A stretch of 64,000 nt of DNA from contig JAUYKG010000016.1 of assembly GCA_030700105.1 (NCBI GenBank), positions 2,863-66,862 on the forward strand, in the 5' to 3' direction. This DNA comes from Candidatus Veblenbacteria bacterium. GTDB lineage: Bacteria; Patescibacteriota; Patescibacteriia; Veblenbacterales; UBA10138. Both the position numbers and the translations under genes were made by a program. Positions 1-64,000 of this stretch are shown one piece after another. The notes beneath the pieces are model-generated. The model did not search any database. It was not told where the DNA came from and was given only the letters and a program-made list of their open reading frames with translations. Position 1 is the stretch's first letter. The number at the start of each line of letters is the position of its first letter.

Positions 1-3000
1 CAGCCGAGACAAGTTCAGTGGTGCCAGAAGAAGCATCAGCCGATAGTCCGGCCGGAGCAGACCTGCCAGCAGTTCAAGAATCGGAGCTGCCGCTGTTCCA
101 CCTGCGCTTAGCGCTTGGTGGCACCGAATGGCAGCCCTTAGTGGATGTGCCGGTGAGCGTGGGTGCCGAATTACCCGGTGAAGTAGTTTTGCCTTTGTCG
201 GTGCTGGATAATTTGGAGGCTGTGCAGATTGCGCTGGTGGCCCCCAGGCGCGAAGAGGCGTCCATGTATGTGTATTTGGACGCACTGGCTATCGAGGTGG
301 ACTACAAAACAGATTTGTTTACTCCTTTACGGCAACTGGTCCAGCAAAACGATGCCGTGGCCACGGAGTCGTTGGAAATGCCGGCTAATCTGGTGTTTAA
401 TGTGGCAACCACTGATTTTGCCGCTGACGAGGATGTGGTTTTTGATTTGGATTATACGGTGGAACTTATGGGCTTGGGGTACGTGAGGGAGCGTAGTGCT
501 TCAGCTGAAAGCGATAACCTTGTCCCGGATTTTACGATTATTGAGGAAGAGACCACGCCAGCAACGGAGAAAGAGCAGTCTGCCGATATCGTGCCTGAAC
601 CAGGCGAGCAAACATCAAGCGAGACATCTACGAGCGAGGAGTCTACTATTCCCGAGCCCAGTGAGGCATCATCCAGCCCGGAATCTTCAGCCCCGACAGA
701 AACGCCAATCCAAATAGAGCCGCCGGTGCCAGAGGTAGTGCCTGCTCAGACGTCTGAAACTCCGCCCGCCACCATTGAACCACCAGTCCAAGAAGAGGTG
801 CCAATTTCAGTAGGCTCTAAGCCGTGGCGGTCGTTGGTCTTAATCGCTCCAGCGGCGGCGGCCGACACTAAGATTGATATCGTTTCCGCCCAGGTTACAT
901 ACCAGGGCGCGCAGCAGCCGGATCTGGTGCCGGTAATGGAAGAAGTGGGAGCGAGCCAGCGTCTAAAGCTTCCGCGCCCCAGTAACTCGTTCCGTCCCGG
1001 CGCGTACCACCTGGTCGTGGAGCTGACGGATGGGCAAACAACAGTGCAGGTGAGCCAGGATTTTACCTGGGGAGTTTTAGCTATTAACACGAATAAGTCG
1101 GTGTACCAGCCGGGTGAGACCGCGTATTTACAAATGGCGGCGTTGGATGATGCCGGACATACTTTGTGCGAGGCTAATTTACAGATCGCCATTACCTCGC
1201 CCGCAGGGGAACAAGTTACGCTACTAGTAAGCGACGGTAGCATTAGTTTAAGTCCTACCTGCGGCCCGGACAATGTAACAGATGAGCCGGATTACTTTGC
1301 TCGCTACCCGTTGGCTGAGGCGGGTACCTACCGCCTTACGCTTACCAACCTGGACACTGGGCACGGGATAACAGGCGAGGTGGAGGTATGGCAGAGCGTA
1401 CCCTATGTAGTGGAACGCGTAGGGGCTACGCGTATAAACCCTTTTAAGAGCAAGTACCGCATGACGCTTCTAGTAACCGCGCTAGACGGATTTAACGGAG
1501 AACTGCGTGAGGTGGTGCCGGAGGGTTTTGAGGTGGAAGCAGAGACTGGCGGCGAGGTGCGGGCCGGCGAGCAGGGCAGCGTGGTGGCGTGGCGTTTGGA
1601 GCTTGAGCCGGGTGAGAATGCTCAGGTGGCGTATGTATACCAAGCACCCGAGGAGTCTCCACAATTTTACCTTTTGGGCCCGGCTGAGCTGGGCGAACCA
1701 TCATTCCCCCTGGGGCAGTTCTTTGGAGTGTTTGGTGATGTGGTGTTTAATGAAACGCGGCAGTGGCAACTGGCCTCTGATGCCGCTTGGTACTCCGCCA
1801 GTTGGTCCTACCGGGTCAAAGTAACTGTGCAAAATGCCGAGGTGGATGCTGACCTGACGAATTTTCCTGTTTATGTGAACTTGGCGAACTTGCCTGCAGG
1901 ATTTCATACCAACGTCAACCAGACTGATGCCCGGGACATCAGGGTGACAAAATCCGACGGTACTACCGAGCTGGCCCGTGAAGTGGTGTTTTATACCGCC
2001 GCATCTGATACAGGCGAGCTTCATTTCCTGGCTAATTCTTTAGCTAATGCTTCTGATACAGATTTCTATATCTATTATGGAAATGCGGGAGCTTCAGATT
2101 ATGGAGTAACTGATACCTATGGCAGGAATGCCGTATGGGCGGGATATGTGGGAGTTTTTCATTTTAACGAATCATCTGGCGGAGCGGGAGCAATCATAGA
2201 TTCCAGTGGTACAGGGAATGATGCGACTGATACAAATAGTCCGACGTTCGCACAAGCGGGTCAATTAGGAAAATCTATTTATTTCAATGGTGGTACAACA
2301 TTTCCATATATCCGAATAGGAAGCACAAGTCTTTCTTTAACAGATTTCACCATATCTTCTTGGATGAAGTTGATGACTGGCACCACAGAGAATAACGAGA
2401 TGCTTGATTATATAGCTGGAACTGCACCTGACCGTATTCTTATCCGTCCAATAGCAGAATATTTAAAAGTCAACGGAACAACAAAACAAGGAGTCGTAAC
2501 CGCAGACAATAGAGATGCGTGGCATTATTTTGCTTTAACGAAAAACAATTCAACCCCCCTCGCAGAGTATTTCAGGGATGCAATATCAGTAACGACTTTT
2601 GCTTTTACTGCGGGAGCTTCAGATTATGCAGCAACATACGCTGGGGCAAGGTCGTACCACTCTATTTTTTATGAAGATGAGCTTCGTATTAGAACAACGG
2701 TATCGTCAGACGAATGGCTCGCCGCTGAATATTCAAACCAAAACACGCCCACAACATTTTATGCGGTGGGGGCGGAGGAGACCCCCCTCCGCGTCCAAGG
2801 CGTGGTCTATATGGCCAATGAGAGCACCTTGGGTACTTCAGGCAATAGCGGCCCTTGTGATGGCAGTACCGCGGTCATCTCCATACGCATCAATGGGGGT
2901 ACCGCAGCCACGGGCTCGTGTAACGCTACCACGGCAGCCTTTGACATTACCGCTGTTTCAGCCGCCGCTTCCGGCGACACCATCACCGTCTACCTCACCT

Positions 3001-6000
3001 CCACCATGAAAGCCAACACGGTCTATGTCTCGGACGGCAACGCTGATACGGGCATAGACCTGTACGAGAACACGCTCGTGGTGGGGCACGTGAACGCTGG
3101 CCCTGCTACCATTCTCGACCTCCTTGACTACGACAGTACGACCAATAACACTGATATGCTGTTTGACGCCGTGGACGCCACCCCCGACACCTTAACTGTG
3201 GAAGACGGGGTAGAGCTCCACGTACGCACCGCAGAAACCCTGACCCCTGGGGGCACCGTCACCACCTCGTCCTCCTCAAATGGTGCTGATACCAATAAAG
3301 ACGGGGATATCCACATAGATGGCACGGGTACCCTTAGTATGGGTACTAACACCCTCTCGGTCGGTGGGGACTTTAACAATGAAGGCACTTTTTCTAAATC
3401 AACCGGCCAAACCACCACCTTCACCGCTGCCGCCACTGGCCACACTATTACGGACGGGGGAGAGAACTTTGACTCCGTCGCCTTTAACGGTTCGGGCGGT
3501 CCCTGGTACTCCTCCTCCTGGCCCTATCGCGTTAAGGTAACCATTCAAAACACCGAGGTTGACGCTGATCTAACGAGCTTCCCGGTCTACGTCAACCTAG
3601 CCAATTTACCAGCTGGTTTCCACACCAACGTCAACCAAACAGACGCGCGGGACATCAGGGTCACCAAAGCCGACGGCACCACGGAACTGGCCCGAGAAGT
3701 CATGTTCTATACCGCCGCTTCGGACACGGGAGAACTACACTTTCTCGCCGACGCTCTTTCCAATGCCTCTGATACCGATTTCTATATCTACTATGGCAAT
3801 GCGGCTGCGTCTGACTATGCCGTTACGGATACCTATGGCAGAAATGCGGTGTGGGGAGATTACGAAGGTGTTTGGCATTTGAACGAAGCAAGTTCAACCA
3901 GAGTAGATTCCAGCGGGAACGGGAATGATATGACCGATAACAATACCGTTTTATCAGCCGCTGGAAAGCTGGCTGGAAACGGAGCAGATTTTGAAACTTC
4001 CGTCCCAGAATATCTTTCCCGAACCGATGCTAATTTGAGCGCAGGATTTCCTGGTAAAAACGGTACTACACCAGCGGCACTCACTGTTTCTTGGTGGTTC
4101 AAACTGGAATCTTTCGTTACGACAAATGTGATGAATATGATTGCCAAGAATGCCACTACGGAAAATCCATATTTTGGGTATGTATATCCTACAGCTGGGA
4201 ATGATTTTCGGGCACAATTAAGTACTACCATTGCCTCGGCTGCCGATTCTGTGACTTCGGCTGGTGTATGGTATAGAGGAGCTTTGGTATGGGATGGAGC
4301 AGATGCTCAAACTTATATAGACGGCGTGGCAAGCGGTTCATCTGTTTCGGTTTCGTCTGTTCCAACAAATACAGGAAGCCTTTGGTTTGGAACAAGAGGA
4401 AGCTTAGGCACAACCCGTTCTATGGATGGCGTCATTGATGAGATTCGTATCCAAGTCATTGACCGCTCTGCCGACTGGGAAGCCGCCGAATACAGCAACC
4501 AGAGTGCCTCAGCCACGTTTTACAGCGTAGGGGAACAGGAAGGGGCCTGGTATAATGCCAGTTGGGATTATCGGGTAAAAGTAACCATTCAAAATGGTGA
4601 GGTGGACGCCGATCTCACCAGCTTCCCGGTTTACGTCAACCTAGCCAATTTACCAGCTGGTTTCCACACCAACGTCAACCAAACAGACGCGCGGGACATC
4701 GGGGTCACCAAAGCCGACGGCACCACGGAACTGGCCCGTGAAGTCGTGTTCTATACCGCCGCCTCTGATACGGGTGAGCTCCACTTCCTGGCTGACTCCC
4801 TGTCTAATACTGTTGATACTGATTTCTACATCTATTACGGCAACGCCGCTGCCTCTGACTATGCCGTTACCGATACCTATGGCAGAAATGCGGTGTGGGC
4901 AAATCATCTTGCAGTTTATCACTTGGCTGATACCCCAACGGGAAGCGCGGGAGACATAACCGACTCATCGGGGAATGGGAAGCATATGACCTCTGTCAAT
5001 ATGGACAGTGGGAATGTGGTGGCTGGGGCTTGGGGCACTGCTTTGGCCTTTAACGGTACAGACGAGTATGCGCTTATTGCAGAGGCACTTAACGCCACAC
5101 TTCCCGCATCGGTCACTGCAATTGTTAAGCCAACGGATGTTGGGGCAGCAACGGAACGATACTTTTTCTCAACTGCGAAGTCAACCGATGACCTTAACGA
5201 ACAAGTTGCAGGTATAAGGAATACCGATACATATATAACACTCACAAGAGGAGGAGCCCCCAGTGCAGTTGCGGAATCAACGATAGATATGACAGACGAC
5301 GCATATGCTCACGTGGCAAGCGTTTGGACTTCAGCAACGAGCAGAGCGGCATATCTTGATGGTGCAAATAAGGGGACAAACACCACATCAAAAACCGCTG
5401 CTGGGCTTGATAGGAGTGCGATTGGCGTTCGTGCGCGGTCTTCACTTGGAGCATATTGGGAGGGAGAGATTGATGAAATTCGTCTTTACGACGGAACATT
5501 GTCTGACCAATGGATAGCTGCCGAGGCCAGCAACCAGAACACGCCTACTACTTTCTACAGTGTGGGGTCAGTCGATGGTTCTAGCGGTGGCTGGTCCTTT
5601 GCTGACAGCACCACTATAGACGTGGACCTTACCCTGACCGCCGGTACCCTCTCCGGCACCCAAGACCTCACCGTGAACGGAGGAGACGTTACTGGCGACG
5701 GGGACATTAACCTTACTGGTGGTACCTTCCTCTTAGATGGAGCCTCTACCACTGGTTTTGGTGGCGCTACCGCCTGGGACTTTAACAACCTTACCCTGGG
5801 GGATGGTACGGGTACTACGACCACGACCGCAATAGGAGCGGGCGGTGTGACGGTGGCTGCTACGCTCACTATTGCTGCTAACCAAACGCTTGATATGAAC
5901 ACGAACGATCCGCCTCTGGATGTGAATGGTGCTGTTTCCATTAGTGGTACTCTCACTGCTTCGCAAACCGCCGTTTTCTCCGTGGCAGGGGACTTTACCA

Positions 6001-6854
6001 ACAACGGCACCTTCAATAACTCCTCGGGCACCGTTACCTTTGACGGTGCTGGCACCAGTACATTCAACGGTTCCAGCGCTCCGGCCATTACTTTCCACCA
6101 CTTCACCTCCACGACGGCTGGCAAGGTCCTTTCCTTTACCGAGGCCAAAACATTCCGTATTAACGGTGTTCTTACCATCCGCGGCTCCAGCGGCAACCAA
6201 ATTACCATTCGTTCCACTTCAGCCTCCAACCAGTGGCTCATTAACCACCAAGGTACGGAGAGCGTTCAGTACGCAGCCATTTATGATTCAGGGTGCGATG
6301 GCTCAAGTACCTACATTTCTCTGGACAACACCTCCAGTGACGGCGACGGTAACAACGGTACCTGCTGGCTGTTCCCCAGTTTGTCCTTCACCCTCAGCTC
6401 CACTTCAGCCAGCTTAGATTTGAACAGTGCTAATACCTTTACCACCACTGCCTCCACCACGCTCACGGTTACGGCCCGCTCGGCCTTTGGCTACCAGGGT
6501 TACGCTAAACAAACGGATAACCTGAGGCATACCGCCGACGCAGGTATCACCATAGCCGATTGGACCGGCACCAATGCTTCTCCCACGGTATTTAACGAGA
6601 CGTGCATAGCCAACGGTGCTAAGTGCGGGTGGGGGTACAACACGAACGATGCTGGCCTTACCCAGTTCGTGGATTCAACGTACTATGCCGGTTTTGTGCA
6701 GAGCACTACGGGCCCGGGCGATATCGTAGCCACGGCTTCGGGCCCAGTATCGTCCGACGCGACTATTATCACCTATCGTGCCAGCGTGGCTATGACGCAG
6801 GCCGCCGGGCCGTACCAAACAACGGTGGTTTATATAGTTACACCGCAATTCTAG
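1..6854 (+). CDS. Giant secreted/surface protein, 5'-truncated (>2278 aa here). It has three DUF2341-like + LamG-like modules, beta-helix-like G/T-rich repeats, and a conserved C-terminal domain shared with the 8477..9751 product.
   Basis: The ORF at 18..6854 has a reading frame that stays open to the window edge, so the true start is probably upstream. A ~120-aa module appears three times: 'SWxYRVKVT(I/V)QNxEVDADLTxFPVYVNLANLPAGFHTNVNQTDARDI(R/G)VTKxDGTTELAREVxFYTAASDTGELHFL...DTDFYIYYGNA'. Each copy is followed by a LamG/ConA-like segment ending 'DEIRI/ELRI...W(L/I)AAEYSNQ'. The C-terminus 'YRASVAMTQAAGPYQTTVVYIVTPQF' matches the C-terminus of the 424-aa neighbour. Confidence 0.8.
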   Translation, partial: AETSSVVPEEASADSPAGADLPAVQESELPLFHLRLALGGTEWQPLVDVPVSVGAELPGEVVLPLSVLDNLEAVQIALVAPRREEASMYVYLDALAIEVDYKTDLFTPLRQLVQQNDAVATESLEMPANLVFNVATTDFAADEDVVFDLDYTVELMGLGYVRERSASAESDNLVPDFTIIEEETTPATEKEQSADIVPEPGEQTSSETSTSEESTIPEPSEASSSPESSAPTETPIQIEPPVPEVVPAQTSETPPATIEPPVQEEVPISVGSKPWRSLVLIAPAAAADTKIDIVSAQVTYQGAQQPDLVPVMEEVGASQRLKLPRPSNSFRPGAYHLVVELTDGQTTVQVSQDFTWGVLAINTNKSVYQPGETAYLQMAALDDAGHTLCEANLQIAITSPAGEQVTLLVSDGSISLSPTCGPDNVTDEPDYFARYPLAEAGTYRLTLTNLDTGHGITGEVEVWQSVPYVVERVGATRINPFKSKYRMTLLVTALDGFNGELREVVPEGFEVEAETGGEVRAGEQGSVVAWRLELEPGENAQVAYVYQAPEESPQFYLLGPAELGEPSFPLGQFFGVFGDVVFNETRQWQLASDAAWYSASWSYRVKVTVQNAEVDADLTNFPVYVNLANLPAGFHTNVNQTDARDIRVTKSDGTTELAREVVFYTAASDTGELHFLANSLANASDTDFYIYYGNAGASDYGVTDTYGRNAVWAGYVGVFHFNESSGGAGAIIDSSGTGNDATDTNSPTFAQAGQLGKSIYFNGGTTFPYIRIGSTSLSLTDFTISSWMKLMTGTTENNEMLDYIAGTAPDRILIRPIAEYLKVNGTTKQGVVTADNRDAWHYFALTKNNSTPLAEYFRDAISVTTFAFTAGASDYAATYAGARSYHSIFYEDELRIRTTVSSDEWLAAEYSNQNTPTTFYAVGAEETPLRVQGVVYMANESTLGTSGNSGPCDGSTAVISIRINGGTAATGSCNATTAAFDITAVSAAASGDTITVYLTSTMKANTVYVSDGNADTGIDLYENTLVVGHVNAGPATILDLLDYDSTTNNTDMLFDAVDATPDTLTVEDGVELHVRTAETLTPGGTVTTSSSSNGADTNKDGDIHIDGTGTLSMGTNTLSVGGDFNNEGTFSKSTGQTTTFTAAATGHTITDGGENFDSVAFNGSGGPWYSSSWPYRVKVTIQNTEVDADLTSFPVYVNLANLPAGFHTNVNQTDARDIRVTKADGTTELAREVMFYTAASDTGELHFLADALSNASDTDFYIYYGNAAASDYAVTDTYGRNAVWGDYEGVWHLNEASSTRVDSSGNGNDMTDNNTVLSAAGKLAGNGADFETSVPEYLSRTDANLSAGFPGKNGTTPAALTVSWWFKLESFVTTNVMNMIAKNATTENPYFGYVYPTAGNDFRAQLSTTIASAADSVTSAGVWYRGALVWDGADAQTYIDGVASGSSVSVSSVPTNTGSLWFGTRGSLGTTRSMDGVIDEIRIQVIDRSADWEAAEYSNQSASATFYSVGEQEGAWYNASWDYRVKVTIQNGEVDADLTSFPVYVNLANLPAGFHTNVNQTDARDIGVTKADGTTELAREVVFYTAASDTGELHFLADSLSNTVDTDFYIYYGNAAASDYAVTDTYGRNAVWANHLAVYHLADTPTGSAGDITDSSGNGKHMTSVNMDSGNVVAGAWGTALAFNGTDEYALIAEALNATLPASVTAIVKPTDVGAATERYFFSTAKSTDDLNEQVAGIRNTDTYITLTRGGAPSAVAESTIDMTDDAYAHVASVWTSATSRAAYLDGANKGTNTTSKTAAGLDRSAIGVRARSSLGAYWEGEIDEIRLYDGTLSDQWIAAEASNQNTPTTFYSVGSVDGSSGGWSFADSTTIDVDLTLTAGTLSGTQDLTVNGGDVTGDGDINLTGGTFLLDGASTTGFGGATAWDFNNLTLGDGTGTTTTTAIGAGGVTVAATLTIAANQTLDMNTNDPPLDVNGAVSISGTLTASQTAVFSVAGDFTNNGTFNNSSGTVTFDGAGTSTFNGSSAPAITFHHFTSTTAGKVLSFTEAKTFRINGVLTIRGSSGNQITIRSTSASNQWLINHQGTESVQYAAIYDSGCDGSSTYISLDNTSSDGDGNNGTCWLFPSLSFTLSSTSASLDLNSANTFTTTASTTLTVTARSAFGYQGYAKQTDNLRHTADAGITIADWTGTNASPTVFNETCIANGAKCGWGYNTNDAGLTQFVDSTYYAGFVQSTTGPGDIVATASGPVSSDATIITYRASVAMTQAAGPYQTTVVYIVTPQF
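1790..2150 (+). repeat. Intragenic module repeat copy 1 (DUF2341-like), the most diverged copy.
   Basis: A DNA/protein repeat of the module also found at 3500..3880 and 4550..4925. Confidence 0.7.
3500..3880 (+). repeat. Intragenic module repeat copy 2.
   Basis: Positions 3591..3694 match 4635..4738 over 104 nt with one mismatch. Confidence 0.8.
4550..4925 (+). repeat. Intragenic module repeat copy 3.
   Basis: Near-identical to copy 2 over long stretches. Confidence 0.8.
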
Positions 6855-6860
6855 GAAAAG

Positions 6861-6910
6861 CAGTATAAAAACAGTATACAGTATTAAGTATTCAGTATTT
6901 AGTATTTGGT
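6861..6910 (+). repeat. Tandem short repeats of (C)AGTAT(T/A) immediately upstream of the four-helix-bundle gene.
   Basis: cAGTATaaaaacAGTATacAGTATtaAGTATtcAGTATttAGTATttgGTATg: seven units. Confidence 0.6.
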
Positions 6911-7285
6911 ATGGAGAATCCTAAAATTCATTCGTTCAAGGATTTAGTTGTGTGGCAAAAGGCGATTGAACTCGCAGTTATTGTGTACCAACTAACCCAG
7001 AAGTTCCCTAATCAGGAAACATACGGGTTGGTTTCCCAGCTCCGTCGTGCCGCGGTATCGGTTTCTTCCAATATCGCCGAAGGGTTTACCCGTAGCTCTC
7101 GTCGAGAGAAGGTGCAGTTCTATGCCATAGCGCGCGGATCGCTGGCAGAAGTAGAAAGTCAGCTTGAGTTAGCGAGGCGAGTTGGCTATGTGCCTAATAA
7201 CGATTATCATGCGTGCGGTGCTCAACTTGAGGACGTTCGTAGGTTATTGGGTAAGTTCGTTTCAGCAGCAACCGATAAGCCATGA
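6911..7285 (+). CDS. Four-helix-bundle protein (23S rRNA intervening-sequence protein family, TIGR02436-like).
   Basis: 124 aa with the family hallmarks 'FKDLVVWQKAIELAV...YQLTQKFP..E.YGLVSQLRRAAVSVSSNIAEG' and 'FYAIARGSLAEVESQL'. The ATGA overlap with the next gene suggests co-translation. Confidence 0.75.
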   Translation: MENPKIHSFKDLVVWQKAIELAVIVYQLTQKFPNQETYGLVSQLRRAAVSVSSNIAEGFTRSSRREKVQFYAIARGSLAEVESQLELARRVGYVPNNDYHACGAQLEDVRRLLGKFVSAATDKP

Positions 7286-8460
7286 AAAGAAATCTTATAC
7301 TTCTGGCCGTCGTGCTGAGTACTGTATACGGTATACTGTATACTTCTTCGGCAGCTGCTGCCGAAGTTGGTTTCAGTGTGTCCGAGAGTTTGTTTGACAT
7401 CTCCTTGCCGCCCGGGGCCGAACAAGAGGTGCAGTTGGTGGTGTTCAACCAGTCCAACGCCGAGCCATTGCCCGTGCACCTGGAGCTTACCTTGTGGGGC
7501 TTGAACGATGATACCGACAGCATAGAGTTTACGACCGCCGATGAAGCGCTTAATGCCGCGCGCTGGTTTGAGCTTGCGGGTACGCCGGATTTTATTCTAC
7601 AGCCTACGGGAGAGCATGAGGTCGTGTGGAACATCAGCGTACCACCCGAAGCTCCAGCTGGTTCGTACTTGGTAATGGCGCGATTCATACCGGCACTGCC
7701 GGAGCATTACTTTAGCGAAGCGGGTCCGCGTTCCGTACCCGAACTCGGCGTGTTGTTCTTTATTAAGGTGGTGCCTTTGGGTTTTGAGATGGCTGATTCG
7801 TACCGGGCGAGTATAACTTCGTTCCAGCCACAAGGCAGAGGCTGGAAGTTCATACCCGGGGCTGAGGCCGCCGCCAAGGCGGGGCAAGCCGGCGTGTACG
7901 GCAGCCTAGCCAGTGCTTTTCAAGCTCTGGTGAAGAATGAAGGTTTGTACTTTTTCAAAGCGCAAGGGACCGTTGAGGTCAGAGGCTGGTGGGGGAGGCA
8001 GGTGGCGCACTTCGTCTTACCTGAGAAATACCTATTACCGGGTAACACCCGGCAGCTGACAGCACAAAGTGAAACCGAATCCTGGTTCAAGCGTCGGTTG
8101 CATTTCGGGCTGTATCATGCTCAGCTGGCCTTGGCGGTGCCGAACCACGACTTGCCGGTAGTCTCCGAGGTATCATTTTGGGTGATTCCCTGGGACTTTA
8201 TCCTGGCCCTACTAGCTGTAGCTGGTGCGATAATAGCCAGCCGGAGGCGGGTGTGGGCTGCGGCTAGGGCTTTGGCTATCCCTCAGGCTATCTCCCCTAT
8301 TGACCATTCTGACAGTTATGGTATAATTAACCCGTCTTTACCAAGCCCTCCCAAGGCGCGTTCTTGGCCAGGCACTGCCTCGGTCAAGAAAAAGCCCAAG
8401 AGGACGCCACGACGCTTGAGCGAAAAGGCACGCTCTCGCCGCCGTTTAATCCAAGATTAA
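7282..8460 (+). CDS. Exported protein with a cleavable signal peptide, a beta-sandwich ectodomain, and a C-terminal TM anchor plus basic tail (DUF916/DUF3324, CscA-like architecture). It is a paralog of the 9832..10788 product.
   Basis: Signal peptide 'MKRNLILLAVVLSTVYGILYTSSAAAAE'. C-terminal 'FWVIPWDFILALLAVAGAIIASRRR' followed by a K/R/S/P-rich tail. Segments align block by block with the 318-aa paralog (PGAEQEVQLVVFN ~ PGETVENVVRVYN; WFELAGTPDFILQP ~ WVSVEPTDFVLP). Confidence 0.6.
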   Translation: MKRNLILLAVVLSTVYGILYTSSAAAAEVGFSVSESLFDISLPPGAEQEVQLVVFNQSNAEPLPVHLELTLWGLNDDTDSIEFTTADEALNAARWFELAGTPDFILQPTGEHEVVWNISVPPEAPAGSYLVMARFIPALPEHYFSEAGPRSVPELGVLFFIKVVPLGFEMADSYRASITSFQPQGRGWKFIPGAEAAAKAGQAGVYGSLASAFQALVKNEGLYFFKAQGTVEVRGWWGRQVAHFVLPEKYLLPGNTRQLTAQSETESWFKRRLHFGLYHAQLALAVPNHDLPVVSEVSFWVIPWDFILALLAVAGAIIASRRRVWAAARALAIPQAISPIDHSDSYGIINPSLPSPPKARSWPGTASVKKKPKRTPRRLSEKARSRRRLIQD

Positions 8461-8476
8461 TTAAACAAACACGCCT

Positions 8477-9751
8477 ATGCAGTACCTCTATCGTTTCTTA
8501 CGTAAGCCCAACGCCAAGCCGAGCGTGATGGGTCTTGTTTTTGTAACCGTATTGGCGCTTTCCGGGCTGTATGCTTTGGGGGTGCCTCAGCGCACCAATG
8601 CTGCCGCTTTAACAAGCGTAAAGGCTACCCTGAGCGATTCCCGTCCTGGCAACGATGCCAACTGGACCATCCAGTTTGTTATGCCAACCCTCATCAATGA
8701 GAACGACACGATCGTGTTGGGCATTGACACCATAGCCACCGCGGACGAGTTTAACCTCGCCGATATTGCCGAAGCCGCCGGTGCTTCTGACTTTGATTTA
8801 GCGGAGGATACCGACGGCAGCCCGGGTAGCTGCAGTGGCACGCTAACGGACGAAACGTTGGATGCGTCAGCTGGTGCCGCCGCCTGGGGCGTGGGCGTGA
8901 ACACCACTACGGATACCATTACCTTTACCGCGCCTTCTGGCGTCGCCACCTATATTGCCGCCAGCGCTTGCGTGGTCATTGAAATTGGCACCAACGCGAC
9001 CAATGAATTCACGGGCGTGAACCAGATAAACAACCCCTCCAAAACAGCTGCCGCCGGCACGGCCGATGTTAACGACGTGGCTATTAGTTTTACCGGTAAC
9101 GCGGCGGCTGATAGCGGCACGGCCCTGGTTGCTACCGTGGAAGGCGTAACCGTGTCTGTTACGATCGACGAATCACTCTCCGTGGTACTGGCCGAAGTAG
9201 CGGCCGCAAGTTGTCCTAGTACTCTTCCTGGAACTGACAAGTCGGATGAGGCTGGCCACACAGACACAGCCATTGATTTCGGTACATTAACGAGCGGTGA
9301 CGCGTTCTACAACAGCTGTCACCAGCTTACCATTGGCACGAACGCTACCGACGGCTATAGCACGACCGTGTACAAGACCCAGTTGTTAACCGCTGGCTCA
9401 GATACTATTGCCGAGGGCGATTGCAACGCCGGTAGCTGCACCACCACGGGTTCTGGCCTGTGGACCACCACCACCGAGAACGGCTTCGGGTACTGTATGG
9501 ACGACGTAACCGGTGATGCGGCCGTCACGGCTGATGGCTCCGGCTGGACCACTGCTGAACAGTGCGACGACGCTACGCCGGAGTTCAAGCTCTTTGGCAC
9601 AGCCACCGGTAACTCACAAGCCATTATGTCCAGTGCCGCACCGGTATCAGGCGATAACAGCATTATCGCGGCCGTGCTTAACTACTCAGCGAGCCAAGCG
9701 GCCGGTACATACACCACCACGCTGGTATTCGTTACTACGCCCACCTTCTAA
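8477..9751 (+). CDS. Secreted protein (424 aa) whose C-terminal ~170-aa domain is homologous to the giant protein's C-terminus. It is a possible cell-wall-binding, WxL-like module.
   Basis: N-terminal signal/TM segment 'VMGLVFVTVLALSGLYALG'. It is G/T/A/S/D-rich and carries Cys pairs (CPST...C, CNAGSC). The C-terminus 'LNYSASQAAGTYTTTLVFVTTPTF' aligns with the giant protein's 'ITYRASVAMTQAAGPYQTTVVYIVTPQF'. Confidence 0.55.
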   Translation: MQYLYRFLRKPNAKPSVMGLVFVTVLALSGLYALGVPQRTNAAALTSVKATLSDSRPGNDANWTIQFVMPTLINENDTIVLGIDTIATADEFNLADIAEAAGASDFDLAEDTDGSPGSCSGTLTDETLDASAGAAAWGVGVNTTTDTITFTAPSGVATYIAASACVVIEIGTNATNEFTGVNQINNPSKTAAAGTADVNDVAISFTGNAAADSGTALVATVEGVTVSVTIDESLSVVLAEVAAASCPSTLPGTDKSDEAGHTDTAIDFGTLTSGDAFYNSCHQLTIGTNATDGYSTTVYKTQLLTAGSDTIAEGDCNAGSCTTTGSGLWTTTTENGFGYCMDDVTGDAAVTADGSGWTTAEQCDDATPEFKLFGTATGNSQAIMSSAAPVSGDNSIIAAVLNYSASQAAGTYTTTLVFVTTPTF

Positions 9752-9831
9752 ACCCACGAACATCTGGCAGAGAGTTTTCCAGATTCCGCTTTGTACTTGA
9801 TGACGATACGGACAGCTGATAAATTTAATCC

Positions 9832-10788
9832 ATGAATTCACCTTTTGCGCGGTTGACGGCGGTACGCGCTTCCGGCTTCTCTGTGGTAGGGGCCGCGGTT
9901 CTCCTGGGGCTTTTAGGCTCTGGGGCGCCGCGGTTTGTTTTTGCGCAAGCGGGTAGCGCCATTTCCTTGGCGCCGCTCACCTTCGAACTAACAGCCAATC
10001 CCGGGGAAACCGTGGAGAATGTGGTGCGCGTATACAACAATGGTGACCAGCCGGTGACCGTAGTGATGCAGGTGCAAGACTTTGCCGCGGCTGGTGAGCG
10101 CGGTGAAGTGGTATTGCAGGAAGCTGACAATCATACGTTCTCTCTGGCTAGTTGGGTGAGCGTGGAGCCCACCGATTTCGTGCTACCGGCTAAGGAATTC
10201 AAACCCGTAACCTTTAAAGTTGCCCTGCCGCCAAACGCCGAGCCGGGCGGACACTATGGTACTGTTCTGGCCTCCGTTACTGGCGTGGCTTCTGGCACGG
10301 GCGCGGCTTTGGCGCAAAAGATAGGCTCACTCATTCTACTGCAAGTGCCTGGTGTGATCAGTGAACAGCTCGCTTTGGCTTCTTTGGAAGCGCCCGGGTT
10401 TTCCGAATATGGCCCGGTGACCTTGACGGCGCGCTTTAAGAATGACGGCTCGGTGCACCTGAAGCCGAGAGGTTTTGTGTTGGTAAAGGGTATGACCGGA
10501 CGCGAGGTGGCACGCTTAGACATACCGCAGCAGAATGTATTGCCGACTTCGGTGCGTAGGATAGATGTTGATTTCCTCGGTAAGTGGCATTGGGGTCGCT
10601 ATACCGCCACCCTAACGGCTATCTATGGCTCGACCAATGAACCGCTGTCTGCTAGTGTGGCATTTTGGATATTTCCCTGGAAGGTGAGTTTGGCAGTACT
10701 CATAGCCGCCTTTATAGTACTGTATGCTCTTTACCGCGGCAGGCGCAGGTTGGCAGCGGCTGGGCGTGTACTGGTTAAGGGGAGCTAA
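9832..10788 (+). CDS. Exported protein with a signal peptide, a beta-sandwich ectodomain and a C-terminal TM anchor (DUF916/DUF3324, CscA-like). It is a paralog of the 7282..8460 product.
   Basis: Signal peptide '...SVVGAAVLLGLLGSGAPRFVFAQA'. It contains 'FELTANPGETVENVVRVYNNGDQPVTVVMQV'. The C-terminus is 'FWIFPWKVSLAVLIAAFIVLYALYRGRRR'. Confidence 0.6.
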   Translation: MNSPFARLTAVRASGFSVVGAAVLLGLLGSGAPRFVFAQAGSAISLAPLTFELTANPGETVENVVRVYNNGDQPVTVVMQVQDFAAAGERGEVVLQEADNHTFSLASWVSVEPTDFVLPAKEFKPVTFKVALPPNAEPGGHYGTVLASVTGVASGTGAALAQKIGSLILLQVPGVISEQLALASLEAPGFSEYGPVTLTARFKNDGSVHLKPRGFVLVKGMTGREVARLDIPQQNVLPTSVRRIDVDFLGKWHWGRYTATLTAIYGSTNEPLSASVAFWIFPWKVSLAVLIAAFIVLYALYRGRRRLAAAGRVLVKGS

Positions 10789-10794
10789 GGCCGA

Positions 10795-10875
10795 GTATGT
10801 AGGTATGTAGTATGTAAGTATGTAGGGGGTACGCTCTTTCCTTACATACCTATATACCTATTACCTATTACCTAT
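10795..10875 (+). repeat. Tandem GTATGTAG-type repeats forming a long imperfect palindrome upstream of the dockerin-protein gene.
   Basis: GTATGTAGGTATGTAGTATGTAAGTATGTAG ... CCTTACATACCTATATACCTATTACCTATTACCT, which is the reverse-complementary arm. Confidence 0.6.
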
Positions 10876-11848
10876 GCTTTGTTCCGCCGGAGAACATTTC
10901 GGTGTGAAGGCCCTCGGTACAGCCGCAGCGGTTATTTTATTGTTGGGGGCTGGTGAGCTCTGGGCGCAAACCTCTAACTGCACCCCCGCAACGTTGCCTT
11001 GTCCGTCCCTTGATAGTACGGTCAGCATTACTATCGGTGGTTCCCCCGGCGGCGGGGGTGGCAGTAGCGGCAACCTACCCCGTGAAGTGACCGATGGTGA
11101 TGTCGTCATCAAGGGCTACAGCGCGCCCGGCAGCATTGTTACCATTCTGCGGGACGGTACGGTGGCGGCCTCGTTTATCACACCGATCGAGGGCAGGTTT
11201 GAGCGTACGCTAACCATCATACCGGCCGGTATTCACACCTTCGCCCTGTTCGCCATTGATCAGGAGGCTCATGCTACGCCCACTGTGGCCCTGTCGGTTT
11301 CCGTGGCCGGCGGCACGGTGACGACCATAGCTGATCTGGTGATGCCGCCCACACTTTGGGCCAACCCAGCGGCCACGACGCAAGGCTCGCCCGTGGCCTT
11401 GAACGGTTTTGCCGCTCCGGGGGCTGAGGTATTTATTGCCCTGCCTTCGGGTTTGCCTGTGTTGAGGGCGACCGCCGCCGGCAGCGGCCGTTTTTCCGCC
11501 TCCTTTGACACATCTGTTTTGTCTCTTGGTGTATATGTGGTACGCGGGTATGCTCGTTTGAGCGGCGGGCTGTTGAGCGAGTTTAGTTCACCTGTGCGCG
11601 TAGTGGTCCTTCCTGCCGGGACACCGCCCGAGGTAATACCCACAGAACCTTCCCTACCGCCAGGCGAAGAAGAGGAGGTGCGTACCTGTGCGCGCGGCGA
11701 CCTTAGTAACGACAGTCACGTGAACCTCACCGATTTCAGTATTCTGATATACTGGTGGGGGAGCGTGAACCAGTGTGCCGACCAGAATGGCGACGGTAGC
11801 GTGAACTTAACCGACCTCTCCATACTCTTGTACTGGTGGACAGGGTAG
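10874..11848 (+). CDS. Secreted Ig-like protein ending in two dockerin-like Ca-binding repeats. The start may instead be the GTG at 10904.
   Basis: Signal peptide 'KALGTAAAVILLLGAGELWAQ' and a Gly-rich linker 'GGSPGGGGGSSGN'. The C-terminus has tandem ~24-aa repeats 'GDLSNDSHVNLTDFSILIYWW' and 'ADQNGDGSVNLTDLSILLYWW', matching the dockerin pattern D-x-N/D-x-D-G-x-VN-x-xD-x-x-x-L. Confidence 0.6.
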   Translation: MLCSAGEHFGVKALGTAAAVILLLGAGELWAQTSNCTPATLPCPSLDSTVSITIGGSPGGGGGSSGNLPREVTDGDVVIKGYSAPGSIVTILRDGTVAASFITPIEGRFERTLTIIPAGIHTFALFAIDQEAHATPTVALSVSVAGGTVTTIADLVMPPTLWANPAATTQGSPVALNGFAAPGAEVFIALPSGLPVLRATAAGSGRFSASFDTSVLSLGVYVVRGYARLSGGLLSEFSSPVRVVVLPAGTPPEVIPTEPSLPPGEEEEVRTCARGDLSNDSHVNLTDFSILIYWWGSVNQCADQNGDGSVNLTDLSILLYWWTG

Positions 11849-11854
11849 GGGAGT

Positions 11855-11889
11855 GAGTATTAAGAATTCAGTATACAGTATTCAGTATG
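11855..11889 (+). repeat. Tandem AGTAT repeats upstream of the first cohesin-like gene.
   Basis: gAGTATtaagaattcAGTATacAGTATtcAGTATg. Confidence 0.55.
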
Positions 11890-13125
11890 ATTAATGCCGT
11901 ACTAAAACATATTCAGAGCGCGTCGCAGCCTTCCGTAGCGGTAAAACATTTTGGCGTAGACGGTAAGGGTTTTCCGCTGTTGATCATACTATATACGTTA
12001 TACTGGATACTGAATACTCCAATTGCTTCTGCCGCCACCATTTCCGTTCTGCCCCAAGGGACCGAAGTAGGCGTGGGGCAGACTTCTCTAGTTGAATTAT
12101 GGCTTGATACTGAAGGGGAGACGGTGAACGCGCTCTCCTTTGTCCTTGCCTTTGATCCGCAGTTCGTGAGTGTGGAAAGTGTTTCCACTGGCGGCAGTGT
12201 CTTTAGCCTTTTCCCTGTACCACCCTTGGTCTTGAACGAGCGCGGTGTGGTGGAGCTGTCTGCCGGTGCGCCCGGCGGGTTCGCGGGACAAGGGCTAGTG
12301 GCCAACATTTTGCTGCGGGGTCTACGGGTTGGCACAGCCGCGCTCAGTATTACTTCCAGCCAGGCGCTTAAGCATAGTCCGACGGCAGAGCCCATCTCCC
12401 TGCGTGTTCTTGGCTCTAGCCTGCAGGTGGCTACGCCGGAGACAGGTGAAATCGTTATAACCTCTAAGGATCATGCCGAGGAAAGTGTGTGGTATAACGT
12501 ACCATTCATCCGTATGTCATGGCCAGTTCGTCCGGGGGCTTCGTATAGCTACGTGCTGTCCCGTTCGCCCAACGAAGAGCCTGATGAAGTACCAGATGAA
12601 CCAACGGGGGAGATTAAGCTGAGTATAAGTGAGGACGGCGTGTTCTACTTTCACCTGCGCGAGTGCCGTGCCGGCACGTGCGGACCCACCGTTACGCGGC
12701 GGGCTATGAAAGATACCACACCGCCCGAACGCCTGGAGCTCGCGGTTGGTGCAGCGTCAGGTGTATTGGAGGGTAAAGTGTTCTTGAGCTTTACCGCCAG
12801 CGACGCGACTTCAGGGGTAGCGCACTACGAAGTCTGGGAAGAGGCAGTAGGTGAAACTTGGGAGAGGGTTATGAGTCCTTACGTGCTACAAGACCAAGCG
12901 CACCAGGGGGTGGTGCGTGTGCGGGCTTATGATACAGCAGGGAACTATCGCGAGGAAATACTTTCTCCTTTGGCTCCAGAGCCTTGGTACAGGTCAGAGG
13001 TGGTGTTTTGGGGTATACTGGTAGTAGGTTTAGCTGCTCTGGGAGTAACAATTTTTGTTAAACGCCGTGGGCAAGCCGGTCCAGCGCCCCAGGCTAACCA
13101 GTCTTCCACGCCTCCTTTGCCATGA
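11887..13125 (+). CDS. Membrane-anchored protein with an N-terminal cohesin-like domain, an FN3/Ig-like domain and a C-terminal TM.
   Basis: N-terminal hydrophobic segment 'FPLLIILYTLYWILNTPIASA'. The cohesin-like region reads 'ISVLPQGTEVGVGQTSLVELWLDTEGETVNALSFVLAFDPQFVSVESVS...VVELSAGAPGGFAGQGLVANILLRGLRVGTAALSI'. C-terminal TM 'VVFWGILVVGLAALGVTIFV'. The region downstream of the cohesin-like block is homologous to the following gene. Confidence 0.55.
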   Translation: MINAVLKHIQSASQPSVAVKHFGVDGKGFPLLIILYTLYWILNTPIASAATISVLPQGTEVGVGQTSLVELWLDTEGETVNALSFVLAFDPQFVSVESVSTGGSVFSLFPVPPLVLNERGVVELSAGAPGGFAGQGLVANILLRGLRVGTAALSITSSQALKHSPTAEPISLRVLGSSLQVATPETGEIVITSKDHAEESVWYNVPFIRMSWPVRPGASYSYVLSRSPNEEPDEVPDEPTGEIKLSISEDGVFYFHLRECRAGTCGPTVTRRAMKDTTPPERLELAVGAASGVLEGKVFLSFTASDATSGVAHYEVWEEAVGETWERVMSPYVLQDQAHQGVVRVRAYDTAGNYREEILSPLAPEPWYRSEVVFWGILVVGLAALGVTIFVKRRGQAGPAPQANQSSTPPLP

Positions 13126-15218
13126 TATCGTTGTCGTCATTTTTTATATCGCCGCTACGTTCGGCTGGTATTACCCCTACCTTGAGGGTAGGGGTGTGCG
13201 TTATCACTTTACTGGCAGTGTGGTTGGGCTGGGTAAGGGGTGCTGAGGCTGCCAGCTTGCACCTCTCGCCGGTAACCGGCAGTTTTGAGGTGGATGCTAC
13301 GTTCGATGTCGGCGTGTATCTAGATACCGAGGGACAGGCGGTGAACGCCGTGGCTGTAAATCTGGCCTTCCCGCCCGATAAGTTACAGCTCGTTTCACCA
13401 GTGGTGGCTGGGCAATCGATTGTGGAGGTGTGGAGTGCTCAGCCGAGGTTTTCTAACCAGGATGGTTTGGTGGAATTGGCCGGTGGTATTCCTGGCGGTA
13501 TCACCACCAGTCGCGGCCTCATTACTACCTTGCATTTCCGGGTGCGCTCCGTGGGCACGGCCTTAGTGAGGTACCAGGATTCCTCGCAGGTGCTCTTACA
13601 TGACGGCAAGGGAACCAACGCGCTCTACGATACATCGAGCGGAATTTTTGAACTTACCTTGCCAGCACCGGCCGGTCCCGAGGTGGTATCTGTTACGCAT
13701 CCTGACCAAGCCAAATGGTACCCAAGCTCCAACGTGAGTTTGGGCTGGGAAGGGGAAGCTGAGGTAGAGGGGTATAGCTACCTGTTGTCTGATAAACCTA
13801 TTGACCTGGTGGACGACATAGCAGAGGGCAAGCAGGTGTCGGTGGTGTACGAGAACGTGGCCGATGGTGTGCACTATTTCCACATTAAGAGCCTGCGCAA
13901 AGGCAAGTGGGGCGGGGTTACCCACCGCGCTATTAAGGTAGACAGCACTCCGCCGGCTGATTTTCCCATAGACATCGTGCCGGCAGCGCGCACTATTAGG
14001 CGCCAGCCTATCATTCAGTTTAGTACCACGGATTCCGGTTCCGGCCTTTCTCACTACGAGGTGAAGCTCGTACTCTTGCACTCCAATGAGGCGCAAGCGG
14101 CCGAGAATAGCTCTTTTGAATCGATTTTCGTGGAAACGCAGAGCCCATACCTGCCGCCCGAACTTAAACTGGGGAAATACGACGTTATTATACGGGCTTA
14201 CGATCAGGCTGGCAGTTTTCGTGAGGTAACACAGCGTTTAAGCATCGTGAAGGCAATTTTTACCGTGGTGGGGGAGCGGGGGCTGGATGTGCGCAACGCT
14301 TTTGTTATCCCCTGGGTGTGGGTGTGGGTAATCGGTCTGGTTTTGGTGGCGGGGGTTGCTTACCTCGCTTGGTGGGTACGGCGTTGGCATTACCGCGTTG
14401 AACAGCGCAAGCTTCATGAGGAGCTGCCTAACACCTTGCAAACGCAACTACAAGAACTGCGTGAGTACCGCAAGAAGTATGGACGACTAGCAGGCCTGGT
14501 GTTGGCTCTGCTGGCGGTCTCTTGGTTGTGGTTGGGCGCTCTGCCGGTGCAAGCTCAGGAGACACCGTTAGCACCGCCCTACATTACTACTGTGTCGCGG
14601 GATATTTCCAACGAGGACATTTTTTACCTTGGTGGTCGGACTGAGTCTGTCAATACCGAGGTTGTTATCTACCTCCAGCACCCTGCTAGCGGGCGCACGG
14701 AAGGGTTCAGTGTTACTTCTGATAAGCGCGGCGAGTGGTTTTATCGGCACCACACTTTCCTACCCAGCGGTCGGTACGTACTGTGGTCGCAGGCTCGCGT
14801 AGGCGAGCAGCTTAGCCCGCCTGGGCCGCAGGTTGAGCTTATGGTGCACAATACGGCCGTACAGTTCGGTTCATCCCGTTTATCTTACGAGGTTATCTAC
14901 TTGGGCATTATTATCCTCTTGGCCGCTCTGTTCCTGGGCCTGGTGGCGTACACGGCTTTCCACTTCGTTCATGGCCGCCGTAAGCACGCAGCGCTCATAA
15001 AAGAGATACGCGAGGCCGAGGAATCGGTGCGTCGCGGTTTCGCTGTACTGAAGCGCGATATCCAGGCCGAGCTTAATGTGGTGAGGAAGGCGAAACTATC
15101 CAAACAACTTTCCGCCGAAGAGCACGCTCGTGAGGCCGAACTTATGAAAGATTTGGACTGGGTGGAAAAGTATATCGGCAAAGAGGTGTGGGATGTGGAG
15201 CAAGCGGAACAGTCATAA
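13122..15218 (+). CDS. Polytopic membrane protein (698 aa) with an N-terminal cohesin-like domain, FN3/Ig-like domains, three TM segments and a C-terminal charged coiled-coil tail.
   Basis: ATGA overlap with the upstream gene. Cohesin-like block 'LHLSPVTGSFEVDATFDVGVYLDTEGQAVNAVAVNLAFPPDKLQLVSPVVAGQSIVEVW...LVELAGGIPGGITTSRGLITTLHFRVRSVGTALV'. TM segments 'VIPWVWVWVIGLVLVAGVAYLAWWV', 'LAGLVLALLAVSWLWLGAL' and 'GIIILLAALFLGLVAYTAF'. A C-terminal 'EIREAEESVRR...' helix follows. Confidence 0.55.
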   Translation: MISLSSFFISPLRSAGITPTLRVGVCVITLLAVWLGWVRGAEAASLHLSPVTGSFEVDATFDVGVYLDTEGQAVNAVAVNLAFPPDKLQLVSPVVAGQSIVEVWSAQPRFSNQDGLVELAGGIPGGITTSRGLITTLHFRVRSVGTALVRYQDSSQVLLHDGKGTNALYDTSSGIFELTLPAPAGPEVVSVTHPDQAKWYPSSNVSLGWEGEAEVEGYSYLLSDKPIDLVDDIAEGKQVSVVYENVADGVHYFHIKSLRKGKWGGVTHRAIKVDSTPPADFPIDIVPAARTIRRQPIIQFSTTDSGSGLSHYEVKLVLLHSNEAQAAENSSFESIFVETQSPYLPPELKLGKYDVIIRAYDQAGSFREVTQRLSIVKAIFTVVGERGLDVRNAFVIPWVWVWVIGLVLVAGVAYLAWWVRRWHYRVEQRKLHEELPNTLQTQLQELREYRKKYGRLAGLVLALLAVSWLWLGALPVQAQETPLAPPYITTVSRDISNEDIFYLGGRTESVNTEVVIYLQHPASGRTEGFSVTSDKRGEWFYRHHTFLPSGRYVLWSQARVGEQLSPPGPQVELMVHNTAVQFGSSRLSYEVIYLGIIILLAALFLGLVAYTAFHFVHGRRKHAALIKEIREAEESVRRGFAVLKRDIQAELNVVRKAKLSKQLSAEEHAREAELMKDLDWVEKYIGKEVWDVEQAEQS

Positions 15219-15395
15219 GGTAGTTATCCGTGACAAGATGTATGATTGTGCGTAGATTGGTTAAGGGTGTAAACCGCGAGACCCCGCACCGTGCCTCGGC
15301 TCTGGTGCGTGGGTGGAGCAAGCCGAGAGGCAAACCGAGTAAGTGTCGAGTGCGGGTTATTTTTGGCTAAGGTAAAACAAATTTTTTTTAGGCCA

Positions 15396-15424
15396 TTGAC
15401 GCGTAATCATCTGCGGGGTATAAT
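15396..15424 (+). promoter_or_regulatory. Consensus sigma70-type promoter of the ATP synthase operon.
   Basis: -35 TTGACG at 15396..15401, an exact 17-nt spacer, and -10 TATAAT at 15419..15424. It lies ~20 nt upstream of the atpZ-like start. Confidence 0.6.
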
Positions 15425-15443
15425 TTTTACCCGAAGTTTTACT

Positions 15444-15737
15444 ATGTCCAACCCTGAACAATCTAACGAGGAACAAAACCAGAGCACCGTGTTCAAGGCT
15501 TTGGGGCTGGCTTGGGAGCTCGGCTACACCATCGCCGTACCGTTGGTAGTACTGGCGCTGGCTGGTCGTTTGGTTGATCGCTGGCTCGGTACTTCCCCTT
15601 GGTTTTTGTTGGTGGGTGTATTACTGTCGATCGTGATTTCCACCTGGACCGTTTATCGTAAGACCAAGCTTATTATATCTGCGCCTGCGGCAGGGTCTGG
15701 TGCGAATACGGCTGAGCAAAAGAAGACCGTCTTATGA
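15444..15737 (+). CDS. atpZ: AtpZ/AtpI-like small membrane protein preceding atpB.
   Basis: 98 aa counted from the internal ATG 'MSNPEQS'; the longer ORF start at 15291 would overlap the promoter. Two TM segments 'YTIAVPLVVLALAGRLV' and 'WFLLVGVLLSIVISTW'. It sits immediately upstream of atpB. Confidence 0.5.
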   Translation: MSNPEQSNEEQNQSTVFKALGLAWELGYTIAVPLVVLALAGRLVDRWLGTSPWFLLVGVLLSIVISTWTVYRKTKLIISAPAAGSGANTAEQKKTVL

Positions 15738-16507
15738 ACATCTCTCTCGCCGCCGAGCCCATCTTCTCTATTGGGGCATTCACGGTAACTAACTCACTCT
15801 TGGTGGGGGTTCTGGTTATGCTGTTGTTGGTGGTGGTCGCTCTGGCGACTGGGCTCAGGCGTTTGCGCGAAGTGCCGCAGGGCTTGCAGAACGTTACTGA
15901 GGCGTTGGTGGAGGGGGCCTTAACGTTCATAGAGAGCGTTACTGGGAACCGCGAACAGGCGAAGCGATTTTTGCCGCTCACAGCCACTATTTTCTTCTTT
16001 GTTCTAATATCCAATTGGATAGGATTACTGCCGGGTGTTGGCACCATCGGCCTTAACGAGGTGCACGAAGGGCGTGTGGTCTTGGTGCCGTTCTTACGTT
16101 CAGCCTCGGCCGACCTCAACACCACCCTGGCCATTGCGCTCATTTCGGTGCTGGGTACGCAGCTCTTTGGTATTGTGGCGCTAGGGTTTTTTAAGCACGC
16201 CGGTAAGTATCTGAATTTTGCCAGCCTGTTTAAACACTTTAATTTTCAGAGCGTCATCCTGTTCTTCGTGGGGTTGCTGGAGCTTGTCTCCGAGGTGGCC
16301 AAAGTGGTCTCGTTCTCCTTTCGTCTCTTTGGCAATGTGTTCGCCGGTGAGGTACTCTTAATCGTGATATCCTCACTGGTGCCCTACCTGGCCCCCTTGC
16401 CGTTCTTGTTCCTGGAGATCTTCGTGGGTCTGGTACAGGCGCTGGTGTTCTCGCTCCTTACTCTGGTGTTCCTTACTATTGCCACGGCCGAGCACGCCGA
16501 ACACTAG
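15734..16507 (+). CDS. atpB: F0F1 ATP synthase subunit a.
   Basis: 257-aa polytopic protein. The C-terminal part carries 'RLFGNVFAGEVLL' and 'LPFLFLEIFVGLVQALVFSLLTLVFL' (the a-subunit arginine region). Confidence 0.9.
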   Translation: MNISLAAEPIFSIGAFTVTNSLLVGVLVMLLLVVVALATGLRRLREVPQGLQNVTEALVEGALTFIESVTGNREQAKRFLPLTATIFFFVLISNWIGLLPGVGTIGLNEVHEGRVVLVPFLRSASADLNTTLAIALISVLGTQLFGIVALGFFKHAGKYLNFASLFKHFNFQSVILFFVGLLELVSEVAKVVSFSFRLFGNVFAGEVLLIVISSLVPYLAPLPFLFLEIFVGLVQALVFSLLTLVFLTIATAEHAEH

Positions 16508-16640
16508 TACTTAGTGCTCCTTGGTGAGGCCATGAGCCTCGCCCAGGGACCCTAATTACTAACGTACTTTTTGGACCGACGGTAAAAAAATAAGAAACCG
16601 TAGCGGATTTGGAAAGTACCAAGAAAGGTCGCACGAAATT

Positions 16641-16901
16641 ATGGAGAACGAACTCGTACAAGCGGTGAGTGGCATAAGCGCCGAAACCATAAAGAGCGTG
16701 GCCGCTGGCATTACCATCGCTATTGGTGGTATGTTCCCCGCTCTAGCTATTGGCCGCCTGGCTGCCAAGGCCATGGAATCCATCGGCCGCAACCCCGAGG
16801 CTTCGGCCAAGGTGCAAACAGCCATGATTCTGGCTATTGCCTTTTGTGAGGCCATCGCCATTTACGCGCTGGTTATGGCGCTCATCATCAAATTCGTCTA
16901 G
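16641..16901 (+). CDS. atpE: F0F1 ATP synthase subunit c.
   Basis: 86-aa hairpin proteolipid with '[11 protein letters not shown]' and '[20 protein letters not shown]' (conserved carboxylate E). Confidence 0.9.
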
Positions 16902-16963
16902 GGTTCTCAGTTCCCGGCTCCTCGCAAAGGGGCCGCACAGTGCGAATCCTTAATCCCTAACAC

Positions 16964-17476
16964 GTGGAATTACTAACAAAACTCGGCATTGATTGGAAAC
17001 TTCTCTTGGCACAGGCGGCGAACTTTTTGATCGTATTGGCCGTACTGTACCGTTTCCTGTACAAGCCGCTATTGAAATTTTTAGACGAGCGCAAGCGTCG
17101 TATAGAGTTGAGTCTTACTGAGGCCAAGCGTATTGAAACCGAGCTTAAACAGCTTGAGGTTAAACGCACTGAGTCAGAGCGCGACGCTAGGCGCCTGGCG
17201 CAGACAATCCTAGCCGAGGCGGAACGCGAGGCCGAGGTGCGGCGCCAGGAAGTGCTCGCCAAGGTGCGCGAGGAAGCGCAGCAGGCCGTGGCCGAAGTTA
17301 AGCAACGTTTTGAGACCGAGCGGGAGGAATCTATGCGTCAGCTTAGGCAGGAAGCCGCTCGTTTCCTCACCCAGGCGGTAAGCAAGATCGTCGGTAAGTT
17401 GCCCGCGGGCGAGGTGGATAAAAAGCTCATTAGTGAAGCGGTGGAAGAGTTGGGGCGCCGGAGGACACGACCATGA
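16964..17476 (+). CDS. atpF: F0F1 ATP synthase subunit b.
   Basis: GTG start, N-terminal TM 'LLLAQAANFLIVLAVLY', and a long charged helix 'ERKRRIELSLTEAKRIETELKQLE...'. Operon position fits. Confidence 0.8.
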   Translation: MELLTKLGIDWKLLLAQAANFLIVLAVLYRFLYKPLLKFLDERKRRIELSLTEAKRIETELKQLEVKRTESERDARRLAQTILAEAEREAEVRRQEVLAKVREEAQQAVAEVKQRFETEREESMRQLRQEAARFLTQAVSKIVGKLPAGEVDKKLISEAVEELGRRRTRP

Positions 17477-17883
17477 AGATTACACCAACTGATTACGCTC
17501 GTGCCTACCTAGCGGCTATTGCCCGCGCTGCGGCCGCGGAGCGGGTGCAGGTGACACGCAACCTGTGGCAGGCGGTGTGGCGCCGGGGGCACTTTACCTG
17601 GGCGAAGCGCATTGTGGAACAGGTGCACCAGCTCTTGCGTCAACAGGCCGGTACGGTAGTGGTTGAGGTCGTCACGTCACGAGCGCTCAGCGAAGCTCAG
17701 CAGGGCTCACTTAGGCGGGATTTGGCTCGGGCTGTGGGTAAGCCGGTAGAGCTCGCCTGCGCGGTGAAGCCACATCTCCTAGGGGGTGTGGTGGTAACTT
17801 GGGACGATCGGCGCTACGATGCTTCAGTGAAAGGCAGGCTGGAAGCGCTCTACCGCGCCCTGGCTGGTGAATCTTCGCATTAA
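17473..17883 (+). CDS. atpH: F0F1 ATP synthase subunit delta (short form).
   Basis: Position between atpF and atpA. C-terminal '[25 protein letters not shown]' is OSCP/delta-like. Confidence 0.7.
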
Positions 17884-17908
17884 TACTTTTCATTCACGTA
17901 CATCCCGT

Positions 17909-19405
17909 ATGTCAGACGCAACTACTAACGCACTCCTGCGCACGCTCGAGGCCGAACTTAAGGGTTTTGAGGCGCAGGTAAGCGAGGAGAAGGTTGGTAA
18001 CGTTATCGAGGTGGGCGATGGTATTGCCAGAATTTCCGGCCTCAAGGATTGTTTAGCTGCGGAGATGTTGGAGTTTCCGCACGGCATTAAGGGCGTGGCG
18101 TTGAACCTGGAGGAAGCGCAGGTGGGCGCCATGATCTTGGGAGACTACTTGGAGATCGGCCAGGGGGACATCGTTAAATCCACTGGGCAGATCTTGTCGG
18201 TGCCGGTAGGCAAGGGGCTGATCGGTCGGGTGGTGAATCCGTTGGGCGAACCTCAAGACGGCGCAGGACCAGTGAAGGCTGAGGCCACCTACCCGGTGGA
18301 GCGCATTGCACCCCGCGTTATTACCCGGCAATCGGTGAACACGCCCTTGCAGACCGGCATTAAGGCCATAGATTCCATGATTCCCATCGGCCGCGGTCAG
18401 CGTGAGCTCATTATTGGCGACCGACAGACCGGTAAGACGGCCCTCGTTATCGATACCATTATCAATCAAGCCAGCGAGAACGTGGTGTGCATTTACGTGG
18501 CTATCGGCCAAAAGGAGTCCAAGGTGGCTCGCTTGGTCGCCAAACTTAAAGAGCAGGGGGCCATGAAGTACACTATTGTAGTAGTCGCTGGTGCTTCGGT
18601 CCCGGCCGCCCTCTCGTTCCTGGCGCCCTACGCCGGCTGTGCCATGGGCGAGTACTTTATGGATAAGGGCAAGGATGTGCTTATTGTGTACGACGACCTT
18701 TCTAAGCACGCCGTGGCTTACCGCCAAATTTCACTCCTCCTTAGACGTCCGCCTGGGCGCGAGGCTTACCCTGGTGATATTTTTTACCTACACTCCCGTT
18801 TGTTGGAGCGGGCCGCCAAGCTGAACGCTGACCACGGCGGCGGCAGCCTAACCGCGTTGCCCATCATTGAAACGCAGGCCGGTGATGTGTCGGCCTACAT
18901 TCCCACCAACGTAATTTCCATTACGGACGGGCAGATTTACCTGGAATCGGATCTCTTTTACCAAGGTGTTCGTCCAGCGCTCAATGTTGGCTTGTCTGTT
19001 TCGCGCGTGGGTAGCGCCGCCCAGGCAAAGGCGATGAAGAAGGTGGCGGGCCGCCTTAGGCTGGACCTGGCGCAGTACCGCAACGTCGCAGCCTTTGCCC
19101 AATTCGGCAGCGATCTGGATGAGGCGACCAAGCAGCAGATTGAGCGCGGTAAGCGCGTCACCGAGATATTAAAACAGGGGCAGTACGAGCCTATGGTGGT
19201 GGCGCACCAGGTGGCCATTCTCTATGCCATTACCAACGGGTACCTGGACGACGTACCGGTTCTCGAGGTGAAGGCTTGGGAAAAGCGCTTTCACCAGTTT
19301 TTAAAGAATCAGGCGGTTATGAAGCAATTGGCCGACAAGCGAGAGCTTACGCCCGAACTGGAAGAGGCACTTAAGCAGGCTATTTCAGAGTTCAAGAAGC
19401 TTTAG
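17909..19405 (+). CDS. atpA: F0F1 ATP synthase subunit alpha.
   Basis: Walker A '[15 protein letters not shown]'. The start is taken at the internal ATG '[10 protein letters not shown]' (the ORF track begins at 17867). Confidence 0.9.
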
Positions 19406-19416
19406 GAAAAACGCGT

Positions 19417-21773
<2,357 letters not shown>

Positions 21774-21781
21774 CGCTTGCC

Positions 21782-22231
21782 ATGACCAAGACTCTTTACT
21801 TCCAAATTGCCACACCCGAGCGCGTAGTGTTCACTGCCGAGGTAGCCGAGGCAATCACTTTGCCGACCGAGCTCGGCGAGGTAACCATTCTGCCTGACCA
21901 CCTGCCTTTGGTAGCAAGCCTAAGGCCAGGTGAGGTGCGAGTGCGGGTTGGCGGGCAAGAGGTTACTATGGCTGTTTCGGGGGGTTTTATAGAGGTTCGA
22001 CCGGGCAAAGTAACTGTGCTCGCTGATACGGCCGAACACGCGGAAGAGCTGGACGAAAGGCGTGCGGAAGAGGCGCGCCAACGCGCGCACGAGCTTATGA
22101 GCAAGGAGCGCGCAGCCGAAGGCACTGATTACGCTGCTCTGGCGGCCAAGCTGGAGAAGGAGCTGGCGCGGTTGCGGGTGGTGCGCAAACACCGCGAACG
22201 CAAGGGTTTTGGAACACAGAATGTTGGTTAG
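21782..22231 (+). CDS. atpC: F0F1 ATP synthase subunit epsilon.
   Basis: 149 aa with 'LYFQIATPERVVFTAEVAEAITLPTELGEVTILPDHLPLVASLRPGEV' and a C-terminal helical hairpin. Confidence 0.85.
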   Translation: MTKTLYFQIATPERVVFTAEVAEAITLPTELGEVTILPDHLPLVASLRPGEVRVRVGGQEVTMAVSGGFIEVRPGKVTVLADTAEHAEELDERRAEEARQRAHELMSKERAAEGTDYAALAAKLEKELARLRVVRKHRERKGFGTQNVG

Positions 22232-22285
22232 TTTTTATGTATGCTTTACGTTGAAATTAAAATGAACTAAAACAAACCTAGAATT

Positions 22286-23053
22286 ATGAAGGGAGAACAA
22301 CACATGGAGCACATAAACAAAGACTTGTTGGACCGATTTTGGCAGGAACAGCAGGAATCGCTCGTTCGTTTGGGTGAGGTGGGGGCGGAGAAGTACTTTA
22401 TGTCTGTTGAAAATTTAGCAAAGGCCTTTGAGCTCCGGGACCGTTGTTTGCGGTGCATAGACGAGGGGACGGAAGGGGGAGTACACATGGCTGGTTCCGG
22501 CATCTTGAACAAGGAAGCTGCCGTTGAACTGGTGCAGGAGGCCGGAGTAGAGGGTATTTACAGCCACGCTGGTTGCGGTGCCGCTGCGCTCTACGCCAAG
22601 CAAGCTGGATTGGAGGTGAACGCGGACGATCTTGGCATTGATTGGGCCAAGGAGTTGGCTCAGAAAGTAGGTGTGCCGTATCAGGGGCATATAGGTTATG
22701 AAGATATGGTGCGACCAGCGGAGTTTCATATTGCCCGCCTGGCCTACTACGATAGTACAGGCACGTTCGATCCTTCTCGTATTGCGGGTTTGCCAGCAGG
22801 TTTTGTAATAAGCCGCCGTTACTTGAGTGGTGACTATGCCCAGAAAGAAGCGGAGATCGCCACTGCCATTGCTTTAGGTGAGCATGGTTTTGGAGAAAAG
22901 ATAACAGCTGAAGCCCCATTCTATTTGGTGGCTATTGGTGATGCTAAGGGGGATGGATTGTCAAAAGAGGCGCTGGTAGAAGAACTGTCAGCCATTGCTA
23001 AAACGAATAAGGGCCGCGTGATAGCTGCTGGATTTACTGCACCACTAGGGTAA
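22286..23053 (+). CDS. Hypothetical cytoplasmic protein (255 aa).
   Basis: Coding-like composition with an RBS-proximal ATG. No motif I can assign; 'YSHAGCGAAALYAKQAG' is the only Cys/His cluster. Confidence 0.45.
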   Translation: MKGEQHMEHINKDLLDRFWQEQQESLVRLGEVGAEKYFMSVENLAKAFELRDRCLRCIDEGTEGGVHMAGSGILNKEAAVELVQEAGVEGIYSHAGCGAAALYAKQAGLEVNADDLGIDWAKELAQKVGVPYQGHIGYEDMVRPAEFHIARLAYYDSTGTFDPSRIAGLPAGFVISRRYLSGDYAQKEAEIATAIALGEHGFGEKITAEAPFYLVAIGDAKGDGLSKEALVEELSAIAKTNKGRVIAAGFTAPLG

Positions 23054-23135
23054 CGCGGTGAAACAGGTGTGGGTCTACCTAAGTATGGTAGGCCCCTTTT
23101 TGTTATGCCCAAACCCAGCGTGGTACACTACTAAT

Positions 23136-26100
23136 ATGTCGCCCGAAGCAAAGGCCCAGATTTTAAAGGAATTGAATAGTGAGCAGCAAGCGGCCGTTAC
23201 CCATGGGGAGGGGCCGCTCTTGATTGTGGCTGGCGCCGGTACGGGCAAAACCACGGTCATCACCCGGCGCATCGCCTGGCTTATCGAACAGGGGCTGGCC
23301 AAGCCAGAAGAGATTCTAGCTCTCACCTTTACCGATAAGGCGTCTCAAGAAATGGAAGAGCGGGTGGATAGGGTACTGCCTATGGGTTATGTGAACGTGT
23401 GGGTATCCACGTTCCATGCTTTTGGTGAGCGCGTATTGCAAGATTGGGGGTTAGAGATTGGCGTGCCCAACAACTTTAGGCTCCTCACCCAGGCTGAGCA
23501 GTGGATGTTGGTGCGGAACAACCTCAGCCGTTTCCATTTGGATTACTACCGTCCCCTCGGGAACCCCACCCGGTTCATTCACGCCCTTCTGCAGCATTTC
23601 TCGCGCGCCAAGGACGAGGAAGTATATCCGGATGATTACCTTAAACTAGCACAAGATAAGCAGCTGGACAGCGGCGCCACTGAGTACTTGAAAAAGTCAA
23701 AAGCAAAAACTAAAAAGCCGAAAGCAAAGAAAGGACAACCCACTCAAAGTATCGACGAGTTGTCTAAGGAAACAGAAGTGGCGCGCTTACTGGAGGTAGC
23801 CGAAGCCTACAAAACCTATCAAGACCTGCTGCACAAACAGGGCGTGTTGGACTTTGGCGACCTTATTAACTACACTCTTAAGCTCTTCCGCCTGCGTCCT
23901 CGGGTGCTGGAACATTATCGTAAGCAGTTCAAGTACATTCTGGTGGATGAGTTTCAGGATACTAACTACGCCCAGTACGAACTGCTGAAGCTTTTGGCTG
24001 CTCCCGCCAACAACATCACCGTGGTGGGGGATGACGACCAATCCATTTACAAATTCCGCGGCGCTTCCATTTCTAACATTCTGGAGTTCAAGCAAGATTA
24101 CCCGCAAAGCCGAGAGGTATTCTTAACCGTGAACTACCGCAGCTACCAGAATATCCTGGATACGGCGTATGAATTCATTCAGCTCAACAATCCGTACCGG
24201 CTGGAGGTAAGGTTGGCTCGTAAAGGCAAGAGCCTGTCGAAAAAACTGGTGGCGGACAGAACAGGTACGGGCGAGGTGGAGCACCTCTTATTCGGCACAG
24301 GCCAGGACGAGGCCGAGGGTGTGGTGACAAAAATCCTTGAGCTGCAGAAAAAGAGCAAGGCCAACTGGAGTGACTTCGCGATCTTGGTGCGGGCCAATGC
24401 CCAGGCCCAGTTCTTCCTGCAGGCTCTGCGGCGGGCCAAACTGCCGCATACCTACGTGGCCAACCGCGGCCTGTATGCTGAAGATATTATTGTTTTCCTG
24501 GTGAGCTACCTTAAGCTCTTGGACAACTACCATGAATCAGAAGCCCTCTACCGCGTCTTGGCGGGTCAGCCTTTTGCGCTGTCGTACGAAGACCTTTCTA
24601 AGCTTTCCTACCACGCGCGTAAGTACACCACTTCGCTCTTTGAGGCACTTAAGGTATCGGCCGCTATTGGGCTTAGTGAGCCTGGGGTAGTGGCAGTCAA
24701 AGAGCTCCTTAGCCTTATTGAGAGGCACACGGTGTTGGCGCGGGGGCGTAGTGCGGCCGAGGTGTACGTTACGGCAGTGAACGATCTCGGCGTGAACGAA
24801 CGGCTGCAGCACCCGGCGGCGGCGCGCGAGGCCCAGCTCTTAACGGCATTTTATCAGCGGCTCCAGCGCTACGAAGCCGACACCAGCGACCGTACCTTGG
24901 TTAGCTTCATGCGGTACTTGGAACTGGAGATGGAATCGGGTGAAGAAGGGGAACTACCTCCCGACACCGAGGAAGGGCCGGAGACTGTGAAGGTGATTAC
25001 GGTGCACTCGGCTAAAGGTTTGGAGTGGCGCTATGTGTTCATTGTTCAGCTCGTGGATCGCCGGTTTCCCTCGGTGGAGCGGCGCGAGGCAATAGAGCTG
25101 CCTAGTGAACTTATTAAGGAAACGTTGCCGGAAGGTGATGTCCATCTGCAGGAAGAGAGGCGGCTCTTTTACGTGGGGCTTACGCGCGCCCGGGACGGCC
25201 TATTCCTCACCCGCGCGCATGATTACTTTGGAAAGACCATGCGTCGCCCCTCCCGTTTTCTGGTTGAACTCGGGTTGGTGAGCGGGGAAGAGGTCAAAGC
25301 GCCGCCGCCGCGTTTAACCGCTCCCCAGGTGGTGCAGGAGAGTGCCGCAGCTAGGTTCGCGGTGCCGGAGAGTTTTTCGTTCAGTTCCATATCGGCGTTT
25401 AAAAAGTGCCCGCTGGAATTCAAATACCGTTACCTACTCAGATTGCCTGAGCCCGGCGCGCACCCCTTGAGTTTTGGTAGCACCATACACAAAACCCTGG
25501 AACTCTTCCTTAAGCTCTGGCAGCAGCGTGCGCGGTCGGTCCAGGCCGACCTATTTGGTGGTAAGCGTGGTTCGGCTCAGCTACCTTCGTTCGAGGAGCT
25601 TAAGAAAATTTATGCTTCGGCTTGGGTGGATGAGTGGTACCCTGACCAGGGAACAAAACAGGAGTACCGCGATAAACGGGGGCCGGCCCAGCTCAAGAAT
25701 TTTTACGACGTGGTGGTAGCTACCCCACCCAAGGTAAAGTATCTGGAACAGTTCTTTAAGATTGGCCTGGGCCCGTACAAGTTCGTAGGTAAGGTGGACC
25801 GTATGGATGAAGCGGCGGAAGCCGTGGCTATTATTGATTACAAAACCGGGGCAGAGCCGGCTAAGGGATTGGAAAAAGTGGATCGCGATCAGCTCACTAT
25901 TTATCAAATAGCAGCCGAAGAATTTTTTAGGGAGCAGGTGGTAAGTGCCAAGTACTGGTACCTGCAGCCTAACAGCTTTTCTCCGGAATTCGTGGCCAGC
26001 CCCGAGCAGGTGCGTACCCTCAAGGGCGAGTACGCAGCGTTCATTAAGGACATTATTCAGACCATAGAAACAGATTCATTCGCAGCCGTGGATGAAAGCG

Positions 26101-26141
26101 TGCGGCACGATTGCCGCTACCGCAAGTTGGGACTCACCTAG
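23136..26141 (+). CDS. UvrD/PcrA/AddA-like SF1 DNA helicase with a C-terminal PD-(D/E)XK (RecB/Cas4-like) nuclease domain.
   Basis: Walker A 'AGAGTGKTTVITRRIAWL' and helicase motifs 'ILVDEFQDTN', 'VVGDDDQSIYKFRGA', 'VHSAKGLEW' and 'LFYVGLTRARD'. C-terminal 'CPLEFKYRYLL...' and 'GKVDRMDE...AIIDYKTG' match a nuclease core. The start is taken at 'MSPEAKAQ'. Confidence 0.8.
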   Translation: MSPEAKAQILKELNSEQQAAVTHGEGPLLIVAGAGTGKTTVITRRIAWLIEQGLAKPEEILALTFTDKASQEMEERVDRVLPMGYVNVWVSTFHAFGERVLQDWGLEIGVPNNFRLLTQAEQWMLVRNNLSRFHLDYYRPLGNPTRFIHALLQHFSRAKDEEVYPDDYLKLAQDKQLDSGATEYLKKSKAKTKKPKAKKGQPTQSIDELSKETEVARLLEVAEAYKTYQDLLHKQGVLDFGDLINYTLKLFRLRPRVLEHYRKQFKYILVDEFQDTNYAQYELLKLLAAPANNITVVGDDDQSIYKFRGASISNILEFKQDYPQSREVFLTVNYRSYQNILDTAYEFIQLNNPYRLEVRLARKGKSLSKKLVADRTGTGEVEHLLFGTGQDEAEGVVTKILELQKKSKANWSDFAILVRANAQAQFFLQALRRAKLPHTYVANRGLYAEDIIVFLVSYLKLLDNYHESEALYRVLAGQPFALSYEDLSKLSYHARKYTTSLFEALKVSAAIGLSEPGVVAVKELLSLIERHTVLARGRSAAEVYVTAVNDLGVNERLQHPAAAREAQLLTAFYQRLQRYEADTSDRTLVSFMRYLELEMESGEEGELPPDTEEGPETVKVITVHSAKGLEWRYVFIVQLVDRRFPSVERREAIELPSELIKETLPEGDVHLQEERRLFYVGLTRARDGLFLTRAHDYFGKTMRRPSRFLVELGLVSGEEVKAPPPRLTAPQVVQESAAARFAVPESFSFSSISAFKKCPLEFKYRYLLRLPEPGAHPLSFGSTIHKTLELFLKLWQQRARSVQADLFGGKRGSAQLPSFEELKKIYASAWVDEWYPDQGTKQEYRDKRGPAQLKNFYDVVVATPPKVKYLEQFFKIGLGPYKFVGKVDRMDEAAEAVAIIDYKTGAEPAKGLEKVDRDQLTIYQIAAEEFFREQVVSAKYWYLQPNSFSPEFVASPEQVRTLKGEYAAFIKDIIQTIETDSFAAVDESVRHDCRYRKLGLT

Positions 26142-26146
26142 GGCTT

Positions 26147-26437
26147 ATGTTCTTTGAGCTTAAATCAATTCTCCAGCGCCGCCTCCGGCAACAAGGGATA
26201 GGGCAGGCGGTGGCCGCGGAACAAGCTACCACTGCTTTCCGTGCTCTGGTGGCGGAACGGTTCGGGGCATCCGCCGCTGCGGGTTTGCGCCAGGTGGCGC
26301 TGAGGGGTGACACCATTGAGATAAGTGCTGGTTCAGGAGCCTTGGCGGCTGAACTGCGGATACGGGAAAGTGAGTTTTCTCAAGCACTTGCAACCAAGCT
26401 TGATGGTGTGGTTTACCGATTAAAAGTTTTTGCCTAA
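26147..26437 (+). CDS. DUF721 (DciA-like) small protein.
   Basis: ~96 aa with 'LRQVALRGDTIEISAGSGALAAELRIRESEFSQALATKL', which resembles the DUF721 pattern. Start taken at 'MFFELKS'. Confidence 0.4.
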   Translation: MFFELKSILQRRLRQQGIGQAVAAEQATTAFRALVAERFGASAAAGLRQVALRGDTIEISAGSGALAAELRIRESEFSQALATKLDGVVYRLKVFA

Positions 26438-26553
26438 GGTTAGCCAATTATTTAAGGTATTTCCGGAGTTTATCTTACTTGCCTAAATAGGGTAAATTTG
26501 CTACAATTTAATGGTAAGGGTGACCTTAGTTTTTCTTTTGTCTTAGCCAAATT

Positions 26554-26946
26554 ATGACACTTCGGCAGTACCTTTCTTGGCTGGCTCTCGGCACGGGGAT
26601 TTCCTGGGGGGCGTTCGGGCTCGTGCTTTCGTACTTGAACCCGGAAACAGCTGGCAATATCGGGTTCTTGTTCTTTTATCTCTCGGTATTTTTAAGCCTC
26701 ACTGGCACGTTGACGCTCATAGGTTTTGCCTGGCGGTACTTAAGGCACCGCGATGAGGTACTTTTTCGTCATGTTTCCATTTCTTTCCGCCAAGGAGTGC
26801 TACTCGCTTTTATGGTGGTAGTGGCGCTTTGGCTGGAAGCACACGAACTTTTAACCTGGTGGAACCTCGGGCTCTTGGTGGTCGGCCTTACGCTCTTGGA
26901 ATTCTTTTGGTTGTCGGTGCGGCGGAGTGCTCCGTCGGCGATGTAA
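26554..26946 (+). CDS. Small integral membrane protein (4 TM).
   Basis: Hydrophobic segments 'LSWLALGTGISWGAFGLVLSYL', 'IGFLFFYLSVFLSLTGTLTLIGFAW', 'VLLAFMVVVALWL' and 'LGLLVVGLTLLEFFWL'. Confidence 0.5.
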   Translation: MTLRQYLSWLALGTGISWGAFGLVLSYLNPETAGNIGFLFFYLSVFLSLTGTLTLIGFAWRYLRHRDEVLFRHVSISFRQGVLLAFMVVVALWLEAHELLTWWNLGLLVVGLTLLEFFWLSVRRSAPSAM

Positions 26947-26960
26947 CTTGTCTTGTGAGT

Positions 26961-27983
26961 ATGTCGTTGAAAGAGGAGCTCGAGCAGTTGCGGCAGCGAG
27001 CACTTCATGAGCTAAAGGGTCTTAAGGATAGTAGTGGCCTGGCTGAACTGGAGGTGAAGTACTTGGGGCGCAAGGGCGAACTGGCACGCGGCTTAAAAGC
27101 GCTGCAGGATGTGGTGGCGGAGGAGCGTCCCCGTTTGGGTGAACTCGCCAACCAGGTAAAGCGCGAGGTGGAGGAAGCCTTCGCGACCATAAAGCAAAAA
27201 TTCGGCAACGGAACTCCCGCGCCGATAGATGTGACGTTGCCTGGTATTCCGCCGCTCCGTGGCCACCTGCACCCGGTGCTGGCAGTGCAGCGGGAATTAG
27301 AAGAGCTTTTTCGTTCTATGGGGTTCATGGTGCTGGACGGGCCGGAGCTCGAGAGTGAGTTCTACAACTTTGAGGCTCTGAACATTCCCGCCTGGCACCC
27401 GGCGCGGGATACGCAGGACACTTTCTATGTGAAGGGTGGCGAACCCAAGAATCGCTGGCTCTTGCGCACACATACTTCACCCGTACAGGTGCGGGCCTTG
27501 CAGGATTACGGTGCGCCTATTCGCGCGATCGTGCCTGGCAGGGTGTTCCGCTATGAAGCCACCGACGCCTCACATGAAACCACGTTTTGGCAAATGGAGG
27601 GTTTGGTGGTGGATAAGGATATTTCCGTTTCCCACCTTATCGCCACTATGAAAGCGCTCCTCACTGGTATATTCAAGCGCGAGGTGGAGGTGCGCTTACG
27701 GCCTGGCTATTTTCCTTTTGTGGAACCAGGTTTCGAGCTGGATATCAAGTGTCTGGTGTGCGGCGGCACGGGCTGCAGCGTATGTAAACACAGCGGCTGG
27801 GTGGAGCTCTTGCCCTGCGGTTTGGTTCATCCCAAGGTGCTGGAGTACGGGGGCGTGAACCCGAAGGAGTATAGCGGTTTCGCCTTCGGTTTAGGGCTGT
27901 CGCGTCTTGCCATGATGCGCTATAAGATAGATGACATTCGTTTGTTACTCTCTGGCGATTTGAGGTTCTTGGAACAGTTTTAG
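26961..27983 (+). CDS. pheS: Phenylalanine--tRNA ligase alpha subunit.
   Basis: Class II aaRS motifs 'FRYEATDASHETTFWQMEGLVVD' and 'GFAFGLGLSRLAMM'. Start taken at 'MSLKEELEQL'. Confidence 0.9.
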   Translation: MSLKEELEQLRQRALHELKGLKDSSGLAELEVKYLGRKGELARGLKALQDVVAEERPRLGELANQVKREVEEAFATIKQKFGNGTPAPIDVTLPGIPPLRGHLHPVLAVQRELEELFRSMGFMVLDGPELESEFYNFEALNIPAWHPARDTQDTFYVKGGEPKNRWLLRTHTSPVQVRALQDYGAPIRAIVPGRVFRYEATDASHETTFWQMEGLVVDKDISVSHLIATMKALLTGIFKREVEVRLRPGYFPFVEPGFELDIKCLVCGGTGCSVCKHSGWVELLPCGLVHPKVLEYGGVNPKEYSGFAFGLGLSRLAMMRYKIDDIRLLLSGDLRFLEQF

Positions 27984-27986
27984 TGC

Positions 27987-30269
27987 ATGAAGATTTCCTA
28001 TAACATACTCAAGACTTTCGTTACTCCGCCTGCGGGCAACACGGGGCGTAGCTTGGCGGAAACACTCACCATGCGCACAGTGGAGGTGGAGAGCTACCAC
28101 GATCAGGCTGGGCGCCTGGCAGGTGTGGTGGTCGGTTTGGTTACGGCTGTACGGCCCCACCCGAACGCAGACAAGCTCAGGCTGGCCCAGGTGGGCACTG
28201 GCAAGCACAAACTTGAGGTGGTGTGCGGTGGTGTTAATTTGCAGGAAGGTATGAAGGTCGCTTTTGCCAACATCGGTACTAAGGTGCGCTGGCACGGACA
28301 GGGTGACTGGGTGACTTTGGAGCAGGTGAGCATTAGGGGGGTGGAATCAGCCGGGATGATCTGTGCAGCCGAGGAATTGGCCCTTATGGACTCCGCTGCA
28401 GTGGAGCACGGCATTATGGACCTCTCGTACCTTACTGCCAAACCAGGTACGCCCCTAGCTGAGGCGCTTGGCTTACACGACATTATACTTGAGGTTGATA
28501 ATAAATCGGTTACCCACCGGCCTGATCTGTGGGGGCACTTGGGATTGGCGCGGGAGTTGGCAGCTATTTGGCAGGTACCGTTTACGCTTCCTGAGCCGCC
28601 TACGCTCGCTGGCGGAGCCGAGGCTCGGCTTAAGGTGACTATTGAGGCGCCGGAGCACTGCCAGCGCTACCTTGGTGTAGTAGTGGCTGGCCTCAAGGTA
28701 GCCGAGAGCCCAGCCTGGCTTAAGCAGCAGCTTGTAAGTTTAGGTGTGAGGTCGATCAACAATGTGGTTGATGTTACGAACTATGTTATGCACGAGCTAG
28801 GACAGCCTTTGCACGCGTTCGACCTTGCCAGACTGGCTGGGCCAGAAATTGTGGTCCGTTTGGCCAAGCGAGGGGAAAAGCTTGTTACGCTTGATGGCTC
28901 AGAGCGCAAACTAGAGGCAGACAGTCTGGTGATCGCCGATGCCAAACACGTCCAGGCCGTAGCTGGTGTTATGGGTGGGCAGGCGAGTGAGGTGGGGAGT
29001 ACTACTACCACCATTGTGTTGGAATCAGCTACGTTCGACCCGGTGAGTGTTCGCTTAACAGCTGGCAAACTGGGTTTGCGTACGGATGCCTCTATGAGGT
29101 TTGAGAAAGGTTTGGACCCGGCTCTGGCCGAACTAGCGCTTAGGCGCGCCGTTCAACTACTGGCAGAGGTTTGTCCTGGTGCCCATGTGGTGAGCAATGT
29201 GGCAGACACATATCCCAGGCCGCTTGAGCTTGTGAAATTAAACTTAAACCTGCCCTGGTTCTGGAAGCGTCTGGGCTGCGAAATTCCACGCGCAGAAGTT
29301 GTGGGAATTTTGGAGCGTTTGGGGTTCAAGATTACGGGTAAGGGCGACGACTTGGAGGTTAAGGTTCCAAGTTGGCGCGCCACGCGGGACATCACGATAC
29401 CAGAGGACCTGATAGAGGAGGTGGCGCGCATTTACGGCTACGACAAGATTCCACTGGCTATGCCAAAATTCGACATCACGCCGCCACCAGTGGACGAGGC
29501 CCAAGCTCTGCGCTGGAAGATTCGTGATTTGTTAGTGGGTGCGGGCTGGACTGAAACGCTGTCGTACTCGTTTTCACGTTCGGGACAGAAACCTGAGCAG
29601 TCTCTCGAACTGGTGAATCCTATTGACCAGACTAGGCGGTGGTTGCGAACCAGCGTTTATGACACCCTGCACGAGCAATTTAAAACCGCCCGCCGCGCTG
29701 ACGAAGGCATGTCACTTAAGTTTTTTGAGCTTGGACGCGTATTCAGCTCACAGGTGGGAGATTGGCCAAGTCAAGTTACAGGCCAGGACAGGCTACCAGC
29801 CCAGCCATGGCACCTTGCGTTAGCAGCCTTTGACCAAAGGCGTGGCAGCCTGTCCGTCATTAGAGGAGCACTCAAATTGTTGGAAAAGTCTTTGAGCATT
29901 AAATTGCCAGATAACCCGTCGTACCATAAGTTTGGAGGCGGTGCCGTCCTAGTTGAAGTTGATCTAACTGGTATCAAGTCGGGCGAAGCACGCACACTTA
30001 TTCCTATACCCAAATATCCGAGCGTAACACGTGACGTATCTGTTGTGGTGCCAGAGGGGACTTCTTGGGAAAACATAGAAGCCGCAGTAAAAGTATCGAA
30101 ACTCATTGAGTCGGTGGAGGTATTTGACGTGTATGAGGCTAAAAGGAGCATTGCTTATCGTCTTACGTTTCGTGCACCGGATCGCACCTTGAAGTCTGAG
30201 GAAGTTGATGAGGTTATGGCGAAGATTACCAAGCTTTTACAAGATAAATTTAACGCTACTATCCGCTAG
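27987..30269 (+). CDS. pheT: Phenylalanine--tRNA ligase beta subunit.
   Basis: 760 aa immediately after pheS, with a B3/4 domain, a B5 domain and a C-terminal anticodon-binding/FDX-like domain ('VFDVYEAK...IAYRLTFRAPDRTL'). Confidence 0.85.
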   Translation: MKISYNILKTFVTPPAGNTGRSLAETLTMRTVEVESYHDQAGRLAGVVVGLVTAVRPHPNADKLRLAQVGTGKHKLEVVCGGVNLQEGMKVAFANIGTKVRWHGQGDWVTLEQVSIRGVESAGMICAAEELALMDSAAVEHGIMDLSYLTAKPGTPLAEALGLHDIILEVDNKSVTHRPDLWGHLGLARELAAIWQVPFTLPEPPTLAGGAEARLKVTIEAPEHCQRYLGVVVAGLKVAESPAWLKQQLVSLGVRSINNVVDVTNYVMHELGQPLHAFDLARLAGPEIVVRLAKRGEKLVTLDGSERKLEADSLVIADAKHVQAVAGVMGGQASEVGSTTTTIVLESATFDPVSVRLTAGKLGLRTDASMRFEKGLDPALAELALRRAVQLLAEVCPGAHVVSNVADTYPRPLELVKLNLNLPWFWKRLGCEIPRAEVVGILERLGFKITGKGDDLEVKVPSWRATRDITIPEDLIEEVARIYGYDKIPLAMPKFDITPPPVDEAQALRWKIRDLLVGAGWTETLSYSFSRSGQKPEQSLELVNPIDQTRRWLRTSVYDTLHEQFKTARRADEGMSLKFFELGRVFSSQVGDWPSQVTGQDRLPAQPWHLALAAFDQRRGSLSVIRGALKLLEKSLSIKLPDNPSYHKFGGGAVLVEVDLTGIKSGEARTLIPIPKYPSVTRDVSVVVPEGTSWENIEAAVKVSKLIESVEVFDVYEAKRSIAYRLTFRAPDRTLKSEEVDEVMAKITKLLQDKFNATIR

Positions 30270-32309
<2,040 letters not shown>

Positions 32310-32325
32310 GATACCCTTCGCACAA

Positions 32326-32370
32326 GAACCACTGCCTCCCGGATAAGCGAGGCAGTGGTTCTTTGCTACT
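32326..32370 (+). terminator. Intrinsic terminator after gyrB.
   Basis: A perfect 13-bp stem (GAACCACTGCCTC / GAGGCAGTGGTTC) with a 10-nt loop, followed by TTTGCTACTTT. Confidence 0.6.
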
Positions 32371-32410
32371 TTAGATAGAAGAGCTATCCGTTCTGTGCTA
32401 CGCCCCCCGG

Positions 32411-32421
32411 TGTGGTATAGT
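32411..32421 (+). promoter_or_regulatory. Candidate extended -10 promoter for the radical SAM gene.
   Basis: TGgTATAGT at 32413..32421 in an AT-rich spacer. An RBS AAGGAG lies 8 nt before the ATG at 32483. Confidence 0.3.
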
Positions 32422-32482
32422 GATAATAAATAGTAGAAATCAAACAATTCTTTAACAAAAACATATAGAAAGGAGTGGGTCT

Positions 32483-34444
32483 ATGAAGACTACATTCAAT
32501 AAACCACCAGGTGAGGTGGAGGAACTTGACATTACACTCATTCGTGCCACCAACTACACAGATGATGGGTATCCAATACGTACGCGCAAGGGAGTTATCC
32601 GCAGTAATACGTTGACTCAAATGGCCACTTTGGTGCGTGATTTGCCTAGGTATCCTTTTTTTAAGGATTTAAGTATTAAAGTAAATCTTATTGACGAAGC
32701 TGTTCAGCTTGTACCCCTGAAGAGGATATTAAAACGGTCTCGGGTAAAGGGCGTAAAGGTTATAGTTCTAATGGTTGGTGTGCAGACCTGCCAGTACCCA
32801 AGGGCCTTGGATATCGCAAATTGGTTTCTACCACATGGCATCCCGGTTCTTATTGGTGGTTTCCACGTGAGTGGGATGCTGAGCATGATTGGCCAAACCA
32901 AAGATCTTACGGCGGCCATGGATAAGGGTGTAATTCTCGTTGCTGGTGAGGTTGAGGGTGATAGGCTACCCACGATTATAGAAGAGGTTGTGCTCGGTAG
33001 AGCCCGAAAACTCTATAATTATTTGAACCCGACGCCGGATCTCACCGATTTGCCAGTGCCTTTACTAACTCGGGAAGATTTAAAGCATTTTGCTTCGCCT
33101 TTCAGCACCATTGATAGCGGGCGCGGCTGTGTGTACACATGTAAGTTCTGTACCATTATAAACGTGCAGGGCAAAATCATGCGATATAGGGAACCAGCAC
33201 AGATAAAGGAGTTTGTTCGTCAGAACTATCATTCTACAGGGATTAGTCATTGTTTCTTTACGGATGATAATATGGCGCGCAATCCACGCTGCCGTGAGCT
33301 TTTTGGAGAGCTGGCTGAACTACGCGAGGAAGAGGGTATTCCCTTTACTTTTATGATGCAGGCGGACTTGGCAGCCAGAAGGATTAAGCCGGGTAATTTT
33401 TTTGAGCTAGCGGCCAGAGCCGGATGTAACCAAGTCTTTTTGGGCCTTGAGACCATGAATCCGCTTAACCTGAGAGCCGAAAGTAAATACCAGAATCGGG
33501 TAGGTGATTACGCTGATTTGGTCCAGCACTGTAATTCGTTGGGTATAACCTGCCATGCGGGCTACATTATTGGTTTTGAGTTTGATACCAGGGATAGTAT
33601 CCGTGAGGACATTGAGAAGTTAAAGGGGATTGGTTTTAATTCAGCTTCCTTTTACATTATTACACCTTTACCGGGGTCCGAGGATCACCAAACTTGGTAC
33701 CGGGAAGGCAAATGGATGCACCCTGATTTCAATACTTACGATTCCAATCATGTCGCAGTTCTGCCCAAAAGCATGTCGGTAGAAGAATTAGCACAAACTC
33801 ACCAGGATGTTTGGGAGTGGTTCTATACCACCGAACATATGGCCAGTGTGCTCAAGGGTTGGCGCGAAAATAATAAACACTATTGGGGACAGTTGTTTTT
33901 TTACGCCTGGTATTTGTACGCCTCGCGAATTGAGCGACTTCATCCTATGAACTGCGGTTTCTGGACCGTGCGGCAGCGCAAGGGGCGCCGCCCAGGCTTC
34001 CCCAGAGAAGCGTTCATACCTTTCTGGTGGGGGAGGGCAGTGGCTGCTGGGCAGCGTCTGAGTGGGCTTGTGAAGCTATTCTTCCAGTTGGAAGAGGTGT
34101 GGCTCCGCAGCAGACCAGAAAGCAAGGCGGAGCAAGCTCTCCATGAATTAATGGTTAATACCAGGAAAGATTTTGCTGATTGGCGAGATGTCACGATCGG
34201 TGAGCTAGCTGCGTTATACCGTAAGTTACACGCGGACATGCCAGACGTAAGGATTCCGTCAGGTGTAAGCTTGTGGTTAAAAAAACATATTGCCTGGGCT
34301 CATTCAAGAATGCATGCTGATTATATATGGCGTCATTGGTATAAACACTTCTGGAACCCATTTAGTTGGATGGAAGTCTGGCTGTTTGAAATCATTAATG
34401 GCTCACGCTTCCTCCTTCGGTTATTAACCGAAGGAACCAGATAA
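32483..34444 (+). CDS. B12-binding-domain radical SAM protein (class B rSAM) with a W/R-rich C-terminal extension.
   Basis: N-terminal Rossmann-like cobalamin-binding region ('VKVIVLMVGVQTCQ...IPVLIGGFHVS') and an rSAM cluster 'GRGCVYTCKFC' (CxxxCxxC). A ~250-aa C-terminal extension is rich in W and R. GC content and codon usage are lower than in the neighbouring genes. Confidence 0.7.
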   Translation: MKTTFNKPPGEVEELDITLIRATNYTDDGYPIRTRKGVIRSNTLTQMATLVRDLPRYPFFKDLSIKVNLIDEAVQLVPLKRILKRSRVKGVKVIVLMVGVQTCQYPRALDIANWFLPHGIPVLIGGFHVSGMLSMIGQTKDLTAAMDKGVILVAGEVEGDRLPTIIEEVVLGRARKLYNYLNPTPDLTDLPVPLLTREDLKHFASPFSTIDSGRGCVYTCKFCTIINVQGKIMRYREPAQIKEFVRQNYHSTGISHCFFTDDNMARNPRCRELFGELAELREEEGIPFTFMMQADLAARRIKPGNFFELAARAGCNQVFLGLETMNPLNLRAESKYQNRVGDYADLVQHCNSLGITCHAGYIIGFEFDTRDSIREDIEKLKGIGFNSASFYIITPLPGSEDHQTWYREGKWMHPDFNTYDSNHVAVLPKSMSVEELAQTHQDVWEWFYTTEHMASVLKGWRENNKHYWGQLFFYAWYLYASRIERLHPMNCGFWTVRQRKGRRPGFPREAFIPFWWGRAVAAGQRLSGLVKLFFQLEEVWLRSRPESKAEQALHELMVNTRKDFADWRDVTIGELAALYRKLHADMPDVRIPSGVSLWLKKHIAWAHSRMHADYIWRHWYKHFWNPFSWMEVWLFEIINGSRFLLRLLTEGTR

Positions 34445-34450
34445 TTCAAA

Positions 34451-34492
34451 GGCCTCGTCTATGAAATTAGACGAGGCCGATTTATTGATTAT
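34451..34492 (+). terminator. Intrinsic terminator after the radical SAM gene.
   Basis: A perfect 10-bp stem (GGCCTCGTCT / AGACGAGGCC) with an 8-nt loop, followed by GATTTATTGATTATTTATT. Confidence 0.65.
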
Positions 34493-34677
34493 TTATTAAC
34501 CCTTGCCAGGGCTGGCGGGGCGTGGTAGTATAGCGTTGTCAGTCAGAAAAGGCCCCCGAGGGCCTTTTAAAAGAGGCCATTTTAAGCAACTAGTAGTTAG
34601 CCAATAGCAAGGGTTTTTAATCATTGCTTAGCTATGAAACACTAGTGGCGAGTGGCTAGGAACTAATCACTACCCTT

Positions 34678-34869
34678 ATGGCAAATCCGTTAGTTACCTA
34701 CTTCAAAGGGGCTTTTGAAGAGCTTAAGAAAGTGGTGTGGCCTACCAAGCGCGAAATCCTCCAGCACACGCTGGTGGTGGTTGGGTTGTCATTGGCTCTA
34801 GCCATTTTTTTGGGCGCCGTAGACTATCTTCTAAACATGGGACTGGAGCAGCTTTTGCTTAGTCGGTAA
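34678..34869 (+). CDS. secE: Preprotein translocase subunit SecE.
   Basis: 63 aa with 'ELKKVVWPTKREILQHTLVVVGLSLALAIFLGAVD'. It sits directly upstream of nusG. Confidence 0.85.
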   Translation: MANPLVTYFKGAFEELKKVVWPTKREILQHTLVVVGLSLALAIFLGAVDYLLNMGLEQLLLSR

Positions 34870-34875
34870 GCGCGT

Positions 34876-35421
34876 ATGTCACGACAGATTACTCAGCAGA
34901 GCAGGCGGTGGTACGCCATTCATACCTATTCAGGCTACGAGGAGAACGTGTCTCGTAACCTCAGGCAGCGTATAGAGAGCATGGATATGGCAGACAAAAT
35001 TTTTAACGTACTCATTCCCACTGAAAAGAAGATCCGCATCAAGAATGGGAAGCGCAAGGTAATAGAGGAAAAGATATTTCCCGGTTACGTGCTGGTGGAA
35101 ATGCTGGTAACCGACGACAGTTGGTACGTGGTTCGTAACACCCCCAACGTTACCGGGTTCATTGGCACCGGCACTACGCCTACGCCGATCGCCGAAGGTG
35201 AAATTAAGGAGCTGCAGAAGCGCATGGGCATTCAGGAGCCCAAGTACCAAATCGACGTTACGCCCGGCACGCCAGTTAAGATTATCGACGGCCCGTTCAA
35301 GGACTTTGAAGGCAAGGTGGCCGAGGTGGACGAGGCCCGGGGCAAGATTAAGGCACTGGTTTCCATGTTCGGCCGCGAAACGCCTGTTGAGCTCGATAGT
35401 TTGCAAATCCAGAAGCTCTAA
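34876..35421 (+). CDS. nusG: Transcription termination/antitermination factor NusG.
   Basis: NGN domain 'WYAIHTYSGYEENV' and KOW 'GTPVKIIDGPFKDFEGKVAEVDEARGKIKALVSMFGRETPVEL'. Confidence 0.9.
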   Translation: MSRQITQQSRRWYAIHTYSGYEENVSRNLRQRIESMDMADKIFNVLIPTEKKIRIKNGKRKVIEEKIFPGYVLVEMLVTDDSWYVVRNTPNVTGFIGTGTTPTPIAEGEIKELQKRMGIQEPKYQIDVTPGTPVKIIDGPFKDFEGKVAEVDEARGKIKALVSMFGRETPVELDSLQIQKL

Positions 35422-35487
35422 TTAGCAATTCGCCAATGGTCCCTGGCCACGAGTGGCTATTGGCTAAGAACTAGGAACTAAATTCAT

Positions 35488-35913
35488 ATGGCCAAGAAGA
35501 TAAAAACAGTCATTAAGCTCCAGATTCCGGGTGGTAAAGCCACGCCGGCGCCGCCGGTTGGTACTGCGCTTGGGCCTCATGGGCTCAACATTGCCGAGTT
35601 CGTAAAGAAATTCAACGACGCGAGCAAGGACCGCATGGGCGAGGTAACTCCGGTTGAGCTCACGGTGTACGAGGATCGTACCTATACATTCATCCTGAAA
35701 ACACCTCCGGCGGCCGAGCTTTTGAAAAAGGCAGCCAAGATAGAGAAGGGCTCTGGCAAGCCCTTGCAGGAAAAGGTGGGTAAGGTTACAAAAAAGCAGA
35801 TAGAGGAAATAGCTAAAATTAAAATGCCCGACCTCAATGCCAACGATATTAAGGCGGCTATGAAGATCATCGAAGGCACGGCCCGTAACATGGGTATCGT
35901 GGTAGAAGGCTAA
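35488..35913 (+). CDS. rplK: 50S ribosomal protein L11.
   Basis: '[37 protein letters not shown]' is canonical L11. Confidence 0.95.
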
Positions 35914-36153
35914 AGGCCTTAAGTGAGCCAACTGTTTGGCTTACGTCGCCACGATACGGGCGAGGCGATGCCAGTGGCCGCCGAGCCCAAGGGGCGCCAC
36001 AAAGGACCTGACGAACTGATTAGTACAACTCAAGTTTACAACACGTTTGAGTAAGGGCTAAAAGCCTTAGCGAGGTAAGGATTTTTTAACTTATTATTCT
36101 GGTGGGACCTTTCGTGCAACGAAGGGGCTTGCACCACCTGAAAGGAATTCTGT

Positions 36154-36840
36154 ATGCCAAGACGGAGTAAGCGTTATCAGGCTGCTGCCAAACTGTTGGA
36201 GCCTGGCAAAACGTACACAATTGCGGAGGCGGTAAAGATTATTAAGCAGATGCCCGCCACCAAGTTTGATGCGGCGGTGGAGGTGCACGCTAAATTGGGT
36301 GTGGATGTAAAGCAGGCCAATCAACAGGTGCGGGGCAGCGTCAGCTTGCCGCACGGTACGGGCAAGAAGATTCGCATCGCCGTGTTTTGTGGCGAGGATA
36401 AGGCGAAAGAGGCCAAGGCAGCTGGTGCCGCAGTGGTTGGTGGGGAGGAATTGGTGAAAGAGATACAAGCCACGGGCAAGTGCGATTTTGATATTGCCAT
36501 AGCCGCGCCCGATATGATGAAGCAACTGGCACCCATTGCCAAGATTTTGGGACAGAAGGGCCTCATGCCCAACCCCAAGACCGAAACTATTACGCCGAAC
36601 GTGGCTGATGCGGTGGGCAAGCTACAGGCGGGCAAGGTGAATTTTAAAGCTGATGACACCGCCAATGTGCACATTATGGTGGGCAAGCTCTCGTTCGAGG
36701 AAGATAAGCTGGTGGGGAACATTGGGGCCTTGGCTGAGGTCTTAAAACGCATCCGCCCGGCGGCGACCAAAGGCACATACCTGCAGCGCGTCGTGCTGGC
36801 TACCTCTATGGGTCCGGCCGTGCCCATTAGCCTGGCCTAG
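36154..36840 (+). CDS. rplA: 50S ribosomal protein L1.
   Basis: 'SVSLPHGTGKKIRIAVF' and 'FDIAIAAPDMMKQLAPIAKILGQKGLMPNPK'. Confidence 0.95.
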   Translation: MPRRSKRYQAAAKLLEPGKTYTIAEAVKIIKQMPATKFDAAVEVHAKLGVDVKQANQQVRGSVSLPHGTGKKIRIAVFCGEDKAKEAKAAGAAVVGGEELVKEIQATGKCDFDIAIAAPDMMKQLAPIAKILGQKGLMPNPKTETITPNVADAVGKLQAGKVNFKADDTANVHIMVGKLSFEEDKLVGNIGALAEVLKRIRPAATKGTYLQRVVLATSMGPAVPISLA

Positions 36841-36900
36841 TATTTTTGGCTATAGTGCATAGTGCTAAGAGATAAAGTCTAAGTACTAAGTACCAAAGCT

Positions 36901-37461
36901 ATGATCCTTTCCGACCGCGATATTAAGGCAGCCTTGAAAGAGGGGAGAATAGGCGTGGAGCCTCTGTATGAGGGTGCCATTCAGCCGGCTTCGGTTGATT
37001 TGCACCTGGATAATAAGTTCCTCATCTTTCGCAATACCGAGCATGCCTTTATCGACGTGAAGGAGCCCATTGCCGACCTCATGGAAGAGGTGGTTATAGA
37101 TTCCAATCGTCCATTCGTTATTCACCCCGGTGAATTTGCGCTTGGGGTAACCGAGGAGAAAATTACACTGGCGGCGGATATGGTGGCTCGTCTGGAAGGC
37201 AAATCCAGCCTGGGGCGCATTGGCATTATCATTCACGCCACAGCAGGATTTATTGATCCAGGTAACTCCTTAAGGCCTACGCTTGAGCTTCATAATATAG
37301 GTAATCTTCCTGTGAAGCTGTATTACAAGATGCCCATAGCCCAAATTGCTTTCATGCCTTTGTCTTCACCAGCTGAGCACCCCTACGATAAGTCCCACAA
37401 ATACTACGGCGCCACCGAACCGCAAGCCTCTAAGATGCACGAGAATTTTGAAAAGGAGTAA
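36901..37461 (+). CDS. dcd: dCTP deaminase.
   Basis: 'MILSDRDIKAALKEGRIGVEPL...ASVDLHL' and 'RLEGKSSLGRIGI' follow the dCTP deaminase/dUTPase-fold pattern. Confidence 0.8.
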   Translation: MILSDRDIKAALKEGRIGVEPLYEGAIQPASVDLHLDNKFLIFRNTEHAFIDVKEPIADLMEEVVIDSNRPFVIHPGEFALGVTEEKITLAADMVARLEGKSSLGRIGIIIHATAGFIDPGNSLRPTLELHNIGNLPVKLYYKMPIAQIAFMPLSSPAEHPYDKSHKYYGATEPQASKMHENFEKE

Positions 37462-37467
37462 AAAGCC

Positions 37468-38064
37468 ATGACGCGCTCCAAGCCGCTACGTCGTTCTCGA
37501 GGAATAACCAGTCCGGTCGTGGTTGTTTTTGTAGGGGAAAAGCTTTCCGGCAAAGAGCAGGCCGCGCAGTACCTGGTGAAAAAGTATGGTTTCCACGGCT
37601 ATCACTTTTCCCGCATTCTCACAGACATTCTGCAACGGCTTCATCTACCTGTGAGTCGGATGAATCAAATGCACCTGGTGGGCGCTTTGCGTGAGCGTTT
37701 TGGCGGTGGTGTACTGGCCGAGGTTATTAAACAGGACATTCTTAAGCACGGCTATAAGCGCGTAGTGCTGGACGGTCTTAGGCACCCGGCCGAATATGAT
37801 GCGCTAAAAGTATTACCAGGCTTCCTCTTGGTGTATCTTACTGCTCCGCTTAACGTACGTTACCAGCGAGCGCGCCAGCGCCGAGAAAAGGCCGGAGAGC
37901 ACCGCCTGAGCCTGCAGGACTTTAAGCGGGAGGAAAAGTTGGTAACCGAGGTATTTATTAGTAAGTTAGGCCACAAGGCTAAGGTTAAAGTGGTGAACGA
38001 GGGCAGTTTATCCGAGCTTTATCATAGGCTTGAGGAAGAGCTAGTTAAACCGTACCTGCTGTGA
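37468..38064 (+). CDS. P-loop nucleoside-monophosphate-kinase-like protein (adenylate/cytidylate kinase fold). Its substrate is unknown; a (d)NMP kinase is suggested by context.
   Basis: A glycine-rich loop 'VVVFVGEKLSGKEQAAQYL', a 'VLDGLRHPAEYDAL' segment like the DGFPR region of NMP kinases, and a basic LID-like 'RYQRARQRREKAG'. It sits between dcd and dut. Confidence 0.4.
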   Translation: MTRSKPLRRSRGITSPVVVVFVGEKLSGKEQAAQYLVKKYGFHGYHFSRILTDILQRLHLPVSRMNQMHLVGALRERFGGGVLAEVIKQDILKHGYKRVVLDGLRHPAEYDALKVLPGFLLVYLTAPLNVRYQRARQRREKAGEHRLSLQDFKREEKLVTEVFISKLGHKAKVKVVNEGSLSELYHRLEEELVKPYLL

Positions 38065-38483
38065 AGCTCGAAGTAAAAAAACTGGATCCCCGCGCCAAGC
38101 TGCCGGTTTACTTTTTTCCGGGTGATGCGGGGCTAAACCTGTTTGCGGTGGAGGATGTGGTTATTCCTGCTCACGAACGCGTAATGATAACGACTGGGCT
38201 CTCGCTGGCTGTACCAGGGGGGTATGTTGGGTTGGTGCACGATCGGTCCAGCATGGCGGCCAAGGCTGGGGTGCACGCTCTGGCTGGCGTTATAGATGCC
38301 GGGTTTAGGGGCGAGTTTAAACTCGTTTTTCTGAATACCAGCAACGATGATTACAAAATATCGGCCGGAGACAAAGTGGCACAGTTTTTAATCCAGCCGG
38401 TGGAACGGGTGGAAGTGGTGGAGGTAGAGGAGCTTCCGCCTACCGAAAGGGGGGCGGGTGGTTTTGGCAGCACAGGTAAGTAA
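38061..38483 (+). CDS. dut: dUTP diphosphatase.
   Basis: dUTPase motifs 'AGLNLFA', 'GLVHDRSS' and 'GVIDAGFRGEFKLVFLN', plus a C-terminal Gly-rich 'RGAGGFGSTGK'. Confidence 0.9.
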   Translation: MKLEVKKLDPRAKLPVYFFPGDAGLNLFAVEDVVIPAHERVMITTGLSLAVPGGYVGLVHDRSSMAAKAGVHALAGVIDAGFRGEFKLVFLNTSNDDYKISAGDKVAQFLIQPVERVEVVEVEELPPTERGAGGFGSTGK

Positions 38484-38485
38484 AA

Positions 38486-38513
38486 AACCTGGGCTTTGAA
38501 AGTCCAGGTTTTT
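38486..38513. terminator. Bidirectional intrinsic terminator between the convergent dut and PNP genes.
   Basis: AAAAAA, then a 7-bp stem (AACCTGG / CCAGGTT) with an 11-nt loop, then TTTTT. Confidence 0.55.
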
Positions 38514-38536
38514 AGTTTGGATAGGTTATTTGGGGC

Positions 38537-39412
38537 TTACTGGGCCCCGACAGTTTCTTCGCAATGAGCCACAGCTGACGCTACACCTGTGAGTAGCTTG
38601 ATGTTATCTTCTTTATGCTGTTCCATTCGGTTTTTGTTCAATTGGTGGGAATCCTTTTCTAACCAATCGTTTGAGATAAACGCCAGCGCCAAGACCTCCA
38701 TAGGGGGATACTGTGCGGCAACGGCGGCTTCGGTTAAGATGCTCATACCAACACAGCAAGCGCCATCTCTATGGAGAATATCTTTATCGCGTTTTCTTCC
38801 TTCCAAATCCGGTCCGCAAACCATAGCATAGGTGCCATTCTTCCACCAGCGTCGTGTTGGGTAGCTTGTTTGAGCGATCTTAATAAGATCAGGTGACAGT
38901 GCGTCTTCTGCCGAGTTGAATTCTCCGCCGAACAGCGGCCTTTTCGGTGCATACAGAGTGATAAAACCATCGATAAGGACAACGTCGCCAACTTCAGGAT
39001 GTAATCCCCCCCTAATGCCGATACTGCCAGCGGCGCAGGTCAGAATAAGTTTTTTAACCCCCATATAAGGTAGCATCTCAATTTGTAGCCTAACCATTTT
39101 AATAAGTTCAGGGTTCATTATGGTTTCATTCATGTGGAAGCGGCCATTCAAGACTAAGATTGGTTCGCCGTCAACGTAGCCAAGCTGGATTGTTCGAGCA
39201 TGGCCATCAAGGCCAGGAAGATTAGATACCTCTGGCAGAGGTAGCCAGTGGAATGGTACGGGTTCTTTTTTCGGTGGGGTATCAAAAACAATAGTATTAT
39301 TTAATCCTGTCCCAAGGACTATAGCTGTTGAAACCTCCTCTATTTTAAAGTAATTTTTTAAGTACTTGGCAGCTATTTCGGCTGCTGTGGCGGCAGATTG
39401 TTTTGTATACAT
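38537..39412 (-). CDS. Purine nucleoside / methylthioadenosine phosphorylase family protein (PNP/MTAP trimeric family).
   Basis: 291 aa with 'IVLGTGL', 'LVLNGRFHMNE' (compare the GRFH.YEG motif of PNP) and 'AFISNDW'. Confidence 0.55.
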   Translation of the reverse strand: MYTKQSAATAAEIAAKYLKNYFKIEEVSTAIVLGTGLNNTIVFDTPPKKEPVPFHWLPLPEVSNLPGLDGHARTIQLGYVDGEPILVLNGRFHMNETIMNPELIKMVRLQIEMLPYMGVKKLILTCAAGSIGIRGGLHPEVGDVVLIDGFITLYAPKRPLFGGEFNSAEDALSPDLIKIAQTSYPTRRWWKNGTYAMVCGPDLEGRKRDKDILHRDGACCVGMSILTEAAVAAQYPPMEVLALAFISNDWLEKDSHQLNKNRMEQHKEDNIKLLTGVASAVAHCEETVGAQ

Positions 39413-39500
39413 AATATTTCTCCTATATTTTGTTTATGATTTGTTTGTTTTGTGATTTGGGGCTATCTTACAGGAGTATACGCTAACCAGTCAATTTGCC

Positions 39501-40424
39501 ATGCAGCAATACTTAAGCCTTTTGGAGGAAATATTGGAAAAAGGGGAAGAGCGCCAGGACCGTACCGGTGTGGGCACCATTTCCTTGTTTGGCGCGCAGC
39601 GTAAGTACGACCTGCGCCAGGGCTTCCCTTTGGTTACCACCAAAAAGGTTAACTTCCGTAATATCGCGGTGGAATTGTTGTGGTTTTTGCGGGGCGATAC
39701 GCACATTCGTTACCTGGTGCAGAACGGCGTAAACATCTGGAACGAATGGGCGTTTCAGGTGTACCTGGATGAGAATAAGCTGGCGGAAAAGTTCCAGCGC
39801 TACAGTGAGGAGTGGAAAGTGGAAATGCAGAAATTCGTGGACCAAGTGCGTGAGAGCGAGGAATTCGCCCAAAAGTGGGGCGAGCTCGGGCCGGTGTACG
39901 GCAAGCAGTGGCGGCGTTGGGGTACGGCCGACGGCAGGGAGATAGACCAGATAGCTCAGGCCTTGGAACTCATTAAGAAAGATCCGTACTCACGGCGCAT
40001 TATCGTAAACGGTTGGAACGTAGGAGAAATGCAGGGGCTTATTAAGGCCAAACACCACGCGCCGCCTTCTTGCCACACTGTGTTCCAGTTCTACGTAGCA
40101 GGCAGTCGCTTGGACTTGCAGCTTTACCAGCGTAGTGCCGATATGGCCTTGGGAGTGCCCTACAACATCGCTTCGTACGCCGCTCTGTTAACGGTTATGG
40201 CGCAGGAGACTGGGCTTACACCAGGTATTTTCACACACACCCTGGGTGACGCGCACATTTACCTTAATCACGTAGAAGGGGTAAGGGAGCAGCTTACGCG
40301 TCAGCCGTACCCATTGCCGGGCCTTATGCTCGCTCGTAAACCAATGGCAGAGCTTGGGGCCGATGATTTTGTGATAGAGAACTACCAATTTCACCCCTTT
40401 ATTAAGTTCCAGATAGCGGTGTAG
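39501..40424 (+). CDS. thyA: Thymidylate synthase (ThyA, long form with an insert).
   Basis: '[11 protein letters not shown]', 'FPLVTTKKV', '[10 protein letters not shown]', the active-site 'PPCH' in '[14 protein letters not shown]', and 'DAHIYLNH'. Confidence 0.9.
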
Positions 40425-40425
40425 T

Positions 40426-40932
40426 ATGGCATTCTCGGTGATTGCAGCGATGGACAGCAAGCGGGGTGTAGGCAAGGGAGGTGTGATACCCTGGCGGCTT
40501 AAGGGCGATTTGGAGCACTTTCGAGAAATTACGGTTGGCCAGGGTAAGAACGCGGTTATTATGGGCCGCGCCACCTGGCTCTCGTTACCGGAGAAGTTCA
40601 GGCCCTTGTCGGGGCGAGTGAATGTCGTGCTTAGCCGGGGCCCGCTTGAACTGCCAGCTGGAGTACTGCACGCCGGTTCACTCCCAGAGGCGCTTGAGCT
40701 TTTTGCGGGCCAACCTATAGAGGAAATTTTTATCATAGGCGGCGGGCAGGTGTACGCTGAGGCCATTGGGCACCCGGCTTGCAAAAAAATTTATCTTACG
40801 GAAGTGGATGGTGAGTTTGGTTGTGATACGTTCTTTCCGGAAATTCCAGCCATGTTCCAGCGTGCCAGTACATTGGAGCCTATGAGTGAAGGAGAATTTA
40901 AGTATCGGTTCGTTACCTATGAAAAGGCCTAA
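40426..40932 (+). CDS. folA: Dihydrofolate reductase.
   Basis: 'VIAAMDSKRGVGKGGVIPWRLKGDLEHFREITVG...VIMGRATWLSL' and 'IFIIGGGQVYAEA'. Confidence 0.9.
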   Translation: MAFSVIAAMDSKRGVGKGGVIPWRLKGDLEHFREITVGQGKNAVIMGRATWLSLPEKFRPLSGRVNVVLSRGPLELPAGVLHAGSLPEALELFAGQPIEEIFIIGGGQVYAEAIGHPACKKIYLTEVDGEFGCDTFFPEIPAMFQRASTLEPMSEGEFKYRFVTYEKA

Positions 40933-41605
40933 ACGCGGTACGTTCATAGTTATAGAGGGCACCGACGGTTCGGGCAAGGGCACGCAGTTCAAACTGCTGG
41001 TGGCGGCTTTACGGCGAGCGGGAAAAAAGGTGGCTACGCTGGATTTTCCACAGTACGGCAAGCCATCGGCCTATTTTATTGAACAATACCTAAACGGGAA
41101 ATACGGAAAGAACGGTGACGTTTCACCATATGAAGCTTCACTTTTTTATTCTTTTGATAGGTATGCTGCCAAGCGGCAGCTCGTGGAGTGGTTACGAGAG
41201 GGAAGGGTAGTAGTTGCGAATCGCTTCACACTTTCAAATGCGGCGCACCAGGGCGGTAAGATACAATCGGATTCAGCCCGGCGTAAGTACTGGCAGTGGC
41301 TGTTTAATTTGGAGTTTAATGTTTTAGGTTTGCCCAGGCCGGACGTTACTATTTTTCTTCATATGCCAGCGGTTACGGCACAGAAGTTGGTATTGCGTAA
41401 GGCCCCGCGCCGGTACCTTAAGCTTGGTGTAAAAAAGGATATTCACGAGGCAGATTTGAGGCATCTTAAGGCTGCGGAGAAACAGTACGTAATTCTTGCT
41501 AGGAAAGTCGGGGCGAGAACGGTTGAATGTGTGGAAAAGGGTAGACTCTTGACGTCAAAGGAGATTCATAATAGGGTTCTAAGCATAATAATAAAATTAC
41601 TATAG
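40919..41605 (+). CDS. tmk: Thymidylate kinase.
   Basis: P-loop 'FIVIEGTDGSGKGTQ'. Start taken at 'MKRPKRG', overlapping the folA end by 14 nt. Confidence 0.85.
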   Translation: MKRPKRGTFIVIEGTDGSGKGTQFKLLVAALRRAGKKVATLDFPQYGKPSAYFIEQYLNGKYGKNGDVSPYEASLFYSFDRYAAKRQLVEWLREGRVVVANRFTLSNAAHQGGKIQSDSARRKYWQWLFNLEFNVLGLPRPDVTIFLHMPAVTAQKLVLRKAPRRYLKLGVKKDIHEADLRHLKAAEKQYVILARKVGARTVECVEKGRLLTSKEIHNRVLSIIIKLL

Positions 41606-41633
41606 TAGTTAACTAAACAAAAAGTGAGGAAAA

Positions 41634-41813
41634 ATGAAAAAAATAAAAAAGAAAAAGCATAGTATGCGGGCGCGGCGGCGTTATCTTACGAAACGCATCA
41701 TGGATGCTTTTCGTAACCTTAATGAGGCTGCTTGGGCCTTTCGCAATTTAGATTTTAGTCTTCATGAATTAAAGGATGAACCCGATCTTTCTGGGTTTGT
41801 CCGTATAATATAA
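41634..41813 (+). CDS. Small, highly basic 59-aa ORF (hypothetical).
   Basis: 'MKKIKKKKHSMRARRRYLTKRIMDAFRNLNEAAWAFRNLDFSLHELKDEPDLSGFVRII'. It is preceded by a GTGAGGA Shine-Dalgarno-like sequence and followed by its own intrinsic terminator. It is below the ORF-track size cutoff. Confidence 0.35.
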   Translation: MKKIKKKKHSMRARRRYLTKRIMDAFRNLNEAAWAFRNLDFSLHELKDEPDLSGFVRII

Positions 41814-41834
41814 ATTTAGTTTATTGCATTTCCA

Positions 41835-41866
41835 CTCAGCCTTTTAATCAGGCTGAGCTTTTTTAT
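41835..41866 (+). terminator. Intrinsic terminator.
   Basis: An 8-bp stem (CTCAGCCT / AGGCTGAG) with a 7-nt loop, followed by CTTTTTTAT. Confidence 0.65.
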
Positions 41867-41912
41867 GGTCGCCGGCTCCTCACTTTTTTTGCCGTTATGT
41901 TAGAATAAGGGC

Positions 41913-43370
41913 ATGGAACTAGTCCCCGTTATTGGTTTGGAAATACACGTTCAGCTTAAGACCAAGTCCAAAATGTTCTGCCCGTGCGACAACACGGGCG
42001 AGGACAAGCCTGCCAATACCACCATTTGCCCGGTGTGTATGGGGCACCCAGGCACCTTGCCGGTACCGAATGCCGAGGCTATTAGCATGGCCGTGCGGGC
42101 GGCCTTGGCACTGAATTTTAAGGTTAATACCCGCTCCAAGTTCGACCGCAAGAACTACTTTTATCCCGATTTGCCCAAGGGTTATCAAATCTCCCAGTAC
42201 GACGAGCCGTTGGCCCAAGAGGGCTACCTGGAGGTGGAGGCCAGTCAGGGGCTAAGCAGGGTTGAGCTGGAACGGCTACACTTGGAGGAGGATACGGCTA
42301 AGCTCACGCACCAAGGTAAGAAGTCTTTAGTGGATTTCAACCGTGCTGGCACGCCCTTAATGGAAATAGTTACCAAGCCAGAGATTAAAAATCCGGAAGA
42401 GGCTAAGATATTCTTGCAGGAACTCAGGCTGATTATGCGCTACGTTGGAGCCTCTGATGCAGATATGGAAAAGGGGCACTTACGGTGCGATGCCAACATA
42501 TCTTTACACCCCAAGGGTGAGGACAAGCTATACCCCAAGACCGAGATTAAGAACCTAAATTCTTTTCGGGCTGTGGAAAAGGCTTTGCAGTATGAGGTTA
42601 AGAGGCAGGGTGAATTGTGGCGTAAAGGAGAAGCGCCTGCAATTACAGCTACACGCGGCTGGGACGAGGCTAAGGGCGAAACCGTACCGCAGCGAGAAAA
42701 AGAGGCCGTGCACGATTACCGCTATTTTCCTGAGCCGGATATTCCGCCACTCGTTATAGACCAGAAAAAAGTAGAGGAGTGGCGCGCGGAACTTCCCGAA
42801 CTGCCAGCTGATAGGCGCCGGCGCTGGCAGGTAACTTACGACACCAAACCTGCCGATGCTCGGCTATTAACGGAAGACAAGGCTTTGGGCGATTTTGCCG
42901 AGCATGTGATAGTTGAATTGGCGGCTGAGGTCGAAGGCAGTTTAGGACCAACCGCTAAGCTAGCGGTGAACTGGATCGTGCACAAGCTTACTGAAGTATT
43001 GCGGGAGCGTGGCTTGGCGGTTAACCAGCTGCCGTTCACAGTGAGCCAGTTTGTGGCGTTCCTGTTGCTAGTGTCGCGTCGGCAGGTGAATTCTACGAAC
43101 GGGCAGCTTCTCTTGCGGCGTATGGTGGAAACCGGGCACGACCCCGAGGTAATTATGGCCGAGGAGGACCTGGCTCAAGCCGCTGGCGGCGAGGGCCTAG
43201 CCGAGGCGGTTACCAGGGTGGTGAACGCTCACGCTGAGCAAGTTCAGGATTATCACAAAGGAAAAACAGCCTTGCTTAAGTTCTTTGTTGGTTTGGTGAT
43301 GAAGGAGCTTAAAGGTAAGGCCGATCCTCAGGAAATAGAGCAGGAGTTCAAGAACCAGCTTGGTGCTTAG
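41913..43370 (+). CDS. gatB: Asp-tRNA(Asn)/Glu-tRNA(Gln) amidotransferase subunit B.
   Basis: 'VIGLEIHVQLKTKSKMFC' and 'DANISL...NLNSFRAVEKAL', with a C-terminal YqeY-like domain. Confidence 0.9.
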   Translation: MELVPVIGLEIHVQLKTKSKMFCPCDNTGEDKPANTTICPVCMGHPGTLPVPNAEAISMAVRAALALNFKVNTRSKFDRKNYFYPDLPKGYQISQYDEPLAQEGYLEVEASQGLSRVELERLHLEEDTAKLTHQGKKSLVDFNRAGTPLMEIVTKPEIKNPEEAKIFLQELRLIMRYVGASDADMEKGHLRCDANISLHPKGEDKLYPKTEIKNLNSFRAVEKALQYEVKRQGELWRKGEAPAITATRGWDEAKGETVPQREKEAVHDYRYFPEPDIPPLVIDQKKVEEWRAELPELPADRRRRWQVTYDTKPADARLLTEDKALGDFAEHVIVELAAEVEGSLGPTAKLAVNWIVHKLTEVLRERGLAVNQLPFTVSQFVAFLLLVSRRQVNSTNGQLLLRRMVETGHDPEVIMAEEDLAQAAGGEGLAEAVTRVVNAHAEQVQDYHKGKTALLKFFVGLVMKELKGKADPQEIEQEFKNQLGA

Positions 43371-44322
43371 CTTGTTTAAGCCAGGTTCGGGTAAGTGCGA
43401 TGGCTGGGGGTGAACTGTTTATCCAGTGCACACTGGGTAAGCGTTTAAACCAGGTTACTTGCCGCTTGGCATATTGCCAGGTGTGGGAGATAATTTGTTG
43501 TTCGGCTTCGATACGGCTTATTGAGCCACTGAGAAAGGCAGATACTTCGCGGTAACCAATTGATTGGAGTAGGGGAGAGTGTGGGAATTTTTTTTTAAGA
43601 TAGCGCACCTCTTGTGCCAGGCCTTGGTTGAACATTTTTTTGGTGCGCCTTGTAATATTACGGCGTAGAGTTGCTTTACTTGGTGCCAGGCCTAAGATGA
43701 GCGTGTTGGGCCTTGGTTGGTGCTGCTGAGCTTGGGTAAAGGAACTACCGGTGCTCATAACGTGTTCCAGAGCGCGGATGAGGCGCCGGCGGTTCGCACG
43801 GTCAATTACGCGCCAGGTAGCGGGGTCTGCCTGTTTAAGCTTTTTTTGCAACGCAGCGGTGCTAAGTCGGTCCAACGAAGCTCGCAGTTTTAGGTTTGGT
43901 TTGCCTGGGGGAAAGCGATAGCCCTCTACCACTGCGGACACGTACAGCATTGTGCCGCCAACTAGAATTGGCAACTGGCCAATAGCAAATAGCTTAGAAC
44001 AGAGTTTGTTTACCTCTGCCTGAAACCGTACCGCTGAATATTGTTTGTTGGGCGAGAGTGTGTTAATAAAAAAGTGTGGTACCCCTTGCACAACATAAAG
44101 CTTTTTCACTCTTAAAACCTCTTTCCGTTTGCCAGTGGCTATATGCCAGTGGCCATTTGGCTGGTTAGTGCCGATTTTGGCGTGCCGGTACATCTGCTGA
44201 GAATCAGCCGAAATCACCGCACCATCCAGCTTTTTGGCTAGCTTAAGCGCCAGGGCGCTTTTGCCACTGGTAGTAGGGCCGATTATTGCTATAAGTGGGG
44301 GGTTGACAGAACTATAATTCAC
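43348..44322 (-). CDS. miaA: tRNA dimethylallyltransferase.
   Basis: P-loop 'IAIIGPTTSGKSALAL' and 'AVISADSQQMYRHAKIGTNQP'. Confidence 0.85.
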   Translation of the reverse strand: MNYSSVNPPLIAIIGPTTSGKSALALKLAKKLDGAVISADSQQMYRHAKIGTNQPNGHWHIATGKRKEVLRVKKLYVVQGVPHFFINTLSPNKQYSAVRFQAEVNKLCSKLFAIGQLPILVGGTMLYVSAVVEGYRFPPGKPNLKLRASLDRLSTAALQKKLKQADPATWRVIDRANRRRLIRALEHVMSTGSSFTQAQQHQPRPNTLILGLAPSKATLRRNITRRTKKMFNQGLAQEVRYLKKKFPHSPLLQSIGYREVSAFLSGSISRIEAEQQIISHTWQYAKRQVTWFKRLPSVHWINSSPPAIALTRTWLKQAKHQAGS

Positions 44323-44407
44323 AGCTATAGTGTATGATTAAGCAACAGATAATTCAAAATTTTTAAATAATAAACAAAATAATAACAATAAAATGTGAGG
44401 TTAAAAA

Positions 44408-44794
44408 ATGAATAAAAAAACAAGTATCCTTTTGGTTGATAGTGAGGAATGCATTAGATCAGTGTATTCTGAGCTGTTGAAAGACGCCGGCTTTGAGGTT
44501 CAAACTGCGGTCAGCGGTAGAGATGTTCTACATAATTTTACTGAGCCATACCCTGATATGGTAATAACCGATGTTATTAATCCGGATATGAATGGTCTCT
44601 ACTTTGCTGGAGCACTTAGAAAGCTGAGGTATACAGGATTAATAATTATTTTTTCAGGGGAAGAAAAAGAAGAGCTCGTTGATTTGAGCAAAAAGCTAGG
44701 CATTAACGTTAGCGCAGTCTTTGAAAAGACTGCAGATATCAATAAAATGATAAAAGAAATTGTAAACTTGGCGCAGGTAGAACAACCTGCTTAA
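44408..44794 (+). CDS. Single-domain response regulator (CheY-like receiver), orphan.
   Basis: 128 aa with 'ILLVDSEE', the phospho-acceptor region 'MVITDVINPDMNG', and 'IIIFSGEE'. No output domain and no adjacent histidine kinase. GC content is much lower than in the neighbouring genes. Confidence 0.65.
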   Translation: MNKKTSILLVDSEECIRSVYSELLKDAGFEVQTAVSGRDVLHNFTEPYPDMVITDVINPDMNGLYFAGALRKLRYTGLIIIFSGEEKEELVDLSKKLGINVSAVFEKTADINKMIKEIVNLAQVEQPA

Positions 44795-44807
44795 ATAAGG
44801 ATTATAT

Positions 44808-44850
44808 GCCGTCGGTCATTTATAATAATGGCTGACGGTAATTTTTTTTT
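44808..44850. terminator. Bidirectional terminator between the response-regulator gene and thrS.
   Basis: An imperfect stem (TGCCGTC...GACGGTA) followed by a run of nine T. Confidence 0.45.
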
Positions 44851-44852
44851 AC

Positions 44853-46625
44853 TTAACTTCTGCGTTCGGAGATTTCCTGCTCCAGGTCGGCGATGAATTG
44901 GGAGTTTGGAATTGAACTAATTTCTTTCACGCTCCGCTTGCGGACCGCCAGGTTACCGGATGAAATTTCCTTTTCTCCCACTACAAGGGCATATGGTATT
45001 TTTTCTTTCTCTGCTTTGCGAATCTTATTGCCAATGGTCTCATTGGCGTCGTCCATTTCCACACGAATCATTTTATTCCGCAATTCAGTTGCCAGTTTTT
45101 CGCAATAATTCACATGGTCCACACCAACCGGCAGGAGCTTTACCTGCACGGGCGCGAGCCAGGTGGGGAAAGCGCCGCCGTAGTGTTCTATCAAAAAGCC
45201 GATAAAGCGTTCGTGGGTGCCGAGGGGTGCACGGTGGATACAGAGCGGAGTTTTATTGGCCCCACCCTTGTCCACGTAGGTTAGGCCAAAACGTTTGGGC
45301 TGGGCAAAGTCCACCTGGTTCGTAGCAATGGCGAATTCGCGGCCAATGGAACTCCATACCTGAACATCTATCTTGGGGCCGTAGAAGGCGGCTTCGTCCG
45401 CCACTTCGGTAAAGTTCACGCCTGATTCTTGCATAGTGCGCCGTACTAGGTCCTCGGTTTCCTGCCAGAGCTGGGGTTCGTTCACATACTTCTTACCCAA
45501 ACCTTCGGGCGAATGGGTGGAAAGCTGCATAACGTACTTGCTGATGCCAAAGAGCTTGAAGTAGTTCAGATACATATCGTTCACCGCCTTAAATTCTTCT
45601 GCGAACTGTTCGGCAGTCAGGTAAATGTGGGCGTCGTTCATACTGAGCATTCTGACGCGCATAAGGCCAAAGAGCTCGCCTGATTTTTCGTAGCGGTAGA
45701 CCGTGCCATACTCGGCTAATCTGAGGGGCAGATCGCGGTAGCTCCTTGGTTCGGCGGCGTAGACCTGGTGGTGGTGCGGGCAGTTCATAGCCTTGAGGTA
45801 GTACGTTGTCTGATTACCATCTTCATCCATTACCATGGGTGGAAACATAGTGTCAGCATAGTAGGGCAGGTGGCCGGAAGTTTTGTACATTGATTCTTTG
45901 GCAATGTGCGGGGTGCGAATGATCTTATACCCGGCTTTGAATTCGGTTTCCTTGGCTAGCTTTTCCAGCTCTTCTGTTATTACGGCGCCATTCGGGAGCC
46001 AGAGGGGCATGCCTGGGCCTACGTAGTCGGAGAAGGTAAACAGCTTAAGCTCCTTACCCAGTTTACGGTGGTCCCTTTTAGCTGCTTCTTCTCGTTGGCT
46101 TAAATACTCTGCCAGTTCTTTTTTCGTTTCAAAAGCCAGGCCGTAAATGCGGGTGAGCATTTTGTTCTTTTCGTCCCCGCGCCAGTAGGCGCCGGCTAGG
46201 CGGTCCAGTTTCCAGGAGTCCGTTTTGATTTCCTTCATACTCTCGGCATGTCCGCCGCGGCACAGGTCGGTGAATCCGCCGGTTGGCGGACCAGAGGTAT
46301 AGGTGGAGAGCCTTTGCCCTTCCTGGGCGAATTCGGCTATTAGCTCCAGCTTGTAAGGGTTATCTTTGAACATCTCTTTAGTTTCTGCGACCGAGCGTTC
46401 CTCGCGCTCGAAACCACTCCAGCTCGGGAGGGTTTCCCGCATTTTATCCTCAATGCGTTGTAGATCGTCCACGCTCACCTTGTCTTGGCCGAAGTCAAAA
46501 TCGTAATAGAACCCGTCTTCAATAGCAGGGCCGATAGTGCGCTTGGCCTCGGGGTACAGTTCTTGCACCGCCGCGGCCAGGAGGTGGGCCAGAGAATGTT
46601 TTTTAGCTTCAAGGGAAGATGGCAT
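44853..46625 (-). CDS. thrS: Threonine--tRNA ligase (short form without the N-terminal TGS domain).
   Basis: Editing domain N2 'HSLAHLLAAAV'. Class II core 'TEVADEAAFYGPKIDVQV' and 'CIHRAPLGTHERFIGFLIEHYGGAFP'. C-terminal anticodon-binding 'ALVVGEKEISSGNLAVRKR'. Confidence 0.9.
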   Translation of the reverse strand: MPSSLEAKKHSLAHLLAAAVQELYPEAKRTIGPAIEDGFYYDFDFGQDKVSVDDLQRIEDKMRETLPSWSGFEREERSVAETKEMFKDNPYKLELIAEFAQEGQRLSTYTSGPPTGGFTDLCRGGHAESMKEIKTDSWKLDRLAGAYWRGDEKNKMLTRIYGLAFETKKELAEYLSQREEAAKRDHRKLGKELKLFTFSDYVGPGMPLWLPNGAVITEELEKLAKETEFKAGYKIIRTPHIAKESMYKTSGHLPYYADTMFPPMVMDEDGNQTTYYLKAMNCPHHHQVYAAEPRSYRDLPLRLAEYGTVYRYEKSGELFGLMRVRMLSMNDAHIYLTAEQFAEEFKAVNDMYLNYFKLFGISKYVMQLSTHSPEGLGKKYVNEPQLWQETEDLVRRTMQESGVNFTEVADEAAFYGPKIDVQVWSSIGREFAIATNQVDFAQPKRFGLTYVDKGGANKTPLCIHRAPLGTHERFIGFLIEHYGGAFPTWLAPVQVKLLPVGVDHVNYCEKLATELRNKMIRVEMDDANETIGNKIRKAEKEKIPYALVVGEKEISSGNLAVRKRSVKEISSIPNSQFIADLEQEISERRS

Positions 46626-46853
46626 AGTTTTACAAATAAATAACCCAAACGACTACGAGTCATTTGGGTCCCAATGGATAAAAGGGAGGTTCCACCCAAG
46701 TTTCCGCCACTTGGCGGACGCTCTCAAATTGTCTGTACGCTTAGGCCCAAGGTAGCTCGGGCGCCCCACTGGCTAAGCTCGGGGCAGGCAGTTGGTAGCC
46801 GCCGCAGTCGTGTACAGGTTAAAAGTACTTCAACCGGAGGCTTTTAGTCAAGA
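46626..46853 (-). promoter_or_regulatory. Candidate T-box riboswitch leader of thrS.
   Basis: The minus-strand RNA contains 'AACUUGGGUGGAACCUCCC' (T-box-like GGGUGGNACC; plus-strand coordinates ~46688..46703). The antiterminator can form as UUGGG:CCCAA, then a 7-nt bulge UGGAACC, then UCCC:GGGA. A competing terminator hairpin (ACCCAAAUGACU-CGU-AGUCGUUUGGGU, plus 46643..46669) is followed by a U-rich tract just before the AUG. The ACCA triplet upstream is a possible Thr specifier. Confidence 0.5.
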
Positions 46854-48005
46854 TTACTTAAGTTGCAGAGTAATGTGGCTTTCTACTGTTGGTACAGAAC
46901 CCACCCAGAACGGCGATAGCTCAACTTCCACATTCTTAACCCCAGGAATGCCGCTAAAGTAATTCTGTACCTCTTCCGGTGTGCGGCCCAAGAGGTCGCT
47001 GGCGCGAAATAACTTGTCGGGTTCGGTGATTACTACCTGGGCCAGGAATTTCACCTTTAGCATAGCGCTGGTAAGGTCGCCAGCCACGCTATCAATACTA
47101 ACGGCTAGGCTCTCGGGTTCAAGGTTTAGTATTTTGCGACCAGAAGAAAGGTCGGCTTGGAGCTTGCTGAGGGCGTGCTCTCTCAAGTTGTCAGGATCAT
47201 AAAATACGGCAGTTACCTTGACCGTAACCGTGTAGGTGAACTGGTTGTTTTTGGAATTGGCCGGCACGTCGGATTCGGCTTTGGTGGTTTCATTCTTGTA
47301 TACCACGTTGAGATTGCGCTTGTCCTCGGGTAGTTGTTCACGGAGCTTAGAGAGCGCCTGTGGAACCATAATGTCGGTTAGGCTCTTGCGTGCCGCGTCG
47401 AGGTCGAGCGGTGTAATGGAGGTGGAGCCAGTTTTGGGCAACCGGCGCATAGGCTCGTTTGATTCAGCGTGGATTACTTGTTGTAGTTGAGGTCGTAAGC
47501 CCGGAATAGTAAAGCTCGTGGGTCCAATGGCACTGGCCTCACCCACTTGGTCGGCCACTACTCCCACGTTCTCCAGTTTGCCGTTCGCTGGTACGGTAAC
47601 GGTTTCCCGTAGGCGGAAGAGTACGCCCTGGGGCGAAAGTAGCCGGGTGGTGGCGATGAGGGTTTGCGGAGTAGTGTGGGTACTCACGATGGTAACCGTA
47701 CCGGCAGCCCTTTCTTCCAGTTCACCCGAGGGGCTGGCGGGAAATGTTTTGGATTGGGTGACCTCTGTTTCTATAATAGTGCCTGTTACTTCACCCGCTT
47801 CGCTGTACTGTTTAAGCTCGATGGTTGTGTCCATTACCATACTGTCGGGTGATACCTCAAGGGTTACGGTGGCGTGGGCCAGGGAGTAGTAGAGCACGAG
47901 CAACACCACCGCCACAACGGCGCCGGCAAAAGTCACTACGATGCGGCGCATCGGCCGGCTGGCCCCGCGACCCTGTTCGTTCGTCTGAGTTGTGCGTTTA
48001 GTCAT
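46854..48005 (-). CDS. Hypothetical membrane-anchored exported protein (383 aa).
   Basis: N-terminal basic region followed by TM 'IVVTFAGAVVAVVLLVLYYSLA'; the rest is predicted extracytoplasmic. I recognise no motifs. Confidence 0.5.
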   Translation of the reverse strand: MTKRTTQTNEQGRGASRPMRRIVVTFAGAVVAVVLLVLYYSLAHATVTLEVSPDSMVMDTTIELKQYSEAGEVTGTIIETEVTQSKTFPASPSGELEERAAGTVTIVSTHTTPQTLIATTRLLSPQGVLFRLRETVTVPANGKLENVGVVADQVGEASAIGPTSFTIPGLRPQLQQVIHAESNEPMRRLPKTGSTSITPLDLDAARKSLTDIMVPQALSKLREQLPEDKRNLNVVYKNETTKAESDVPANSKNNQFTYTVTVKVTAVFYDPDNLREHALSKLQADLSSGRKILNLEPESLAVSIDSVAGDLTSAMLKVKFLAQVVITEPDKLFRASDLLGRTPEEVQNYFSGIPGVKNVEVELSPFWVGSVPTVESHITLQLK

Positions 48006-48053
48006 AAGCCTCCTTAGTAACGTAGTTTAGTATAGCAAAAATAGTCTTTTAGT

Positions 48054-51000
48054 TCACGCTGGAAGAGCCGGCCCTAGACTGCTGGGCCCCAGGAGTTCTT
48101 GGCAGGCCTTCATGAAGGCCGGTGTTACTGCCACCCGGTAGTTGGTAGATACCAGTTTGGCTTGGCCTGTGTGCGTAAGATCAAGTACTACTGGTTGTGT
48201 GCCAGGGAACTGTTGGAGAAGGTGTTGAAGCTCTTTTATAGTGAGGGAGGTTGCCTGCGGCGGTAGGTGAATGACAAGTTCGTCTTCGGCCTGTGTTTGC
48301 TGTCGCGTTGGTGGGGCTGTCCACTGCGCCAGGGATTGTGCTGCGTCGGCCGGGGAGGAGAGGGGTGTAACTGATTGCACGATTACCTTACTTCCCCCAT
48401 CTCGTTTGCTCAGCCGACCGCGTACCGCCACAATGGTATCTGTAGCCAGTTTTCCACGTTCGTCGCGGTAGGTGTTGGGGAAAACAACCAGCTCGGTGCT
48501 ACCTGTGAGGTCCTCCAGACCTATGAAGCACATAGGCTCACCCTTTTTGGTGGTGATGGCTTTCAGTGAGGTAATGAGCCCTGCTACCGTAATCACTGGC
48601 TCACCTGTTAGCTTGTCGAGCTCAATGAGCGGCACCGTAGCGCTACTGAGTGCTTGGGCGTATTCACGAAAAGGGTGTTCGGTAACATAGAGCCCGAGCA
48701 ATTCCCGCTCCCAGCTCAGCCGTTCACGTTGGTTAGTGGGTGGAGTTTCTGGCAGTTTAAGTGCCATTTTGCCAGTTTCAGCGTGTTCACCGAACAAGCT
48801 CGTCTGCTGGGCATCGCGCGCCTGGCTCGCTTTCTTGGCGTGTGCTAAGAGCATATCCATAGCCATGAGTAGTTGGCTCCGCTCGGGGTGTAGGCTATCC
48901 AAGGCCCCGCACTTAATAAGGCTTTCCAGGGATTTTTTGGTGAATTCACGTCTGGCTGTGCGTTCCAGGAAGTTAGTAAGTGAGGTGAACGGGCCGTTGA
49001 TTTTACGCTCCTCGATAATTGCCTCAATCACCTGTGCGCCGAGGTTCTTAATGGCTGTTAAGCCGAAACGAATGCAGGAATCGTTCACCACGGTGAAGGT
49101 AGCCAGGCTCTCGTTTGTGTCGGGCGGCAGTACGGTGATGCTAAGGCGTTTACACTCGGCCACGGCCTGCGCCACGGTATCGAGATCTCCCGATTCAGCC
49201 GTCATGAGCGCGGCCATAAATTCGGTAGGGAAGTTGGCTTTCAGGTAGGCGGTTTGGTAGGCTACGATGCCATAGGAGGCAGCGTGGGCTTTGTTGAATC
49301 CGTAGGCGGCGAATGGTTCAATTAATTCCCAAAGCTTATTGGCCTTGGTTTCAGATAGCCCGCCGACAATGCAGCCGGAAATGAATTTTTCTTTTTGGCG
49401 GGACATCTCGCGGAGGATCTTTTTGCCCATGGCTTTGCGGAGCTTATCCGCTTCTTCCCAGGTGTAGCCCGCCAGCTTGATTGCTATCATTAAGACATCG
49501 TCCTGGTAGGTAATAATTCCGTAGGAATCTTTCAGGATATCCTTAAGCCGAGGGTCGAGGTAGGTGATTGTCTTAGGGTTGTGCTTGCGTTTAATGAAGT
49601 CGGGAATGGAATCCATTGGCCCAGGGCGGAAGAGCGCCACCATGGCCATGACGTCGGTAATGGTGGTTGGTTTGAGCTCCTTAAGGTAACGGGTCATGCC
49701 ACTGCCGCCCAACTGGAACATACCCATAGTCTCTCCTCGCGCCATGAGCTCGAACGTCTTTTTGTCGTTTAAGGGTATAGTGTCGAGATCAATATCCAGA
49801 CCTTTTGTTTTTTTAATGATGTTGATGGCGCTGCCCATGATGGAGAGGTTGCGAATACCCAGGAAGTCCATCTTCACCAGGCCCACATCCTCACACGACC
49901 ACATGTCGTACTGAGTGATAATGTGTTTGCCTTCCGCATCGTACTGGAGCGGCGCATAGTCCGTGAGGGGCGTAGGCGCGATCACGACACCGGCGGCGTG
50001 AATGGAAGCGTGACGCACACATCCCTCCACTTTTTGAGCGAGTATGAGCAGCTCACTAACCTGCGGGTCGGTTTCGGTGAGGTTCTTGAGTTCGGGTGTC
50101 TCTCGCAAAGCGCGTTCAATGGTCATGTGAAAGCCTTGGCTGCCAAAGGGGATGAGCTTAGCCACGCGATCACAGAGTCCGTAGGGTAACCCTAAGGCGC
50201 GACCCACGTCGCGCGCGGCCGCGCGCGCGGCCATGGTGCCGAAGGTGACTATTTGTCCCACCTGGTCTACGCCGTACTTGGCCGTAACGTAGGCAATCAC
50301 CTCATCGCGGCGGTTATCAGCAAAGTCCATGTCGATATCGGGTGGTGAGGGTCGGTGCGGATTCAAGAACCGTTCGAACGGCAGCTGGTAGGTGAGTGGG
50401 TTCACAGTGGTAATACCAATGAGGTAGGAAACGAGTGATCCGGCCGCTGAGCCGCGGGTGGTCGCTATGATGCGTTGAGCCCTGGCCCAGTTCACGAAAT
50501 CAGCCACCACCAAGAAGTAGCTGGCGTAGCCTTTCTTGGTAATAATGTCCATTTCGTATTCTAATCGTTCTCGTATCTCCTCGCTCACCCCATTAGAGAA
50601 ATGGTCAGCCAGCCCCCGTTCGGCTTGTAATCGCAGGTACGCTTCGGGTGTTTCGCCCTGAGGGGTGGGGAAGCTTGGGAAAAAGCGCTGCCCTAAAGGC
50701 AGCTCCACGTTCAGCTTGTCCGCTAATTCACCCGATTGCTCTATGGCGTCCATGAAGTCGGGTAGCTCTTGCCGCATGACCGCCTCCGTCTTGAGAGAAG
50801 TGTCTAAGCCGCGCATATCAAGACGTTTATCGTCCGTTACCTTTTTGCCGGTTTGTATGCAAACCAGGATATCCTGCGCCTCTTTGTCCGAACTCTCTAA
50901 GTAGTGGCTGTCGTTTGTGGCCACCAGCGGCAGGCTTAGCTCCTTGCCGAGGCGTCGTAGAGCCTGGTTGAGTTCGCCTTGCGCCTCAAGCTCGGGGTGG

Positions 51001-51527
51001 GCTTGTACCTCAAGGTAGAAATTACCTTCGCCGAAGGTGGAGAGGTACCATTGGCTAAGCTCGCGCGCACGCGCTTCATCACCCGTCCGCAGAGCTTGAG
51101 GAATCTCACCTTTTAGGCAGCTCGATAGTGCCACCAGGCCATCGTGGTACTTCAAGAGCGCCTCGTGGTCTACGCGGGGTTTGTAGTAAAAGCCCTGTAG
51201 GTGCGCTAGTGTTACCAGGCGGATGAGGTTGCGGTATCCTTCCAGCGAATACGCTAATAGCACGAGGTGGTGGGCAGCATCGTCCAGCTTGGATTGTTTG
51301 TCCGTGAGCTTACGCGGGGCCACGTAGGTTTCCACACCCAATATTGGCTTAAGCTCTTGGCTGCGGCACTCTTTGTAAAACTCCACTATGCCGTACATGG
51401 CGCCATGGTCGGTGAGCGCCAACGATTGGAAACCCTTGGCCTTGGCGCTCTGTACCAGGTCGGGTATCTTGGGCAGACCATCCAAGAGTGAGTAGTGGCT
51501 ATGTACGTGGAGATGTGTAAAAGACAT
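48054..51527 (-). CDS. dnaE: DNA polymerase III alpha subunit (DnaE-type).
   Basis: PHP domain '[16 protein letters not shown]' and the pol core '...[28 protein letters not shown]'. Start taken at the 'MSFTHL' ATG. Confidence 0.9.
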   Translation of the reverse strand: [1157 protein letters not shown]

Positions 51528-51752
51528 ACTTTGGTGCGGCCGATGAATGAACACTTGCCCTGCACTGACGGAGCGTGGTGAAGTTTGGTTCGGATTGTAG
51601 GTGTGTGAATTTCGGCATAGGTACTGCGACCCAATTGTACCACAATGGTGCTACAATTGAGCCGCTCATGAATGTATGGCGTGGTTGGTTAGGTAGGTAC
51701 GAAAGAAGCCCCGCTGGGGCTTCTTTCAAGTTAAGACATCCAGGCGCTCCCC

Positions 51753-52046
51753 TTACTTCTTTTTCCGGCTACCGTTGGCGCGCTTGTTGATGAGATACTG
51801 CACCAACTCCTTGGCGCCAGTGGCCAGAATTGAAAGGTAGGAAGTAGAGCTTTCTAATTTTGCCTTGGCTACGTTTACAAAGTCGCCTACTTTGCGCATA
51901 CTCTCCTCAACCCCTTCCAGAATTTTTACCACGCGGCGGACGATGAGTAGAAAGTAGACTAGCATCCACCCCATGAGAAAGGCTAGGCCAAAAATCGAAA
52001 CGGCTAAGGAGAGGTTGAGAATGTCTTTACTGGTTTCTAGGTACAT
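51753..52046 (-). CDS. Small membrane protein (hypothetical, DUF948-like architecture).
   Basis: 97 aa with an N-terminal TM 'LAVSIFGLAFLMGWMLVYFLLIV', then a helical segment and a basic tail. Confidence 0.4.
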   Translation of the reverse strand: MYLETSKDILNLSLAVSIFGLAFLMGWMLVYFLLIVRRVVKILEGVEESMRKVGDFVNVAKAKLESSTSYLSILATGAKELVQYLINKRANGSRKKK

Positions 52047-52233
52047 ATGGTAGGCGGGTTAAGGATGTTCTTAAGTATACCATTAGCCGTGGCTCCAGGG
52101 GAGGGGAGTGTGGTAGAATGGGGAAAGTTAAGGGTGAAGAGTTAAGGGTAAGAGGTTGGTCCGGGTGGTTATTTTCTAATCCGAGCTTTAGCCTGGTAGC
52201 TCTTACTCTACGCTCTTACTCTAAACTTTTTCT

Positions 52234-53061
52234 ATGCCAGACGGGATTTCTGACAAGCAGCTTAAGTGGGGGTACTGGTGGGTGCTCCATCGTGAGCTCG
52301 TGCGCCACATAGTGGAGGTGGGTCTGGGTATTGTGGCCCTGGCGCTCTGTGGGTATGCGCTCTGGCAGGTGACTGATTGGTTGGCCAACCGGCGGGCGGA
52401 GGAGGACGCCCTGCGCCAGATCGTGAATCGAGAAATAAACATAGAGGAGTATCGTCGGACCAATACGCCGCTGGCGCTGGAAATCGGCACAGTAACGGCA
52501 GTGCCGATCGCGCGAGGGCTTTATGATTTGGTAGCAGAGGTGAAGAATCCCAACTTGAAGTGGGCCATGCGCGATGTGCCTTTTACCTTTACCGCCGACG
52601 GCCAGAGCGTACAGGGCAGCACATTCTTTTTGCCTTTGGAAAGTAAGTATGTGGCTAAGCTGGGTGTGCCACTTCGGGTACAGCCGCGGCAGGTGTCGTT
52701 GAGCTTTGATAAAGTGAGCTGGCAAAGGATTCGTGACCTTTCTACCCTTTCCTTGCCCTCGTTCAATGTGCTTAACCAATCAATCGAGCAGGTAACCCCC
52801 GCCGATGCTGGCGGGCCAACCGCTACGCGCTTGAGGTTCGGCCTGGAGAACACCAGCCCGTTCAGTTTCTGGCAGGTAGGGGTGACAGTCGTCTTAACTA
52901 AGTCCGGCAGTGTACAAGCGGTGGGGCAGCAGGTGTTGTCCGATGTTACCAGTCAAAGCACGAGAGAGGTGGAGTTCTATTGGTCCGAGACTATTATTAC
53001 CGCCGACAACCTGGTGGTGCGGCCGGAAGTGAACGTGCTGGATGCTCGGGTTTTGAAATAG
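52234..53061 (+). CDS. Hypothetical membrane-anchored protein (275 aa).
   Basis: TM 'VEVGLGIVALALCGYALW' near the N-terminus. Immediately upstream of ftsW/rodA. Confidence 0.45.
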   Translation: MPDGISDKQLKWGYWWVLHRELVRHIVEVGLGIVALALCGYALWQVTDWLANRRAEEDALRQIVNREINIEEYRRTNTPLALEIGTVTAVPIARGLYDLVAEVKNPNLKWAMRDVPFTFTADGQSVQGSTFFLPLESKYVAKLGVPLRVQPRQVSLSFDKVSWQRIRDLSTLSLPSFNVLNQSIEQVTPADAGGPTATRLRFGLENTSPFSFWQVGVTVVLTKSGSVQAVGQQVLSDVTSQSTREVEFYWSETIITADNLVVRPEVNVLDARVLK

Positions 53062-53063
53062 GT

Positions 53064-54194
53064 ATGTGGCAGAAGCTGCGGGTGGTATGGCAGAGCTGGG
53101 ACGTGCTGCTCTTATTGTTCACGTTACTCTTGCTGGTGGTGGGCTTGGCCGAGCTCTATTCCAGTTCGTTGTCGCGGCCGGAATTGTCACCGCTTTTTTC
53201 GCGCCAACTGGCCGCCGCCGCCCTAGGGCTCGGGGCTATGTTATTGGCCTCGTTGGCTGATTACCGGTTGTACCGCTCGTGGTCCAAGCTTATTTACGTG
53301 GTGGCGGTAGCGCTGCTCGTGGTCGTGTTAGTGTTCGGGCAAACCTTGCGTGGCACTACGGGTTGGTTGCGGTGGGGTGAGGCAGGTTTTCAGCCTGTTG
53401 AGCTCGTGAAATACCTTTGGGTGATAGCACTGGCGAGTTATCTAGCCTACGTGGGTTCGCCTCTTACGGCCCCAAAAACCGTCGTTACCACCGTTCTGTT
53501 GCTGCCACTATTGGGTTTGGTGTTGGCTCAGCCCGACTTTGGTTCCGGATTTTTGCTCTTGGTAGTGTGGGCAGTTTTGTTAGGTGTTGTGCCAAAGCCG
53601 AGGCGCTGGTGGGTGATTATGGGAGGTTTGGTACTGGTGGTCGGGGTGATAGGTAGTCTGTTCTTGCGCAGTTATCAGCAAGAACGCCTCTTAACATTCT
53701 TTGACCCCCACCGTGATCCTTTGGGCAGCGGCTACAACGTCACCCAGTCGGTGGTAGCCGTTGGTTCAGGGGGGTGGTGGGGGAGAGGCTTGGGGTTAGG
53801 TACCCAGAGCCAACTCAAGTTCTTGCCAGAACAACACACTGACTTTGTTTTTGCTTCTTTGGCCGAAGAGCTTGGTTTGGTGGGCAGCCTGCTCGTTTTG
53901 GCTCTCTGGGTTGGTTGGTTTAGCCGGGTGTTAAAACTCATTCGTCGCTTACGGGACGATTTTGCCGTCTTGGTGGCTGTTGGCATTTTGAGTTTATTTG
54001 CCGTTCAGGTGGTTCTTAATATTGGCATGAACCTCGGCGTAGCTCCTGTGGTCGGTATTACCTTGCCCTTCGTGAGCTACGGCGGGTCCTCGCTCATCGT
54101 GAGCTTGGCGGCGGTCGGTATCCTCCAGAATATGATGAGACAGTACGGCTGGCAGGCCCCAGCTGCGGAGGGGCGACAGAGGACGCGAAGTTGA
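53064..54194 (+). CDS. ftsW: SEDS-family peptidoglycan glycosyltransferase (FtsW/RodA).
   Basis: About 10 TM segments. The periplasmic loop carries 'GWLRWGEAGFQPVELVK'. The FtsW/RodA C-terminal block 'KFLPEQHTDFVFASLAEELGLVGS' and 'GITLPFVSYGGSSL' is present. Confidence 0.8.
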   Translation: MWQKLRVVWQSWDVLLLLFTLLLLVVGLAELYSSSLSRPELSPLFSRQLAAAALGLGAMLLASLADYRLYRSWSKLIYVVAVALLVVVLVFGQTLRGTTGWLRWGEAGFQPVELVKYLWVIALASYLAYVGSPLTAPKTVVTTVLLLPLLGLVLAQPDFGSGFLLLVVWAVLLGVVPKPRRWWVIMGGLVLVVGVIGSLFLRSYQQERLLTFFDPHRDPLGSGYNVTQSVVAVGSGGWWGRGLGLGTQSQLKFLPEQHTDFVFASLAEELGLVGSLLVLALWVGWFSRVLKLIRRLRDDFAVLVAVGILSLFAVQVVLNIGMNLGVAPVVGITLPFVSYGGSSLIVSLAAVGILQNMMRQYGWQAPAAEGRQRTRS

Positions 54195-54280
54195 CAATGA
54201 GGCTGCCTCGTGCTAAAGTATGAATAGTGAATTATAGAAGAATTGATTTGTTGAATTTTGGTTACTTGGTGAATCGTACT

Positions 54281-54643
54281 ATGCAACCTAAGAACAAGAA
54301 GAATCCACACCACCTTTCGGGAGACGCCCTGCGGCTTATTTCGTACTGCCCGCTGTGCGAGTCTTCGTATAATCCGTTGCGGGCCCGGGTGTTGGAAGAG
54401 CGCGAAGACGCGCATCTGTTGCACATCCAGTGCGCCAGCTGTGGCAGTTCCGTGGTGGCGCTCCTTTTCACGTCGGCTGCTGGCCCTACCTCAATTGGCT
54501 TGGTGACAGATCTCACGAGCGACGATGTACTTCGTTTTAAGGATCAAGCGGTAATTACTACCGATGAGGTTATGGCCCTGCATCAGTTCTTATTCCCTTT
54601 GAGCGCGCCGCCGACCGGACTAACAGGAGCTCTAGTGGTATGA
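54281..54643 (+). CDS. Hypothetical zinc-ribbon protein.
   Basis: 'YCPLCES...CASCGS' forms two CxxC pairs. Start taken at 'MQPKNKK'; the ORF track starts at 54227. Confidence 0.4.
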   Translation: MQPKNKKNPHHLSGDALRLISYCPLCESSYNPLRARVLEEREDAHLLHIQCASCGSSVVALLFTSAAGPTSIGLVTDLTSDDVLRFKDQAVITTDEVMALHQFLFPLSAPPTGLTGALVV

Positions 54644-55350
54644 GTACATTAACGGTTACTTCACGCCGGCCCCAGGGTAAGGGGACGAGGGTTTTACGGC
54701 GCCAAGGGGGAATTCCTGGCGTCGTGTATGGGCATGGCGTAGCCAGTCAAACGGTTGCGGTGGATGCTAAGGCTTTTGGTAAGGTGTATCGCCAAGTTGG
54801 TGAGACCACCTTGCTTGATTTGGTGGTAGATAGCAATCCGCCCGTGAAGGTATTAGTGCAGGAGGTGCAGCTTGACCCGTTGAGCGAAGCGGTTCAGCAC
54901 GTGGATTTTCACCAGATACGCATGGACGAAAAGCTTGAGGTTGATATCCCATTGAAATTCGTAGGTGAAGCGCCAGCTGTTAAAGAGCTGGGTGGTACGC
55001 TGGTACGCGCCGTGAACGAAATTAAAGTACGTTGCTTGCCACAGCACCTGGTGCATGAAATCGAGGTGAACATAGGTTCACTAGCTCAGCTGAATGATGT
55101 TATTACCTTGGGGCAGGTAACTTTGCCTACTGGTCTAGAGGTGTTGTCGCCGGGAGCAGATGAGGTGATAGCCACAGCTATTCCACCGCGGAGCGAGGCA
55201 GAACTGGCTGAGCTTAAGGCTGACGTAAAAGAAGACGTGTCGGTGGTGGCAGTGGAGGAGAAAGGTAAGGAAGAAGCTGGTGCGGTAGGAGCGGAAACTA
55301 CTGCGGCGCCGCCCGCCGAACCGTCCCATAAGGACAAGAGTAAGAAATAG
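54640..55350 (+). CDS. rplY: 50S ribosomal protein L25 (long general-stress Ctc form).
   Basis: 'RRPQGKGTRVLRRQGGIPGVVYGHG', plus a C-terminal acidic extension. Confidence 0.85.
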   Translation: MSTLTVTSRRPQGKGTRVLRRQGGIPGVVYGHGVASQTVAVDAKAFGKVYRQVGETTLLDLVVDSNPPVKVLVQEVQLDPLSEAVQHVDFHQIRMDEKLEVDIPLKFVGEAPAVKELGGTLVRAVNEIKVRCLPQHLVHEIEVNIGSLAQLNDVITLGQVTLPTGLEVLSPGADEVIATAIPPRSEAELAELKADVKEDVSVVAVEEKGKEEAGAVGAETTAAPPAEPSHKDKSKK

Positions 55351-55377
55351 ACATTTTTACCAAGCAAGTAATAAAAT

Positions 55378-55416
55378 AAGCCGGCTCTGTGAGTACAACA
55401 GACCGGCTTATTTAGT
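55378..55416. terminator. Intrinsic (bidirectional) terminator after rplY.
   Basis: Stem AAGCCGGCTCTG / CAGACCGGCTT followed by ATTTAGTTT. Confidence 0.55.
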
Positions 55417-55439
55417 TTACGGAGAACATAGGCTCACCT

Positions 55440-55727
55440 TTAGTTTATGGGTTGGGTAAATATAGTTTTTTTAGTGTTAGTCTGGCCGTTAGCCAGCTCC
55501 CATGAGTTCTTACTGGTAATTATTATCTCACCATTAGTCGTAGAGAGTTTAACTGCAGGTTCACCCCCGTTAAGTATTAGTTCCAGGCTGATGATTTCAA
55601 CAGCCATTTTTTGGTGGCAGTTCTGCAAAATTGCCCGAAGGGGAAAGTTTTCGACATTTTGTCCGTACTCTTTCACCACATATTCCCACTGACTATAGAC
55701 ATCCGCAAACATATCTAGCTTTTTCAT
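55440..55727 (-). CDS. Hypothetical small protein (95 aa, low GC).
   Basis: The ORF has an AT-rich upstream region. No recognisable motif. Confidence 0.35.
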   Translation of the reverse strand: MKKLDMFADVYSQWEYVVKEYGQNVENFPLRAILQNCHQKMAVEIISLELILNGGEPAVKLSTTNGEIIITSKNSWELANGQTNTKKTIFTQPIN

Positions 55728-55898
55728 TAGGTTCTCCTTTTAAGGAATTTTGTTTGTTTTATAGCCTCAACCCGAGGCTTATACCAGTGTACTTGAAAAT
55801 TTACTAGGCGTAGCGTGGATAAGCTGTGTATTTTACTGGATTAGGCTAAAAATAGCGCCGCATAAGCGTCGCCTTATGAATTAATTGAAGACGATTGT

Positions 55899-56759
55899 TT
55901 AATTTTCTAATTTTACCACCACTACACGCTTGAGTCCCTTTAGGTCTAGCTGTAAGGTTAGCTGAGCTCGGGGCCAAGCTTGGCGTAACAGTTCGTTAAT
56001 CGCCAGTGCCGTTGGCGGATGAAGCTCTAGTATTAGACAGCGTGGTAAACTAATAGGTGGAAGGGTCATTAGCTGCTCAATGAGTAAGCGATAGTATTTG
56101 AGGCCGTCCGAACTTCCATCAAGCGCGTCGCGCGGTTCAGATGTAAGCTCTCCTTTTATCTCGTCAGTGGTGAGGTAGGGGAGATTGGCAAGTAGCAGCG
56201 AGTTTGAGAGCAGGGGGTAGGGAGTAGCCAGTAGGGGTTTTATAAGGTTACCGCGGAGGAATGTAATGCGCGTGTCAACGCCGTAATGTGTGGCGTTTTT
56301 TTTTGCTACCGCAAGGGCAGGCGCGGAAGTATCGGTTGCCAGTACTTTTAGGTGTGGCAGTTCAAGAGCCAGTGTTATCGCGATACAACCCGAACCTGTG
56401 CCAACATCGATAATGGTAGCTATGGAACCATTCGCGTGAATAGTTCCTAAAGCTGCCTCTATCATTAATTCCGTTTCTGGTCGGGGAGTGAGCACATAGC
56501 GGTTTACATAGAACGAGCGGCCGTAGAATTCTTTCTCGTGCGTGAGGTAGGCAACTGGGATGCCGCTCCACCGCCGGTGTATGAGCCAGCGGAACCGCCA
56601 GCCGCGTAGGAGTGGTAGTGGTTCCTCTAGGTGTGCCAGTAGCTCACTACGGTTACAGCCGCAGGCGTAGGCTAAGAGCACCTCGGCATCAAGCGCCGGC
56701 GAGGGGCTGGGGGCCGATAGTAAAGCGCTACCATGAGAGAGCGCTTGAGCCCTGGTCAT
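55899..56759 (-). CDS. prmC: Release factor glutamine methyltransferase (PrmC/HemK).
   Basis: SAM-binding '[16 protein letters not shown]' and the 'LLANLPY' (NPPY-like) motif. The start overlaps the prfA end. Confidence 0.8.
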
Positions 56760-57808
56760 TGGTCGGCGGCGTTCTTGAGCGCCTGGATAATCGGTTCCAG
56801 GTCACCCTCCAGTATGCCGGGCAGGTTGTGCCAGTTTTGCTTAATACGGTGGTCGGTCAGCCTGTCCTGGGGAAAGTTATAGGTGCGGATTTTTTCGCTC
56901 CGTTCGCCTGTGCCAATCTGCCCGCGCCTCGCCAAATCCCGCTCCTGGTGTCGTTTGGCTTGCTCCAGTGCGAACAAGCGCGAACGCAATACTGCCAACG
57001 CTTTTTCCCTATTTTGCTTTTGTGAGCGCTCGTCCTGGCAGATTACCGTGAGGCCGGTGGGCAGGTGGACTATGCGAATGGCCGAATAGGTGGTGTTCAC
57101 ACTCTGACCGCCGTGCCCTGAGGAAGTAGTGGCTTCTATCTTAAGCTCCTCGGGTTTTAACACTACATCCACTTCGTCGGCCTCGGGCAGCACTGCCACG
57201 GTAATTGTGGATGTGTGCACGCGGCCGCTTTTTTCCGTAACCGGTATGCGTTGTACGCGGTGCACGCCACTCTCATACTTAAGGTGGGAGAACACGCGTT
57301 GGCCGGTGATTTCAAAAATGATTTCCTTGTAGCCCCCGAGTGTGTTGCGGCTCTCGGATAGTACTTGTACGCGCCAGCCCTTGCCTTCGGAAAAGCGGGC
57401 ATACATACGGTAGAGATCGGCTGCGAACATGGCAGCCTCGTCCCCGCCGGTGCCGGCGCGGATTTCAACAATAGTGTTCTTGGCGTCTACGGGGTCCGCT
57501 GGTTCCAGCAGTTCTTTAAGCTCCGCCTCCAGAGCAGTTTGTTCTTTTGTGAGTTTACCAAGTTCTTCCTGGGTGAGTTGTCTAAGCTCCAAATCGTTTT
57601 CGGTGCGGAGCGAGGTTTCAAGTTCGGTCACCTGTTTTCTTAGGGCAGTACACCGCTCGGCGAGTTCAACCATAATTCGTAGTTCGGCATGCCGCTGGTT
57701 GAGTTTCTTGAGTGCGGTCTGATTACTGAACACGGCAGTATCCTGGAGCTGCTGCTCCAGTTCCATGAGTTCTCGGCGCAAGGTTGTGAGCTGGCTCAAG
57801 ACATCCAT
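56756..57808 (-). CDS. prfA: Peptide chain release factor 1.
   Basis: The 'GGQ' motif in '[12 protein letters not shown]' and the 'PVT' tripeptide in '[15 protein letters not shown]' (RF1-type PxT). Confidence 0.9.
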
Positions 57809-57875
57809 AGGGTGTAGTGTACCACCGCAATAACAAACCCGCCCGCTTAAGAAGGGGCGGGTGTAAATGTAATAT

Positions 57876-58124
57876 CTAACTGGCGTTCGCCTTGGTCTTG
57901 AGCTTGCGCCCTGTCACGGACTGGCTGCGCTCCGCGCGGCGCTTAAAGCGGTCCACCCGACCAGCTGAATCCATGAGCTTCTGTTTGCCGGTAAAGAAGG
58001 GGTGGCAGGCGGAGCATATTTCCACGCGCATGTCTTGAACAGTGGAGCCAACGTTAAAGCTATTGCCGCAGGCACAGGTAACCGTAGCTTTGGGGTAGTA
58101 GGTAGGGTGGGTATTGGCTTTCAT
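57876..58124 (-). CDS. rpmE: 50S ribosomal protein L31.
   Basis: '[23 protein letters not shown]...[13 protein letters not shown]'. Confidence 0.9.
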
Positions 58125-58247
58125 AGCGGAAATATCGTAGCACGGGTTATCCGCCTTGACAAGGGCCTTCCTCAGGCGTAGCTAAGTCAGCTATCCTAAA
58201 GGTAATAAATCAAATATAGTTTCTTAAAAAAGTTACGGGAGGGTAAT

Positions 58248-58934
58248 ATGATTGATCGTTTAGTTATCATTTTGGTGCCGCCGTTGCTATATATTGCCCG
58301 ACGCATGGTGGTGTGGGGAAAGTACAAACGCCAGGGCGCTGTGGTGCCTTGTCGTAATTTCCCTATTAAGGGCTTATCGGGGTTATCGCTTAAGGACAGC
58401 AAAGACCCTGATGCTTGGCGCATTTTGCTTTACTCCGTTCTGAGTTACTTTTATGTAACTCAAGGGAATGGAGTATCAACCATCGCCTTCGTTGGACTTA
58501 TATTCTACTTCGTCGGCTGGTTGGTCGCCTCTTGGGGGCGTGTAAGCTTAGGAGTTTCCTGGGCTGATATTATGGAAGAAACTATCAGTCCGATGCCGCT
58601 AGTAAATAGTGGCGCTTACCGCTATAGTCGTAATCCTATTTATCTGGGGTTGAGCATCATCTCAGTAGCCGAAGGGGTAATTTTTAGTTCCGATTTACAC
58701 AATCGGCTTATTGGAGAAAATCTCACGATTATTGGTATTCTATATGGACTCTCCTACGTTTTATACTGGGTGTCTGTTTACTATCTATTAAGAGACTACC
58801 ACCATGAAGCGATAGCTGAGGAGTACATACTCCAGAGGCGTTACGGTACCCATTACTTGAGGTATTTGGAATGCGTGCCGCGCTACCTTTTATCTACACC
58901 AAAAAGAAGTGCCGCAAAAGATATAGCTACCTAA
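58248..58934 (+). CDS. Membrane methyltransferase-family protein (ICMT/PEMT-like).
   Basis: Polytopic protein with 'GAYRYSRNPIYLGLSI' (an RHPxY-like motif) and a C-terminal 'EEYILQRRYGTHYLRY'. Confidence 0.45.
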   Translation: MIDRLVIILVPPLLYIARRMVVWGKYKRQGAVVPCRNFPIKGLSGLSLKDSKDPDAWRILLYSVLSYFYVTQGNGVSTIAFVGLIFYFVGWLVASWGRVSLGVSWADIMEETISPMPLVNSGAYRYSRNPIYLGLSIISVAEGVIFSSDLHNRLIGENLTIIGILYGLSYVLYWVSVYYLLRDYHHEAIAEEYILQRRYGTHYLRYLECVPRYLLSTPKRSAAKDIAT

Positions 58935-59148
58935 AATTATTCGTAGCCGCTTACTCTAGGAGTAGGCGGCTCTTCTTTATATTTACCCCTTGCTATAATT
59001 TTGGCTTTCCCTTATACTACCCTCGCTTAATCAACCATGCCTTTTTAGGGCTGTTCCTTGTCCCGCCGTGGCGGGATCCCTCAGCCGGATAAACTGGAAA
59101 GGCAGTAGGCCTGGTGAATACGCCGGGCGTAAAGGAGACAGTTTTTTT

Positions 59149-59877
59149 ATGCCACAAATACCATCGTTAGTAGACATGCTGAAGGCGGGTATGCACTTTG
59201 GGCATCAAACGTCCAAATGGCACCCTAAGATGAAGCAATTCATTTATACTTCCCGCCACGGCATTCATATTCTCGATCTCGAGAAAACCAGCATCGAGCT
59301 CACCCGCGCCCTTACCTTTATTCGTGAAATAGTGGCGGCGGGCGGGCAGGTGCTCTTTACCAGCCTTAAAAAGCAGGCCGACGGCGCCGTGCGCGAAGCG
59401 GCCGAGACCACCAACATGCCCTACATTGTGGAGCGGTGGCTTGGCGGCGTGTTCACCAACTGGGGCGTTATTGGTAAGCTTATACAACGTTTGGAAAAAC
59501 TGGAGGCAGATAAGACTCGCGGCGTGTGGGCCCAGTACACCAAGAAGGAACAAATTGAACTGCAGAAGGATTTGGATAAGCTGATGCTTACCGTAGGTGG
59601 CATTCGCACCATGACCAAGCTTCCGGAGGTGGTGTTCTTAGTGGGCGTGCGTGAGGGCAAGAACGCCATTCGCGAGGCGCGCAAGGTTGGCGTGCCTGTG
59701 GTTGGCTTTATTGATACCGATACTAACCCTGGCCTTATTCAGTACACCATACCAGGCAACGACGACGCTCTGCGCTCAATTCAAATGGTGGTTAGTTTGG
59801 TTACGGAGGCTGTGCGTGAAGGGCAACAGGCTGCTCTGGCTAATGCTGCAGCCTCTGCCCCTACTCCGAGCGCATAA
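59149..59877 (+). CDS. rpsB: 30S ribosomal protein S2.
   Basis: 'MLKAGMHFGHQTSKWHPKM'. An RBS AAAGGAG lies 8 nt upstream. Confidence 0.9.
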   Translation: MPQIPSLVDMLKAGMHFGHQTSKWHPKMKQFIYTSRHGIHILDLEKTSIELTRALTFIREIVAAGGQVLFTSLKKQADGAVREAAETTNMPYIVERWLGGVFTNWGVIGKLIQRLEKLEADKTRGVWAQYTKKEQIELQKDLDKLMLTVGGIRTMTKLPEVVFLVGVREGKNAIREARKVGVPVVGFIDTDTNPGLIQYTIPGNDDALRSIQMVVSLVTEAVREGQQAALANAAASAPTPSA

Positions 59878-59890
59878 GTTACTAAACTAT

Positions 59891-60481
59891 ATGGTGAATG
59901 TTAATGATATTCAAAAACTGCGGGAGCACACCGGCGCCGGTATGATGGACGCCAAAATGGCTCTGCAGGACGCAGGCGGTGATTTGGATAAAGCGGTTGT
60001 CTTCTTGCGGCAGCGGGGCACTAAAGTGGCGGCCGCCAAAGGCGAGCGTGCTACCGGAGAAGGTTTGGTGGAGGCGTATGTACACCTGGGGGGCAAACTG
60101 GGCGTGCTAGTGGAAGTGGCGTGCGAAACCGATTTCGTTGCCCGCACCGACAAATTTAAGGAGCTGGCGCACGATTTGGCCATGCAGGTGGCCGCGGCCA
60201 ATCCGTTGTACCTTACTCCCGCGGACGTGCCAGCCGAAGTTATTGAGCGCGAAAAGGGCGTGTACCGGGAACAGCTGAAGAGTGAGCACAAGGAAGGCTC
60301 GATGGTGGAGAAGATCCTCGAGGGCAAGCTCGCCAAGTTCTTTGCTGAAACGTGCCTTATGCAGCAGCAGTTTTTTAAGAACGACAAGCAAACTGTAACC
60401 GAAGTGGTAACGGCAGCTGTGGCCGCGCTGGGAGAGAACATTAAGGTAAAGCGTTTCGTTCGCTTTGCGCTTGGTAATTAG
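59891..60481 (+). CDS. tsf: Elongation factor Ts.
   Basis: 'IQKLREHTGAGMMDAKMALQDAGGDLDKAV' and 'EVACETDFVARTD'. Confidence 0.9.
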   Translation: MVNVNDIQKLREHTGAGMMDAKMALQDAGGDLDKAVVFLRQRGTKVAAAKGERATGEGLVEAYVHLGGKLGVLVEVACETDFVARTDKFKELAHDLAMQVAAANPLYLTPADVPAEVIEREKGVYREQLKSEHKEGSMVEKILEGKLAKFFAETCLMQQQFFKNDKQTVTEVVTAAVAALGENIKVKRFVRFALGN

Positions 60482-60494
60482 AACAGCTGCGCCC

Positions 60495-61205
60495 GTGAGT
60501 ACGTTGCGTTACCAGCGGGTGCTCGTAAAACTCTCAGGTGAGGCTTTTGGCGGAGATGGCGGTGGCATTGAACCCGCGCGACTCCGTTTGATTGCGGACG
60601 AGGTGCGTTCCTTGTGTAAGCTCGGCGTGGAGGTGGCTATTGATGTGGGCGGGGGAAATATATGGCGCAAAAGAAACCAAGGCAAGGGATTGCCGCAGGC
60701 AGCGGCCGATTATTTGGGCCTATTAGGCACAGTTATGAATAGTTACATGCTGAGGGCTGCCTTAATTCAGGCTAAGGTTCCGTGCTTGCTTCAATCTCCA
60801 CTCGCCACCGACCTGCCTGGAGTATCGAAAGTTGACGTGGTGACTGTTCGCGGTGCTTTAAGACGTAAGGAAATTGTAATTTTTGGCGGTGGTACAGGCC
60901 GTATAAACTTCACTACCGATACAGCGGCGGCCGAGCACGCGGTTCAGATAAAAGCAGACGTCGTTATTAAGACCGGACCAGCGGACGGCGTGTATACAGC
61001 TGACCCTAAAAAAGTGCGCTCCGCAAAAAAATTCACCGAACTCACCATAGCCCAGGCTTTGCGCTTGCACTTGGGTGTAATGGATAAAGAGGCCCTTGCC
61101 TTGTGCTTAAAAAATAATTTGCCGATTATCGTTTGTCGCTGGCAAAAAGGGGTGTTGGCTCGGGTGGTGCGGGGTGAAGGGGTTGGTACTCTGGTACAGC
61201 CTTAA
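60495..61205 (+). CDS. pyrH: UMP kinase.
   Basis: 'RVLVKLSGEAFGG' and 'IVIFGGGTG'. A GTG start at 60495 is likely; the ORF track starts at 60465. Confidence 0.85.
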   Translation: MSTLRYQRVLVKLSGEAFGGDGGGIEPARLRLIADEVRSLCKLGVEVAIDVGGGNIWRKRNQGKGLPQAAADYLGLLGTVMNSYMLRAALIQAKVPCLLQSPLATDLPGVSKVDVVTVRGALRRKEIVIFGGGTGRINFTTDTAAAEHAVQIKADVVIKTGPADGVYTADPKKVRSAKKFTELTIAQALRLHLGVMDKEALALCLKNNLPIIVCRWQKGVLARVVRGEGVGTLVQP

Positions 61206-61305
61206 GGCTCTTTAGTTAGTGTCATTTTACCAATGACGCTTCGCCGCCAGATGAGGTGGCAATAGAGTAAAAGATAACGATGAAAGCAATAAGATACGCA
61301 TGATT

Positions 61306-61345
61306 GGTGGGTTGGGTTTGAAATATAGCCCAACCGCCTTTTTAT
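61306..61345 (+). terminator. Intrinsic terminator after pyrH.
   Basis: Stem GGTGGGTTGGG / CCCAACCGCC followed by TTTTTATTTT. Confidence 0.55.
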
Positions 61346-62249
61346 TTTCTGTGGATTATTAAACCTACCTTGGCTAGGGTTAGCCTTTATAAATAACTTT
61401 AATTTTGCACAGTTTATTCACGTTACCATCGCTTGACCCCGCTGACGCTAGTACGTAGAATGAACCTTACCGTCGTTTGGCACCTTTACTCCAATAGGTC
61501 GGTGGTCTAGAAAACCATCACTAAGTGGCAGTCTAAAAAACTGTCAAATAGGTTAGATGAGCTGGTTCAGCTGATCGTAACGCCCAATTGGGTACTTGGC
61601 GCCGACGACATACGGCAAAAAGCAAAAATGCTATATGAGCCGTGTTTGATAAGGAGGGGGTGAACACCTTCCCAGACTTAAGTGATCCGTTAGGATCGCA
61701 ATTAAAAAACCGTCATTCGCACCTTCCCAGGAGCAACTCAATAGAAGATTAAGAGTCTCTAAGCGCCCGCGCAGAGACTAGTTCTCTCCATGAGTTAGGC
61801 GTCGCGAATACGCCACGCATTGGCTTTAGCGAAAGCTTTCAACCAAAGCAACTCCATGGTAATCTTTACCAACACCACATAAGATGGTTTGTCCAGAGGC
61901 CCCGAGGGGTCTTAATCTACCTAAGGTGGATACAAGTACAGCGTGTTGCGATGCGCTGACACAGGTTTGGACAGTGGTCCATTTTGATGATTTTCCACCG
62001 TTGGTGGGTTCTCTTCGCGAGATCATCATCTGAAATGGATGTAAAGAAAGGTTTTCCCAGCCTGAAAAACTGGGATAAAAATTCGTTTGACAGCAGGTCA
62101 GTCCACTCCCTACTTCAGGGGGAAACAAATAACGTGTCAATAAAATGGCACAGTAAGGTTACTCCGAGTTTGGAGAAAGGATTGTATCCTGCTTCAAGCG
62201 GATTAAAAGAAATATTTAAAGAACGCTTCGTGTTGTTGAAGTGGTACGT

Positions 62250-62283
62250 AAGGCTCCCATTAATGGTGAGCCTTGTTTTTTTT
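62250..62283 (+). terminator. Strong hairpin with a T9 tract (intrinsic terminator) inside the pyrH–gap noncoding gap.
   Basis: AAGGCTCCCAT-TA-ATGGTGAGCCTT, an ~10-bp stem with a 1-nt bulge, followed by GTTTTTTTTT. Confidence 0.5.
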
Positions 62284-62334
62284 ATCCCGTTTTCGCGCTA
62301 TACTGATTAGTGCTGAATATTAGCCTTTAGTTCT

Positions 62335-63360
62335 ATGAAACCAACCAAGACAACCCAACCTGTGCGCGTAGCTATTAACGGTTTTGGCCGCATTGGCCGT
62401 GCCGCTTTCAAGGTGGCGCTCACTAAGCCCAACGTGAAGGTGGTGGCAATCAATGACGTCATTACTCCTGAGGTGGCGGCTTACCTGTTAAAGTATGATA
62501 CGGTTTTTGGTCAGTATGCGGCCCAGGTGTCCTCTGACGCCAAGAATCTCATTGTGGACGGAGTTAAGTACCCTATACTGAATGAGCGTGAGCCAGCTAA
62601 GTTGCCCTGGAAAAAGCTCAACGTTGATGTAGCGCTTGAGTGCACGGGCCGTTTCGTAAAAAAGCAGGACGTAGTCATGCACATCAAGGCTGGGGCTAAG
62701 AAGGTTATCCTGTCCGCGCCAGTCAAGGGTGGGGGAGTGCCAACGTATATTTTGGGGGTGAACGCGGGTGACAAGCAGAAGATGGAGGGGAGCATTTTTT
62801 CCAACGCTTCGTGTACCACGAACTGCATTAGTCCTATCGCGGCCGTTATTCAATCTGCCTTTGGTGTTGAAAAAGCCATGATGACTACGGTGCACAGCTA
62901 TACGGCCGACCAGAATCTGGTGGATGGTCCGCACAAGGATTTGCGCCGTGCCCGCGCCGCGGCCCAAAACATAGTGCCCACCACTACTGGTGCGGCCATT
63001 GCCACTGCCGAAACTATTCCCGAGCTTAAGGGTATATTCGACGGCATGGCCATTCGTGTGCCTACGGCCTGCGTTTCGCTGTCCGATTTTACCTTTGTGC
63101 TTAAGCGCAAAAAGGTTACCAAAGCCCAGGTGAATTCCACCTTACGGCGGGCCGCCGGGAGCAAGCGATACAAGGGTATTCTGCAAGTTACGAACAAGCC
63201 GCTCGTTTCCTCGGACTTTATTGGCAATCCTGCTTCTGCCATTGCCGACCTTTCGCTTACGCAGGTAGTAGGCGGGAATATGGTGAAGGTGGTAGCCTGG
63301 TACGATAATGAGTGGGGTTATGCCAACCGTTTGGTGGAAATGACGGAATTGGTTGCTTAG
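62335..63360 (+). CDS. gap: Glyceraldehyde-3-phosphate dehydrogenase.
   Basis: 'VAINGFGRIGR' and the active site 'SNASCTTNC'. Confidence 0.95.
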   Translation: MKPTKTTQPVRVAINGFGRIGRAAFKVALTKPNVKVVAINDVITPEVAAYLLKYDTVFGQYAAQVSSDAKNLIVDGVKYPILNEREPAKLPWKKLNVDVALECTGRFVKKQDVVMHIKAGAKKVILSAPVKGGGVPTYILGVNAGDKQKMEGSIFSNASCTTNCISPIAAVIQSAFGVEKAMMTTVHSYTADQNLVDGPHKDLRRARAAAQNIVPTTTGAAIATAETIPELKGIFDGMAIRVPTACVSLSDFTFVLKRKKVTKAQVNSTLRRAAGSKRYKGILQVTNKPLVSSDFIGNPASAIADLSLTQVVGGNMVKVVAWYDNEWGYANRLVEMTELVA

Positions 63361-63379
63361 AATTTTACCCAGTAATCAT

Positions 63380-63412
63380 ACGAGCCCTCTTGAGTTGGGC
63401 TCGTATTTTGTT
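63380..63412 (+). terminator. Intrinsic terminator after gap.
   Basis: An 8-bp stem (ACGAGCCC / GGGCTCGT) followed by ATTTTGTT. Confidence 0.5.
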
Positions 63413-63437
63413 CTGCCTTATCGTATACTAAACCCAT

Positions 63438-64000
63438 ATGTCCATGAGGCTCATACGGGAGGCAAAAAAATTAGCAGGTAAGTTCGTGTTGGTGCGCGTG
63501 GACGCTAACGTGCCTATGCAAGGAAAGCGGGTGGTGGACGATACCAGGCTGCGGGAGATTATCCCTACGCTGCGGTTCCTGCAGCGTCAGGGTGCTCGAG
63601 TTATCTTAATATCGCATCTCGGGCGGCCAGGCGGAAAAGCCGTTCCGGTTTTGTCCTTAAAGCCCGTAGGCTGGCATTTGGGCAAGCTTTTGCGGCAACC
63701 AGTGAAGGTACTGCCGCTGTCTATGAAGCCAGAGGCTATTCGTAAGGAGGCGACAACGGGACTCGTTTTACTGGAGAACATACGTTTTGATAAAGGTGAA
63801 GATGCGAACAGCCTTGCCTTGGCGCGCATTTTGGCGCGTTTGGGGCAGGTGTATGTTAATGAGGCGTTTTCTTTCTCGCACCGAGGTACTGCTTCTATGG
63901 TTGGTTTGCCGCGCAAGTTGCCAGCTTACGCCGGGTTTCAGCTTGTGCATGAAGTCGCCGCGCTGGAACGTGTAAGTAAAATTGGCAAAAAACCGGTGGT
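63438..64000 (+). CDS. pgk: Phosphoglycerate kinase, 3'-truncated by the window edge.
   Basis: 'VLVRVDANVPM...VDDTRLREIIPTLRFLQRQGARVILISHLGRPGG'. It has no ORF-track entry because no stop falls within the window. Confidence 0.85.
   Translation, partial: MSMRLIREAKKLAGKFVLVRVDANVPMQGKRVVDDTRLREIIPTLRFLQRQGARVILISHLGRPGGKAVPVLSLKPVGWHLGKLLRQPVKVLPLSMKPEAIRKEATTGLVLLENIRFDKGEDANSLALARILARLGQVYVNEAFSFSHRGTASMVGLPRKLPAYAGFQLVHEVAALERVSKIGKKPV

Follow-up and report, generated by a model that had tools for sequence, protein, structure and literature searches.

Organization of the Locus

The stretch of DNA considered here (the window, 64,000 nucleotides from Candidatus Veblenbacteria bacterium) carries a radical SAM (rSAM) gene downstream of gyrB and upstream of secE. 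The gene, the domains of its product and the elements that delimit it are as follows.

32324..32363, plus strand: terminator-like hairpin after the gyrB stop codon, left edge of the variable slot (folding against shuffled sequences)
32413..32421, plus strand: extended −10-like element TGgTATAGT, putative own promoter of the rSAM gene (read from the sequence)
32470..32475, plus strand: Shine-Dalgarno sequence AAGGAG, 7 nt 5′ of the rSAM ATG
32483..34444, plus strand: rSAM coding sequence with ATG start, 653 aa, orphan family with class-B architecture
32522..33022, plus strand: N-terminal Rossmann-type domain, cobalamin-binding-like, approximately residues 14–180
33101..33658, plus strand: radical SAM partial TIM barrel including CxxxCxxC, approximately residues 207–392 (PF04055 and fold matches)
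33779..34441, plus strand: family-specific, all-helical, basic, Trp/Arg-rich C-terminal domain, residues 433–653
34451..34478, plus strand: terminator-like hairpin, 6 nt 3′ of the rSAM stop codon (folding against shuffled sequences)
34503..34575, plus strand: secE promoter and leader hairpin, outside the island, right edge of the slot (conserved in relatives)

The rSAM gene is bracketed by two strong hairpins, in agreement with the initial annotation, which had described a hairpin-insulated unit, but both structures differ in detail from the terminators first proposed. The hairpin after gyrB, given originally as a 13-bp stem at 32326..32370, has a 15-bp stem at 32324–32363 and folds at −32.4 kcal/mol (z = −6.16, with 0/200 shuffles folding as well), but its U-tract is weak (UUUGCUACUUU) and its sequence is not conserved among relatives. 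The stem of the hairpin after the rSAM gene is 11 rather than 10 bp long, with a 6-nt loop, a z of −6.38 and an interrupted U-rich tail; on the minus strand, too, it has the form of a terminator. An extended −10 promoter had also been assigned to the gene; TGgTATAGT is indeed present, but it has no −35 match and was not called by a consensus scan, which returned 6 sites against 5.9 in shuffled sequences. As such sites are no commoner than in shuffles, the promoter is plausible but putative. The proposed ribosome-binding site (RBS) is present as AAGGAG, and AGGAG occurs at the equivalent position in orthologues from three related loci (L001, L003, and L090). On the right, the secE promoter (TTGCCA-17-TAGTAT with TG) is followed by a leader hairpin, AAAAGGCCC-CCGA-GGGCCTTTT, and then AAAAGA; this module is also present 5′ of secE in L089, L090, L093 (which has an empty site), and L094.

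The isolation of the gene from pathway genes, as claimed previously, holds, since no precursor peptide, pathway gene, or small open reading frame (ORF) with an ATG and RBS was found near it. Searches of the 64 kb returned no tRNA or Rfam match.

The Radical SAM Protein and Its Family

The window protein belongs to the radical SAM superfamily by virtue of its CxxxCxxC motif, a partial TIM barrel, and a match above the gathering score to PF04055 (Radical_SAM; 47.4 bits, cutoff 29.5, E = 3e-12), the last being a Pfam result that the initial annotation had suggested looking for. The cluster reported there as CVYTCKFC can be read directly as C216-V-Y-T-C220-K-F-C223 at nt 33128–33151, and alignment shows C216, C220, and C223 to be invariant in 53/53 family members. 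To judge by its sequence, the gene for this radical SAM enzyme is intact. Beyond the triad, C315 and C491 are the only Cys that the family alignment shows to be invariant; the sole Cys of the N-domain, C103, is Asn in most family members, and the invariant motifs of this domain are TNYTDDGYP (residues 23–31), IRSNTL (39–44), and GGFHV (125–129).

The long Trp/Arg-rich extension described at the C-terminus is well founded, with 17 Trp (8%) and 21 Arg in residues 441–653 and a pI of 9.7 for residues 431–653. Eleven Trp of the protein are invariant across the family and 10 of these lie in the C-terminal extension, which marks it as a genuine domain rather than a tail. Two 19-mers (465–483 and 616–634) each have a Wimley-White interfacial energy of approximately −8 kcal/mol, the domain charge is +8.5, and hydrophobicity analysis found no transmembrane helix. 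The domain is without a solved structural analogue, and Pfam searches at E ≤ 10 with the isolated N- and C-terminal segments yielded only a spurious 15-bit match to Mycothiol-S-transferase. Given its basic, Trp/Arg-rich composition, the domain could equally bind RNA as an alternative target.

The tight rSAM family corresponds to one 50%-identity cluster, the alignment of which has a mean column identity of 72% and more than 150 invariant columns, including columns in the C-domain. The next relatives share approximately 42% identity over residues 12–550 only. Distant relatives (33–42%) are carried by an FCB-group MAG, by Rhizobiales plasmids, and elsewhere, with 37–40% identity for the Phyllobacterium/Rhizobium homologue, and a scan of genome contigs gave, among the matches listed, an FCB-group locus (L005) with a 40%-identical rSAM. 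Apart from the Ca. Veblenbacteria self-match, all named homologues of the rSAM are from Ignavibacteria/Bacteroidota and are 62–69% identical; 69% is also the highest identity found in the databases, and the nearest Ignavibacteria/Bacteroidota proteins are approximately 35% diverged from the window copy. The FCB group holds thousands of variants of the family. The gene is also solitary in three further loci (L004, L006, and L007) and on a Phyllobacterium plasmid, and none of the families of adjacent genes recurs at more than 11 of approximately 80 loci. A check for a target gene beside homologues, as had been suggested, thus found no conserved neighbour. A literature search found no paper on this rSAM family; those on Veblenbacteria only name the taxon.

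Candidate Identities and the Cobalamin Question

The 16 NCBIfam models that match the window protein all score far under their cutoffs, as do those matching 10 distant relatives. The best is HpnJ, at 62.1 bits against a cutoff of 577.6, and identity with the HpnJ, BchE, PhpK, HpnR, ladderane, KedN5, ApyD, BzaD, or QCMT equivalogs was rejected on these scores. The same applies to the AprD4 family diol dehydratase (NF033070, 30.3 bits against 500), given also that the context is one of housekeeping genes and not an aminoglycoside cluster, and to YgiQ/UPF0313 (TIGR03904, 17.7 bits against 462, over residues 209–245 only). JGI labels many of the rSAM homologues YgiQ/UPF0313. A methylthiotransferase of the MiaB/RimO type was discounted because the N-domain lacks the three conserved Cys and there is no TRAM match, leaving a likeness at the level of the fold only, and a RiPP maturase because the flanks hold no small ORF with an ATG and RBS, the approximately 80 loci show no conserved neighbour, and C315 and C491 are too few to supply the Cys of a SPASM/twitch domain. 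A role in anti-phage defence was likewise set aside, as the PADLOC models yielded no match to the window protein at E ≤ 0.01; this test was prompted by the hot-spot location, and the other rSAMs found in the slot gave weak matches only. A tblastn search of a phage collection produced no match.

The description of the protein as a class-B-type rSAM stands with respect to architecture and fold, but the region called cobalamin-binding has no match to PF02310, either in the whole protein (E ≤ 0.01) or in residues 1–211 (E ≤ 10). DUF4070 (PF13282), the other profile put forward with the initial annotation, was not found by Pfam in the window protein or its C-terminal region, and the precomputed Pfam assignments of the 120 listed homologues consist of PF04055 alone. 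Nor was a cobalamin riboswitch or cobalamin transporter found within the 64 kb. Structure comparisons place the Rossmann domain in contact with the barrel, an arrangement shared with TsrM, TokK, and QCMT. The top PDB match by both structure and sequence is AprD4 (PDB 6fd2), with TsrM, CysS, and MgmA just behind in Z and with more residues aligned. AprD4 binds no cobalamin, and base-off cobalamin binding has no defining sequence motif (PMC12931638); the Rossmann-barrel fold alone is therefore compatible with the absence of cobalamin. Profile comparisons point towards B12 enzymes: hhalign aligned residues 43–451 with a PF02310-positive DUF4070 protein at a probability of 99.5%, and the NCBIfam alignments that reach the N-domain are of the B12 type (TIGR04013, residues 94–251; TIGR04072, residues 121–384). 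The term B12-binding would thus apply to the window protein at the level of fold and profile only.

A Variable Slot Between gyrB and secE

The gene orders pheS-pheT-gyrB and secE-nusG-rplKA are conserved, as far as the available DNA reaches, across eight related CPR lineages, but the content of the gap between gyrB and secE varies. Loci such as those of P0003, P0004, and P0005 were placed by the identity of their flanking genes, and the slot contents are listed with the gyrB identity to the window.

L089, 86%: a different B12/DUF4070 rSAM
L090 and L092, 85%: window rSAM family, in the order gyrB-rSAM-secE
L003, 83%: window family, gyrB-rSAM
L091, 83%: an LCAT-like protein and a SPASM rSAM
L001, 81%: window family, gyrB-rSAM
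L093, 80%: empty slot, gyrB-421 bp-secE
L094, 79%: a 1759-aa ORF

This presence/absence polymorphism at a fixed site, which includes the empty L093, is what a horizontally acquired islet would show, and the proposal of a horizontally derived insert in a housekeeping backbone is upheld by that empty site and by the other cargo in relatives. The accompanying claim that the acquisition was recent did not survive comparison with relatives, as gyrB-rSAM-secE recurs in L090 and L092 and gyrB-rSAM in L001 and L003. The window family is present in four or five CPR lineages, where its members are 55–72% identical among themselves, and the window and L090 share 85% identity in gyrB but only 55% in the rSAM; recurring synteny, divergent copies, and a codon bias within the normal range (see below) together leave recency unsupported. 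No remnants of the family were detected by tblastn in the empty or alternative slots, and loss and original absence are therefore equally compatible with the data. At the window slot, neither gene annotation nor blastn identified an integrase, transposase, other mobility gene, or flanking direct repeat. The strongest element shared between slot flanks in blastn was the conserved secE leader, and the other matches were exact words of 12–18 nt among relatives that do not flank the window insert. A DGR adjoins the rSAM gene in L001, and a GIY-YIG gene follows secE in L094.

The lower GC content attributed to the gene is confirmed, with qualifications. The rSAM gene has a GC of 0.468 and a GC3 of 0.488, against mean GC3 values of 0.592 for the 40 other genes of at least 150 aa (z = −1.6) and 0.615 for the 13 others of at least 400 aa (z = −3.1); it has the lowest GC3 of the 14 genes in the latter size range, and the GC trough begins sharply at the gyrB stop. 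Its Karlin codon bias, however, is not an outlier (0.272 against 0.249 ± 0.037), and in housekeeping genes such as tmk, miaA, and a PNP-family gene GC3 falls to the same or nearly the same level. The orthologues carried by relatives are not poor in GC with respect to their flanks, those of L001 and L090 being GC-richer (gene against host 0.468/0.53 in the window, 0.595/0.53 in L001, 0.505/0.458 in L090, and 0.563/0.565 in L003), and their GC3 is 0.54–0.76. Low GC is thus peculiar to the window copy and not a shared donor signature, and, like the unremarkable codon bias, this weakens composition as evidence of acquisition. Simple vertical descent does not account for a GC3 that is low in the window copy only.

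Origin of the Cassette

All named sequences among the 120 best gyrB matches (at least 70% identity) are of the Patescibacteria type, whereas the named relatives of the rSAM are from Ignavibacteria/Bacteroidota, which constitutes a phyletic incongruence. In a neighbor-joining (NJ) tree rooted on an outgroup, the CPR copies are the first to diverge within the tight rSAM family, and copies P0001–P0004 form a clade with a bootstrap of 69–91%. The L090 copy stands apart from the other CPR copies (joined in 0/100 NJ bootstraps). This branching pattern as a whole could stem from the attraction of long branches, from two acquisitions, or from a transfer out of CPR into FCB. The backbone tree is star-like, grouping the window with L003 in 58% and with L089 and L090 in 40% of cases. 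Sequence comparison lends support to transfer of the rSAM gene between phyla, an event that appears to be old rather than recent, the nearest FCB sequences being 62–68% identical. For Patescibacteria, Bacteroidota rank among the chief sources of genes from outside CPR (PMC12455944).

The basal position of the CPR copies is also what would be expected if the gene were native to CPR and the FCB-group copies derived from it by reverse transfer, as L090/L092, and then P0001–P0004 with P0122, lie below the whole Ignavibacteria/Bacteroidota cluster in the rooted NJ tree. The CPR branches are, however, the longest, and NJ on simple distances readily draws long branches towards the outgroup; in 31/100 replicates of the first tree P0001 fell outside the CPR copies, the group then spanning the whole ingroup. 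This origin is improbable in our view, given also that the gene is limited in CPR to one variable slot with an empty state, while the FCB group holds the many variants and the 33–42% relatives occur in an FCB MAG, Rhizobiales plasmids, and elsewhere. A late acquisition by this genome alone, from a lower-GC donor, would account for the GC trough that matches the cassette with its sharp left edge, for the lowest GC3 among the long genes, and for bracketing hairpins in a slot that is variable in relatives. It is nevertheless highly unlikely, being largely refuted by the orthologues in the equivalent slot of L090, L092, L003, and L001; no sequence in the databases is close enough to suggest a recent source, the codon bias is ordinary and several housekeeping genes are similarly GC3-poor, and there is neither a mobility gene nor a flanking repeat. 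An old entry into CPR followed by a later swap of the window copy for that of a lower-GC clade member, through homologous recombination within the conserved flanks that gyrB and secE provide, would explain why gene GC does not track host GC in the window, L001, L090, and L003 and why rSAM distances disagree with the backbone (as between the window and L090), and most of the horizontal transfer detected in Patescibacteria is within the group (PMC12455944). We regard such an exchange as rather unlikely, because the databases contain no closer CPR donor (69% at best), the star-like backbone makes the incongruence weak, and unequal rates could produce the identical pattern.

Proposed Model and Alternatives

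Taken as a whole, the observations are probably best explained by an accessory rSAM cassette in a variable slot, an old transfer between FCB and CPR, and an enzyme of the class-B type. In a genome of Patescibacteria (Ca. Veblenbacteria type), the cassette would consist of a single gene with its own RBS, probable promoter, and terminator, flanked by gyrB on one side and the secE-nusG-rplK-rplA operon on the other. The gene would have moved between the FCB group and the CPR clade, most likely from FCB to CPR, before the sampled CPR lineages diverged, and would since have been inherited, lost, or replaced in the gyrB-secE slot. By analogy with the superfamily, a [4Fe-4S] cluster on C216/C220/C223 in the TIM barrel is expected to cleave SAM reductively to a 5′-deoxyadenosyl radical, with the barrel presumably faced by an N-terminal Rossmann domain like those in which class-B enzymes carry base-off cobalamin. 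The basic, Trp-rich helical domain of 220 residues, confined to the family, is most likely a substrate-binding cap. That the gene always stands alone suggests that the substrate is probably a common cell constituent and not a pathway intermediate. As a working guess, by inference only, the chemistry may be a cobalamin-assisted C-methylation or other radical rearrangement, acting on a substrate that is hydrophobic or lies at the membrane interface, the nature of the substrate being suggested by the composition and hydrophobicity of the C-domain only.

Two other functional readings were considered. The enzyme may be independent of cobalamin and resemble AprD4, its Rossmann domain having a structural role and its reaction being a dehydration or rearrangement, not a methylation. 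The primacy of AprD4 among structural matches gives this reading some weight and it is possible, if on balance unlikely; the AprD4 model aligns with the core only and at 30 bits, TsrM, CysS, and MgmA are close in Z over more residues, and it is B12-type families and a PF02310-positive protein whose alignments extend into the N-domain. Alternatively, the basic C-domain may bind a macromolecule, the enzyme then modifying RNA or protein with a ribosomal or translational target. This appears unlikely, as no TRAM or other known RNA-binding fold was found, the N-domain lacks conserved Cys for the second cluster of a methylthiotransferase, adjacency to secE/rplK is not kept outside the clade, and unrelated cargo is found in the slot as well.

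A class-B-type enzyme on an old accessory cassette remains the preferred reading, and a bolder extension of it, which we consider improbable, would make the gyrB/secE gap a recombination hot spot at which an episymbiotic CPR clade repeatedly samples rSAMs from neighbours or hosts, with this enzyme founding a cobalamin-using family. Three different rSAM families have been seen in the slot so far. If the extension were true, the novel interfacial domain, rich in Trp, would serve to remodel a membrane lipid taken up by scavenging or another hydrophobic molecule from the host, and the Ignavibacteria-type affinity would also point to the host lineage of Veblenbacteria-type organisms. The family is in any case tractable, with thousands of stand-alone, highly conserved copies in Ignavibacteria/Bacteroidota and a private C-domain, and it is kept in tiny CPR genomes, which rarely retain dispensable genes. 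Follow-up might reveal modification of a common cell component, and its substrate, once defined, would extend the poorly charted class-B rSAM space by one reaction. The locus itself provides a clean case, viewed at the level of base pairs, of a variable slot in a streamlined CPR genome, with the secE promoter/leader module as its right edge.

Comparison with Known Systems

The window protein shares class I architecture with the class B enzymes TsrM, TokK, CysS, QCMT/MgmA, and OxsB. AprD4 is only 18% identical to it, is shorter (454–457 aa against 653 aa) and without a large C-domain, and is encoded in an aminoglycoside gene cluster, whereas the neighbours of the window gene are housekeeping genes. 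The top curated families, at 38–62 bits, are HpnJ, BchE, PhpK, HpnR, and the ladderane-lipid family (TIGR03471, TIGR02026, TIGR04479, TIGR04367, and TIGR04072), several of which act on lipids or tetrapyrroles; their scores are, however, approximately one-tenth of the cutoffs (360–650 bits) and cover mainly the core, and their pathway neighbours are absent around the window rSAM. The slot protein of L089 (488 aa; B12-binding, Radical_SAM, and DUF4070 domains) has the same superfamily architecture and genomic slot, immediately 5′ of secE, and aligns with residues 43–451 in hhalign (99.5%), but is only 22–25% identical and its DUF4070 tail does not align with the C-domain. With the islets and horizontally acquired genes described in Patescibacteria (PMC12455944), the window has in common an accessory gene in a streamlined genome, a likely origin in the Bacteroidota group, and an old transfer. 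It differs from them in that the empty site confines integration to within approximately 200 bp, and in that the slot has at least five contents, with the three rSAM families among them, while the window insert comes without a mobility gene. The slot nonetheless fits the known gene flow from Bacteroidota to Patescibacteria (PMC12455944), and current views are thus confirmed rather than overturned.

Gene Setting

The radical SAM (rSAM) gene of the window occupies a well-defined variable slot between gyrB and secE. Its reading frame is genuine (ATG start, 653 aa, AAGGAG 7 nt 5' of the start), and the initial annotation was accurate overall in its description of the gene and correct in regarding it as an inserted accessory gene. 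The relevant features are:

26829-27983, upstream of the rSAM gene: pheS
27987-30269, upstream: pheT
30273-32309, upstream: gyrB
32324-32363: hairpin 3' of gyrB (15-bp stem, -32 kcal/mol, z = -6.2)
32413-32421: promoter-like TGgTATAGT
32483-34444, + strand: rSAM gene
34451-34478: hairpin 3' of the rSAM stop (11-bp stem, z = -6.4)
34547-34570: secE leader hairpin
34678-34869, downstream: secE, with nusG, rplK and rplA also downstream

The remainder of the 64-kb window is housekeeping in nature, including an ATP synthase operon, a UvrD/AddA-type helicase-nuclease with DciA, and dcd, dut, thyA, folA, tmk, gatB, miaA, thrS, dnaE, ftsW, rplY (L25), prmC, prfA, rpmE, tsf, pyrH and gap. At 18-6854(+), the left end of the window, lies a very large ORF (2278 aa). 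The host is a Patescibacteria/CPR bacterium (Candidatus Veblenbacteria). The window contains no tRNA genes (ARAGORN) and no Rfam families, and thus no cobalamin riboswitch.

The gyrB-secE Slot in Related Genomes

Relatives were chosen through the closest gyrB proteins and their contigs inspected, giving eight lineages. The order pheS-pheT-gyrB is conserved in all eight, with a UvrD-type helicase and DciA ahead of the block (in L094 DciA was seen and the helicase was not), and the secE-nusG-rplK-rplA(-dcd...) operon lies beyond the gap in each case where the retrieved DNA extends that far.

Content of the slot in related CPR loci, with gyrB identity to the window
L090, L092; 85%; same rSAM family, then secE
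L003; 83%; same rSAM family, contig ends there
L001; 81%; same rSAM family, then 313-aa ORF and DGR (bAvd, RT)
L089; 86%; 927-aa ORF and a different, 488-aa B12/DUF4070 rSAM
L091; 83%; 145-aa ORF, 1188-aa LCAT-like protein, SPASM-type rSAM
L094; 79%; 1759-aa ORF
L093; 80%; empty (421 bp, 29% GC, no ORF)

No remnants of the rSAM family are detectable in the empty and alternative slots, and neither a mobility gene nor a flanking repeat was found at the window's insert. Three rSAM families are found at this one chromosomal position within the clade: the window's, an orphan B12-binding/DUF4070-type in L089 (12315-13781), immediately ahead of secE, and a SPASM peptide-maturase-type downstream of gyrB in L091 (14599-15963), where the 7 kb of retrieved DNA stop short of secE. 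In L001 (10864-13723), the rSAM gene is followed by the 313-aa ORF, the DGR (bAvd accessory protein and reverse transcriptase) and an ECF sigma factor, with no secE within 8 kb downstream. L094 carries a GIY-YIG endonuclease gene between secE and nusG (14709-15011), an arrangement that points to homing-type insertion into the operon.

Flanking Signals

Both hairpins said to bracket the gene are present and strongly non-random, with imperfect U-tracts. The proposed promoter fared less well: the extended -10-like sequence exists, but there is no -35 element, and a promoter scan found sites to be no more plentiful than in shuffled sequence. The hairpin at 34547-34570 does not terminate the cassette. 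It and a TTGCCA-17-TAGTAT promoter make up one module, conserved 5' of secE in all the relatives examined, the empty-slot L093 among them. This module (window 34503-34575; approximately L089:13870-13935, L090:12020-12075, L093:9390-9450 and L094:14440-14500) marks where the insert ends on the right, at ~34500. In all five lineages compared, the leader hairpin is followed by UUUUAAAAGA upstream of secE; the exact core of the module spans 13-15 nt (GGCCTTTTAAAAGA in three lineages, AAAAAA in two), and the surrounding intergenic DNA is otherwise unalignable between lineages. The module resembles an attenuator or terminator that would lie within the 5' leader of the secE-nusG-rplKA operon; it matches no Rfam family. 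The window has ~85 extra nt between the leader hairpin and the secE start (34585-34670) that are lacking in the relatives, where secE begins 20-30 nt past the hairpin.

Protein Architecture and Predicted Function

The only Pfam domain found in the protein is Radical_SAM (residues 213-379, 47.4 bits versus a cutoff of 29.5), and the cysteine triad (C216/C220/C223, 'CVYTCKFC') is present, and invariant across 53 aligned homologues. Sixteen NCBIfam families are matched, nearly all of class-B types and all far under their curated cutoffs (HpnJ, 62 bits versus 578; PhpK, 55 versus 600; ladderane-lipid rSAM, 45 versus 360; AprD4, 30 versus 500; YgiQ, 18 versus 462), and ten more distant relatives score likewise. 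An AlphaFold2 model built from the 53 homologues (pLDDT 78.9, pTM 0.80) has a Rossmann-type beta/alpha domain (residues ~14-180), a radical SAM barrel (~207-392) and an all-helical C-terminal domain (433-650). The structure matches of this model confirm the two-domain class-B architecture at fold level.

Structure matches of the modelled rSAM protein (Z; residues aligned)
AprD4; 23.2; 383
TsrM; 20.5; 414
CysS; 20.0; 424
MgmA/QCMT; 19.4; 353
RimO; 19.2; 356
MiaB; 17.6; 364
TokK; 16.5; 413

The initial annotation's cobalamin-binding region is better described as a B12-binding-like fold. A family profile matches the 488-aa protein of L089 (99.5% probability, residues 43-451), which is positive for PF02310, PF04055 and PF13282 in precomputed Pfam annotation and so ties the N-terminal domain to bona fide B12-binding domains. 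PF02310 (B12-binding) and PF13282 (DUF4070) were undetected in the window's protein, even at E <= 10 on isolated termini. Class-B enzymes hold cobalamin base-off and without a motif, and AprD4, although the best structure match, binds none (PMC12931638). A cobalamin-free, AprD4-like reaction is a rival, and B12 dependence is about as likely as not, or slightly more so.

Within the C-terminal domain, residues 441-653 include 17 Trp and 21 Arg, residues 431-653 have a pI of 9.7 and a net charge of +8.5, and ten Trp are invariant. The protein combines a barrel with an intact CxxxCxxC motif, a Rossmann domain of class-B type and a strongly conserved private C-terminal domain, and is encoded by a stand-alone gene. 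By analogy with the superfamily, reductive cleavage of SAM would yield a 5'-deoxyadenosyl radical, which would abstract hydrogen from a substrate lying between barrel and Rossmann domain. The reaction might be a methylation or rearrangement assisted by cobalamin, and its substrate hydrophobic or located at the membrane interface. This last guess draws on two hints: the interfacial helices are aromatic and basic, and lipid and tetrapyrrole enzymes are among the top curated matches. A macromolecular target (RNA or protein) is its rival, and any particular substrate class can be put forward only tentatively, with the chances against it.

A homologue search of 5.8 billion proteins returned >7,700 matches. 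The best beyond the self-match share 62-69% identity across 98% of the length and measure ~655-685 aa, and the organisms named among those listed are all Ignavibacteria, Ignavibacteriae or Bacteroidota. In a 50%-identity library, where 245 clusters fall below E = 1e-30, this tight family is a single representative (62%), the next relatives sharing ~42% identity over residues 12-550 only. Remoter homologues (33-41%) are carried by an FCB-group MAG, Rhizobiales megaplasmids and seven IMG/VR contigs classified as viral (L095-L101; residues 12-529 at most). The reported absence of accompanying genes extends family-wide: across ~80 metagenomic loci no neighbouring family recurs in more than 11, the commonest being a generic response regulator, and the gene also stands alone in the inspected FCB loci and on a Phyllobacterium plasmid. 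This argues for a common cell constituent as substrate. The gene is a useful lead for enzyme discovery.

Base Composition

The low GC of the gene is real (GC 0.468, GC3 0.488), and the trough sets in sharply at the gyrB stop. The low value is peculiar to the window's copy, however, and provides weak evidence of foreign origin. GC3 averages 0.592 +/- 0.064 across forty further genes of 150 aa or longer (z = -1.6) and 0.615 +/- 0.041 across thirteen of 400 aa or longer (z = -3.1). The compositional argument is weakened by unexceptional Karlin codon bias (0.272 versus 0.249 +/- 0.037 for long genes), by housekeeping genes with GC3 as low or nearly so (a PNP-family gene, 0.435; miaA, 0.495, and tmk, 0.496, both slightly higher than the rSAM gene), and by orthologues that are not GC-poor within their own genomes (L001, 0.763 versus 0.60-0.68 in flanking genes; L003, 0.687 versus 0.69-0.74; L090, 0.544 versus 0.513 in gyrB). 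Seven other window genes are similarly GC-poor, poorer or nearly so: 38537-39412(-), 40886-41605(+), 43348-44322(-), 44408-44794(+), 55440-55727(-), 58248-58934(+) and 61984-62310(+). They comprise the PNP-family gene, tmk, miaA, a response-regulator receiver (GC 0.375), an ICMT-like membrane protein and two small ORFs without Pfam match; the GC landscape is thus patchy and not confined to obviously foreign genes. Across the eight related loci, whose gyrB is 79-86% identical to the window's, GC ranges from ~38% to 57%, a fast shift that limits composition-based tests of horizontal transfer in this clade.

Age and Origin

Recent acquisition is not supported, since the same family is present in the slot of L001, L003, L090 and L092. 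Compared gene by gene with L001 and L003, the window shows amino-acid identities of 81-83% (gyrB), 77-80% (pheS), 55-61% (pheT) and 67-68% (rSAM), so that within the CPR clade the rSAM gene has diverged faster than gyrB. The L090 protein shares only 55% identity with the window's protein and 58% with the L001 and L003 proteins; a search with it gives a closest match of 68%, with FCB sequences at 65% or below. In neighbour-joining trees, the proteins of the window, L001, L003 and one short contig (P0001-P0004) form one clade (bootstrap 69-91%) with which L090/L092 never groups, the CPR copies being basal in the tight family. The eight lineages give a star-like backbone tree, over which the rSAM carriers are spread in three sub-clades, with (L093, L094) outside.

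On the simplest reading, the gene entered the clade once, long ago, and was later lost or replaced in L089 and L091; the position of L090 would then be a long-branch effect. Two separate acquisitions, or cassette exchange within the CPR clade, may instead have taken place, with lower probability. The window's protein resembles Ignavibacteria/Bacteroidota proteins no less than it does its CPR orthologues, whereas the named matches among the best 120 for gyrB (at least 70%) are all Patescibacteria-type. Judged by this contrast, transfer between phyla did take place, most likely from FCB into CPR, the reverse direction being less probable. The gene in its slot illustrates CPR genome plasticity neatly, though not in a way that will surprise specialists. 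In published surveys, Bacteroidota rank with the chief donors to Patescibacteria from outside the group, and most detected transfers are not recent (PMC12455944), a pattern that the transfer of this rSAM gene fits.

Follow-up and report, generated by a model that had tools for sequence, protein, structure and literature searches.

Archaeal UPF0200 (arCOG01045) proteins such as SSO1041 (PDB 3lw7, 3h0k), PF1294, TK1334, and TK2192 have a P-loop of the GK-S/G-T type, and two of them, TK1334 and TK2192, showed no dephospho-CoA kinase activity when assayed (PMC6650551). Their genes lie among those for RNA and tRNA processing: the neighbors of SSO1041 and PF1294 are CCA-adding enzyme, LigT, PF01877, and RNase Z-like genes, with no thymidylate genes nearby. 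Phage dNMP kinases are represented by T4 gp1 (1dek), a 241-aa protein with insertions, and the short-LID adenylate and UMP/CMP kinases by AK1 and the Dictyostelium UMP/CMP kinase (1qf9, 1uke). AvcD-type anti-phage proteins fuse a kinase-like domain to a zinc deaminase, lie in defense islands, and are activated by infection (10.1101/2021.04.26.441389).

We compared with these systems a 198-aa protein from the chromosome of Candidatus Veblenbacteria, encoded within a 64,000-nucleotide stretch of contig JAUYKG010000016.1 that we call the window. Its gene is part of a thymidylate cluster that lies between rplA on one side and gatB on the other and has the following features:

36154..36840, forward strand: rplA, ribosomal protein L1, an ORF forming the conserved upstream flank
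36901..37461, forward strand: dcd, dCTP deaminase of the dUTPase fold, dCTP to dUTP (PF22769, 149 bits; TIGR02274, 192 bits against a cut-off of 92.8)
37468..38064, forward strand: predicted (d)NMP kinase, a P-loop protein of NMP-kinase fold in a UPF0200, PRK08356, and AvcD-N-domain-like family
37534..37557, forward strand: its P-loop G23-E-K-L-S-G-K-E30, with GK-E, a form specific to this clade, where the family has GK-G-T
38061..38483, forward strand: dut, dUTPase, dUTP to dUMP and PPi, GTG start (PF00692, 99 bits; TIGR00576, 144 bits against a cut-off of 102.6)
38483..38513, both strands: hairpin flanked by a T-run on each strand, in the gap where dut and the PNP-family gene converge (folding energies)
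38537..39412, reverse strand: divergent PNP/MTAP-family nucleoside phosphorylase (PF01048 PNP_UDP_1, 74 bits)
39501..40424, forward strand: thyA, thymidylate synthase, dUMP to dTMP (PF00303, 353 bits; TIGR03284, 380 bits; NF002496, 395 bits against a cut-off of 325)
40426..40932, forward strand: folA, dihydrofolate reductase (PF00186, 131 bits)
40919..41605, forward strand: tmk, thymidylate kinase, dTMP to dTDP (PF02223, 77 bits against a cut-off of 27)
41835..41857, forward strand: terminator-like hairpin that would close the thyA-folA-tmk unit (−12.7 kcal/mol, z −3.4)
41913..43370, forward strand: gatB, an ORF forming the conserved downstream flank, 3' of tmk in related loci

All seven ORFs that a preliminary description had listed from dcd to tmk are present at these coordinates and match the named families in profile searches. 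Its claim that every step from dCTP to dTDP is encoded also holds, as Dcd, Dut, ThyA, FolA, and Tmk exceed family-model cut-offs (TIGR02274, TIGR00576, TIGR03284/NF002496, PF00186, and PF02223), with Tmk passing the Pfam cut-off but falling under that of the NCBIfam equivalog (TIGR00041, 70 bits against 83). The encoded route thus runs dCTP, dUTP, dUMP, dTMP, dTDP, along with dihydrofolate recycling, and the region may be read as a chromosomal cluster that supplies a Patescibacterium with thymidylate. Two co-directional transcription units, dcd-kinase-dut and thyA-folA-tmk, would be parted by the opposite-strand salvage gene, and the hairpin between dut and that gene is a predicted bidirectional terminator-like element (−18.2 kcal/mol, z −5.0 on the forward strand; −13.2 kcal/mol, z −3.9 on the reverse strand). 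Within the first unit, a gap of 6 nt separates dcd from the kinase-like gene, whose ATG is preceded by AAGGAG, and the kinase stop and the dut GTG start share the four nucleotides GTGA (38061-38064). A reported overlap of thyA and folA proved wrong, since thyA stops with TAG at 40422-40424 and folA opens with ATG at 40426, a 1-nt spacer lying between them. The reported 14-nt overlap of folA and tmk holds if tmk starts at ATG 40919, but not with the in-frame GTG at 40886 used by the mechanical ORF list; the ATG is the likely start, because its 228-aa product fits tmk homologues of 223-229 aa.

This arrangement is conserved in relatives. The order L1-dcd-kinase-dut-...-thyA-folA-tmk-gatB recurs in 22/22 related loci fetched, and so is not due to chance; in every one of them dcd lies 5' of the kinase gene and L1 5' of dcd, directly or with one ORF between (tblastn). 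The surroundings, secE-nusG-rplK-rplA upstream and gatB-miaA-thrS downstream, are not a defense-island or mobile context. The PNP-family gene on the opposite strand is present as first described, but it is no fixed member of the module, since the same slot in relatives holds a PNP-like or DeoD-like phosphorylase, a YfbR-like 5'-deoxynucleotidase, or nothing. The window copy scores 113 bits against PRK08202, under the cut-off of 218, so it belongs to the PNP family but is divergent. The module by itself is ordinary, and the kinase-like protein is a member of an already known fold.

In the profile searches that assigned the other ORFs, the 198-aa protein matches only AAA_18 and AAA_17, both below threshold. 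Structure prediction and Foldseek gave a confident nucleoside-monophosphate-kinase fold (AF2 model, pLDDT 89), a single domain with a parallel-sheet core and NMP-binding and LID segments. The PDB ranking was led by SSO1041, followed by AK1, AK5, and UMP/CMP kinases, while matches in BFVD were mostly annotated as dNMP kinases. Closest to the protein are the archaeal UPF0200 family (SSO1041), short adenylate kinases and UMP/CMP kinases, and the dNMP kinases of phages. It is neither CoaE nor a shikimate kinase. Both CoaE and the cytidylate kinase Cmk belong to the same P-loop kinase superfamily, but the window protein matched neither the CoaE models PF01121 and TIGR00152, for which its relatives yielded only P-loop fragments below cut-off, nor the Cmk models PF02224 and TIGR00017.

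Similarity to SSO1041 is significant over the full length in both sequence and structure, but the archaeal P-loop differs from the window protein's GK-E, and in bacteria the genes of the family are linked with those for cytosine deaminases and thymidylate synthesis. Among phage proteins, the PHROG_139 "dNMP kinase" profile matches over the full length (6e-10), whereas Pfam DNMK (PF21448) gave no match to the window protein at E<=0.01, and some family members reached 26-27 bits against its cut-off of 27.1. Similarity to T4 gp1, the one dNMP kinase whose biochemistry is characterized, is weak (E 4e-5 with a broad profile, covering the P-loop region only), and identity to phage dNMP kinases is only 19-29%; the window protein also lacks the extra length of gp1 and, unlike the phage enzymes, is cellular and chromosomal in a housekeeping context. 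The short-LID adenylate and UMP/CMP kinases have an overall architecture in common with the protein, as well as the P-loop GxxGxGK(G)T found in the wider family and a LID R-x-x-x-R-G-E that aligns to RLLKRGE, though at E-values of only 1e-5 to 1e-8. The AvcD-type N-domain is homologous, and in both settings the partner enzyme is a deaminase of deoxycytidine nucleotides. Unlike it, the window protein has a gene of its own, set among ribosomal and tRNA genes, has no C-terminal zinc cytidine/dCMP deaminase domain, and is accompanied in its clade by the unrelated, dUTPase-fold Dcd.

Residues of the catalytic type are conserved. The Walker A G23-x4-G28-K29 is invariant in 50 sequences and also in a set of ~100, across which the P-loop Lys29, R64, R105, R131, R134, and R138 are conserved in both sub-clades. 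The LID and hinge arginines R105, R131, R134, and R138 align with the AK1 motifs DGYPR and RLLKRGE; in the profile alignment, R134 and R138 fall on RLLKRGE and the family's DG[LM]R on DGYPR. The motif reads DG-x-R in place of DGFPR. The AK NMP-binding arginine R44 is missing at the aligned position, and R64 may substitute for it. The P-loop GEKLSGKE, described at first as atypical, is indeed present and shows little or no variation among 20 homologues, but it is less unusual than supposed: GxxxSGK-D/E also occurs in T4 dNMP kinase (GVKRSGKDT, 1dek) and human phosphomevalonate kinase (GKRKSGKDF, 3ch4). Because these active kinases carry Asp after the P-loop Lys, Glu in that place is no evidence of inactivity. 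The wider family has GxxxSGKGT, and GKE goes with the dcd context in 20/22 loci, whereas GKGT goes with dCMP deaminase in 48 loci; the shift from GKGT to GKE-x is found in the one clade whose partner deaminase changed fold. Other substitutions specific to this clade are T31x, D81G, and R106H, with G30E co-occurring with D81G, and together these could mean that activity was altered or lost.

Outside this clade, genes of the kinase family stand next to one for a zinc dCMP deaminase, within thymidylate operons that have either ThyA or ThyX. Among the wider family's loci, 32 of which were well flanked, the dCMP deaminase lies at most two genes from the kinase in 25/32, thymidylate synthase (ThyA or ThyX) is found in 21/32, and tmk in 20/32. 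The kinase is constant, while the deaminase, thymidylate synthase, DHFR type, and dut arrangement are swapped around it. The ancestral partner of the family is the zinc dCMP deaminase and not Dcd, which the preliminary description overlooked, as it did the homology to the AvcD-type N-domain. Many loci have tandem kinase paralogues adjoining tmk, which look like a battery of dNMP kinases. We also found 12 phage homologues (tblastn), six of them in records annotated as dNMP kinases, and that of phage Mater is placed between thyA and DHFR. What appears to be new here is the GxxxSGKGT P-loop of the family, its partnership with the zinc dCMP deaminase, and its homology to the AvcD-type N-terminal domain.

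Since the kinase-like protein travels with a cytosine-deaminating enzyme, it is probably a deoxynucleotide kinase. From its fold, relatives, conserved residues, and gene linkage we infer both catalytic activity and the nucleotide accepted, and we put at roughly 0.5 the probability that the protein works as a (d)NMP kinase, with dCMP its likeliest substrate. The substrate first suggested, that of a "dCMP/dUMP or deoxynucleoside kinase", was drawn from gene context, and the pathway logic is not unique, because a dCMP kinase next to a dCMP deaminase is its competitor for substrate and does not feed the pathway.

Homology to the AvcD-type N-domain opens a non-catalytic or regulatory alternative, the main rival, which we regard as rather unlikely. 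Here the protein would bind nucleotides as an accessory to, or a regulator of, the cytosine-deaminating enzyme, a free-standing counterpart of the kinase-like N-domain that anti-phage dCTP deaminases carry, sensing or presenting dCTP, dTTP, or ATP and gating dC-to-dU flux with no metabolic kinase role. Consistent with this, members of the family align with the first ~210 positions of NF041025 "anti-phage dCTP deaminase" (1e-6 to 1e-13), and PADLOC PDLC02373 matches some family members at up to 8e-23 and the window protein at 7.4e-7. In the AvcD-type proteins, mutation of the nucleotide-binding motif abolishes dCTP depletion, and no kinase activity is described there (10.1101/2021.04.26.441389). 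Deaminase adjacency is also the family's most conserved feature and persists in a set of contigs (L099-L106) with other, non-ribosomal neighborhoods and no thyA or tmk nearby. The joint change of P-loop and deaminase fold would fit a partnership too, but this correlation is a single evolutionary event. The arginines expected for phosphoryl transfer are all conserved, though needless in a pure binding module, and the gene outlived the swap of the zinc deaminase for an unrelated fold, which is hard to fit to a specific protein-protein partnership. Across the 22 related loci its identity to the window protein is 50-74%, and in the clade dut is at 54-65% and tmk at 54-68%; that the kinase is conserved like its enzyme neighbors after this replacement argues that it works alone. 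Second paralogues adjoin tmk and not the deaminase, and phage homologues sit with thyA and DHFR under dNMP kinase annotations.

It is improbable that the protein is a deoxynucleoside kinase that converts deoxycytidine, deoxyuridine, or thymidine to the dNMP and so returns nucleosides from the neighboring phosphorylase or 5'-deoxynucleotidase to the pathway. The contents of that neighboring slot, the original context argument, and weak hits that some family members give below threshold with uridine kinase models point this way, but the best structure and sequence neighbors belong to the NMP kinases, whose LID is short and Arg-rich, and not to deoxynucleoside or uridine kinase families, and four loci of the clade (L004, L010, L015, and L018) already have a classical thymidine kinase by tmk in addition to the kinase-like gene. 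A function outside deoxynucleotides (dephospho-CoA kinase, RNA kinase, or another small-molecule kinase), with the cluster position a historical accident, is about as improbable, despite the JGI and UniRef label "dephospho-CoA kinase" and the tRNA/RNA-processing neighbors of archaeal UPF0200 genes, as CoaE models find no match, the archaeal proteins lacked the activity, and the gene has stayed linked to those for deaminase, thymidylate synthase, and Tmk while the family diverged to ~30% identity and every neighboring gene was replaced, which chance position would not give.

We thus favor an ATP-dependent nucleoside-monophosphate kinase of the UPF0200/phage-dNMP-kinase type, its preferred substrate most likely dCMP and possibly several dNMPs. 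Cmk catalyzes the reaction proposed here, and if this ordinary cytidylate kinase is present in these genomes, a second dCMP kinase would be less needed. Salvaged dCMP would be converted to dCDP and then dCTP, which may enter DNA or pass via Dcd and Dut to dUMP and then via ThyA and Tmk to dTDP. Where the kinase adjoins a zinc dCMP deaminase, as in the wider family, both enzymes would draw on dCMP as a branch-point substrate.

The interest of the cluster lies in the kinase-like protein and not in the pathway genes, which form an ordinary, textbook module. Every open reading frame of the series dcd–kinase-like gene–dut–(PNP family)–thyA–folA–tmk was found where the preliminary description had placed it, and curated models back the assignments, with 192 bits for dcd against TIGR02274, 144 bits for dut against TIGR00576, about 380-395 bits for thyA, 131 bits for folA against PF00186, and 77 bits for tmk against PF02223, the last falling under stricter NCBIfam cut-offs. 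The minus-strand gene, which belongs to the PNP/MTAP phosphorylase superfamily but is divergent within it, matched PF01048 at 74 bits and reached no equivalog model. Reading of the DNA contradicted the proposed overlap of thyA and folA, which are separated by a 1-base gap, while the 14-nt overlap proposed for folA and tmk holds with the ATG at 40919, the start favored by homologue lengths, but not with other starts. The kinase-like gene follows dcd after 6 nt, its ATG is preceded by AAGGAG, and it overlaps dut by a shared GTGA. The features around these genes are as follows:

37468-38064, plus strand: gene of the 198-aa kinase-like protein, between dcd and dut
38483-38513, both strands: strong hairpin bearing T-runs on each strand, in the gap that separates dut from the convergent phosphorylase gene
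38537-39412, minus strand: phosphorylase gene, between dut and thyA
41835-41857: hairpin after tmk

The module is therefore made up of two co-directional units, dcd–kinase–dut and thyA–folA–tmk. Between tmk and the second, terminator-like hairpin we observed a lysine/arginine-rich ORF of 59 aa (41634-41813, plus strand); nothing conserved corresponds to it in any fetched locus, which makes a conserved gene unlikely here, and it was left out of the module. The window is ordinary chromosome, with pheS, pheT, gyrB, a radical-SAM gene, secE, nusG, rplK, and rplA on the upstream side of the module and gatB, miaA, a response regulator, thrS, and dnaE downstream. The radical-SAM protein (653 aa; 32483-34444, plus strand) is encoded between gyrB and secE, and in three related loci (L006-L008) one unannotated ORF each, of about 492 aa, occupies a comparable place ahead of nusG. 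The window opens with a very long ORF (18-6854, plus strand; 2,278 aa).

An NCBI entry 100% identical to the 198-aa protein, from a Candidatus Veblenbacteria metagenome-assembled genome, bears only the label "AAA family ATPase"; the protein matched only AAA_18 and AAA_17 in Pfam, both sub-threshold, and in NCBIfam PRK08356, a "hypothetical protein". An AlphaFold2 model built from 20 homologues was confident (pLDDT 89.4, pTM 0.82), and its Foldseek comparison bore out the suggested NMP-kinase fold, with archaeal SSO1041 the best match, followed by AK1, AK5, and UMP/CMP kinases; no solved structure of the AvcD type (the anti-phage dCTP deaminases) was among the matches. Structural scores of the window protein were:

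SSO1041 (3lw7, "adenylate kinase related", AMP-bound, UPF0200): 20.6
Human phosphomevalonate kinase (PMVK): 16.1
Yeast uridylate kinase: 14.4
Dephospho-CoA kinases: about 13-14
T4 dNMP kinase: 13.4

A 50-member family profile found SSO1041 at 7e-28 and AK1 at about 1e-7; in the AK1 alignment the family's DG-x-R corresponds to DGYPR, and its R-x-x-x-R-G-E to the LID motif RLLKRGE. Viral models matched by Foldseek were mostly annotated dNMP kinases, PHROG_139 "deoxynucleoside monophosphate kinase" matched over its full length (6e-10), and tblastn returned 12 phage homologues at 23-29% identity. One of these, an annotated dNMP kinase of Bacillus phage Mater (L107, 150662-151246), is flanked by thymidylate synthase and DHFR, an arrangement that mirrors the cellular cluster. 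The family is large, since among 1.8 billion cluster representatives 5,413 matched at E<=1e-3 and 191 at E<=1e-30. The protein did not group with dephospho-CoA or shikimate kinases: no model of either matched, and their structural scores lie below those of SSO1041 and the NMP kinases. Moreover, two relatives in arCOG01045 (UPF0200), TK1334 and TK2192, are without dephospho-CoA kinase activity (PMC6650551). We therefore reject both assignments, and consider the database label "dephospho-CoA kinase" for the family (the other being "AAA ATPase") probably wrong. Literature searches on UPF0200/SSO1041, TK1334/TK2192 follow-ups, AvcD structure, and dNMP or cytidylate kinases in Patescibacteria yielded nothing useful. 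The gene is an uncharacterized representative of a known fold, and its linkage to other genes is unusually informative.

The P-loop, G23-E-K-L-S-G-K-E30, had been called atypical, and it does depart from the adenylate-kinase-like GxxxSGKGT of the wider family, but an acidic residue directly following that lysine is nothing unusual for the nearest characterized kinases, as it also occurs in the PDB sequences of T4 gp1 (GVKRSGKDT) and human PMVK (GKRKSGKDF). The motif GEKL[SA]GKE is invariant or nearly so across the Veblenbacteria/Kerfeldbacteria clade, in which the gene is linked to dcd. Comparison of 21 sequences from this clade with 79 others revealed the clade-specific changes G20V, A26L, G30E, D81G, and R106H, with K29, R64, N66, R75, G103, R105, R131, R134, R138, and E140 conserved in both sets. 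The gain of Glu30 and loss of Asp81 could represent relocation of an acidic group.

Gene order is conserved in relatives, a check that the preliminary description had proposed. We assembled 22 dcd-linked loci (L001-L022) from four exact-protein look-ups and a scan of species-representative genomes; they span Veblenbacteria, Kerfeldbacteria, and other Patescibacteria, some under records mislabeled "Gammaproteobacteria". The order rplA, dcd, kinase, dut, then thyA, folA, tmk, and gatB was present in 22/22, as far as the contigs extend. Identity to the window protein was 50-74% for the kinase, similar to that of dut (54-65%) and tmk (54-68%), so the kinase is under enzyme-like constraint. Occupancy of the opposite-strand position between dut and thyA varies; this salvage slot holds a trimeric-PNP-like gene (the window, L004, L009, L010), a DeoD-like phosphorylase (L015, L018, L021), a YfbR-like 5'-deoxynucleotidase (L001, L003, L011, L014, and others), or nothing (L005, L006, L016, L017, L020). 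Identity to the window Dcd was bimodal, at 46-48% in L006, L007, L008, L016, and L017 and 74-92% in the other loci of the clade, and these classes do not track kinase similarity; this suggests that a second dcd lineage replaced dcd in some loci. ThyA identity was likewise bimodal (34-36% vs 51-81%).

Beyond this clade, two look-ups and a metagenome scan, with locus finding in both sets resting on narrow family alignments, provided 82 further loci of the family with GKGT-type P-loops, whose context was derived from ORF calling and clustering, with clusters checked against Pfam. The usual order was [nusG–rplK–rplA]–zinc dCMP deaminase–kinase–ThyA or ThyX–FolA or RibD_C-type reductase–dut–tmk–gatB. 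In the 32 loci with at least 1.2 kb on each side, a dCMP deaminase lay within two genes of the kinase in 25, and thymidylate synthase and tmk were present in 21 and 20, respectively. Several neighbors vary: a long ThyX-type protein (420-504 aa) rather than ThyA is encoded in L028, L033, L036, L039, L050, L053, L059-L062, L069, L074, L077, and L081, the RibD_C-type reductase sometimes takes the place of FolA (e.g., L088:3851-4354), and in many Patescibacteria clusters Tmk-dUTPase fusions of 350-430 aa replace separate tmk and dut genes (for example protein P0200, 428 aa, at L059:6161-7447; also L027, L054, L060, L069, L074, L077, L083, L088, and L102). As deaminase, thymidylate synthase, reductase, and dut arrangement have all been exchanged, the kinase is the constant element. 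Many loci carry two kinase paralogues, usually in tandem and just upstream of tmk (L033, L038, L048, L059, L069, L071, L072, L074, L077, L078, L083, L088), one with the P-loop GE[IM]ASGKGT and the other with GE[KQ]G[AG]GKG[TA]. In a distant branch with the P-loop GTLGAGKGT, only the kinase-deaminase pair is kept, in a different, non-ribosomal neighborhood (L099-L106). P-loop and partner are correlated, GK-E occurring with dcd in 20/22 loci and GKGT with dCMP deaminase in 48, though this counts as one evolutionary event because it is confined to one clade. A kinase-dUTPase fusion (P0054, 376 aa, L023:102-1232) carries almost no weight as a Rosetta-stone argument, being a singleton from a 1.3-kb contig that may reflect a frameshift or assembly artefact.

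The proteins of arCOG01045 occur in nearly all archaea (PMC6650551). Around SSO1041 (L108, Saccharolobus) and PF1294 (L109, Pyrococcus) we found no thymidylate context; both genes have a PF01877 RNA-binding protein and an RNase Z-like metallo-beta-lactamase as neighbors, and the Saccharolobus locus also contains a CCA-adding enzyme and a LigT-type 2',5'-ligase, a setting that may point to an RNA-related function of the archaeal members. Homology to archaeal UPF0200 is secure, but these neighborhoods do not support extending the context-based prediction to it, and functional transfer is unjustified in both directions.

We propose, with a probability of about 0.5, that the kinase-like protein works as an active ATP:(d)NMP phosphotransferase with dCMP, or several dNMPs, as its substrate, because the full NMP-kinase catalytic set is kept, the closest annotated viral relatives are dNMP kinases in thyA/DHFR clusters, the kinase outlasted the swap of its ancestral deaminase neighbor for an unrelated fold, and its paralogues cluster with tmk. 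Patescibacteria live by nucleotide scavenging. The protein would convert salvaged dCMP to dCDP, Ndk (encoded outside the window) would form dCTP, on which Dcd acts, and Dut, ThyA/FolA, and Tmk would then finish the route to dTDP; beside a dCMP deaminase, the kinase would instead govern, at the level of dCMP, how nucleotide is divided between dCTP and dTTP. The leading alternative, that the protein is a nucleotide-binding accessory of the deaminase, is less likely, and such a role may also hold in AvcD. That it is a deoxynucleoside kinase seems improbable, and a function unrelated to this pathway, set against the linkage to deaminases and thymidylate synthases, about equally so.

In NCBIfam, GKGT-type members hit NF041025 "anti-phage dCTP deaminase" over its first ~210 positions, with values from 1e-6 to 1e-13; the PADLOC model of this enzyme matched them at up to 8e-23 and the window protein at 7e-7. 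Tal et al. (10.1101/2021.04.26.441389) described the anti-phage dCTP deaminase as a predicted N-terminal kinase domain fused to a zinc deaminase, and Vibrio AvcD is reported to deaminate both dCTP and dCMP (PMC10511110). These matches and this domain layout indicate that the family is the domain's free-standing housekeeping counterpart, encoded here as a separate gene adjoining a free-standing deaminase, whereas in AvcD-type enzymes the two are fused; this tie to a phage-defence domain is previously unreported. A bolder and rather doubtful reading is that the free-standing protein makes up, together with the cytosine deaminase next to it, an old two-protein housekeeping unit controlling flux from deoxycytidine to deoxyuridine/thymidine nucleotides, that AvcD-type enzymes arose by fusion of the pair, and that in the Veblenbacteria/Kerfeldbacteria clade the unrelated Dcd took over as partner while the P-loop changed correspondingly from GKGT to GKE-x.

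Because the gene is so strictly linked to those of cytosine deaminases and thymidylate synthases, a concrete, cheaply testable functional prediction is available for a widespread gene of Patescibacteria, and the differing gene context of the archaeal UPF0200 relatives cautions against transferring function from them. A single-domain family member also offers a simpler model protein for the essential, unexplained kinase domain of AvcD-type enzymes; if the housekeeping-unit reading is true, knowing whether the free-standing protein acts as a kinase, a nucleotide sensor, or a substrate-presenting subunit would show what that domain does in these defence enzymes.

Follow-up and report, generated by a model that had tools for sequence, protein, structure and literature searches.

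The window analysed here, a 64,000-nucleotide stretch of a contig from Candidatus Veblenbacteria (Patescibacteria/CPR), carries on its minus strand a thrS gene preceded by a 228-nt intergenic region (46626-46853), bounded by the stop codon that ends a 383-aa ORF (TAA, 46856-46854) and by the thrS ATG (46625-46623). The thrS product is 100% identical to the annotated threonine--tRNA ligase of a Candidatus Veblenbacteria MAG. The original prediction for this region, made from the sequence alone, was a T-box riboswitch controlling thrS, and the features quoted for it are all present, including AACUUGGGUGGAACCUCCC, the helices A1 and A2 and the UGGAACC bulge. The elements that we recognise in and around the leader are collected in Table 1.

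Table 1. Elements of the thrS leader and its surroundings, listed along the transcript after the gene itself (positions are those of the window)
Feature	Position	Strand	Description
thrS, putatively regulated gene	44853..46625	-	590-aa threonyl-tRNA synthetase; Pfam tRNA-synt_2b, HGTP_anticodon, tRNA_SAD
Putative −35 box TTGACT	46846..46851	-	directly 3' of upstream ORF stop codon; proposed purely by comparison
Putative −10 box TACTTT (TAnnnT)	46822..46827	-	start site presumably just before or at helix P1
P1 5' strand CUGUACAC	46810..46817	-	closing helix of four-way junction; partner 46740-46733
J1/2 junction strand GACUG	46805..46809	-	family consensus GAUUG; near-invariant in close and distant CPR members
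P2, candidate specifier hairpin, stem CGGCGG/CUGCCU	46786..46804	-	6 bp; 7-nt apical loop CUACCAA, 46798-46792
Thr codon ACC in P2 loop	46796-46794	-	followed by purine A at 46793; putative specifier
P3, variable hairpin GCCCC...GGGGC	46763..46785	-	in MFE fold
P4, second variable hairpin CCCGAG-CUAC-CUUGGG	46746..46761	-	in MFE fold
J4/1 junction strand CUAA	46741..46744	-	conserved throughout the close members and in almost every distant one
P1 3' strand GCGUACAG	46733..46740	-	partner 46817-46810; pairing by covariation and MFE fold
Linker ACAAUUUGA, then purine motif GAGCG	46719..46732	-	GAGCG: T-box 5'-RRRxG directly before Stem III
Stem III UCCGCC-AAGU-GGCGGA, then AA (46702-46701)	46701..46718	-	covarying; AA invariant
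Antiterminator	46664..46699	-	A1, UGGAACC bulge and A2; MFE structure
Helix A1 UUGGG/CCCAA	46699-46695 with 46668-46664	-	invariant in 10 close leaders
T-box bulge UGGAACC	46694-46688	-	7 nt; invariant in 10 close leaders
Helix A2 UCCC/GGGA plus loop	46687-46669	-	covaries throughout
Intrinsic terminator GACCCAAAUGACU-CGU-AGUCGUUUGGGUU	hairpin 46670-46642, element 46632..46670	-	13 bp; called by terminator scan
U tract UUAUUUAUUUGU	46643-46632	-	directly after terminator hairpin

A putative promoter seems to be conserved between the upstream gene and the leader element. The sequence TTGA(C/T) at the −35 position is invariant in 11 of 11 aligned leaders and is followed in the homologues, 17-18 nt further on, by a TAnnnT hexamer (TAATTT, TATTTT, TAAAAT and others). 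The consensus promoter scan did not call a promoter for the thrS leader because its −10 box is weak. As for the remainder of the locus, some of the related loci have an extra ORF between the element and thrS, and no tRNA-Thr gene was found in the window or in the 154 loci. Attenuation by a leader peptide was rejected since the only AUG of the leader falls within the terminator and is not conserved.

Discriminator and terminator of the leader

The features of a T-box discriminator have been defined previously (PMC7583486, PMC11297988), the 5'-RRRxG motif among them (PMC7583486), and the succession GAGCG-Stem III-AA at positions 46723-46701 has the RRRxG-Stem III-AA signature. Within GAGCG the A and the following two G residues of the motif (alignment positions A98, G99 and G101) are invariant, and in the relatives the motif aligns with the 'AGuG' of the Rfam T-box consensus. 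Stem III itself covaries at 5 of its 6 pairs in the MAFFT alignment and at all 6 in the model-based alignment, with 96-97% of the cells paired. Two mutually exclusive hairpins had been proposed for the upstream part of the leader. The one on the UGGCGGA side is Stem III, conserved and covarying, whereas the CCAAGU/ACUUGG pairing, which the window does contain, recurs in just 3 of 10 homologues and was discarded.

The antiterminator is the MFE structure of nt 1-160, that is, of the RNA cut just past the A1 3' strand, at a point where the terminator still lacks its 3' half, as well as of nt 96-160. The complete MFE fold of nt 1-160 consists of a four-way junction, Stem III and the antiterminator, the latter being exactly the one that had been claimed. 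In distant leaders helix A1 covaries (UA to CG). All thrS T-boxes examined, from CPR and Chloroflexi alike, have A as the variable base of the bulge, which would correspond to U73 as the discriminator base of tRNA-Thr; position 73 is not a strong identity element for threonine (PMC9976931).

The predicted terminator hairpin with its U tract is there as well, with 13 bp by our analysis rather than the 12 first reported. Its 5' strand contains the A1 3' strand, so that terminator and antiterminator are mutually exclusive. The computed energies are −18.2 kcal/mol for the terminator and −9.5 for the antiterminator; since the full-length RNA thus favours the terminator by about 9 kcal/mol, the default state would be OFF, as in classical T-boxes. 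Nearly all CPR members have the same organisation in spite of differing sequences: the A1 3' strand opens a hairpin, and a run of U comes after it.

We also looked at how much of this could arise by chance. The 9-mer GGTGGNACC taken alone is not above chance (5 matches in the window for 2.6 expected); its four other copies lie within ORFs or in the rplA leader and were set aside, and pheST has no leader. The fold energy of the leader corresponds to a z-score of −2.8. Unlike the 9-mer, the arrangement of the leader as a whole is far beyond chance.

The 5' four-way junction and its ACC loop

The MFE fold of nt 1-90 is exactly a four-way junction, closing helix P1 included. In the alignment of 33 sequences, double changes are found at 8 of the 8 P1 pairs, and compensatory changes have rebuilt part of the helix in individual leaders (GCUAAU/GUUAGC in L090, CCU/AGG in L088). 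The stem of P2 covaries at 6 of 6 pairs, with 93% of the cells paired, and has been rebuilt with different pairs (AACGA/UCGUU or UAGUGG/CCACUA, for example); the bases that flank its loop vary too. A hairpin is found at the P3 site in essentially all members, with unrelated sequences and different lengths, and P4 is present in most of them, being small or marginal in a few. The two conserved junction strands, GAUUG and CUAA, we presume to form together a UAA/GAN-type or K-junction-like motif, possibly a purine stack.

The most constant element of this half is the ACC of the P2 loop, invariant in 25 of 25 family members among the matches listed. The original prediction had offered the ACC at 'GGCUACCAACUG' as an example of a possible Thr specifier, and it is this same ACC that the family conserves. 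An A comes next in all 7-nt loops as well as in L124, and L032 (ACCU) is the sole exception; ACC is thus retained both where the P2 loop is enlarged (L124) and where the next base has changed from A to U (L032). The other ACC, located in the loop of P4, shows no such conservation. The ACC of P2, some 25 nt into the RNA, occupies an apical loop where one would look for the 3' side of an internal loop in a classical T-box, and we consider that it is probably the specifier for tRNA-Thr(GGU).

Family alignments were examined for the usual parts of a T-box 5' domain, and none of a canonical K-turn, an S-turn (AGUA/GAA), an AG bulge/distal-loop platform, a Stem II or an F-box (CCGUUA) was found conserved. 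T-loop-like conserved loops are not present in the leader either; together with a loop that holds a codon and not an anticodon, their absence led us to reject a ThrRS operator or a tRNA mimic. The absence of an Rfam match and of a Stem I presenting a Thr codon had been named beforehand as grounds for abandoning the T-box assignment: there is indeed no Rfam match and no canonical Stem I with a specifier internal loop, but the Thr codon is there, in an apical hairpin loop. From these comparisons, the presumed 5' decoding domain of the leader is built in an undescribed way.

Conservation among thrS leaders

All 10 homologous thrS leaders that we retrieved keep the full arrangement, and compensatory changes are seen in A2. 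A genome-contig search with the ThrRS protein gave, among the matches listed, leaders from distant CPR and from Chloroflexi but no close relatives. Among the matches listed, conservation and covariation of the discriminator half extend over 10 close CPR thrS leaders and about 14 distant ones, and 25 thrS leaders have the whole architecture, in CPR lineages so divergent that ThrRS identity falls to about 45-60%. In the MAFFT alignment of 10 leaders, which is blind to structure, 91.6% of the cells are paired (compare with 30-42% when partners are slid by 1-3 columns) and double changes occur at 20 of the 31 pairs of the five helices. With 33 sequences aligned to the model the corresponding values are 91.3% paired, against 59% after shuffling and 34-47% after sliding, and double changes at 30 of 31 pairs.

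The model R1, built from Veblenbacteria-like leaders only, matched 13 other CPR thrS leaders over its full length (34-102 bits, among the matches listed). It also recognised the discriminators of canonical Chloroflexota T-boxes (L010, E 2e-5; L021, E 3e-5), there over model positions 88-156 only. As for other specificities, a pattern demanding a non-C second codon base gave 55 matches in metagenome contigs, of which 2 were real, and both of these proved to be ACC/thrS members matched in another register; a pattern allowing any codon gave 8 matches in viral contigs, all by chance. Neither of these metagenome- and viral-contig pattern searches returned a family member with another codon or another aminoacyl-tRNA synthetase gene, and among the members found the family appears restricted to thrS.

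The behaviour of the Rfam T-box model is in keeping with a leader that is canonical in one half. The scan of the whole window at the gathering score gave no T-box match, and RF00230 did not match the leader at E≤10 nor any of 9 close relatives; the weak matches of the leader to other families (c-di-GMP-I, mir-361, a Tymovirus tRNA-like element) are due to chance. Distant CPR members score 28-40 bits with RF00230, from the discriminator alone, and the alignment of one relative (L031) skips 85 model positions of Stem I. The gathering threshold of RF00230 is 93 bits. Canonical Chloroflexi thrS T-boxes score 84-94 bits, L010 being a bona fide Rfam T-box at 93.7 bits with the specifier GAAA-ACC-A and the bulge UGGAACC. 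RF00230 thus misses the leader because of its non-canonical 5' half and of this very high gathering score.

Mechanism, rival readings and significance

Taken together, the comparative data on the bulge, the overlapping terminator and the ACC support the initial proposal of a T-box-type attenuator of thrS that would sense tRNA-Thr. We put at roughly 80% the probability that the leader attenuates transcription as a T-box riboswitch for tRNA-Thr, one whose discriminator is canonical and whose decoding domain is not. The further suggestion that it reveals a Gram-positive-type regulatory repertoire is not carried by the leader, since the organism is a member of Candidatus Veblenbacteria (CPR) and not a Firmicute.

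The mechanism that we propose, in which we infer the start site, the binding of the tRNA, its U73, the role of ACC as specifier and those of the junction strands, would be as follows. Transcription would begin at the conserved putative promoter just upstream of P1, and the first 90 nt or so would fold into the four-way junction of P1, P2, P3 and P4. The 7-nt loop of P2, CUACCAA, would offer ACC and a purine to the GGU anticodon of tRNA-Thr in a loop-loop codon-anticodon pairing, the GAUUG/CUAA strands and the two variable hairpins standing in for K-turn, S-turn, distal platform and Stem II. The usual discriminator would follow further along the RNA, formed by GAGCG-Stem III-AA together with the A1/UGGAACC/A2 antiterminator. 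With an uncharged tRNA, the 3' UCCA would pair with UGGA of the bulge, stabilising the antiterminator and allowing the polymerase to read through into thrS; otherwise CCCAA would be taken by the more stable 13-bp terminator, and transcription would stop about 17 nt before the AUG.

The alternative that best withstands these data, although we regard it as unlikely, grants a functional discriminator and terminator and gives the 5' junction another task. The junction would bind ThrRS or another protein, or its ACCA would have a partner in cis, whether the UGG bulge, on which it would imitate a tRNA 3' end, or the GGU of GGGUGG, with which it would pair; ACC would then be no specifier. The invariance of both ACC and the bulge is compatible with this: since neither changes, covariation cannot reveal the partner of ACC. 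No member with another codon came up in the contig pattern searches, ACCA does resemble a tRNA 3' end, ACC is complementary to the GGU in GGGUGG, and there is a precedent in E. coli, where thrS is autoregulated by ThrRS bound at an operator (PMC9976931). However, a ThrRS operator would be expected to mimic the anticodon (GGU, UGU or CGU) and not its complement. The E. coli operator is likewise a structured thrS leader with a hairpin the size of an anticodon arm (5-6 bp stem, 7-nt loop), but its loops hold the Thr anticodon (NGU) where the Veblenbacteria loop holds the codon ACC, it is devoid of T-box bulge and terminator, and its effector is a protein and not a tRNA. In addition, the U that follows ACC in L032 would break a CCA mimic while sparing the codon, and tRNA binding by a discriminator that has no decoding domain beside it would be unspecific and weak (PMC7583486).

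The canonical thrS T-boxes of Chloroflexota (L010, L021, L075) also speak for ACC as the specifier. They share with the leader the gene, the ACC-A specifier and the UGGAACC bulge, and their discriminator is recognised by the Veblenbacteria-like model; ACCA thus has the look of a Thr specifier because these T-boxes use the identical one, and the identical bulge implies the same discriminator base for both. They differ in their 5' parts, where they have a complete Stem I, a Stem II and an F-box that the leader lacks; their Rfam scores are 84-94 bits.

It is very unlikely that the switch acts on translation or mRNA stability, as in the short-Stem-I ileS T-boxes of Actinobacteria, even though variants with an apical loop on a short Stem I have so far been found mostly in translational T-boxes (PMC7583486). 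The helix that competes with the antiterminator is a 13-bp GC-rich hairpin with a U tract that ends 17 nt before the AUG and sequesters no Shine-Dalgarno sequence, the design recurs in nearly all CPR members with different sequences, and in some loci the additional ORF separates the element from thrS. Comparison with these ileS T-boxes (intermediate or ultrashort Stem I; Sherwood 2015; M. tuberculosis and N. farcinica structures; via PMC7583486) shows what is common and what is not: the elbow platform is missing in both, the specifier is in the apical loop of a short hairpin, as is known for short Stem I T-boxes (PMC7583486), and the discriminator core is shared. They retain a K-turn and depend on a Stem II S-turn and a Stem IIA/B pseudoknot, where the leader has two sequence-variable hairpins, and in the leader P1 closes a four-way junction. 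Moreover, they sequester the Shine-Dalgarno sequence instead of forming a terminator, and belong to ileS in Actinobacteria and not to thrS in Patescibacteria.

Still less probable is an ordinary RF00230-type T-box whose standard Stem I would have diverged beyond the reach of the covariance model. The leader does have much in common with canonical transcriptional T-boxes (RF00230; B. subtilis tyrS, thrS, glyQS), namely an aminoacyl-tRNA synthetase gene downstream, RRRxG-Stem III-AA, A1/UGGNACC/A2, a mutually exclusive intrinsic terminator, a default-OFF energy balance and a cognate codon followed by a purine, and with glyQS leaders the lack of Stem II or IIA/B. [quoted passage not shown] The canonical discriminator, and a gathering score so high that clear Chloroflexi T-boxes reach only 84-94 bits, would fit this reading. 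Against it stand the position of the codon, which is close to the 5' end (about 25 nt) and in a 7-nt hairpin loop instead of the 3' strand of an internal loop, the covarying P1 that encloses three hairpins, the 85 Stem I positions skipped by Rfam in a relative, and the absence of any conserved GA/K-turn, AGUA/GAA S-turn, AG bulge with distal T-loops, Stem II or F-box. The leader differs from the canonical T-box in having no long Stem I, no K-turn, no S-turn specifier loop and no elbow platform, in placing its codon inside a P1-closed junction with conserved GAUUG/CUAA strands, in a Veblenbacteria-like A2 that starts with YYCC rather than GCG, and in being invisible to the Rfam model. Finally, that a chance T-box-like motif and a terminator of the upstream gene merely coincide in a structured spacer is the least probable reading of all: the 9-mer count and the lack of an Rfam match would allow it, but the architecture is conserved with many compensatory changes in 25 thrS leaders of divergent CPR lineages (among the matches listed), the element is separated from the upstream gene by a conserved putative promoter, and the fold z-score is −2.8.

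We thus return to the tRNA-Thr-sensing T-box. T-boxes are a model system for RNA-RNA recognition of tRNA, and their decoding domains are thought to be few and related, with either a long Stem I and an elbow platform or a short Stem I with K-turn, Stem II S-turn and pseudoknot. The Veblenbacteria leader and its approximately 24 relatives (among the matches listed) would join a canonical discriminator and terminator to a differently built decoding domain. With more reserve than for the T-box itself, we favour the view that they represent a distinct, phylum-wide T-box decoding module, made of a P1-closed four-way junction, an anticodon-loop-like 7-nt codon loop and GAUUG/CUAA strands that replace K-turn, S-turn, elbow platform and Stem II, set in a kinetically controlled terminating switch and apparently dedicated to thrS across Patescibacteria. 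Transcriptional T-boxes have been reported to require the long Stem I platform for rapid tRNA capture, and short Stem I T-boxes to require Stem II (PMC7583486); in the leader neither a long Stem I platform nor a Stem II is recognisable, and such a module, if real, would contradict this rule. Whether a T-box can function without a K-turn is a question raised in the same review (PMC7583486).

The literature searched yielded no paper on T-box regulation in bacteria of the CPR, whether named as Patescibacteria, Parcubacteria or Saccharibacteria. To our knowledge, very little is known of gene regulation in Patescibacteria as a whole. If functional, these leaders would amount to a natural experiment on how little an RNA requires in order to read an anticodon while it is being transcribed, and would mean that Rfam-based surveys and the databases derived from them undercount T-boxes. 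They would also indicate that Patescibacteria epibionts, which depend on amino acids, monitor the charging of tRNA-Thr.

The thrS leader and its discriminator

The leader fills the gap from the stop codon of a 383-aa ORF to the thrS ATG (see the table), and the window ThrRS is 100% identical to a Candidatus Veblenbacteria MAG protein annotated threonine--tRNA ligase, which places the organism in Patescibacteria/CPR. With dnaE further upstream, the order dnaE, ~385-aa ORF, leader, thrS is kept in the ten close loci of our comparison set (ThrRS 72-83% identical to that of the window). The Pfam-less ORF (375-387 aa) is conserved in the window and its syntenic relatives (L081-L091), one of which, L084, has a divergent 226-aa ORF inserted before the leader. 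A TTGAC box directly 3' of the upstream stop codon and a TAnnnT box 17-18 nt after it are conserved in the ten close leaders, which would put the transcription start near the first helix; a consensus promoter scan did not call this promoter.

All the sequence features quoted in the original prediction of a T-box are present in the leader: UUGGG, UGGAACC, UCCC...GGGA and CCCAA stand as described, and CCCAA is overlapped by the 5' strand of a 13-bp terminator hairpin (GACCCAAAUGACU-CGU-AGUCGUUUGGGUU) whose U tract stops 7 nt short of the AUG. In the window the 9-mer GGTGGNACC alone does not exceed chance (5 copies versus 2.6 expected), and its other four copies lie inside ORFs or the rplA leader; the case thus rests on context and comparison. 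UUGGG-UGGAACC occurs in 10/10 close leaders, as do CCCAA, the terminator and the U run, and A2 is rebuilt from one leader to another (UCCC/GGGA, CCCCGU/ACGGGG, CUCCGUA/UACGGAG, CUCCUG/CAGGAG, CCCCGC/GCGGGG). The 3' half runs GAGCG (RRRxG), Stem III, AA, A1, 7-nt bulge, A2; it is, in its sequence, a textbook T-box discriminator, matching the signature given in PMC7583486 and PMC11297988. In nearly all family members the A1 3' strand starts a hairpin followed by a U run, the sequences themselves differing.

Elsewhere in the window, pheS and pheT are essentially leaderless (region 26554-30269) and come straight after a predicted membrane ORF of 130 aa, inside which GGTGGAACC at 26858 falls; T-box control of PheRS in the window was therefore rejected. 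The short rplA leader could be an autoregulatory site binding L1; it matched no Rfam family.

Coordinates of the features (window positions unless a comparison locus is named)
Feature	Position	Strand	Description
thrS leader	46626-46853	-	spacer before thrS
thrS	44853-46625	-	590-aa threonyl-tRNA synthetase; Pfam tRNA-synt_2b, HGTP_anticodon, tRNA_SAD
ORF upstream of leader	46854-48005	-	383 aa; no Pfam match
c-di-GMP-I aptamer match	46791-46867	-	judged chance
Membrane ORF	26554-26946		130 aa, predicted
pheS	ATG 26962		
pheT	27987-30269		
rplA short leader	36080-36153	+	contains GGUGGGACC...GGGGCUUGCACCACC; upstream of rplA (36154-36840)
ORF at window start	18-6854	+	~2278 aa
NUDIX hydrolase ORF	L086 3451-3918; L057 2490-2978		between variant T-box and thrS
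GNAT (Acetyltransf_3) acetyltransferase ORF	L043 2436-2975; L003 2335-2892; L129 1961-2548		between variant T-box and thrS
tRNA-Val(GAC) gene	L009, L010, L020, L022, L028, L041, L053, L063, L071, L074, L075, L138		immediately upstream of thrS or its T-box

A four-way junction with ACC in an apical loop

The 5' half, as judged from its sequence, is not a Stem I: a canonical K-turn, AGUA/GAA S-turn, distal platform, Stem II and F-box were all looked for there and none was found. P1 (CUGUACAC/GCGUACAG; fully compensated in the close relative L090, GCUAAU/GUUAGC) closes a four-way junction. P1 is joined to P2 by a conserved strand (consensus GAUUG; the window has GACUG). P2 itself is a hairpin of 6 bp whose apical loop, CUACCAA, has 7 nt; two hairpins of variable sequence, P3 and P4, follow, then a conserved CUAA strand and the P1 3' strand. 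The GAU and UAA of the junction strands may form a UAA/GAN-type internal loop. A weak c-di-GMP-I match (19.6 bits and E 0.18, against a gathering score of 35) overlaps the putative promoter, P1 and P2.

The five helices were first picked out by eye, then tested. When the ten leaders were aligned by MAFFT, blind to structure, 91.6% of cells were paired (30-42% with partners slid by 1-3 columns), with changes on both sides in 20 of the 31 pairs. For 33 sequences aligned to R1, the covariance model of Veblenbacteria-like leaders, the value was 91.3% (compare 59% shuffled and 34-47% slid) with double changes in 30/31 pairs; since the model itself shaped this alignment, it is biased towards structure, and the MAFFT result is the independent check. 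By minimum free energy, nt 1-90 fold into precisely the four-way junction (-36.4 kcal/mol), and nt 1-160, the nascent RNA preceding synthesis of the terminator 3' half, add Stem III and the antiterminator, 7-nt bulge included (-56.9 kcal/mol). Once the leader is complete, the terminator is the more stable of the two, at -18.2 kcal/mol compared with -9.5 kcal/mol for the antiterminator, which points to a classical default-OFF logic in which a ligand would be needed to hold the antiterminator.

All 25 members recovered, a sample biased to thrS loci because it was fetched via ThrRS or a pattern with the family's own conserved strings, have ACC in the P2 loop; the stem and loop-flanking bases vary. 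The triplet is retained in a 10-nt loop (L124) and with U for the following A (L032). Members with a different codon did not turn up; a metagenome pattern scan gave 55 matches, two of them real members, both with ACC. In short Stem I T-boxes the specifier is carried by an apical loop (PMC7583486), and the canonical Chloroflexi thrS T-box has a GAAA-ACC-A specifier and the same UGGAACC bulge. Given the anticodon-loop dimensions of the P2 loop, usually with U 5' of the triplet and a purine 3', we infer that ACC would contact the anticodon of tRNA-Thr(GGU) loop to loop. No tRNA-Thr gene was found in the window or the 154 loci. Every CPR and Chloroflexi thrS T-box seen has N=A in its bulge, which would match a predicted U73 in tRNA-Thr; position 73 does not count among the strong identity elements for Thr (PMC9976931). 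Many Chloroflexi, CPR and other loci carry a tRNA-Val(GAC) gene (see the table); the Veblenbacteria-like group has none immediately upstream of thrS or its T-box.

ACCA/ACC might act in cis, mimicking a tRNA 3' end or pairing with the GGU of GGGUGG; this is compatible with the covariation but less likely in view of L032 and the identical specifier of canonical thrS T-boxes. The design, a terminator followed by a U tract, and the extra ORFs 3' of the element at some loci make translational control unlikely. The covarying P1 and the codon position contradict a canonical Stem I obscured by divergence, and a P2 loop that carries the codon, not the anticodon, contradicts a ThrRS operator. The comparative data exclude a non-functional chance motif.

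Spread and standing of the variant

Rfam 15 at gathering scores gave no match in the whole window. The RF00230 search of the leader, proposed with the original prediction, returned no T-box even at E<=10 with a search space of only 205 nt, and 0/9 close relatives matched. The T-box reading held for the discriminator and failed for the RF00230 match and the canonical Stem I. RF00230 has a gathering score of 93 bits; clearly canonical Chloroflexota thrS T-boxes reach 93.7, 88.3 and 84.2 bits and distant CPR variants 28-40 bits. Its alignment of one comparison locus, L031, skips 85 Stem I positions and scores the discriminator alone.

Although it falls short of the canonical decoding-domain tests and the Rfam threshold, the leader is by sequence homology a T-box family member through its discriminator, and it probably works like one, with tRNA binding and junction function predicted. 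The nearest described forms, the short-Stem-I ileS T-boxes of Actinobacteria, differ in keeping a K-turn, Stem II S-turn and pseudoknot and in regulating translation. Whether a T-box can work without a K-turn was posed as an open question in PMC7583486. Our literature search found no paper tying T-boxes to CPR lineages, which is not proof of absence.

R1 has one match in the window, and full-length matches (34-102 bits) before thrS in at least 13 further CPR loci, labelled Nomurabacteria, Falkowbacteria, Komeilibacteria, Paceibacterota and Patescibacteria group, among others. Five co-assembly MAG loci (L003, L026, L032, L044, L058) titled 'uncultured Gammaproteobacteria' or 'Saccharibacteria' combine the variant T-box with a ThrRS of CPR type. 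Their labels look unreliable, and several MAG titles among the R1-matched loci are evidently wrong. In canonical Chloroflexi T-boxes, as in two CPR leaders whose 5' domain is of another kind, R1 matches only with its positions 88-156, the discriminator part. L005 (~2799-2938, Peregrinibacteria), L036 and L065 have a T-box discriminator behind a different 5' domain before thrS, which suggests that at least two T-box architectures coexist in CPR; the L005 domain resembles a canonical Stem I cut short and carries GAA-ACA-A, in which ACA is a Thr codon (Rfam 44 bits for L005).

Altogether, the R1 and Rfam matches and the recurring hairpin and U run indicate that the variant is widespread in Patescibacteria and that its 3' half, as the sequence reads, makes it a homologue of T-boxes. 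Several CPR relatives carry a small extra ORF between the variant T-box and thrS, and there the variant may thus control two-gene operons.

Follow-up and report, generated by a model that had tools for sequence, protein, structure and literature searches.

A candidate structured non-coding RNA gene in the pyrH-gapA spacer of a Candidatus Veblenbacteria genome

The window (the whole 64-kb stretch of Candidatus Veblenbacteria DNA analysed here) carries rpsB, tsf and pyrH in canonical order with a terminator at the end, as in the rpsB-tsf-pyrH-frr cluster of most bacteria. Unlike in that cluster, a variable spacer separates pyrH from gapA-pgk-eno, and there is no frr within the 64 kb. Between the end of pyrH (61205) and the start of gapA (62335) is a gap of 1,129 nt (61206-62334) with a GC content of 0.44, compared to about 0.50-0.58 in the flanking genes. 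Only two ORFs of at least 100 aa were present in the gap, one on the minus strand (61826..62140, 104 aa) and one on the plus strand (61984..62310, 108 aa), which overlap each other, and the length of the gap ORFs was ordinary (116 open codons; P = 0.13 against shuffles). The initial annotation, made from the letters of the window, had described an ORF-poor, AT-richer gap of 1.1 kb with two intrinsic terminators, and the ORF list, GC content and sequence agreed with these coordinates and features.

The same annotation placed the gap where frr is expected. This holds for other bacteria, in which frr directly followed pyrH at 76 of 80 pyrH loci, but not for the Veblenbacteria-like lineage, in which pyrH is followed by gapA. 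The order pyrH, spacer, gapA was found in the relatives' loci L001, L081, L082, L083, L164, L165, L166 and L185, and frr followed pyrH in none of the Veblenbacteria-like relatives examined. The tblastn search with ribosome recycling factor (RRF) that had been proposed to look for an frr pseudogene found no similarity in the gap or the 64-kb window (best E-value 4) and no match in any CPR relative locus, whereas the query, an E. coli RRF sequence, was validated by 76 strong matches beside pyrH in the control loci. Six-frame translations of the gap with stops masked matched no Pfam family at E ≤ 1, RRF (PF01765) included, and the suggested decayed remnant of frr was therefore discarded. As judged from these sequence searches, frr is not linked to pyrH in this lineage and the gap is not a lost frr. 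Where a 'missing gene' is deduced from the canonical order of an operon, the gap can be an artefact of the lineage.

The intrinsic terminator of the rpsB-tsf-pyrH operon (GGTTGGG...CCCAACC followed by a T-run; 61310..61345, plus strand), identified by terminator scan and in the sequence, forms the upstream boundary of a predicted RNA unit. It is followed on the plus strand by a conserved upstream control region (61350..61411) recognised on reading the sequence. This region contains an inverted DnaA-box-like motif TGTGGATTA (61350-61358; one mismatch to TTWTNCACA), a second box TTTTGCACA (61403-61411; a TTWTNCACA match at 61403, exact to the relaxed consensus) and, between the two boxes, a palindrome TTGGCTAGGGTTAGCC (61370-61385). 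The CACA of the second box (61408-61411) lies exactly 21 nt ahead of the -35 element of a sigma-70-type promoter, TTGACC-17 nt-TAGAAT (61433..61461, plus strand; 10/12 matches in the promoter scan), from which transcription would start at about 61467-61469. The elements of the control region were ordered alike in L181, L185 and L082, and TTATCCACA was exact in L164 and L001. The CACA-N21-TTGACC spacing was identical in six genomes, and TTGACC and a TAnnnT -10 element were aligned in six genomes. A composite pattern joining the upstream box, the promoter and the RNA 5' end (xCACA-N21-TTGACC-N16-18-TAnnnT-N3-10-TTACCG) had exactly 6 matches on the two strands of 1.55 Mb, and all 6 were on the plus strand of the pyrH-gapA spacer. 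The whole window contains 8 DnaA boxes (TTWTNCACA) compared to 3.8 expected. A replication origin, considered on account of the DnaA-like boxes, was rejected, as there are just two boxes and a GC-skew turn is absent.

At the other end of the predicted unit lies the RNA's own intrinsic terminator (AAGGCTCCCA-TTAA-TGGTGAGCCTT followed by G and T8; 62250..62283, plus strand), identified from the sequence and the MFE fold. Its stem of 11 bp contains one bulge (62250-62274), and because of this bulge the terminator was missed by the consensus terminator scanner. An intrinsic terminator closes every homologous unit in the relatives. Beyond it, on the plus strand, is the TATACT -10 box of gapA's own promoter (62299..62304), 30 nt ahead of the gapA start codon (ATG, 62335). 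The TATACT box was found at the equivalent site before gapA in the window, L001, L081, L082, L083, L164, L166, L168, L181 and L182, and a TATAAT-type box in L165 and L185. Because gapA has its own TATACT box after the terminator, the RNA would not be a gapA leader. The predicted unit therefore has the features of an independent sigma-70 unit, a -35/-10 spacing conserved in position and a GC-rich hairpin with a T-tract at the 3' end. The earlier proposal of a plus-strand unit ending at the T-tract terminator before gapA is thus supported, as a prediction, by the conserved promoter (61433-61461) and the terminator (62250-62283).

The 5' domain of the predicted RNA (61468..61680, plus strand) begins with a conserved 5' end, ACCTTACCGTCG, and adopts a multi-branch fold. 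It contains tandem hairpins with a CTAGAAA loop (61501-61519) and a CTAAAAA loop (61527-61545), and a GGAGGG/CCTTCC hairpin that conceals a Shine-Dalgarno-like AAGGAGG. This domain is homologous to that of L164 (window 61399-61671 compared to L164 2924-3195; nhmmer E-values of 1e-11 to 1e-13), and 9 of 43 pairs were changed on both sides between these two sequences in RNAalifold, a method that is biased towards pairs. It is followed by a central region specific to the window genome (61681..62077, plus strand), rich in short hairpins, one of which (62056-62074) is a third one with the CTGAAAAA loop. These about 400 nt had no homologue by nhmmer among the relatives' loci, and the tiles covering the region had fold z-scores of -3.1 and -3.6. 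Hairpins with CUNRAAA(A) loops numbered three in the window (61501-61519, 61527-61545, 62056-62074) and two in L164, and were absent from L181 and L185. A closing helix between the 5' and 3' parts (61463-61473 with 62150-62160) was considered and rejected, since the pairing was not kept in L181, L164 or L082.

A conserved 3' domain of about 130 nt (62078..62209, plus strand) consists of a 17-bp helix that carries three hairpins as a cap. Helix H1 pairs 62080-62097 with 62188-62204 (17 bp, with one bulge and several G-U pairs), helix H2 pairs 62099-62104 with 62179-62184, and the hairpins are Ha (62106-62122), Hb (62134-62151) and Hc (62162-62175). The domain is homologous to sequences in L181 (nhmmer E-value 2e-11), L185 and L083. 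All six homologues had H1 in their MFE folds, such MFE-derived structures being biased towards pairs. With 2-4 sequences per helix, 88% of the H1/H2 cells were paired compared to 27-43% with the partner slid, double changes were seen in 5 of 22 H1/H2 pairs, and only 6-11 of 500 shuffles reached the observed pairing values. A covariance model of the domain gave 128 bits on the plus strand and 18 on the minus strand; together with the G-U pairs in H1 and the orientation of promoter and terminator, this indicates that the plus strand is the transcribed one. Identity was 56-73% over the domain and 64-78% in the helix arms, compared to 26-35% at gapA 4-fold sites, which are saturated. The frame in which the conserved bases are read varies between genomes, and for this reason the domain would be non-coding. 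When 1.55 Mb of loci were searched with covariance model R1, no member was added beyond a weak match in L082.

The predicted unit as a whole (61346-62290) had a fold z-score of -7.45 on the plus strand and -5.76 on the minus strand relative to shuffles. The background across the window was -0.64 ± 1.48, and three 300-nt tiles of the gap gave -5.1, -3.1 and -3.6. Scores below -4.4 were also reached elsewhere in the window, in some cases within genes, and a fold z-score is not decisive by itself. Six homologous units were found, sharing one locus and one orientation throughout, with no second copy of the RNA in the window or in the examined flanks of relatives. Homology was piecewise and no relative matched the window RNA over its full length; only sub-domains were conserved and RNA size varied from about 190 to 860 nt between genomes, the smallest version being the 190-nt RNA of L083. 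L181 and L185 matched each other across the whole RNA (E-value 1e-48), with 11 of 81 pairs changed on both sides between these two sequences. Detection of these relationships depended on the method: blastn between spacers missed homology that was later detected by nhmmer, and large indels made a global MAFFT alignment of the whole units uninformative. A scan of a genome collection with pyrH returned only two CPR relatives, the remainder being Proteobacteria and others, and a metagenome scan with a GAPDH sub-alignment was saturated by distant GAPDHs (62% identity or less), with no close relatives among the matches listed. The window's own GAPDH was 100% identical to that of a Candidatus Veblenbacteria MAG, while an exact look-up of its sequence gave no record. 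The comparisons indicate that selection maintains parts of the predicted RNA in related genomes and that the RNA family is confined to a narrow clade.

Spacer length in the relatives lay between 150 nt and about 2.7 kb, and each genome had its own combination of self-contained mini-units. L165 has a 150-nt spacer, no RNA and an unchanged operon. L166 has a short spacer RNA without detectable homology to that of the window, and the window-type RNA is probably absent there. A further complete unit (promoter, small ORF and terminator) lies between the RNA and gapA in L164, L181 and L185. Within the gap region no tandem or dispersed repeats were found above chance; a 10-nt direct repeat, TTAGCCTTTA, flanks 61390-62319 at a frequency expected by chance (about 1 expected). 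Six-frame Pfam, blastn and repeat searches of the gap found no transposase, terminal inverted repeats or similarity to phages or plasmids. The sole blastn match to phages and plasmids was 45 nt long and at chance level, and pattern scans of viral contigs gave chance matches only. The gap may have originated as an old insertion.

Known RNA families gave no match. Rfam 15, whose families include RNase P, tmRNA, SRP, 6S, OLE, GOLLD, ROOL, HEARO, riboswitches and group I/II introns, returned 0 matches at the gathering threshold in the whole window and none in L001 or L002. At E ≤ 10 the only matches in the gap were noise on the terminator hairpin (P36; 24.5 bits compared to a gathering score of 36), and at E ≤ 5 there were none inside the homologous RNA units of L181, L185, L164, L083 and L082. 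ARAGORN found 0 tRNA or tmRNA genes in the 64 kb. The initial annotation had likewise seen no tRNA, tmRNA, RNase P or SRP signatures by eye. An empty Rfam scan had been named there as an argument against an RNA; the scan was empty, which makes the RNA undescribed and does not imply that there is none. RNase P, SRP or 6S RNA, suggested by short motif resemblances, were also rejected, as Rfam was negative and the architecture was wrong. No report of such an RNA was found in the literature, and full-text searches turned up none of lineage-specific non-coding RNAs in CPR/Patescibacteria. The predicted RNA matches no described family.

We weighed several other explanations for the gap. The transcript is very unlikely to be an mRNA that encodes one or several small proteins and has the RNA structure as its UTR. 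The candidates would be the 108-aa ORF (61984..62310) or its MDVKKG... and TTG-62181 sub-ORFs, a 49-aa ORF (61884..62033) and a 36-aa ORF (61642..61752) preceded by AAGGAGG. The spacers of relatives do contain real-looking mini-genes with strong Shine-Dalgarno sequences, in families of 54/55 aa (L081 and L164) and 39-41 aa (L164 and L181); in addition, frame +1 had just 2 stops in 223 codons (P of about 0.013, a post hoc value), the 3' domain was open in one frame in the window, L185 and L083, and GGAG-rich sequences precede some starts. Codon log-odds of the gap ORFs, however, were -0.17 to 0.14 compared to 0.29 ± 0.13 for real genes. L181 had stops in all three frames of the domain homologous to the 3' domain, the reading frames of the two conserved helix arms differed between the window and L185, and the indels were not multiples of 3. 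The AAGGAGG is a hairpin arm that covaries with L164, where no start codon comes after it, and the 108-aa ORF runs through the terminator at 62250-62283. No credible homologues of the 108-aa ORF were found among 1.8 billion representative proteins and no Pfam family matched in the gap; the sole protein match of this ORF was to a 32-aa repeat in giant repeat proteins, and a metagenome scan with it gave no match. The small protein MDVKKGFPSL..., which the initial annotation had listed as a candidate, was not supported: it had non-native codon usage (0.06-0.10), in addition to the stops in L181, the different frame in L185 and the lack of homologues. The 49-aa ORF, within the central region, was spurious (codon score 0.07, without a homologue), and its assignment to an IxAPLxGRV small-protein family of the relatives was rejected, as the similarity was too weak and coincided with a GCCC/GGGC hairpin. 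A gap consisting of a decayed frr or other gene, or of neutral intergenic DNA with chance hairpins, would fit the position of frr at 76 of 80 loci in other bacteria and the AT-richer composition, but is highly improbable given that the RRF query positive at 76 control loci found nothing here (best E-value 4), that six-frame Pfam was empty, that the Veblenbacteria-like relatives examined had no frr after pyrH, that conservation was far over the saturated neutral level, that the promoter composite was kept and that the fold z-score was -7.45.

The two remaining alternatives accept the RNA and differ on its nature. A long cis-acting leader of attenuator or riboswitch type, controlling read-through into the gapA-pgk-eno operon, would explain the conserved position beside gapA and the structured domain and terminator about 50 nt before gapA in the window, L082, L083 and L081, a layout typical of transcription-attenuation leaders, which likewise place a folded domain with a long closing helix immediately ahead of an intrinsic terminator and a metabolic operon. 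Differences from such leaders and riboswitches make this quite unlikely: gapA has a separate promoter after the terminator, its TATACT box being conserved in all genomes examined, a complete extra unit intervenes in three genomes, and L165 has the same operon behind its 150-nt spacer with no RNA. No anti-terminator pairing was noticed on reading the sequences, and no riboswitch aptamer was matched in Rfam. The spacer could alternatively be a hotspot of small accessory or selfish cassettes, with the RNA as cassette cargo (such as an antitoxin-like or defence-associated RNA, or a remnant of a guide or omega-type RNA) and not a host regulatory RNA. The spacer length, which varies between 150 nt and about 2.7 kb, the changing sets of mini-units, the absence of the RNA from L165 and probably from L166, and the direct repeat TTAGCCTTTA are in keeping with this. 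It is nevertheless unlikely, as the 10-mer repeat is at chance level and no adjacent transposase, integrase, toxin or Cas/TnpB/IscB gene is present; six-frame Pfam was empty, no phage or plasmid similarity and no HEARO or other Rfam match was found, and the RNA has a fixed locus and orientation without a second copy in the window or the examined flanks.

The gap is probably a stand-alone gene (about 61468-62283, plus strand) for a structured non-coding RNA of about 816 nt, whose function we infer. A structured non-coding RNA was among the candidates of the initial annotation, and the conserved promoter, partial homology under purifying selection, candidate compensatory pairs and the loss of the reading frame in relatives argue in its favour. 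Its transcription would begin at its own near-consensus sigma-70 promoter behind the conserved control region, the palindrome flanked by two inverted DnaA-box-like motifs, and its level may be set by a factor binding these upstream boxes. Transcription would halt at the T8 terminator and restart for gapA from the TATACT promoter. The RNA would be modular, with a 5' domain common to one relative, a genome-specific middle and a 130-nt 3' domain common to three. The conserved 3' domain may represent the functional core and the variable domains lineage-specific expansions. The RNA probably acts in trans in a regulatory or protein-binding role, as a scaffold or by sequestering; neither a partner protein nor a target or conserved single-stranded seed came to light. 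Because some relatives lack the RNA, it may be accessory and dispensable.

The closest likeness is to large orphan bacterial non-coding RNAs. OLE, GOLLD and ROOL are reportedly such RNAs, with Rfam families of their own. The RNA predicted here resembles them in being stand-alone, multi-domain, highly structured and over 500 nt in length, in having a promoter and a terminator of its own, and in its narrow phylogenetic range and discovery by sequence analysis without a known function. It differs in having no sequence or structure match to them in Rfam 15, in a far more variable size (about 190-860 nt), and in its fixed pyrH-gapA locus, not a phage or tRNA region or the oap operon, in a CPR host. 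A likeness to the protein-sequestering sRNAs CsrB/RsmZ and 6S, suggested by the independent strong promoter, the terminator end and the repeated hairpins, extends to the way of working by inference only. Unlike CsrB/RsmZ, the RNA has no GGA-loop repeats and no Rfam CsrB match, and unlike 6S RNA it has no rod with a central bubble and no Rfam 6S match.

The genomes of CPR/Patescibacteria are tiny and gene-dense. A selected non-coding gene of 0.8 kb is costly for such a genome and therefore probably matters to the cell, and this one adjoins core translation and glycolysis operons. The RNA could tentatively be regarded as the first seen of an undescribed class of large, modular, fast-evolving RNAs of a CPR clade (Veblenbacteria and relatives), with a promoter under DnaA-box-like motifs and the 130-nt domain as a ribonucleoprotein core. 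The conserved promoter, the control boxes and the 130-nt domain provide concrete handles for further work. Should the RNA be ordinary lineage-specific sRNA cargo, the finding would be of modest, annotation-level value; if the reading as an undescribed class is true, the class would stand with OLE, ROOL and GOLLD, but in ultra-small symbiotic bacteria in which non-coding space is scarce.

The spacer between pyrH, which ends at 61205, and gapA, which starts at 62335 and encodes 341 aa, is 1,129 nt long (61206-62334) and has a GC content of 44%, compared to about 50-58% in the adjoining genes. All ORFs in this gap were short or overlapped one another: one of 104 aa (61826..62140, minus strand) overlaps one of 108 aa (61984..62310, plus strand), and the latter extends across a strong terminator (62250-62283; 11-bp stem interrupted by a single bulge, then G and T8), the second in the gap after the pyrH terminator found by terminator scan (61310-61345). 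The longest open stretch, 116 codons, was of ordinary length (P = 0.13, dinucleotide shuffles). The initial annotation had described the gap accurately, including its coordinates, AT-richness, weak overlapping ORFs, both terminators and the 108-aa ORF running through the second. Several further intergenic stretches in the window measure 400-660 nt (e.g., 26142-26553, 51555-52215, 55351-55898), which is long by CPR standards, and a 2,278-aa ORF occupies 18..6854.

The GAPDH of the window is 100% identical to that of a Candidatus Veblenbacteria MAG (CPR/Patescibacteria), with the next relatives at 72-82%. The order prfA-rpmE (minus strand), rpsB-tsf-pyrH, a variable spacer and gapA-pgk-eno was present in all eight relatives with gene context (L001, L081, L082, L083, L164, L165, L166, L185). 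In a tblastn search, the E. coli RRF sequence had no match in the 64-kb window (best E 4) or in any CPR relative locus; the probe was valid, since it located frr directly after pyrH in 76 of 80 pyrH loci of other phyla. When the gap was translated in all six frames with masked stops, no Pfam family matched at E ≤ 1. Gene order in the relatives and these negative searches therefore indicate that frr, assumed by the initial annotation to belong after pyrH, was never to be expected there in this lineage, where pyrH is followed by a spacer and gapA, and the decayed frr it had offered as a candidate was rejected as leaving no remnant.

Although blastn between spacers gave no similarity, reading the sequences side by side revealed an architecture common to the relatives. 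A −35 element (TTGACC, 61433-61438) is followed after 17 nt by a −10 element (TAGAAT, 61456-61461), the RNA 5' end ACCTTACCGTCG, the RNA body and the second terminator, giving a predicted RNA of about 816 nt (about 61468 to 62283). Upstream lie an inverted DnaA-box-like TGTGGATTA (61350-61358), the palindrome TTGGCTAGGGTTAGCC (61370-61385) and the box TTTTGCACA (61403-61411), the last placed exactly 21 nt before the −35. The composite pattern xCACA-N21-TTGACC-N16-18-TAnnnT-N3-10-TTACCG occurred exactly six times in 1.55 Mb searched on both strands, each time on the plus strand of a pyrH-gapA spacer (window, L081, L082, L164, L181, L185). As a whole, 61350-61411 reads as a large, imperfect palindrome in which TGTGGATTA, TTGGCTAGGGTTAGCC and TTTTGCACA are separated by about 11 and about 17 nt. 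This order of elements recurs in L181, L185 and L082, and the arrangement is reminiscent of an operator bound by a DNA-binding protein that is dimeric or tetrameric. Its outer boxes are similar in sequence to DnaA boxes, with TTATCCACA exact in L164 and L001; no GC-skew turn suggesting a replication origin was seen.

In every genome examined, the final terminator upstream of gapA is followed by a TATACT or TATAAT-type box, with a TATACT −10 box located 30-45 nt upstream of gapA in nearly all relatives; in the window it lies at 62299-62304, 30 nt before the gapA ATG. Its position downstream of the last terminator indicates that gapA has its own promoter and that the upstream RNA unit stands alone. 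The gapA −35 position falls within the T-tract of the terminator just before it, so that this tail seems to serve the gapA promoter as its upstream portion as well. In L081, the database GAPDH gene call P0006 (404 aa; 6001-7215) starts about 55 codons too early, crossing the TATACT box and the terminator of the upstream RNA; the gene probably begins instead with the ATG near 6167 (MKKKLVSRAK...).

Profile searches with nhmmer detected homology that blastn missed. The promoter and 5' domain (61399-61671) matched L164 (E 1e-11 to 1e-13), the 3' domain (62066-62216) matched L181 (E 2e-11), L181 matched L185 over the entire RNA (E 1e-48; 74% identity over aligned RNA columns), and L082 and L164 shared a central domain (E 4e-13). 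The central region of the window RNA (61681-62077) had no detectable relative. As the matches cover separate segments, homology is piecewise and the RNA modular. Unit lengths in relatives were about 190 (L083), 450 (L181), 500 (L082), 570 (L185), 600 (L164) and 860 nt (L081); the RNA is accessory, being absent from L165, and no homology was detectable in the short spacer RNAs of L166 and L168. Fourfold degenerate sites of gapA were only 26-35% identical between the window and the homologous genomes, so neutral sites are saturated, compared to 56-73% identity in the 3' domain and 64-78% in its helix arms in the same comparisons. Conservation above the saturated gapA sites is, on these alignments, purifying selection on non-coding sequence.

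The region 61346-62290 folded with an MFE of −320.9 kcal/mol on the plus strand (z = −7.45; minus strand z = −5.76). When the window was tiled (212 tiles of 300 nt; background z −0.64 ± 1.48), three gap tiles scored −5.07, −3.09 and −3.64, ranking 4th, 14th and 8th, which is only suggestive by itself because a few other tiles, some of them coding, also fell below −4.4. Further tiles below this value (20 shuffles each) were 44546-44845, 11846-12145, 8546-8845, 13046-13345 and 58346-58645, most within long ORFs or at their ends. The most strongly folded tile was 34346-34645 (z −6.0), over the intergenic 34445-34677 before secE (34678..34869) and nusG (34876..35421); here a terminator, then a promoter-like TTGCCA-17-TAGTAT, precede a short hairpin GGCCCCCGAGGGCC with a T-run, possibly an attenuator or a tiny RNA; Rfam gave no hit.

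The 3' domain (62078-62209) is closed by helix H1 (62080-62097 with 62188-62204; 17 bp, one bulged C and several G-U pairs) and its 6-bp extension H2 (62099-62104 with 62179-62184), enclosing hairpins Ha (62106-62122), Hb (62134-62151) and Hc (62162-62175). An equivalent closing helix was present in the MFE fold of six of six homologous domains, each folded alone. In a four-sequence alignment (A6), the 22 H1/H2 pairs were 88% paired, compared to 27-43% with the 3' partner slid by 1-3 columns, and five had changed on both sides; the observed values were reached in only 6-11 of 500 shuffles. The hairpins kept their positions with different sequences (Ha: CUCCCU/AGGGGG in the window, GCCG/CGGC in L185; Hb: GUGUC/GGCAC in the window, CUGG/CCAG in L181, GUGCUGG/CCAGUAC in L185). 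RNAalifold gave 81 pairs with 11 double changes for L181/L185, and 43 pairs with nine double changes for the 5' domain (61468-61680) of window/L164, the latter including tandem CUAGAAA- and CUAAAAA-loop hairpins and a hairpin burying an SD-like AAGGAGG. A hairpin type with a 5-6-bp stem and an A-rich loop of similar sequence (CUAGAAA, CUAAAAA, CCUGAAAAA) is repeated three times in the window RNA (61501-61519, 61527-61545 and 62056-62074) and twice in L164 (about 3029-3052 and 3058-3078). Stems differ by compensatory changes, and the motif is not present in L181 or L185. With two to four sequences per helix, the base-pair changes are supportive of the predicted structure but fall short of formal covariation proof. 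A covariance model of the 3' domain scored 128 bits on the plus strand against 18 on the minus strand and found no convincing member outside the clade among the loci compared.

At gathering thresholds, neither the window, including the gap for which this check had been proposed initially, nor L001/L002 had any Rfam 15 hit, and none was found at E ≤ 5 within the homologous RNA units of relatives. No Rfam-recognisable RNA was present anywhere in the 64 kb, ARAGORN detected no tRNA or tmRNA there, and literature searches turned up no account of an RNA of this sort from CPR bacteria. The RNA falls outside every described family. In kind it comes nearest to OLE, GOLLD and ROOL, orphan large ncRNAs of bacteria, but it is a member of none.

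The pyrH-gapA spacer, which measures between 150 nt (L165) and about 2.7 kb (L081), is a hypervariable hotspot (L081 3487-6166; L164 1876-4000; L181 443-2057; L001 4324-6309; L185 2558-3658; L165 3851-4000). Relatives carry differing sets of self-contained mini-units there, each comprising a short ORF between a TTGAC promoter and an intrinsic terminator, in many cases with a strong SD. No Pfam hit is recorded for a 54/55-aa protein family (L081 4912-5079, MIHVPRSPLAGY...RARSLGKHSSGSPP; L164 2652-2816, MIYIPPTH...LARSMGKHHSGHSP), which the window lacks. Proteins of 127-148 aa (L081 3722-4108; L164 2071-2517; also L181 638-1021), likewise with no Pfam hit on record, begin with a signal-peptide-like segment (MKTLFGITLVLIVALLAASPPALA... 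and MKAILLIYFVLIASFVMQSANS...). ORFs of 39-41 aa (L164 about 3680-3960, MFFLIKAPLVGRVQPQAGEKV...; L181 1731-2010, MSSLIRAPLIGRVWPQAGEKV...; nhmmer E 1e-58 between the loci) precede a 3' UTR of very high conservation (GTCGGGAGT...GAAGAGGCCTCCCGAAAG...GCCTGCATAAGGCGCAATA) and a terminator; this UTR may itself be an RNA element.

A small protein, one of the candidates initially put forward, would make the transcript an mRNA, which we consider very unlikely. Codon-usage log-odds of the gap ORFs were −0.17 to 0.14 (real genes 0.29 ± 0.13; off-frame −0.16 ± 0.16), stop codons interrupt every one of the three frames of the homologous 3' domain in L181, and the conserved helix arms lie in different frames in the window and L185, with indels that are not multiples of three. 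No relative of a 49-aa ORF was found by homologue search; the sole match of the 108-aa ORF was a 32-aa repeat in giant repeat proteins, its E-value inflated by 11 repeat copies, and a metagenome scan with this ORF returned nothing. Frame +1 has only two stops (TAA 61750, TGA about 61957) in the 223 codons of 61642-62310 (P about 0.013, post hoc); codon usage was not gene-like (0.007), so we attribute this to chance or to a faint remnant of former coding sequence. A role as gapA leader or attenuator is also quite unlikely, as gapA has its own promoter and other units intervene before it in three genomes.

An exact 10-nt direct repeat, TTAGCCTTTA (61380-61389 and 62320-62329), brackets almost the whole RNA unit; it would resemble a target-site duplication, but about one such pair is expected by chance in this stretch and no terminal inverted repeats were seen. 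The inserted element suggested earlier is an unlikely reading. That the RNA is cargo of a hotspot cassette appears unlikely, and that the gap is an frr remnant or neutral DNA is scarcely credible. The comparisons establish a predicted autonomous promoter-to-terminator unit on the plus strand that is structured, non-coding and under purifying selection, with its location and part of its sequence conserved. This favors the structured ncRNA among the initial candidates, and we consider it likely that the gap holds a real, selected, structured ncRNA gene, as predicted from sequence. A specific trans-acting or scaffold role is a tentative proposal, held with much less confidence: the RNA would function in trans, either in regulation or in protein binding, with the 130-nt 3' domain as putative functional core, the 5' and central domains as possible lineage-specific expansions, and expression perhaps controlled via the conserved inverted boxes and palindrome upstream of the promoter. 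Documented from sequence in only six genomes, it is a plausible case of a new large, clade-specific ncRNA among bacteria with reduced genomes.
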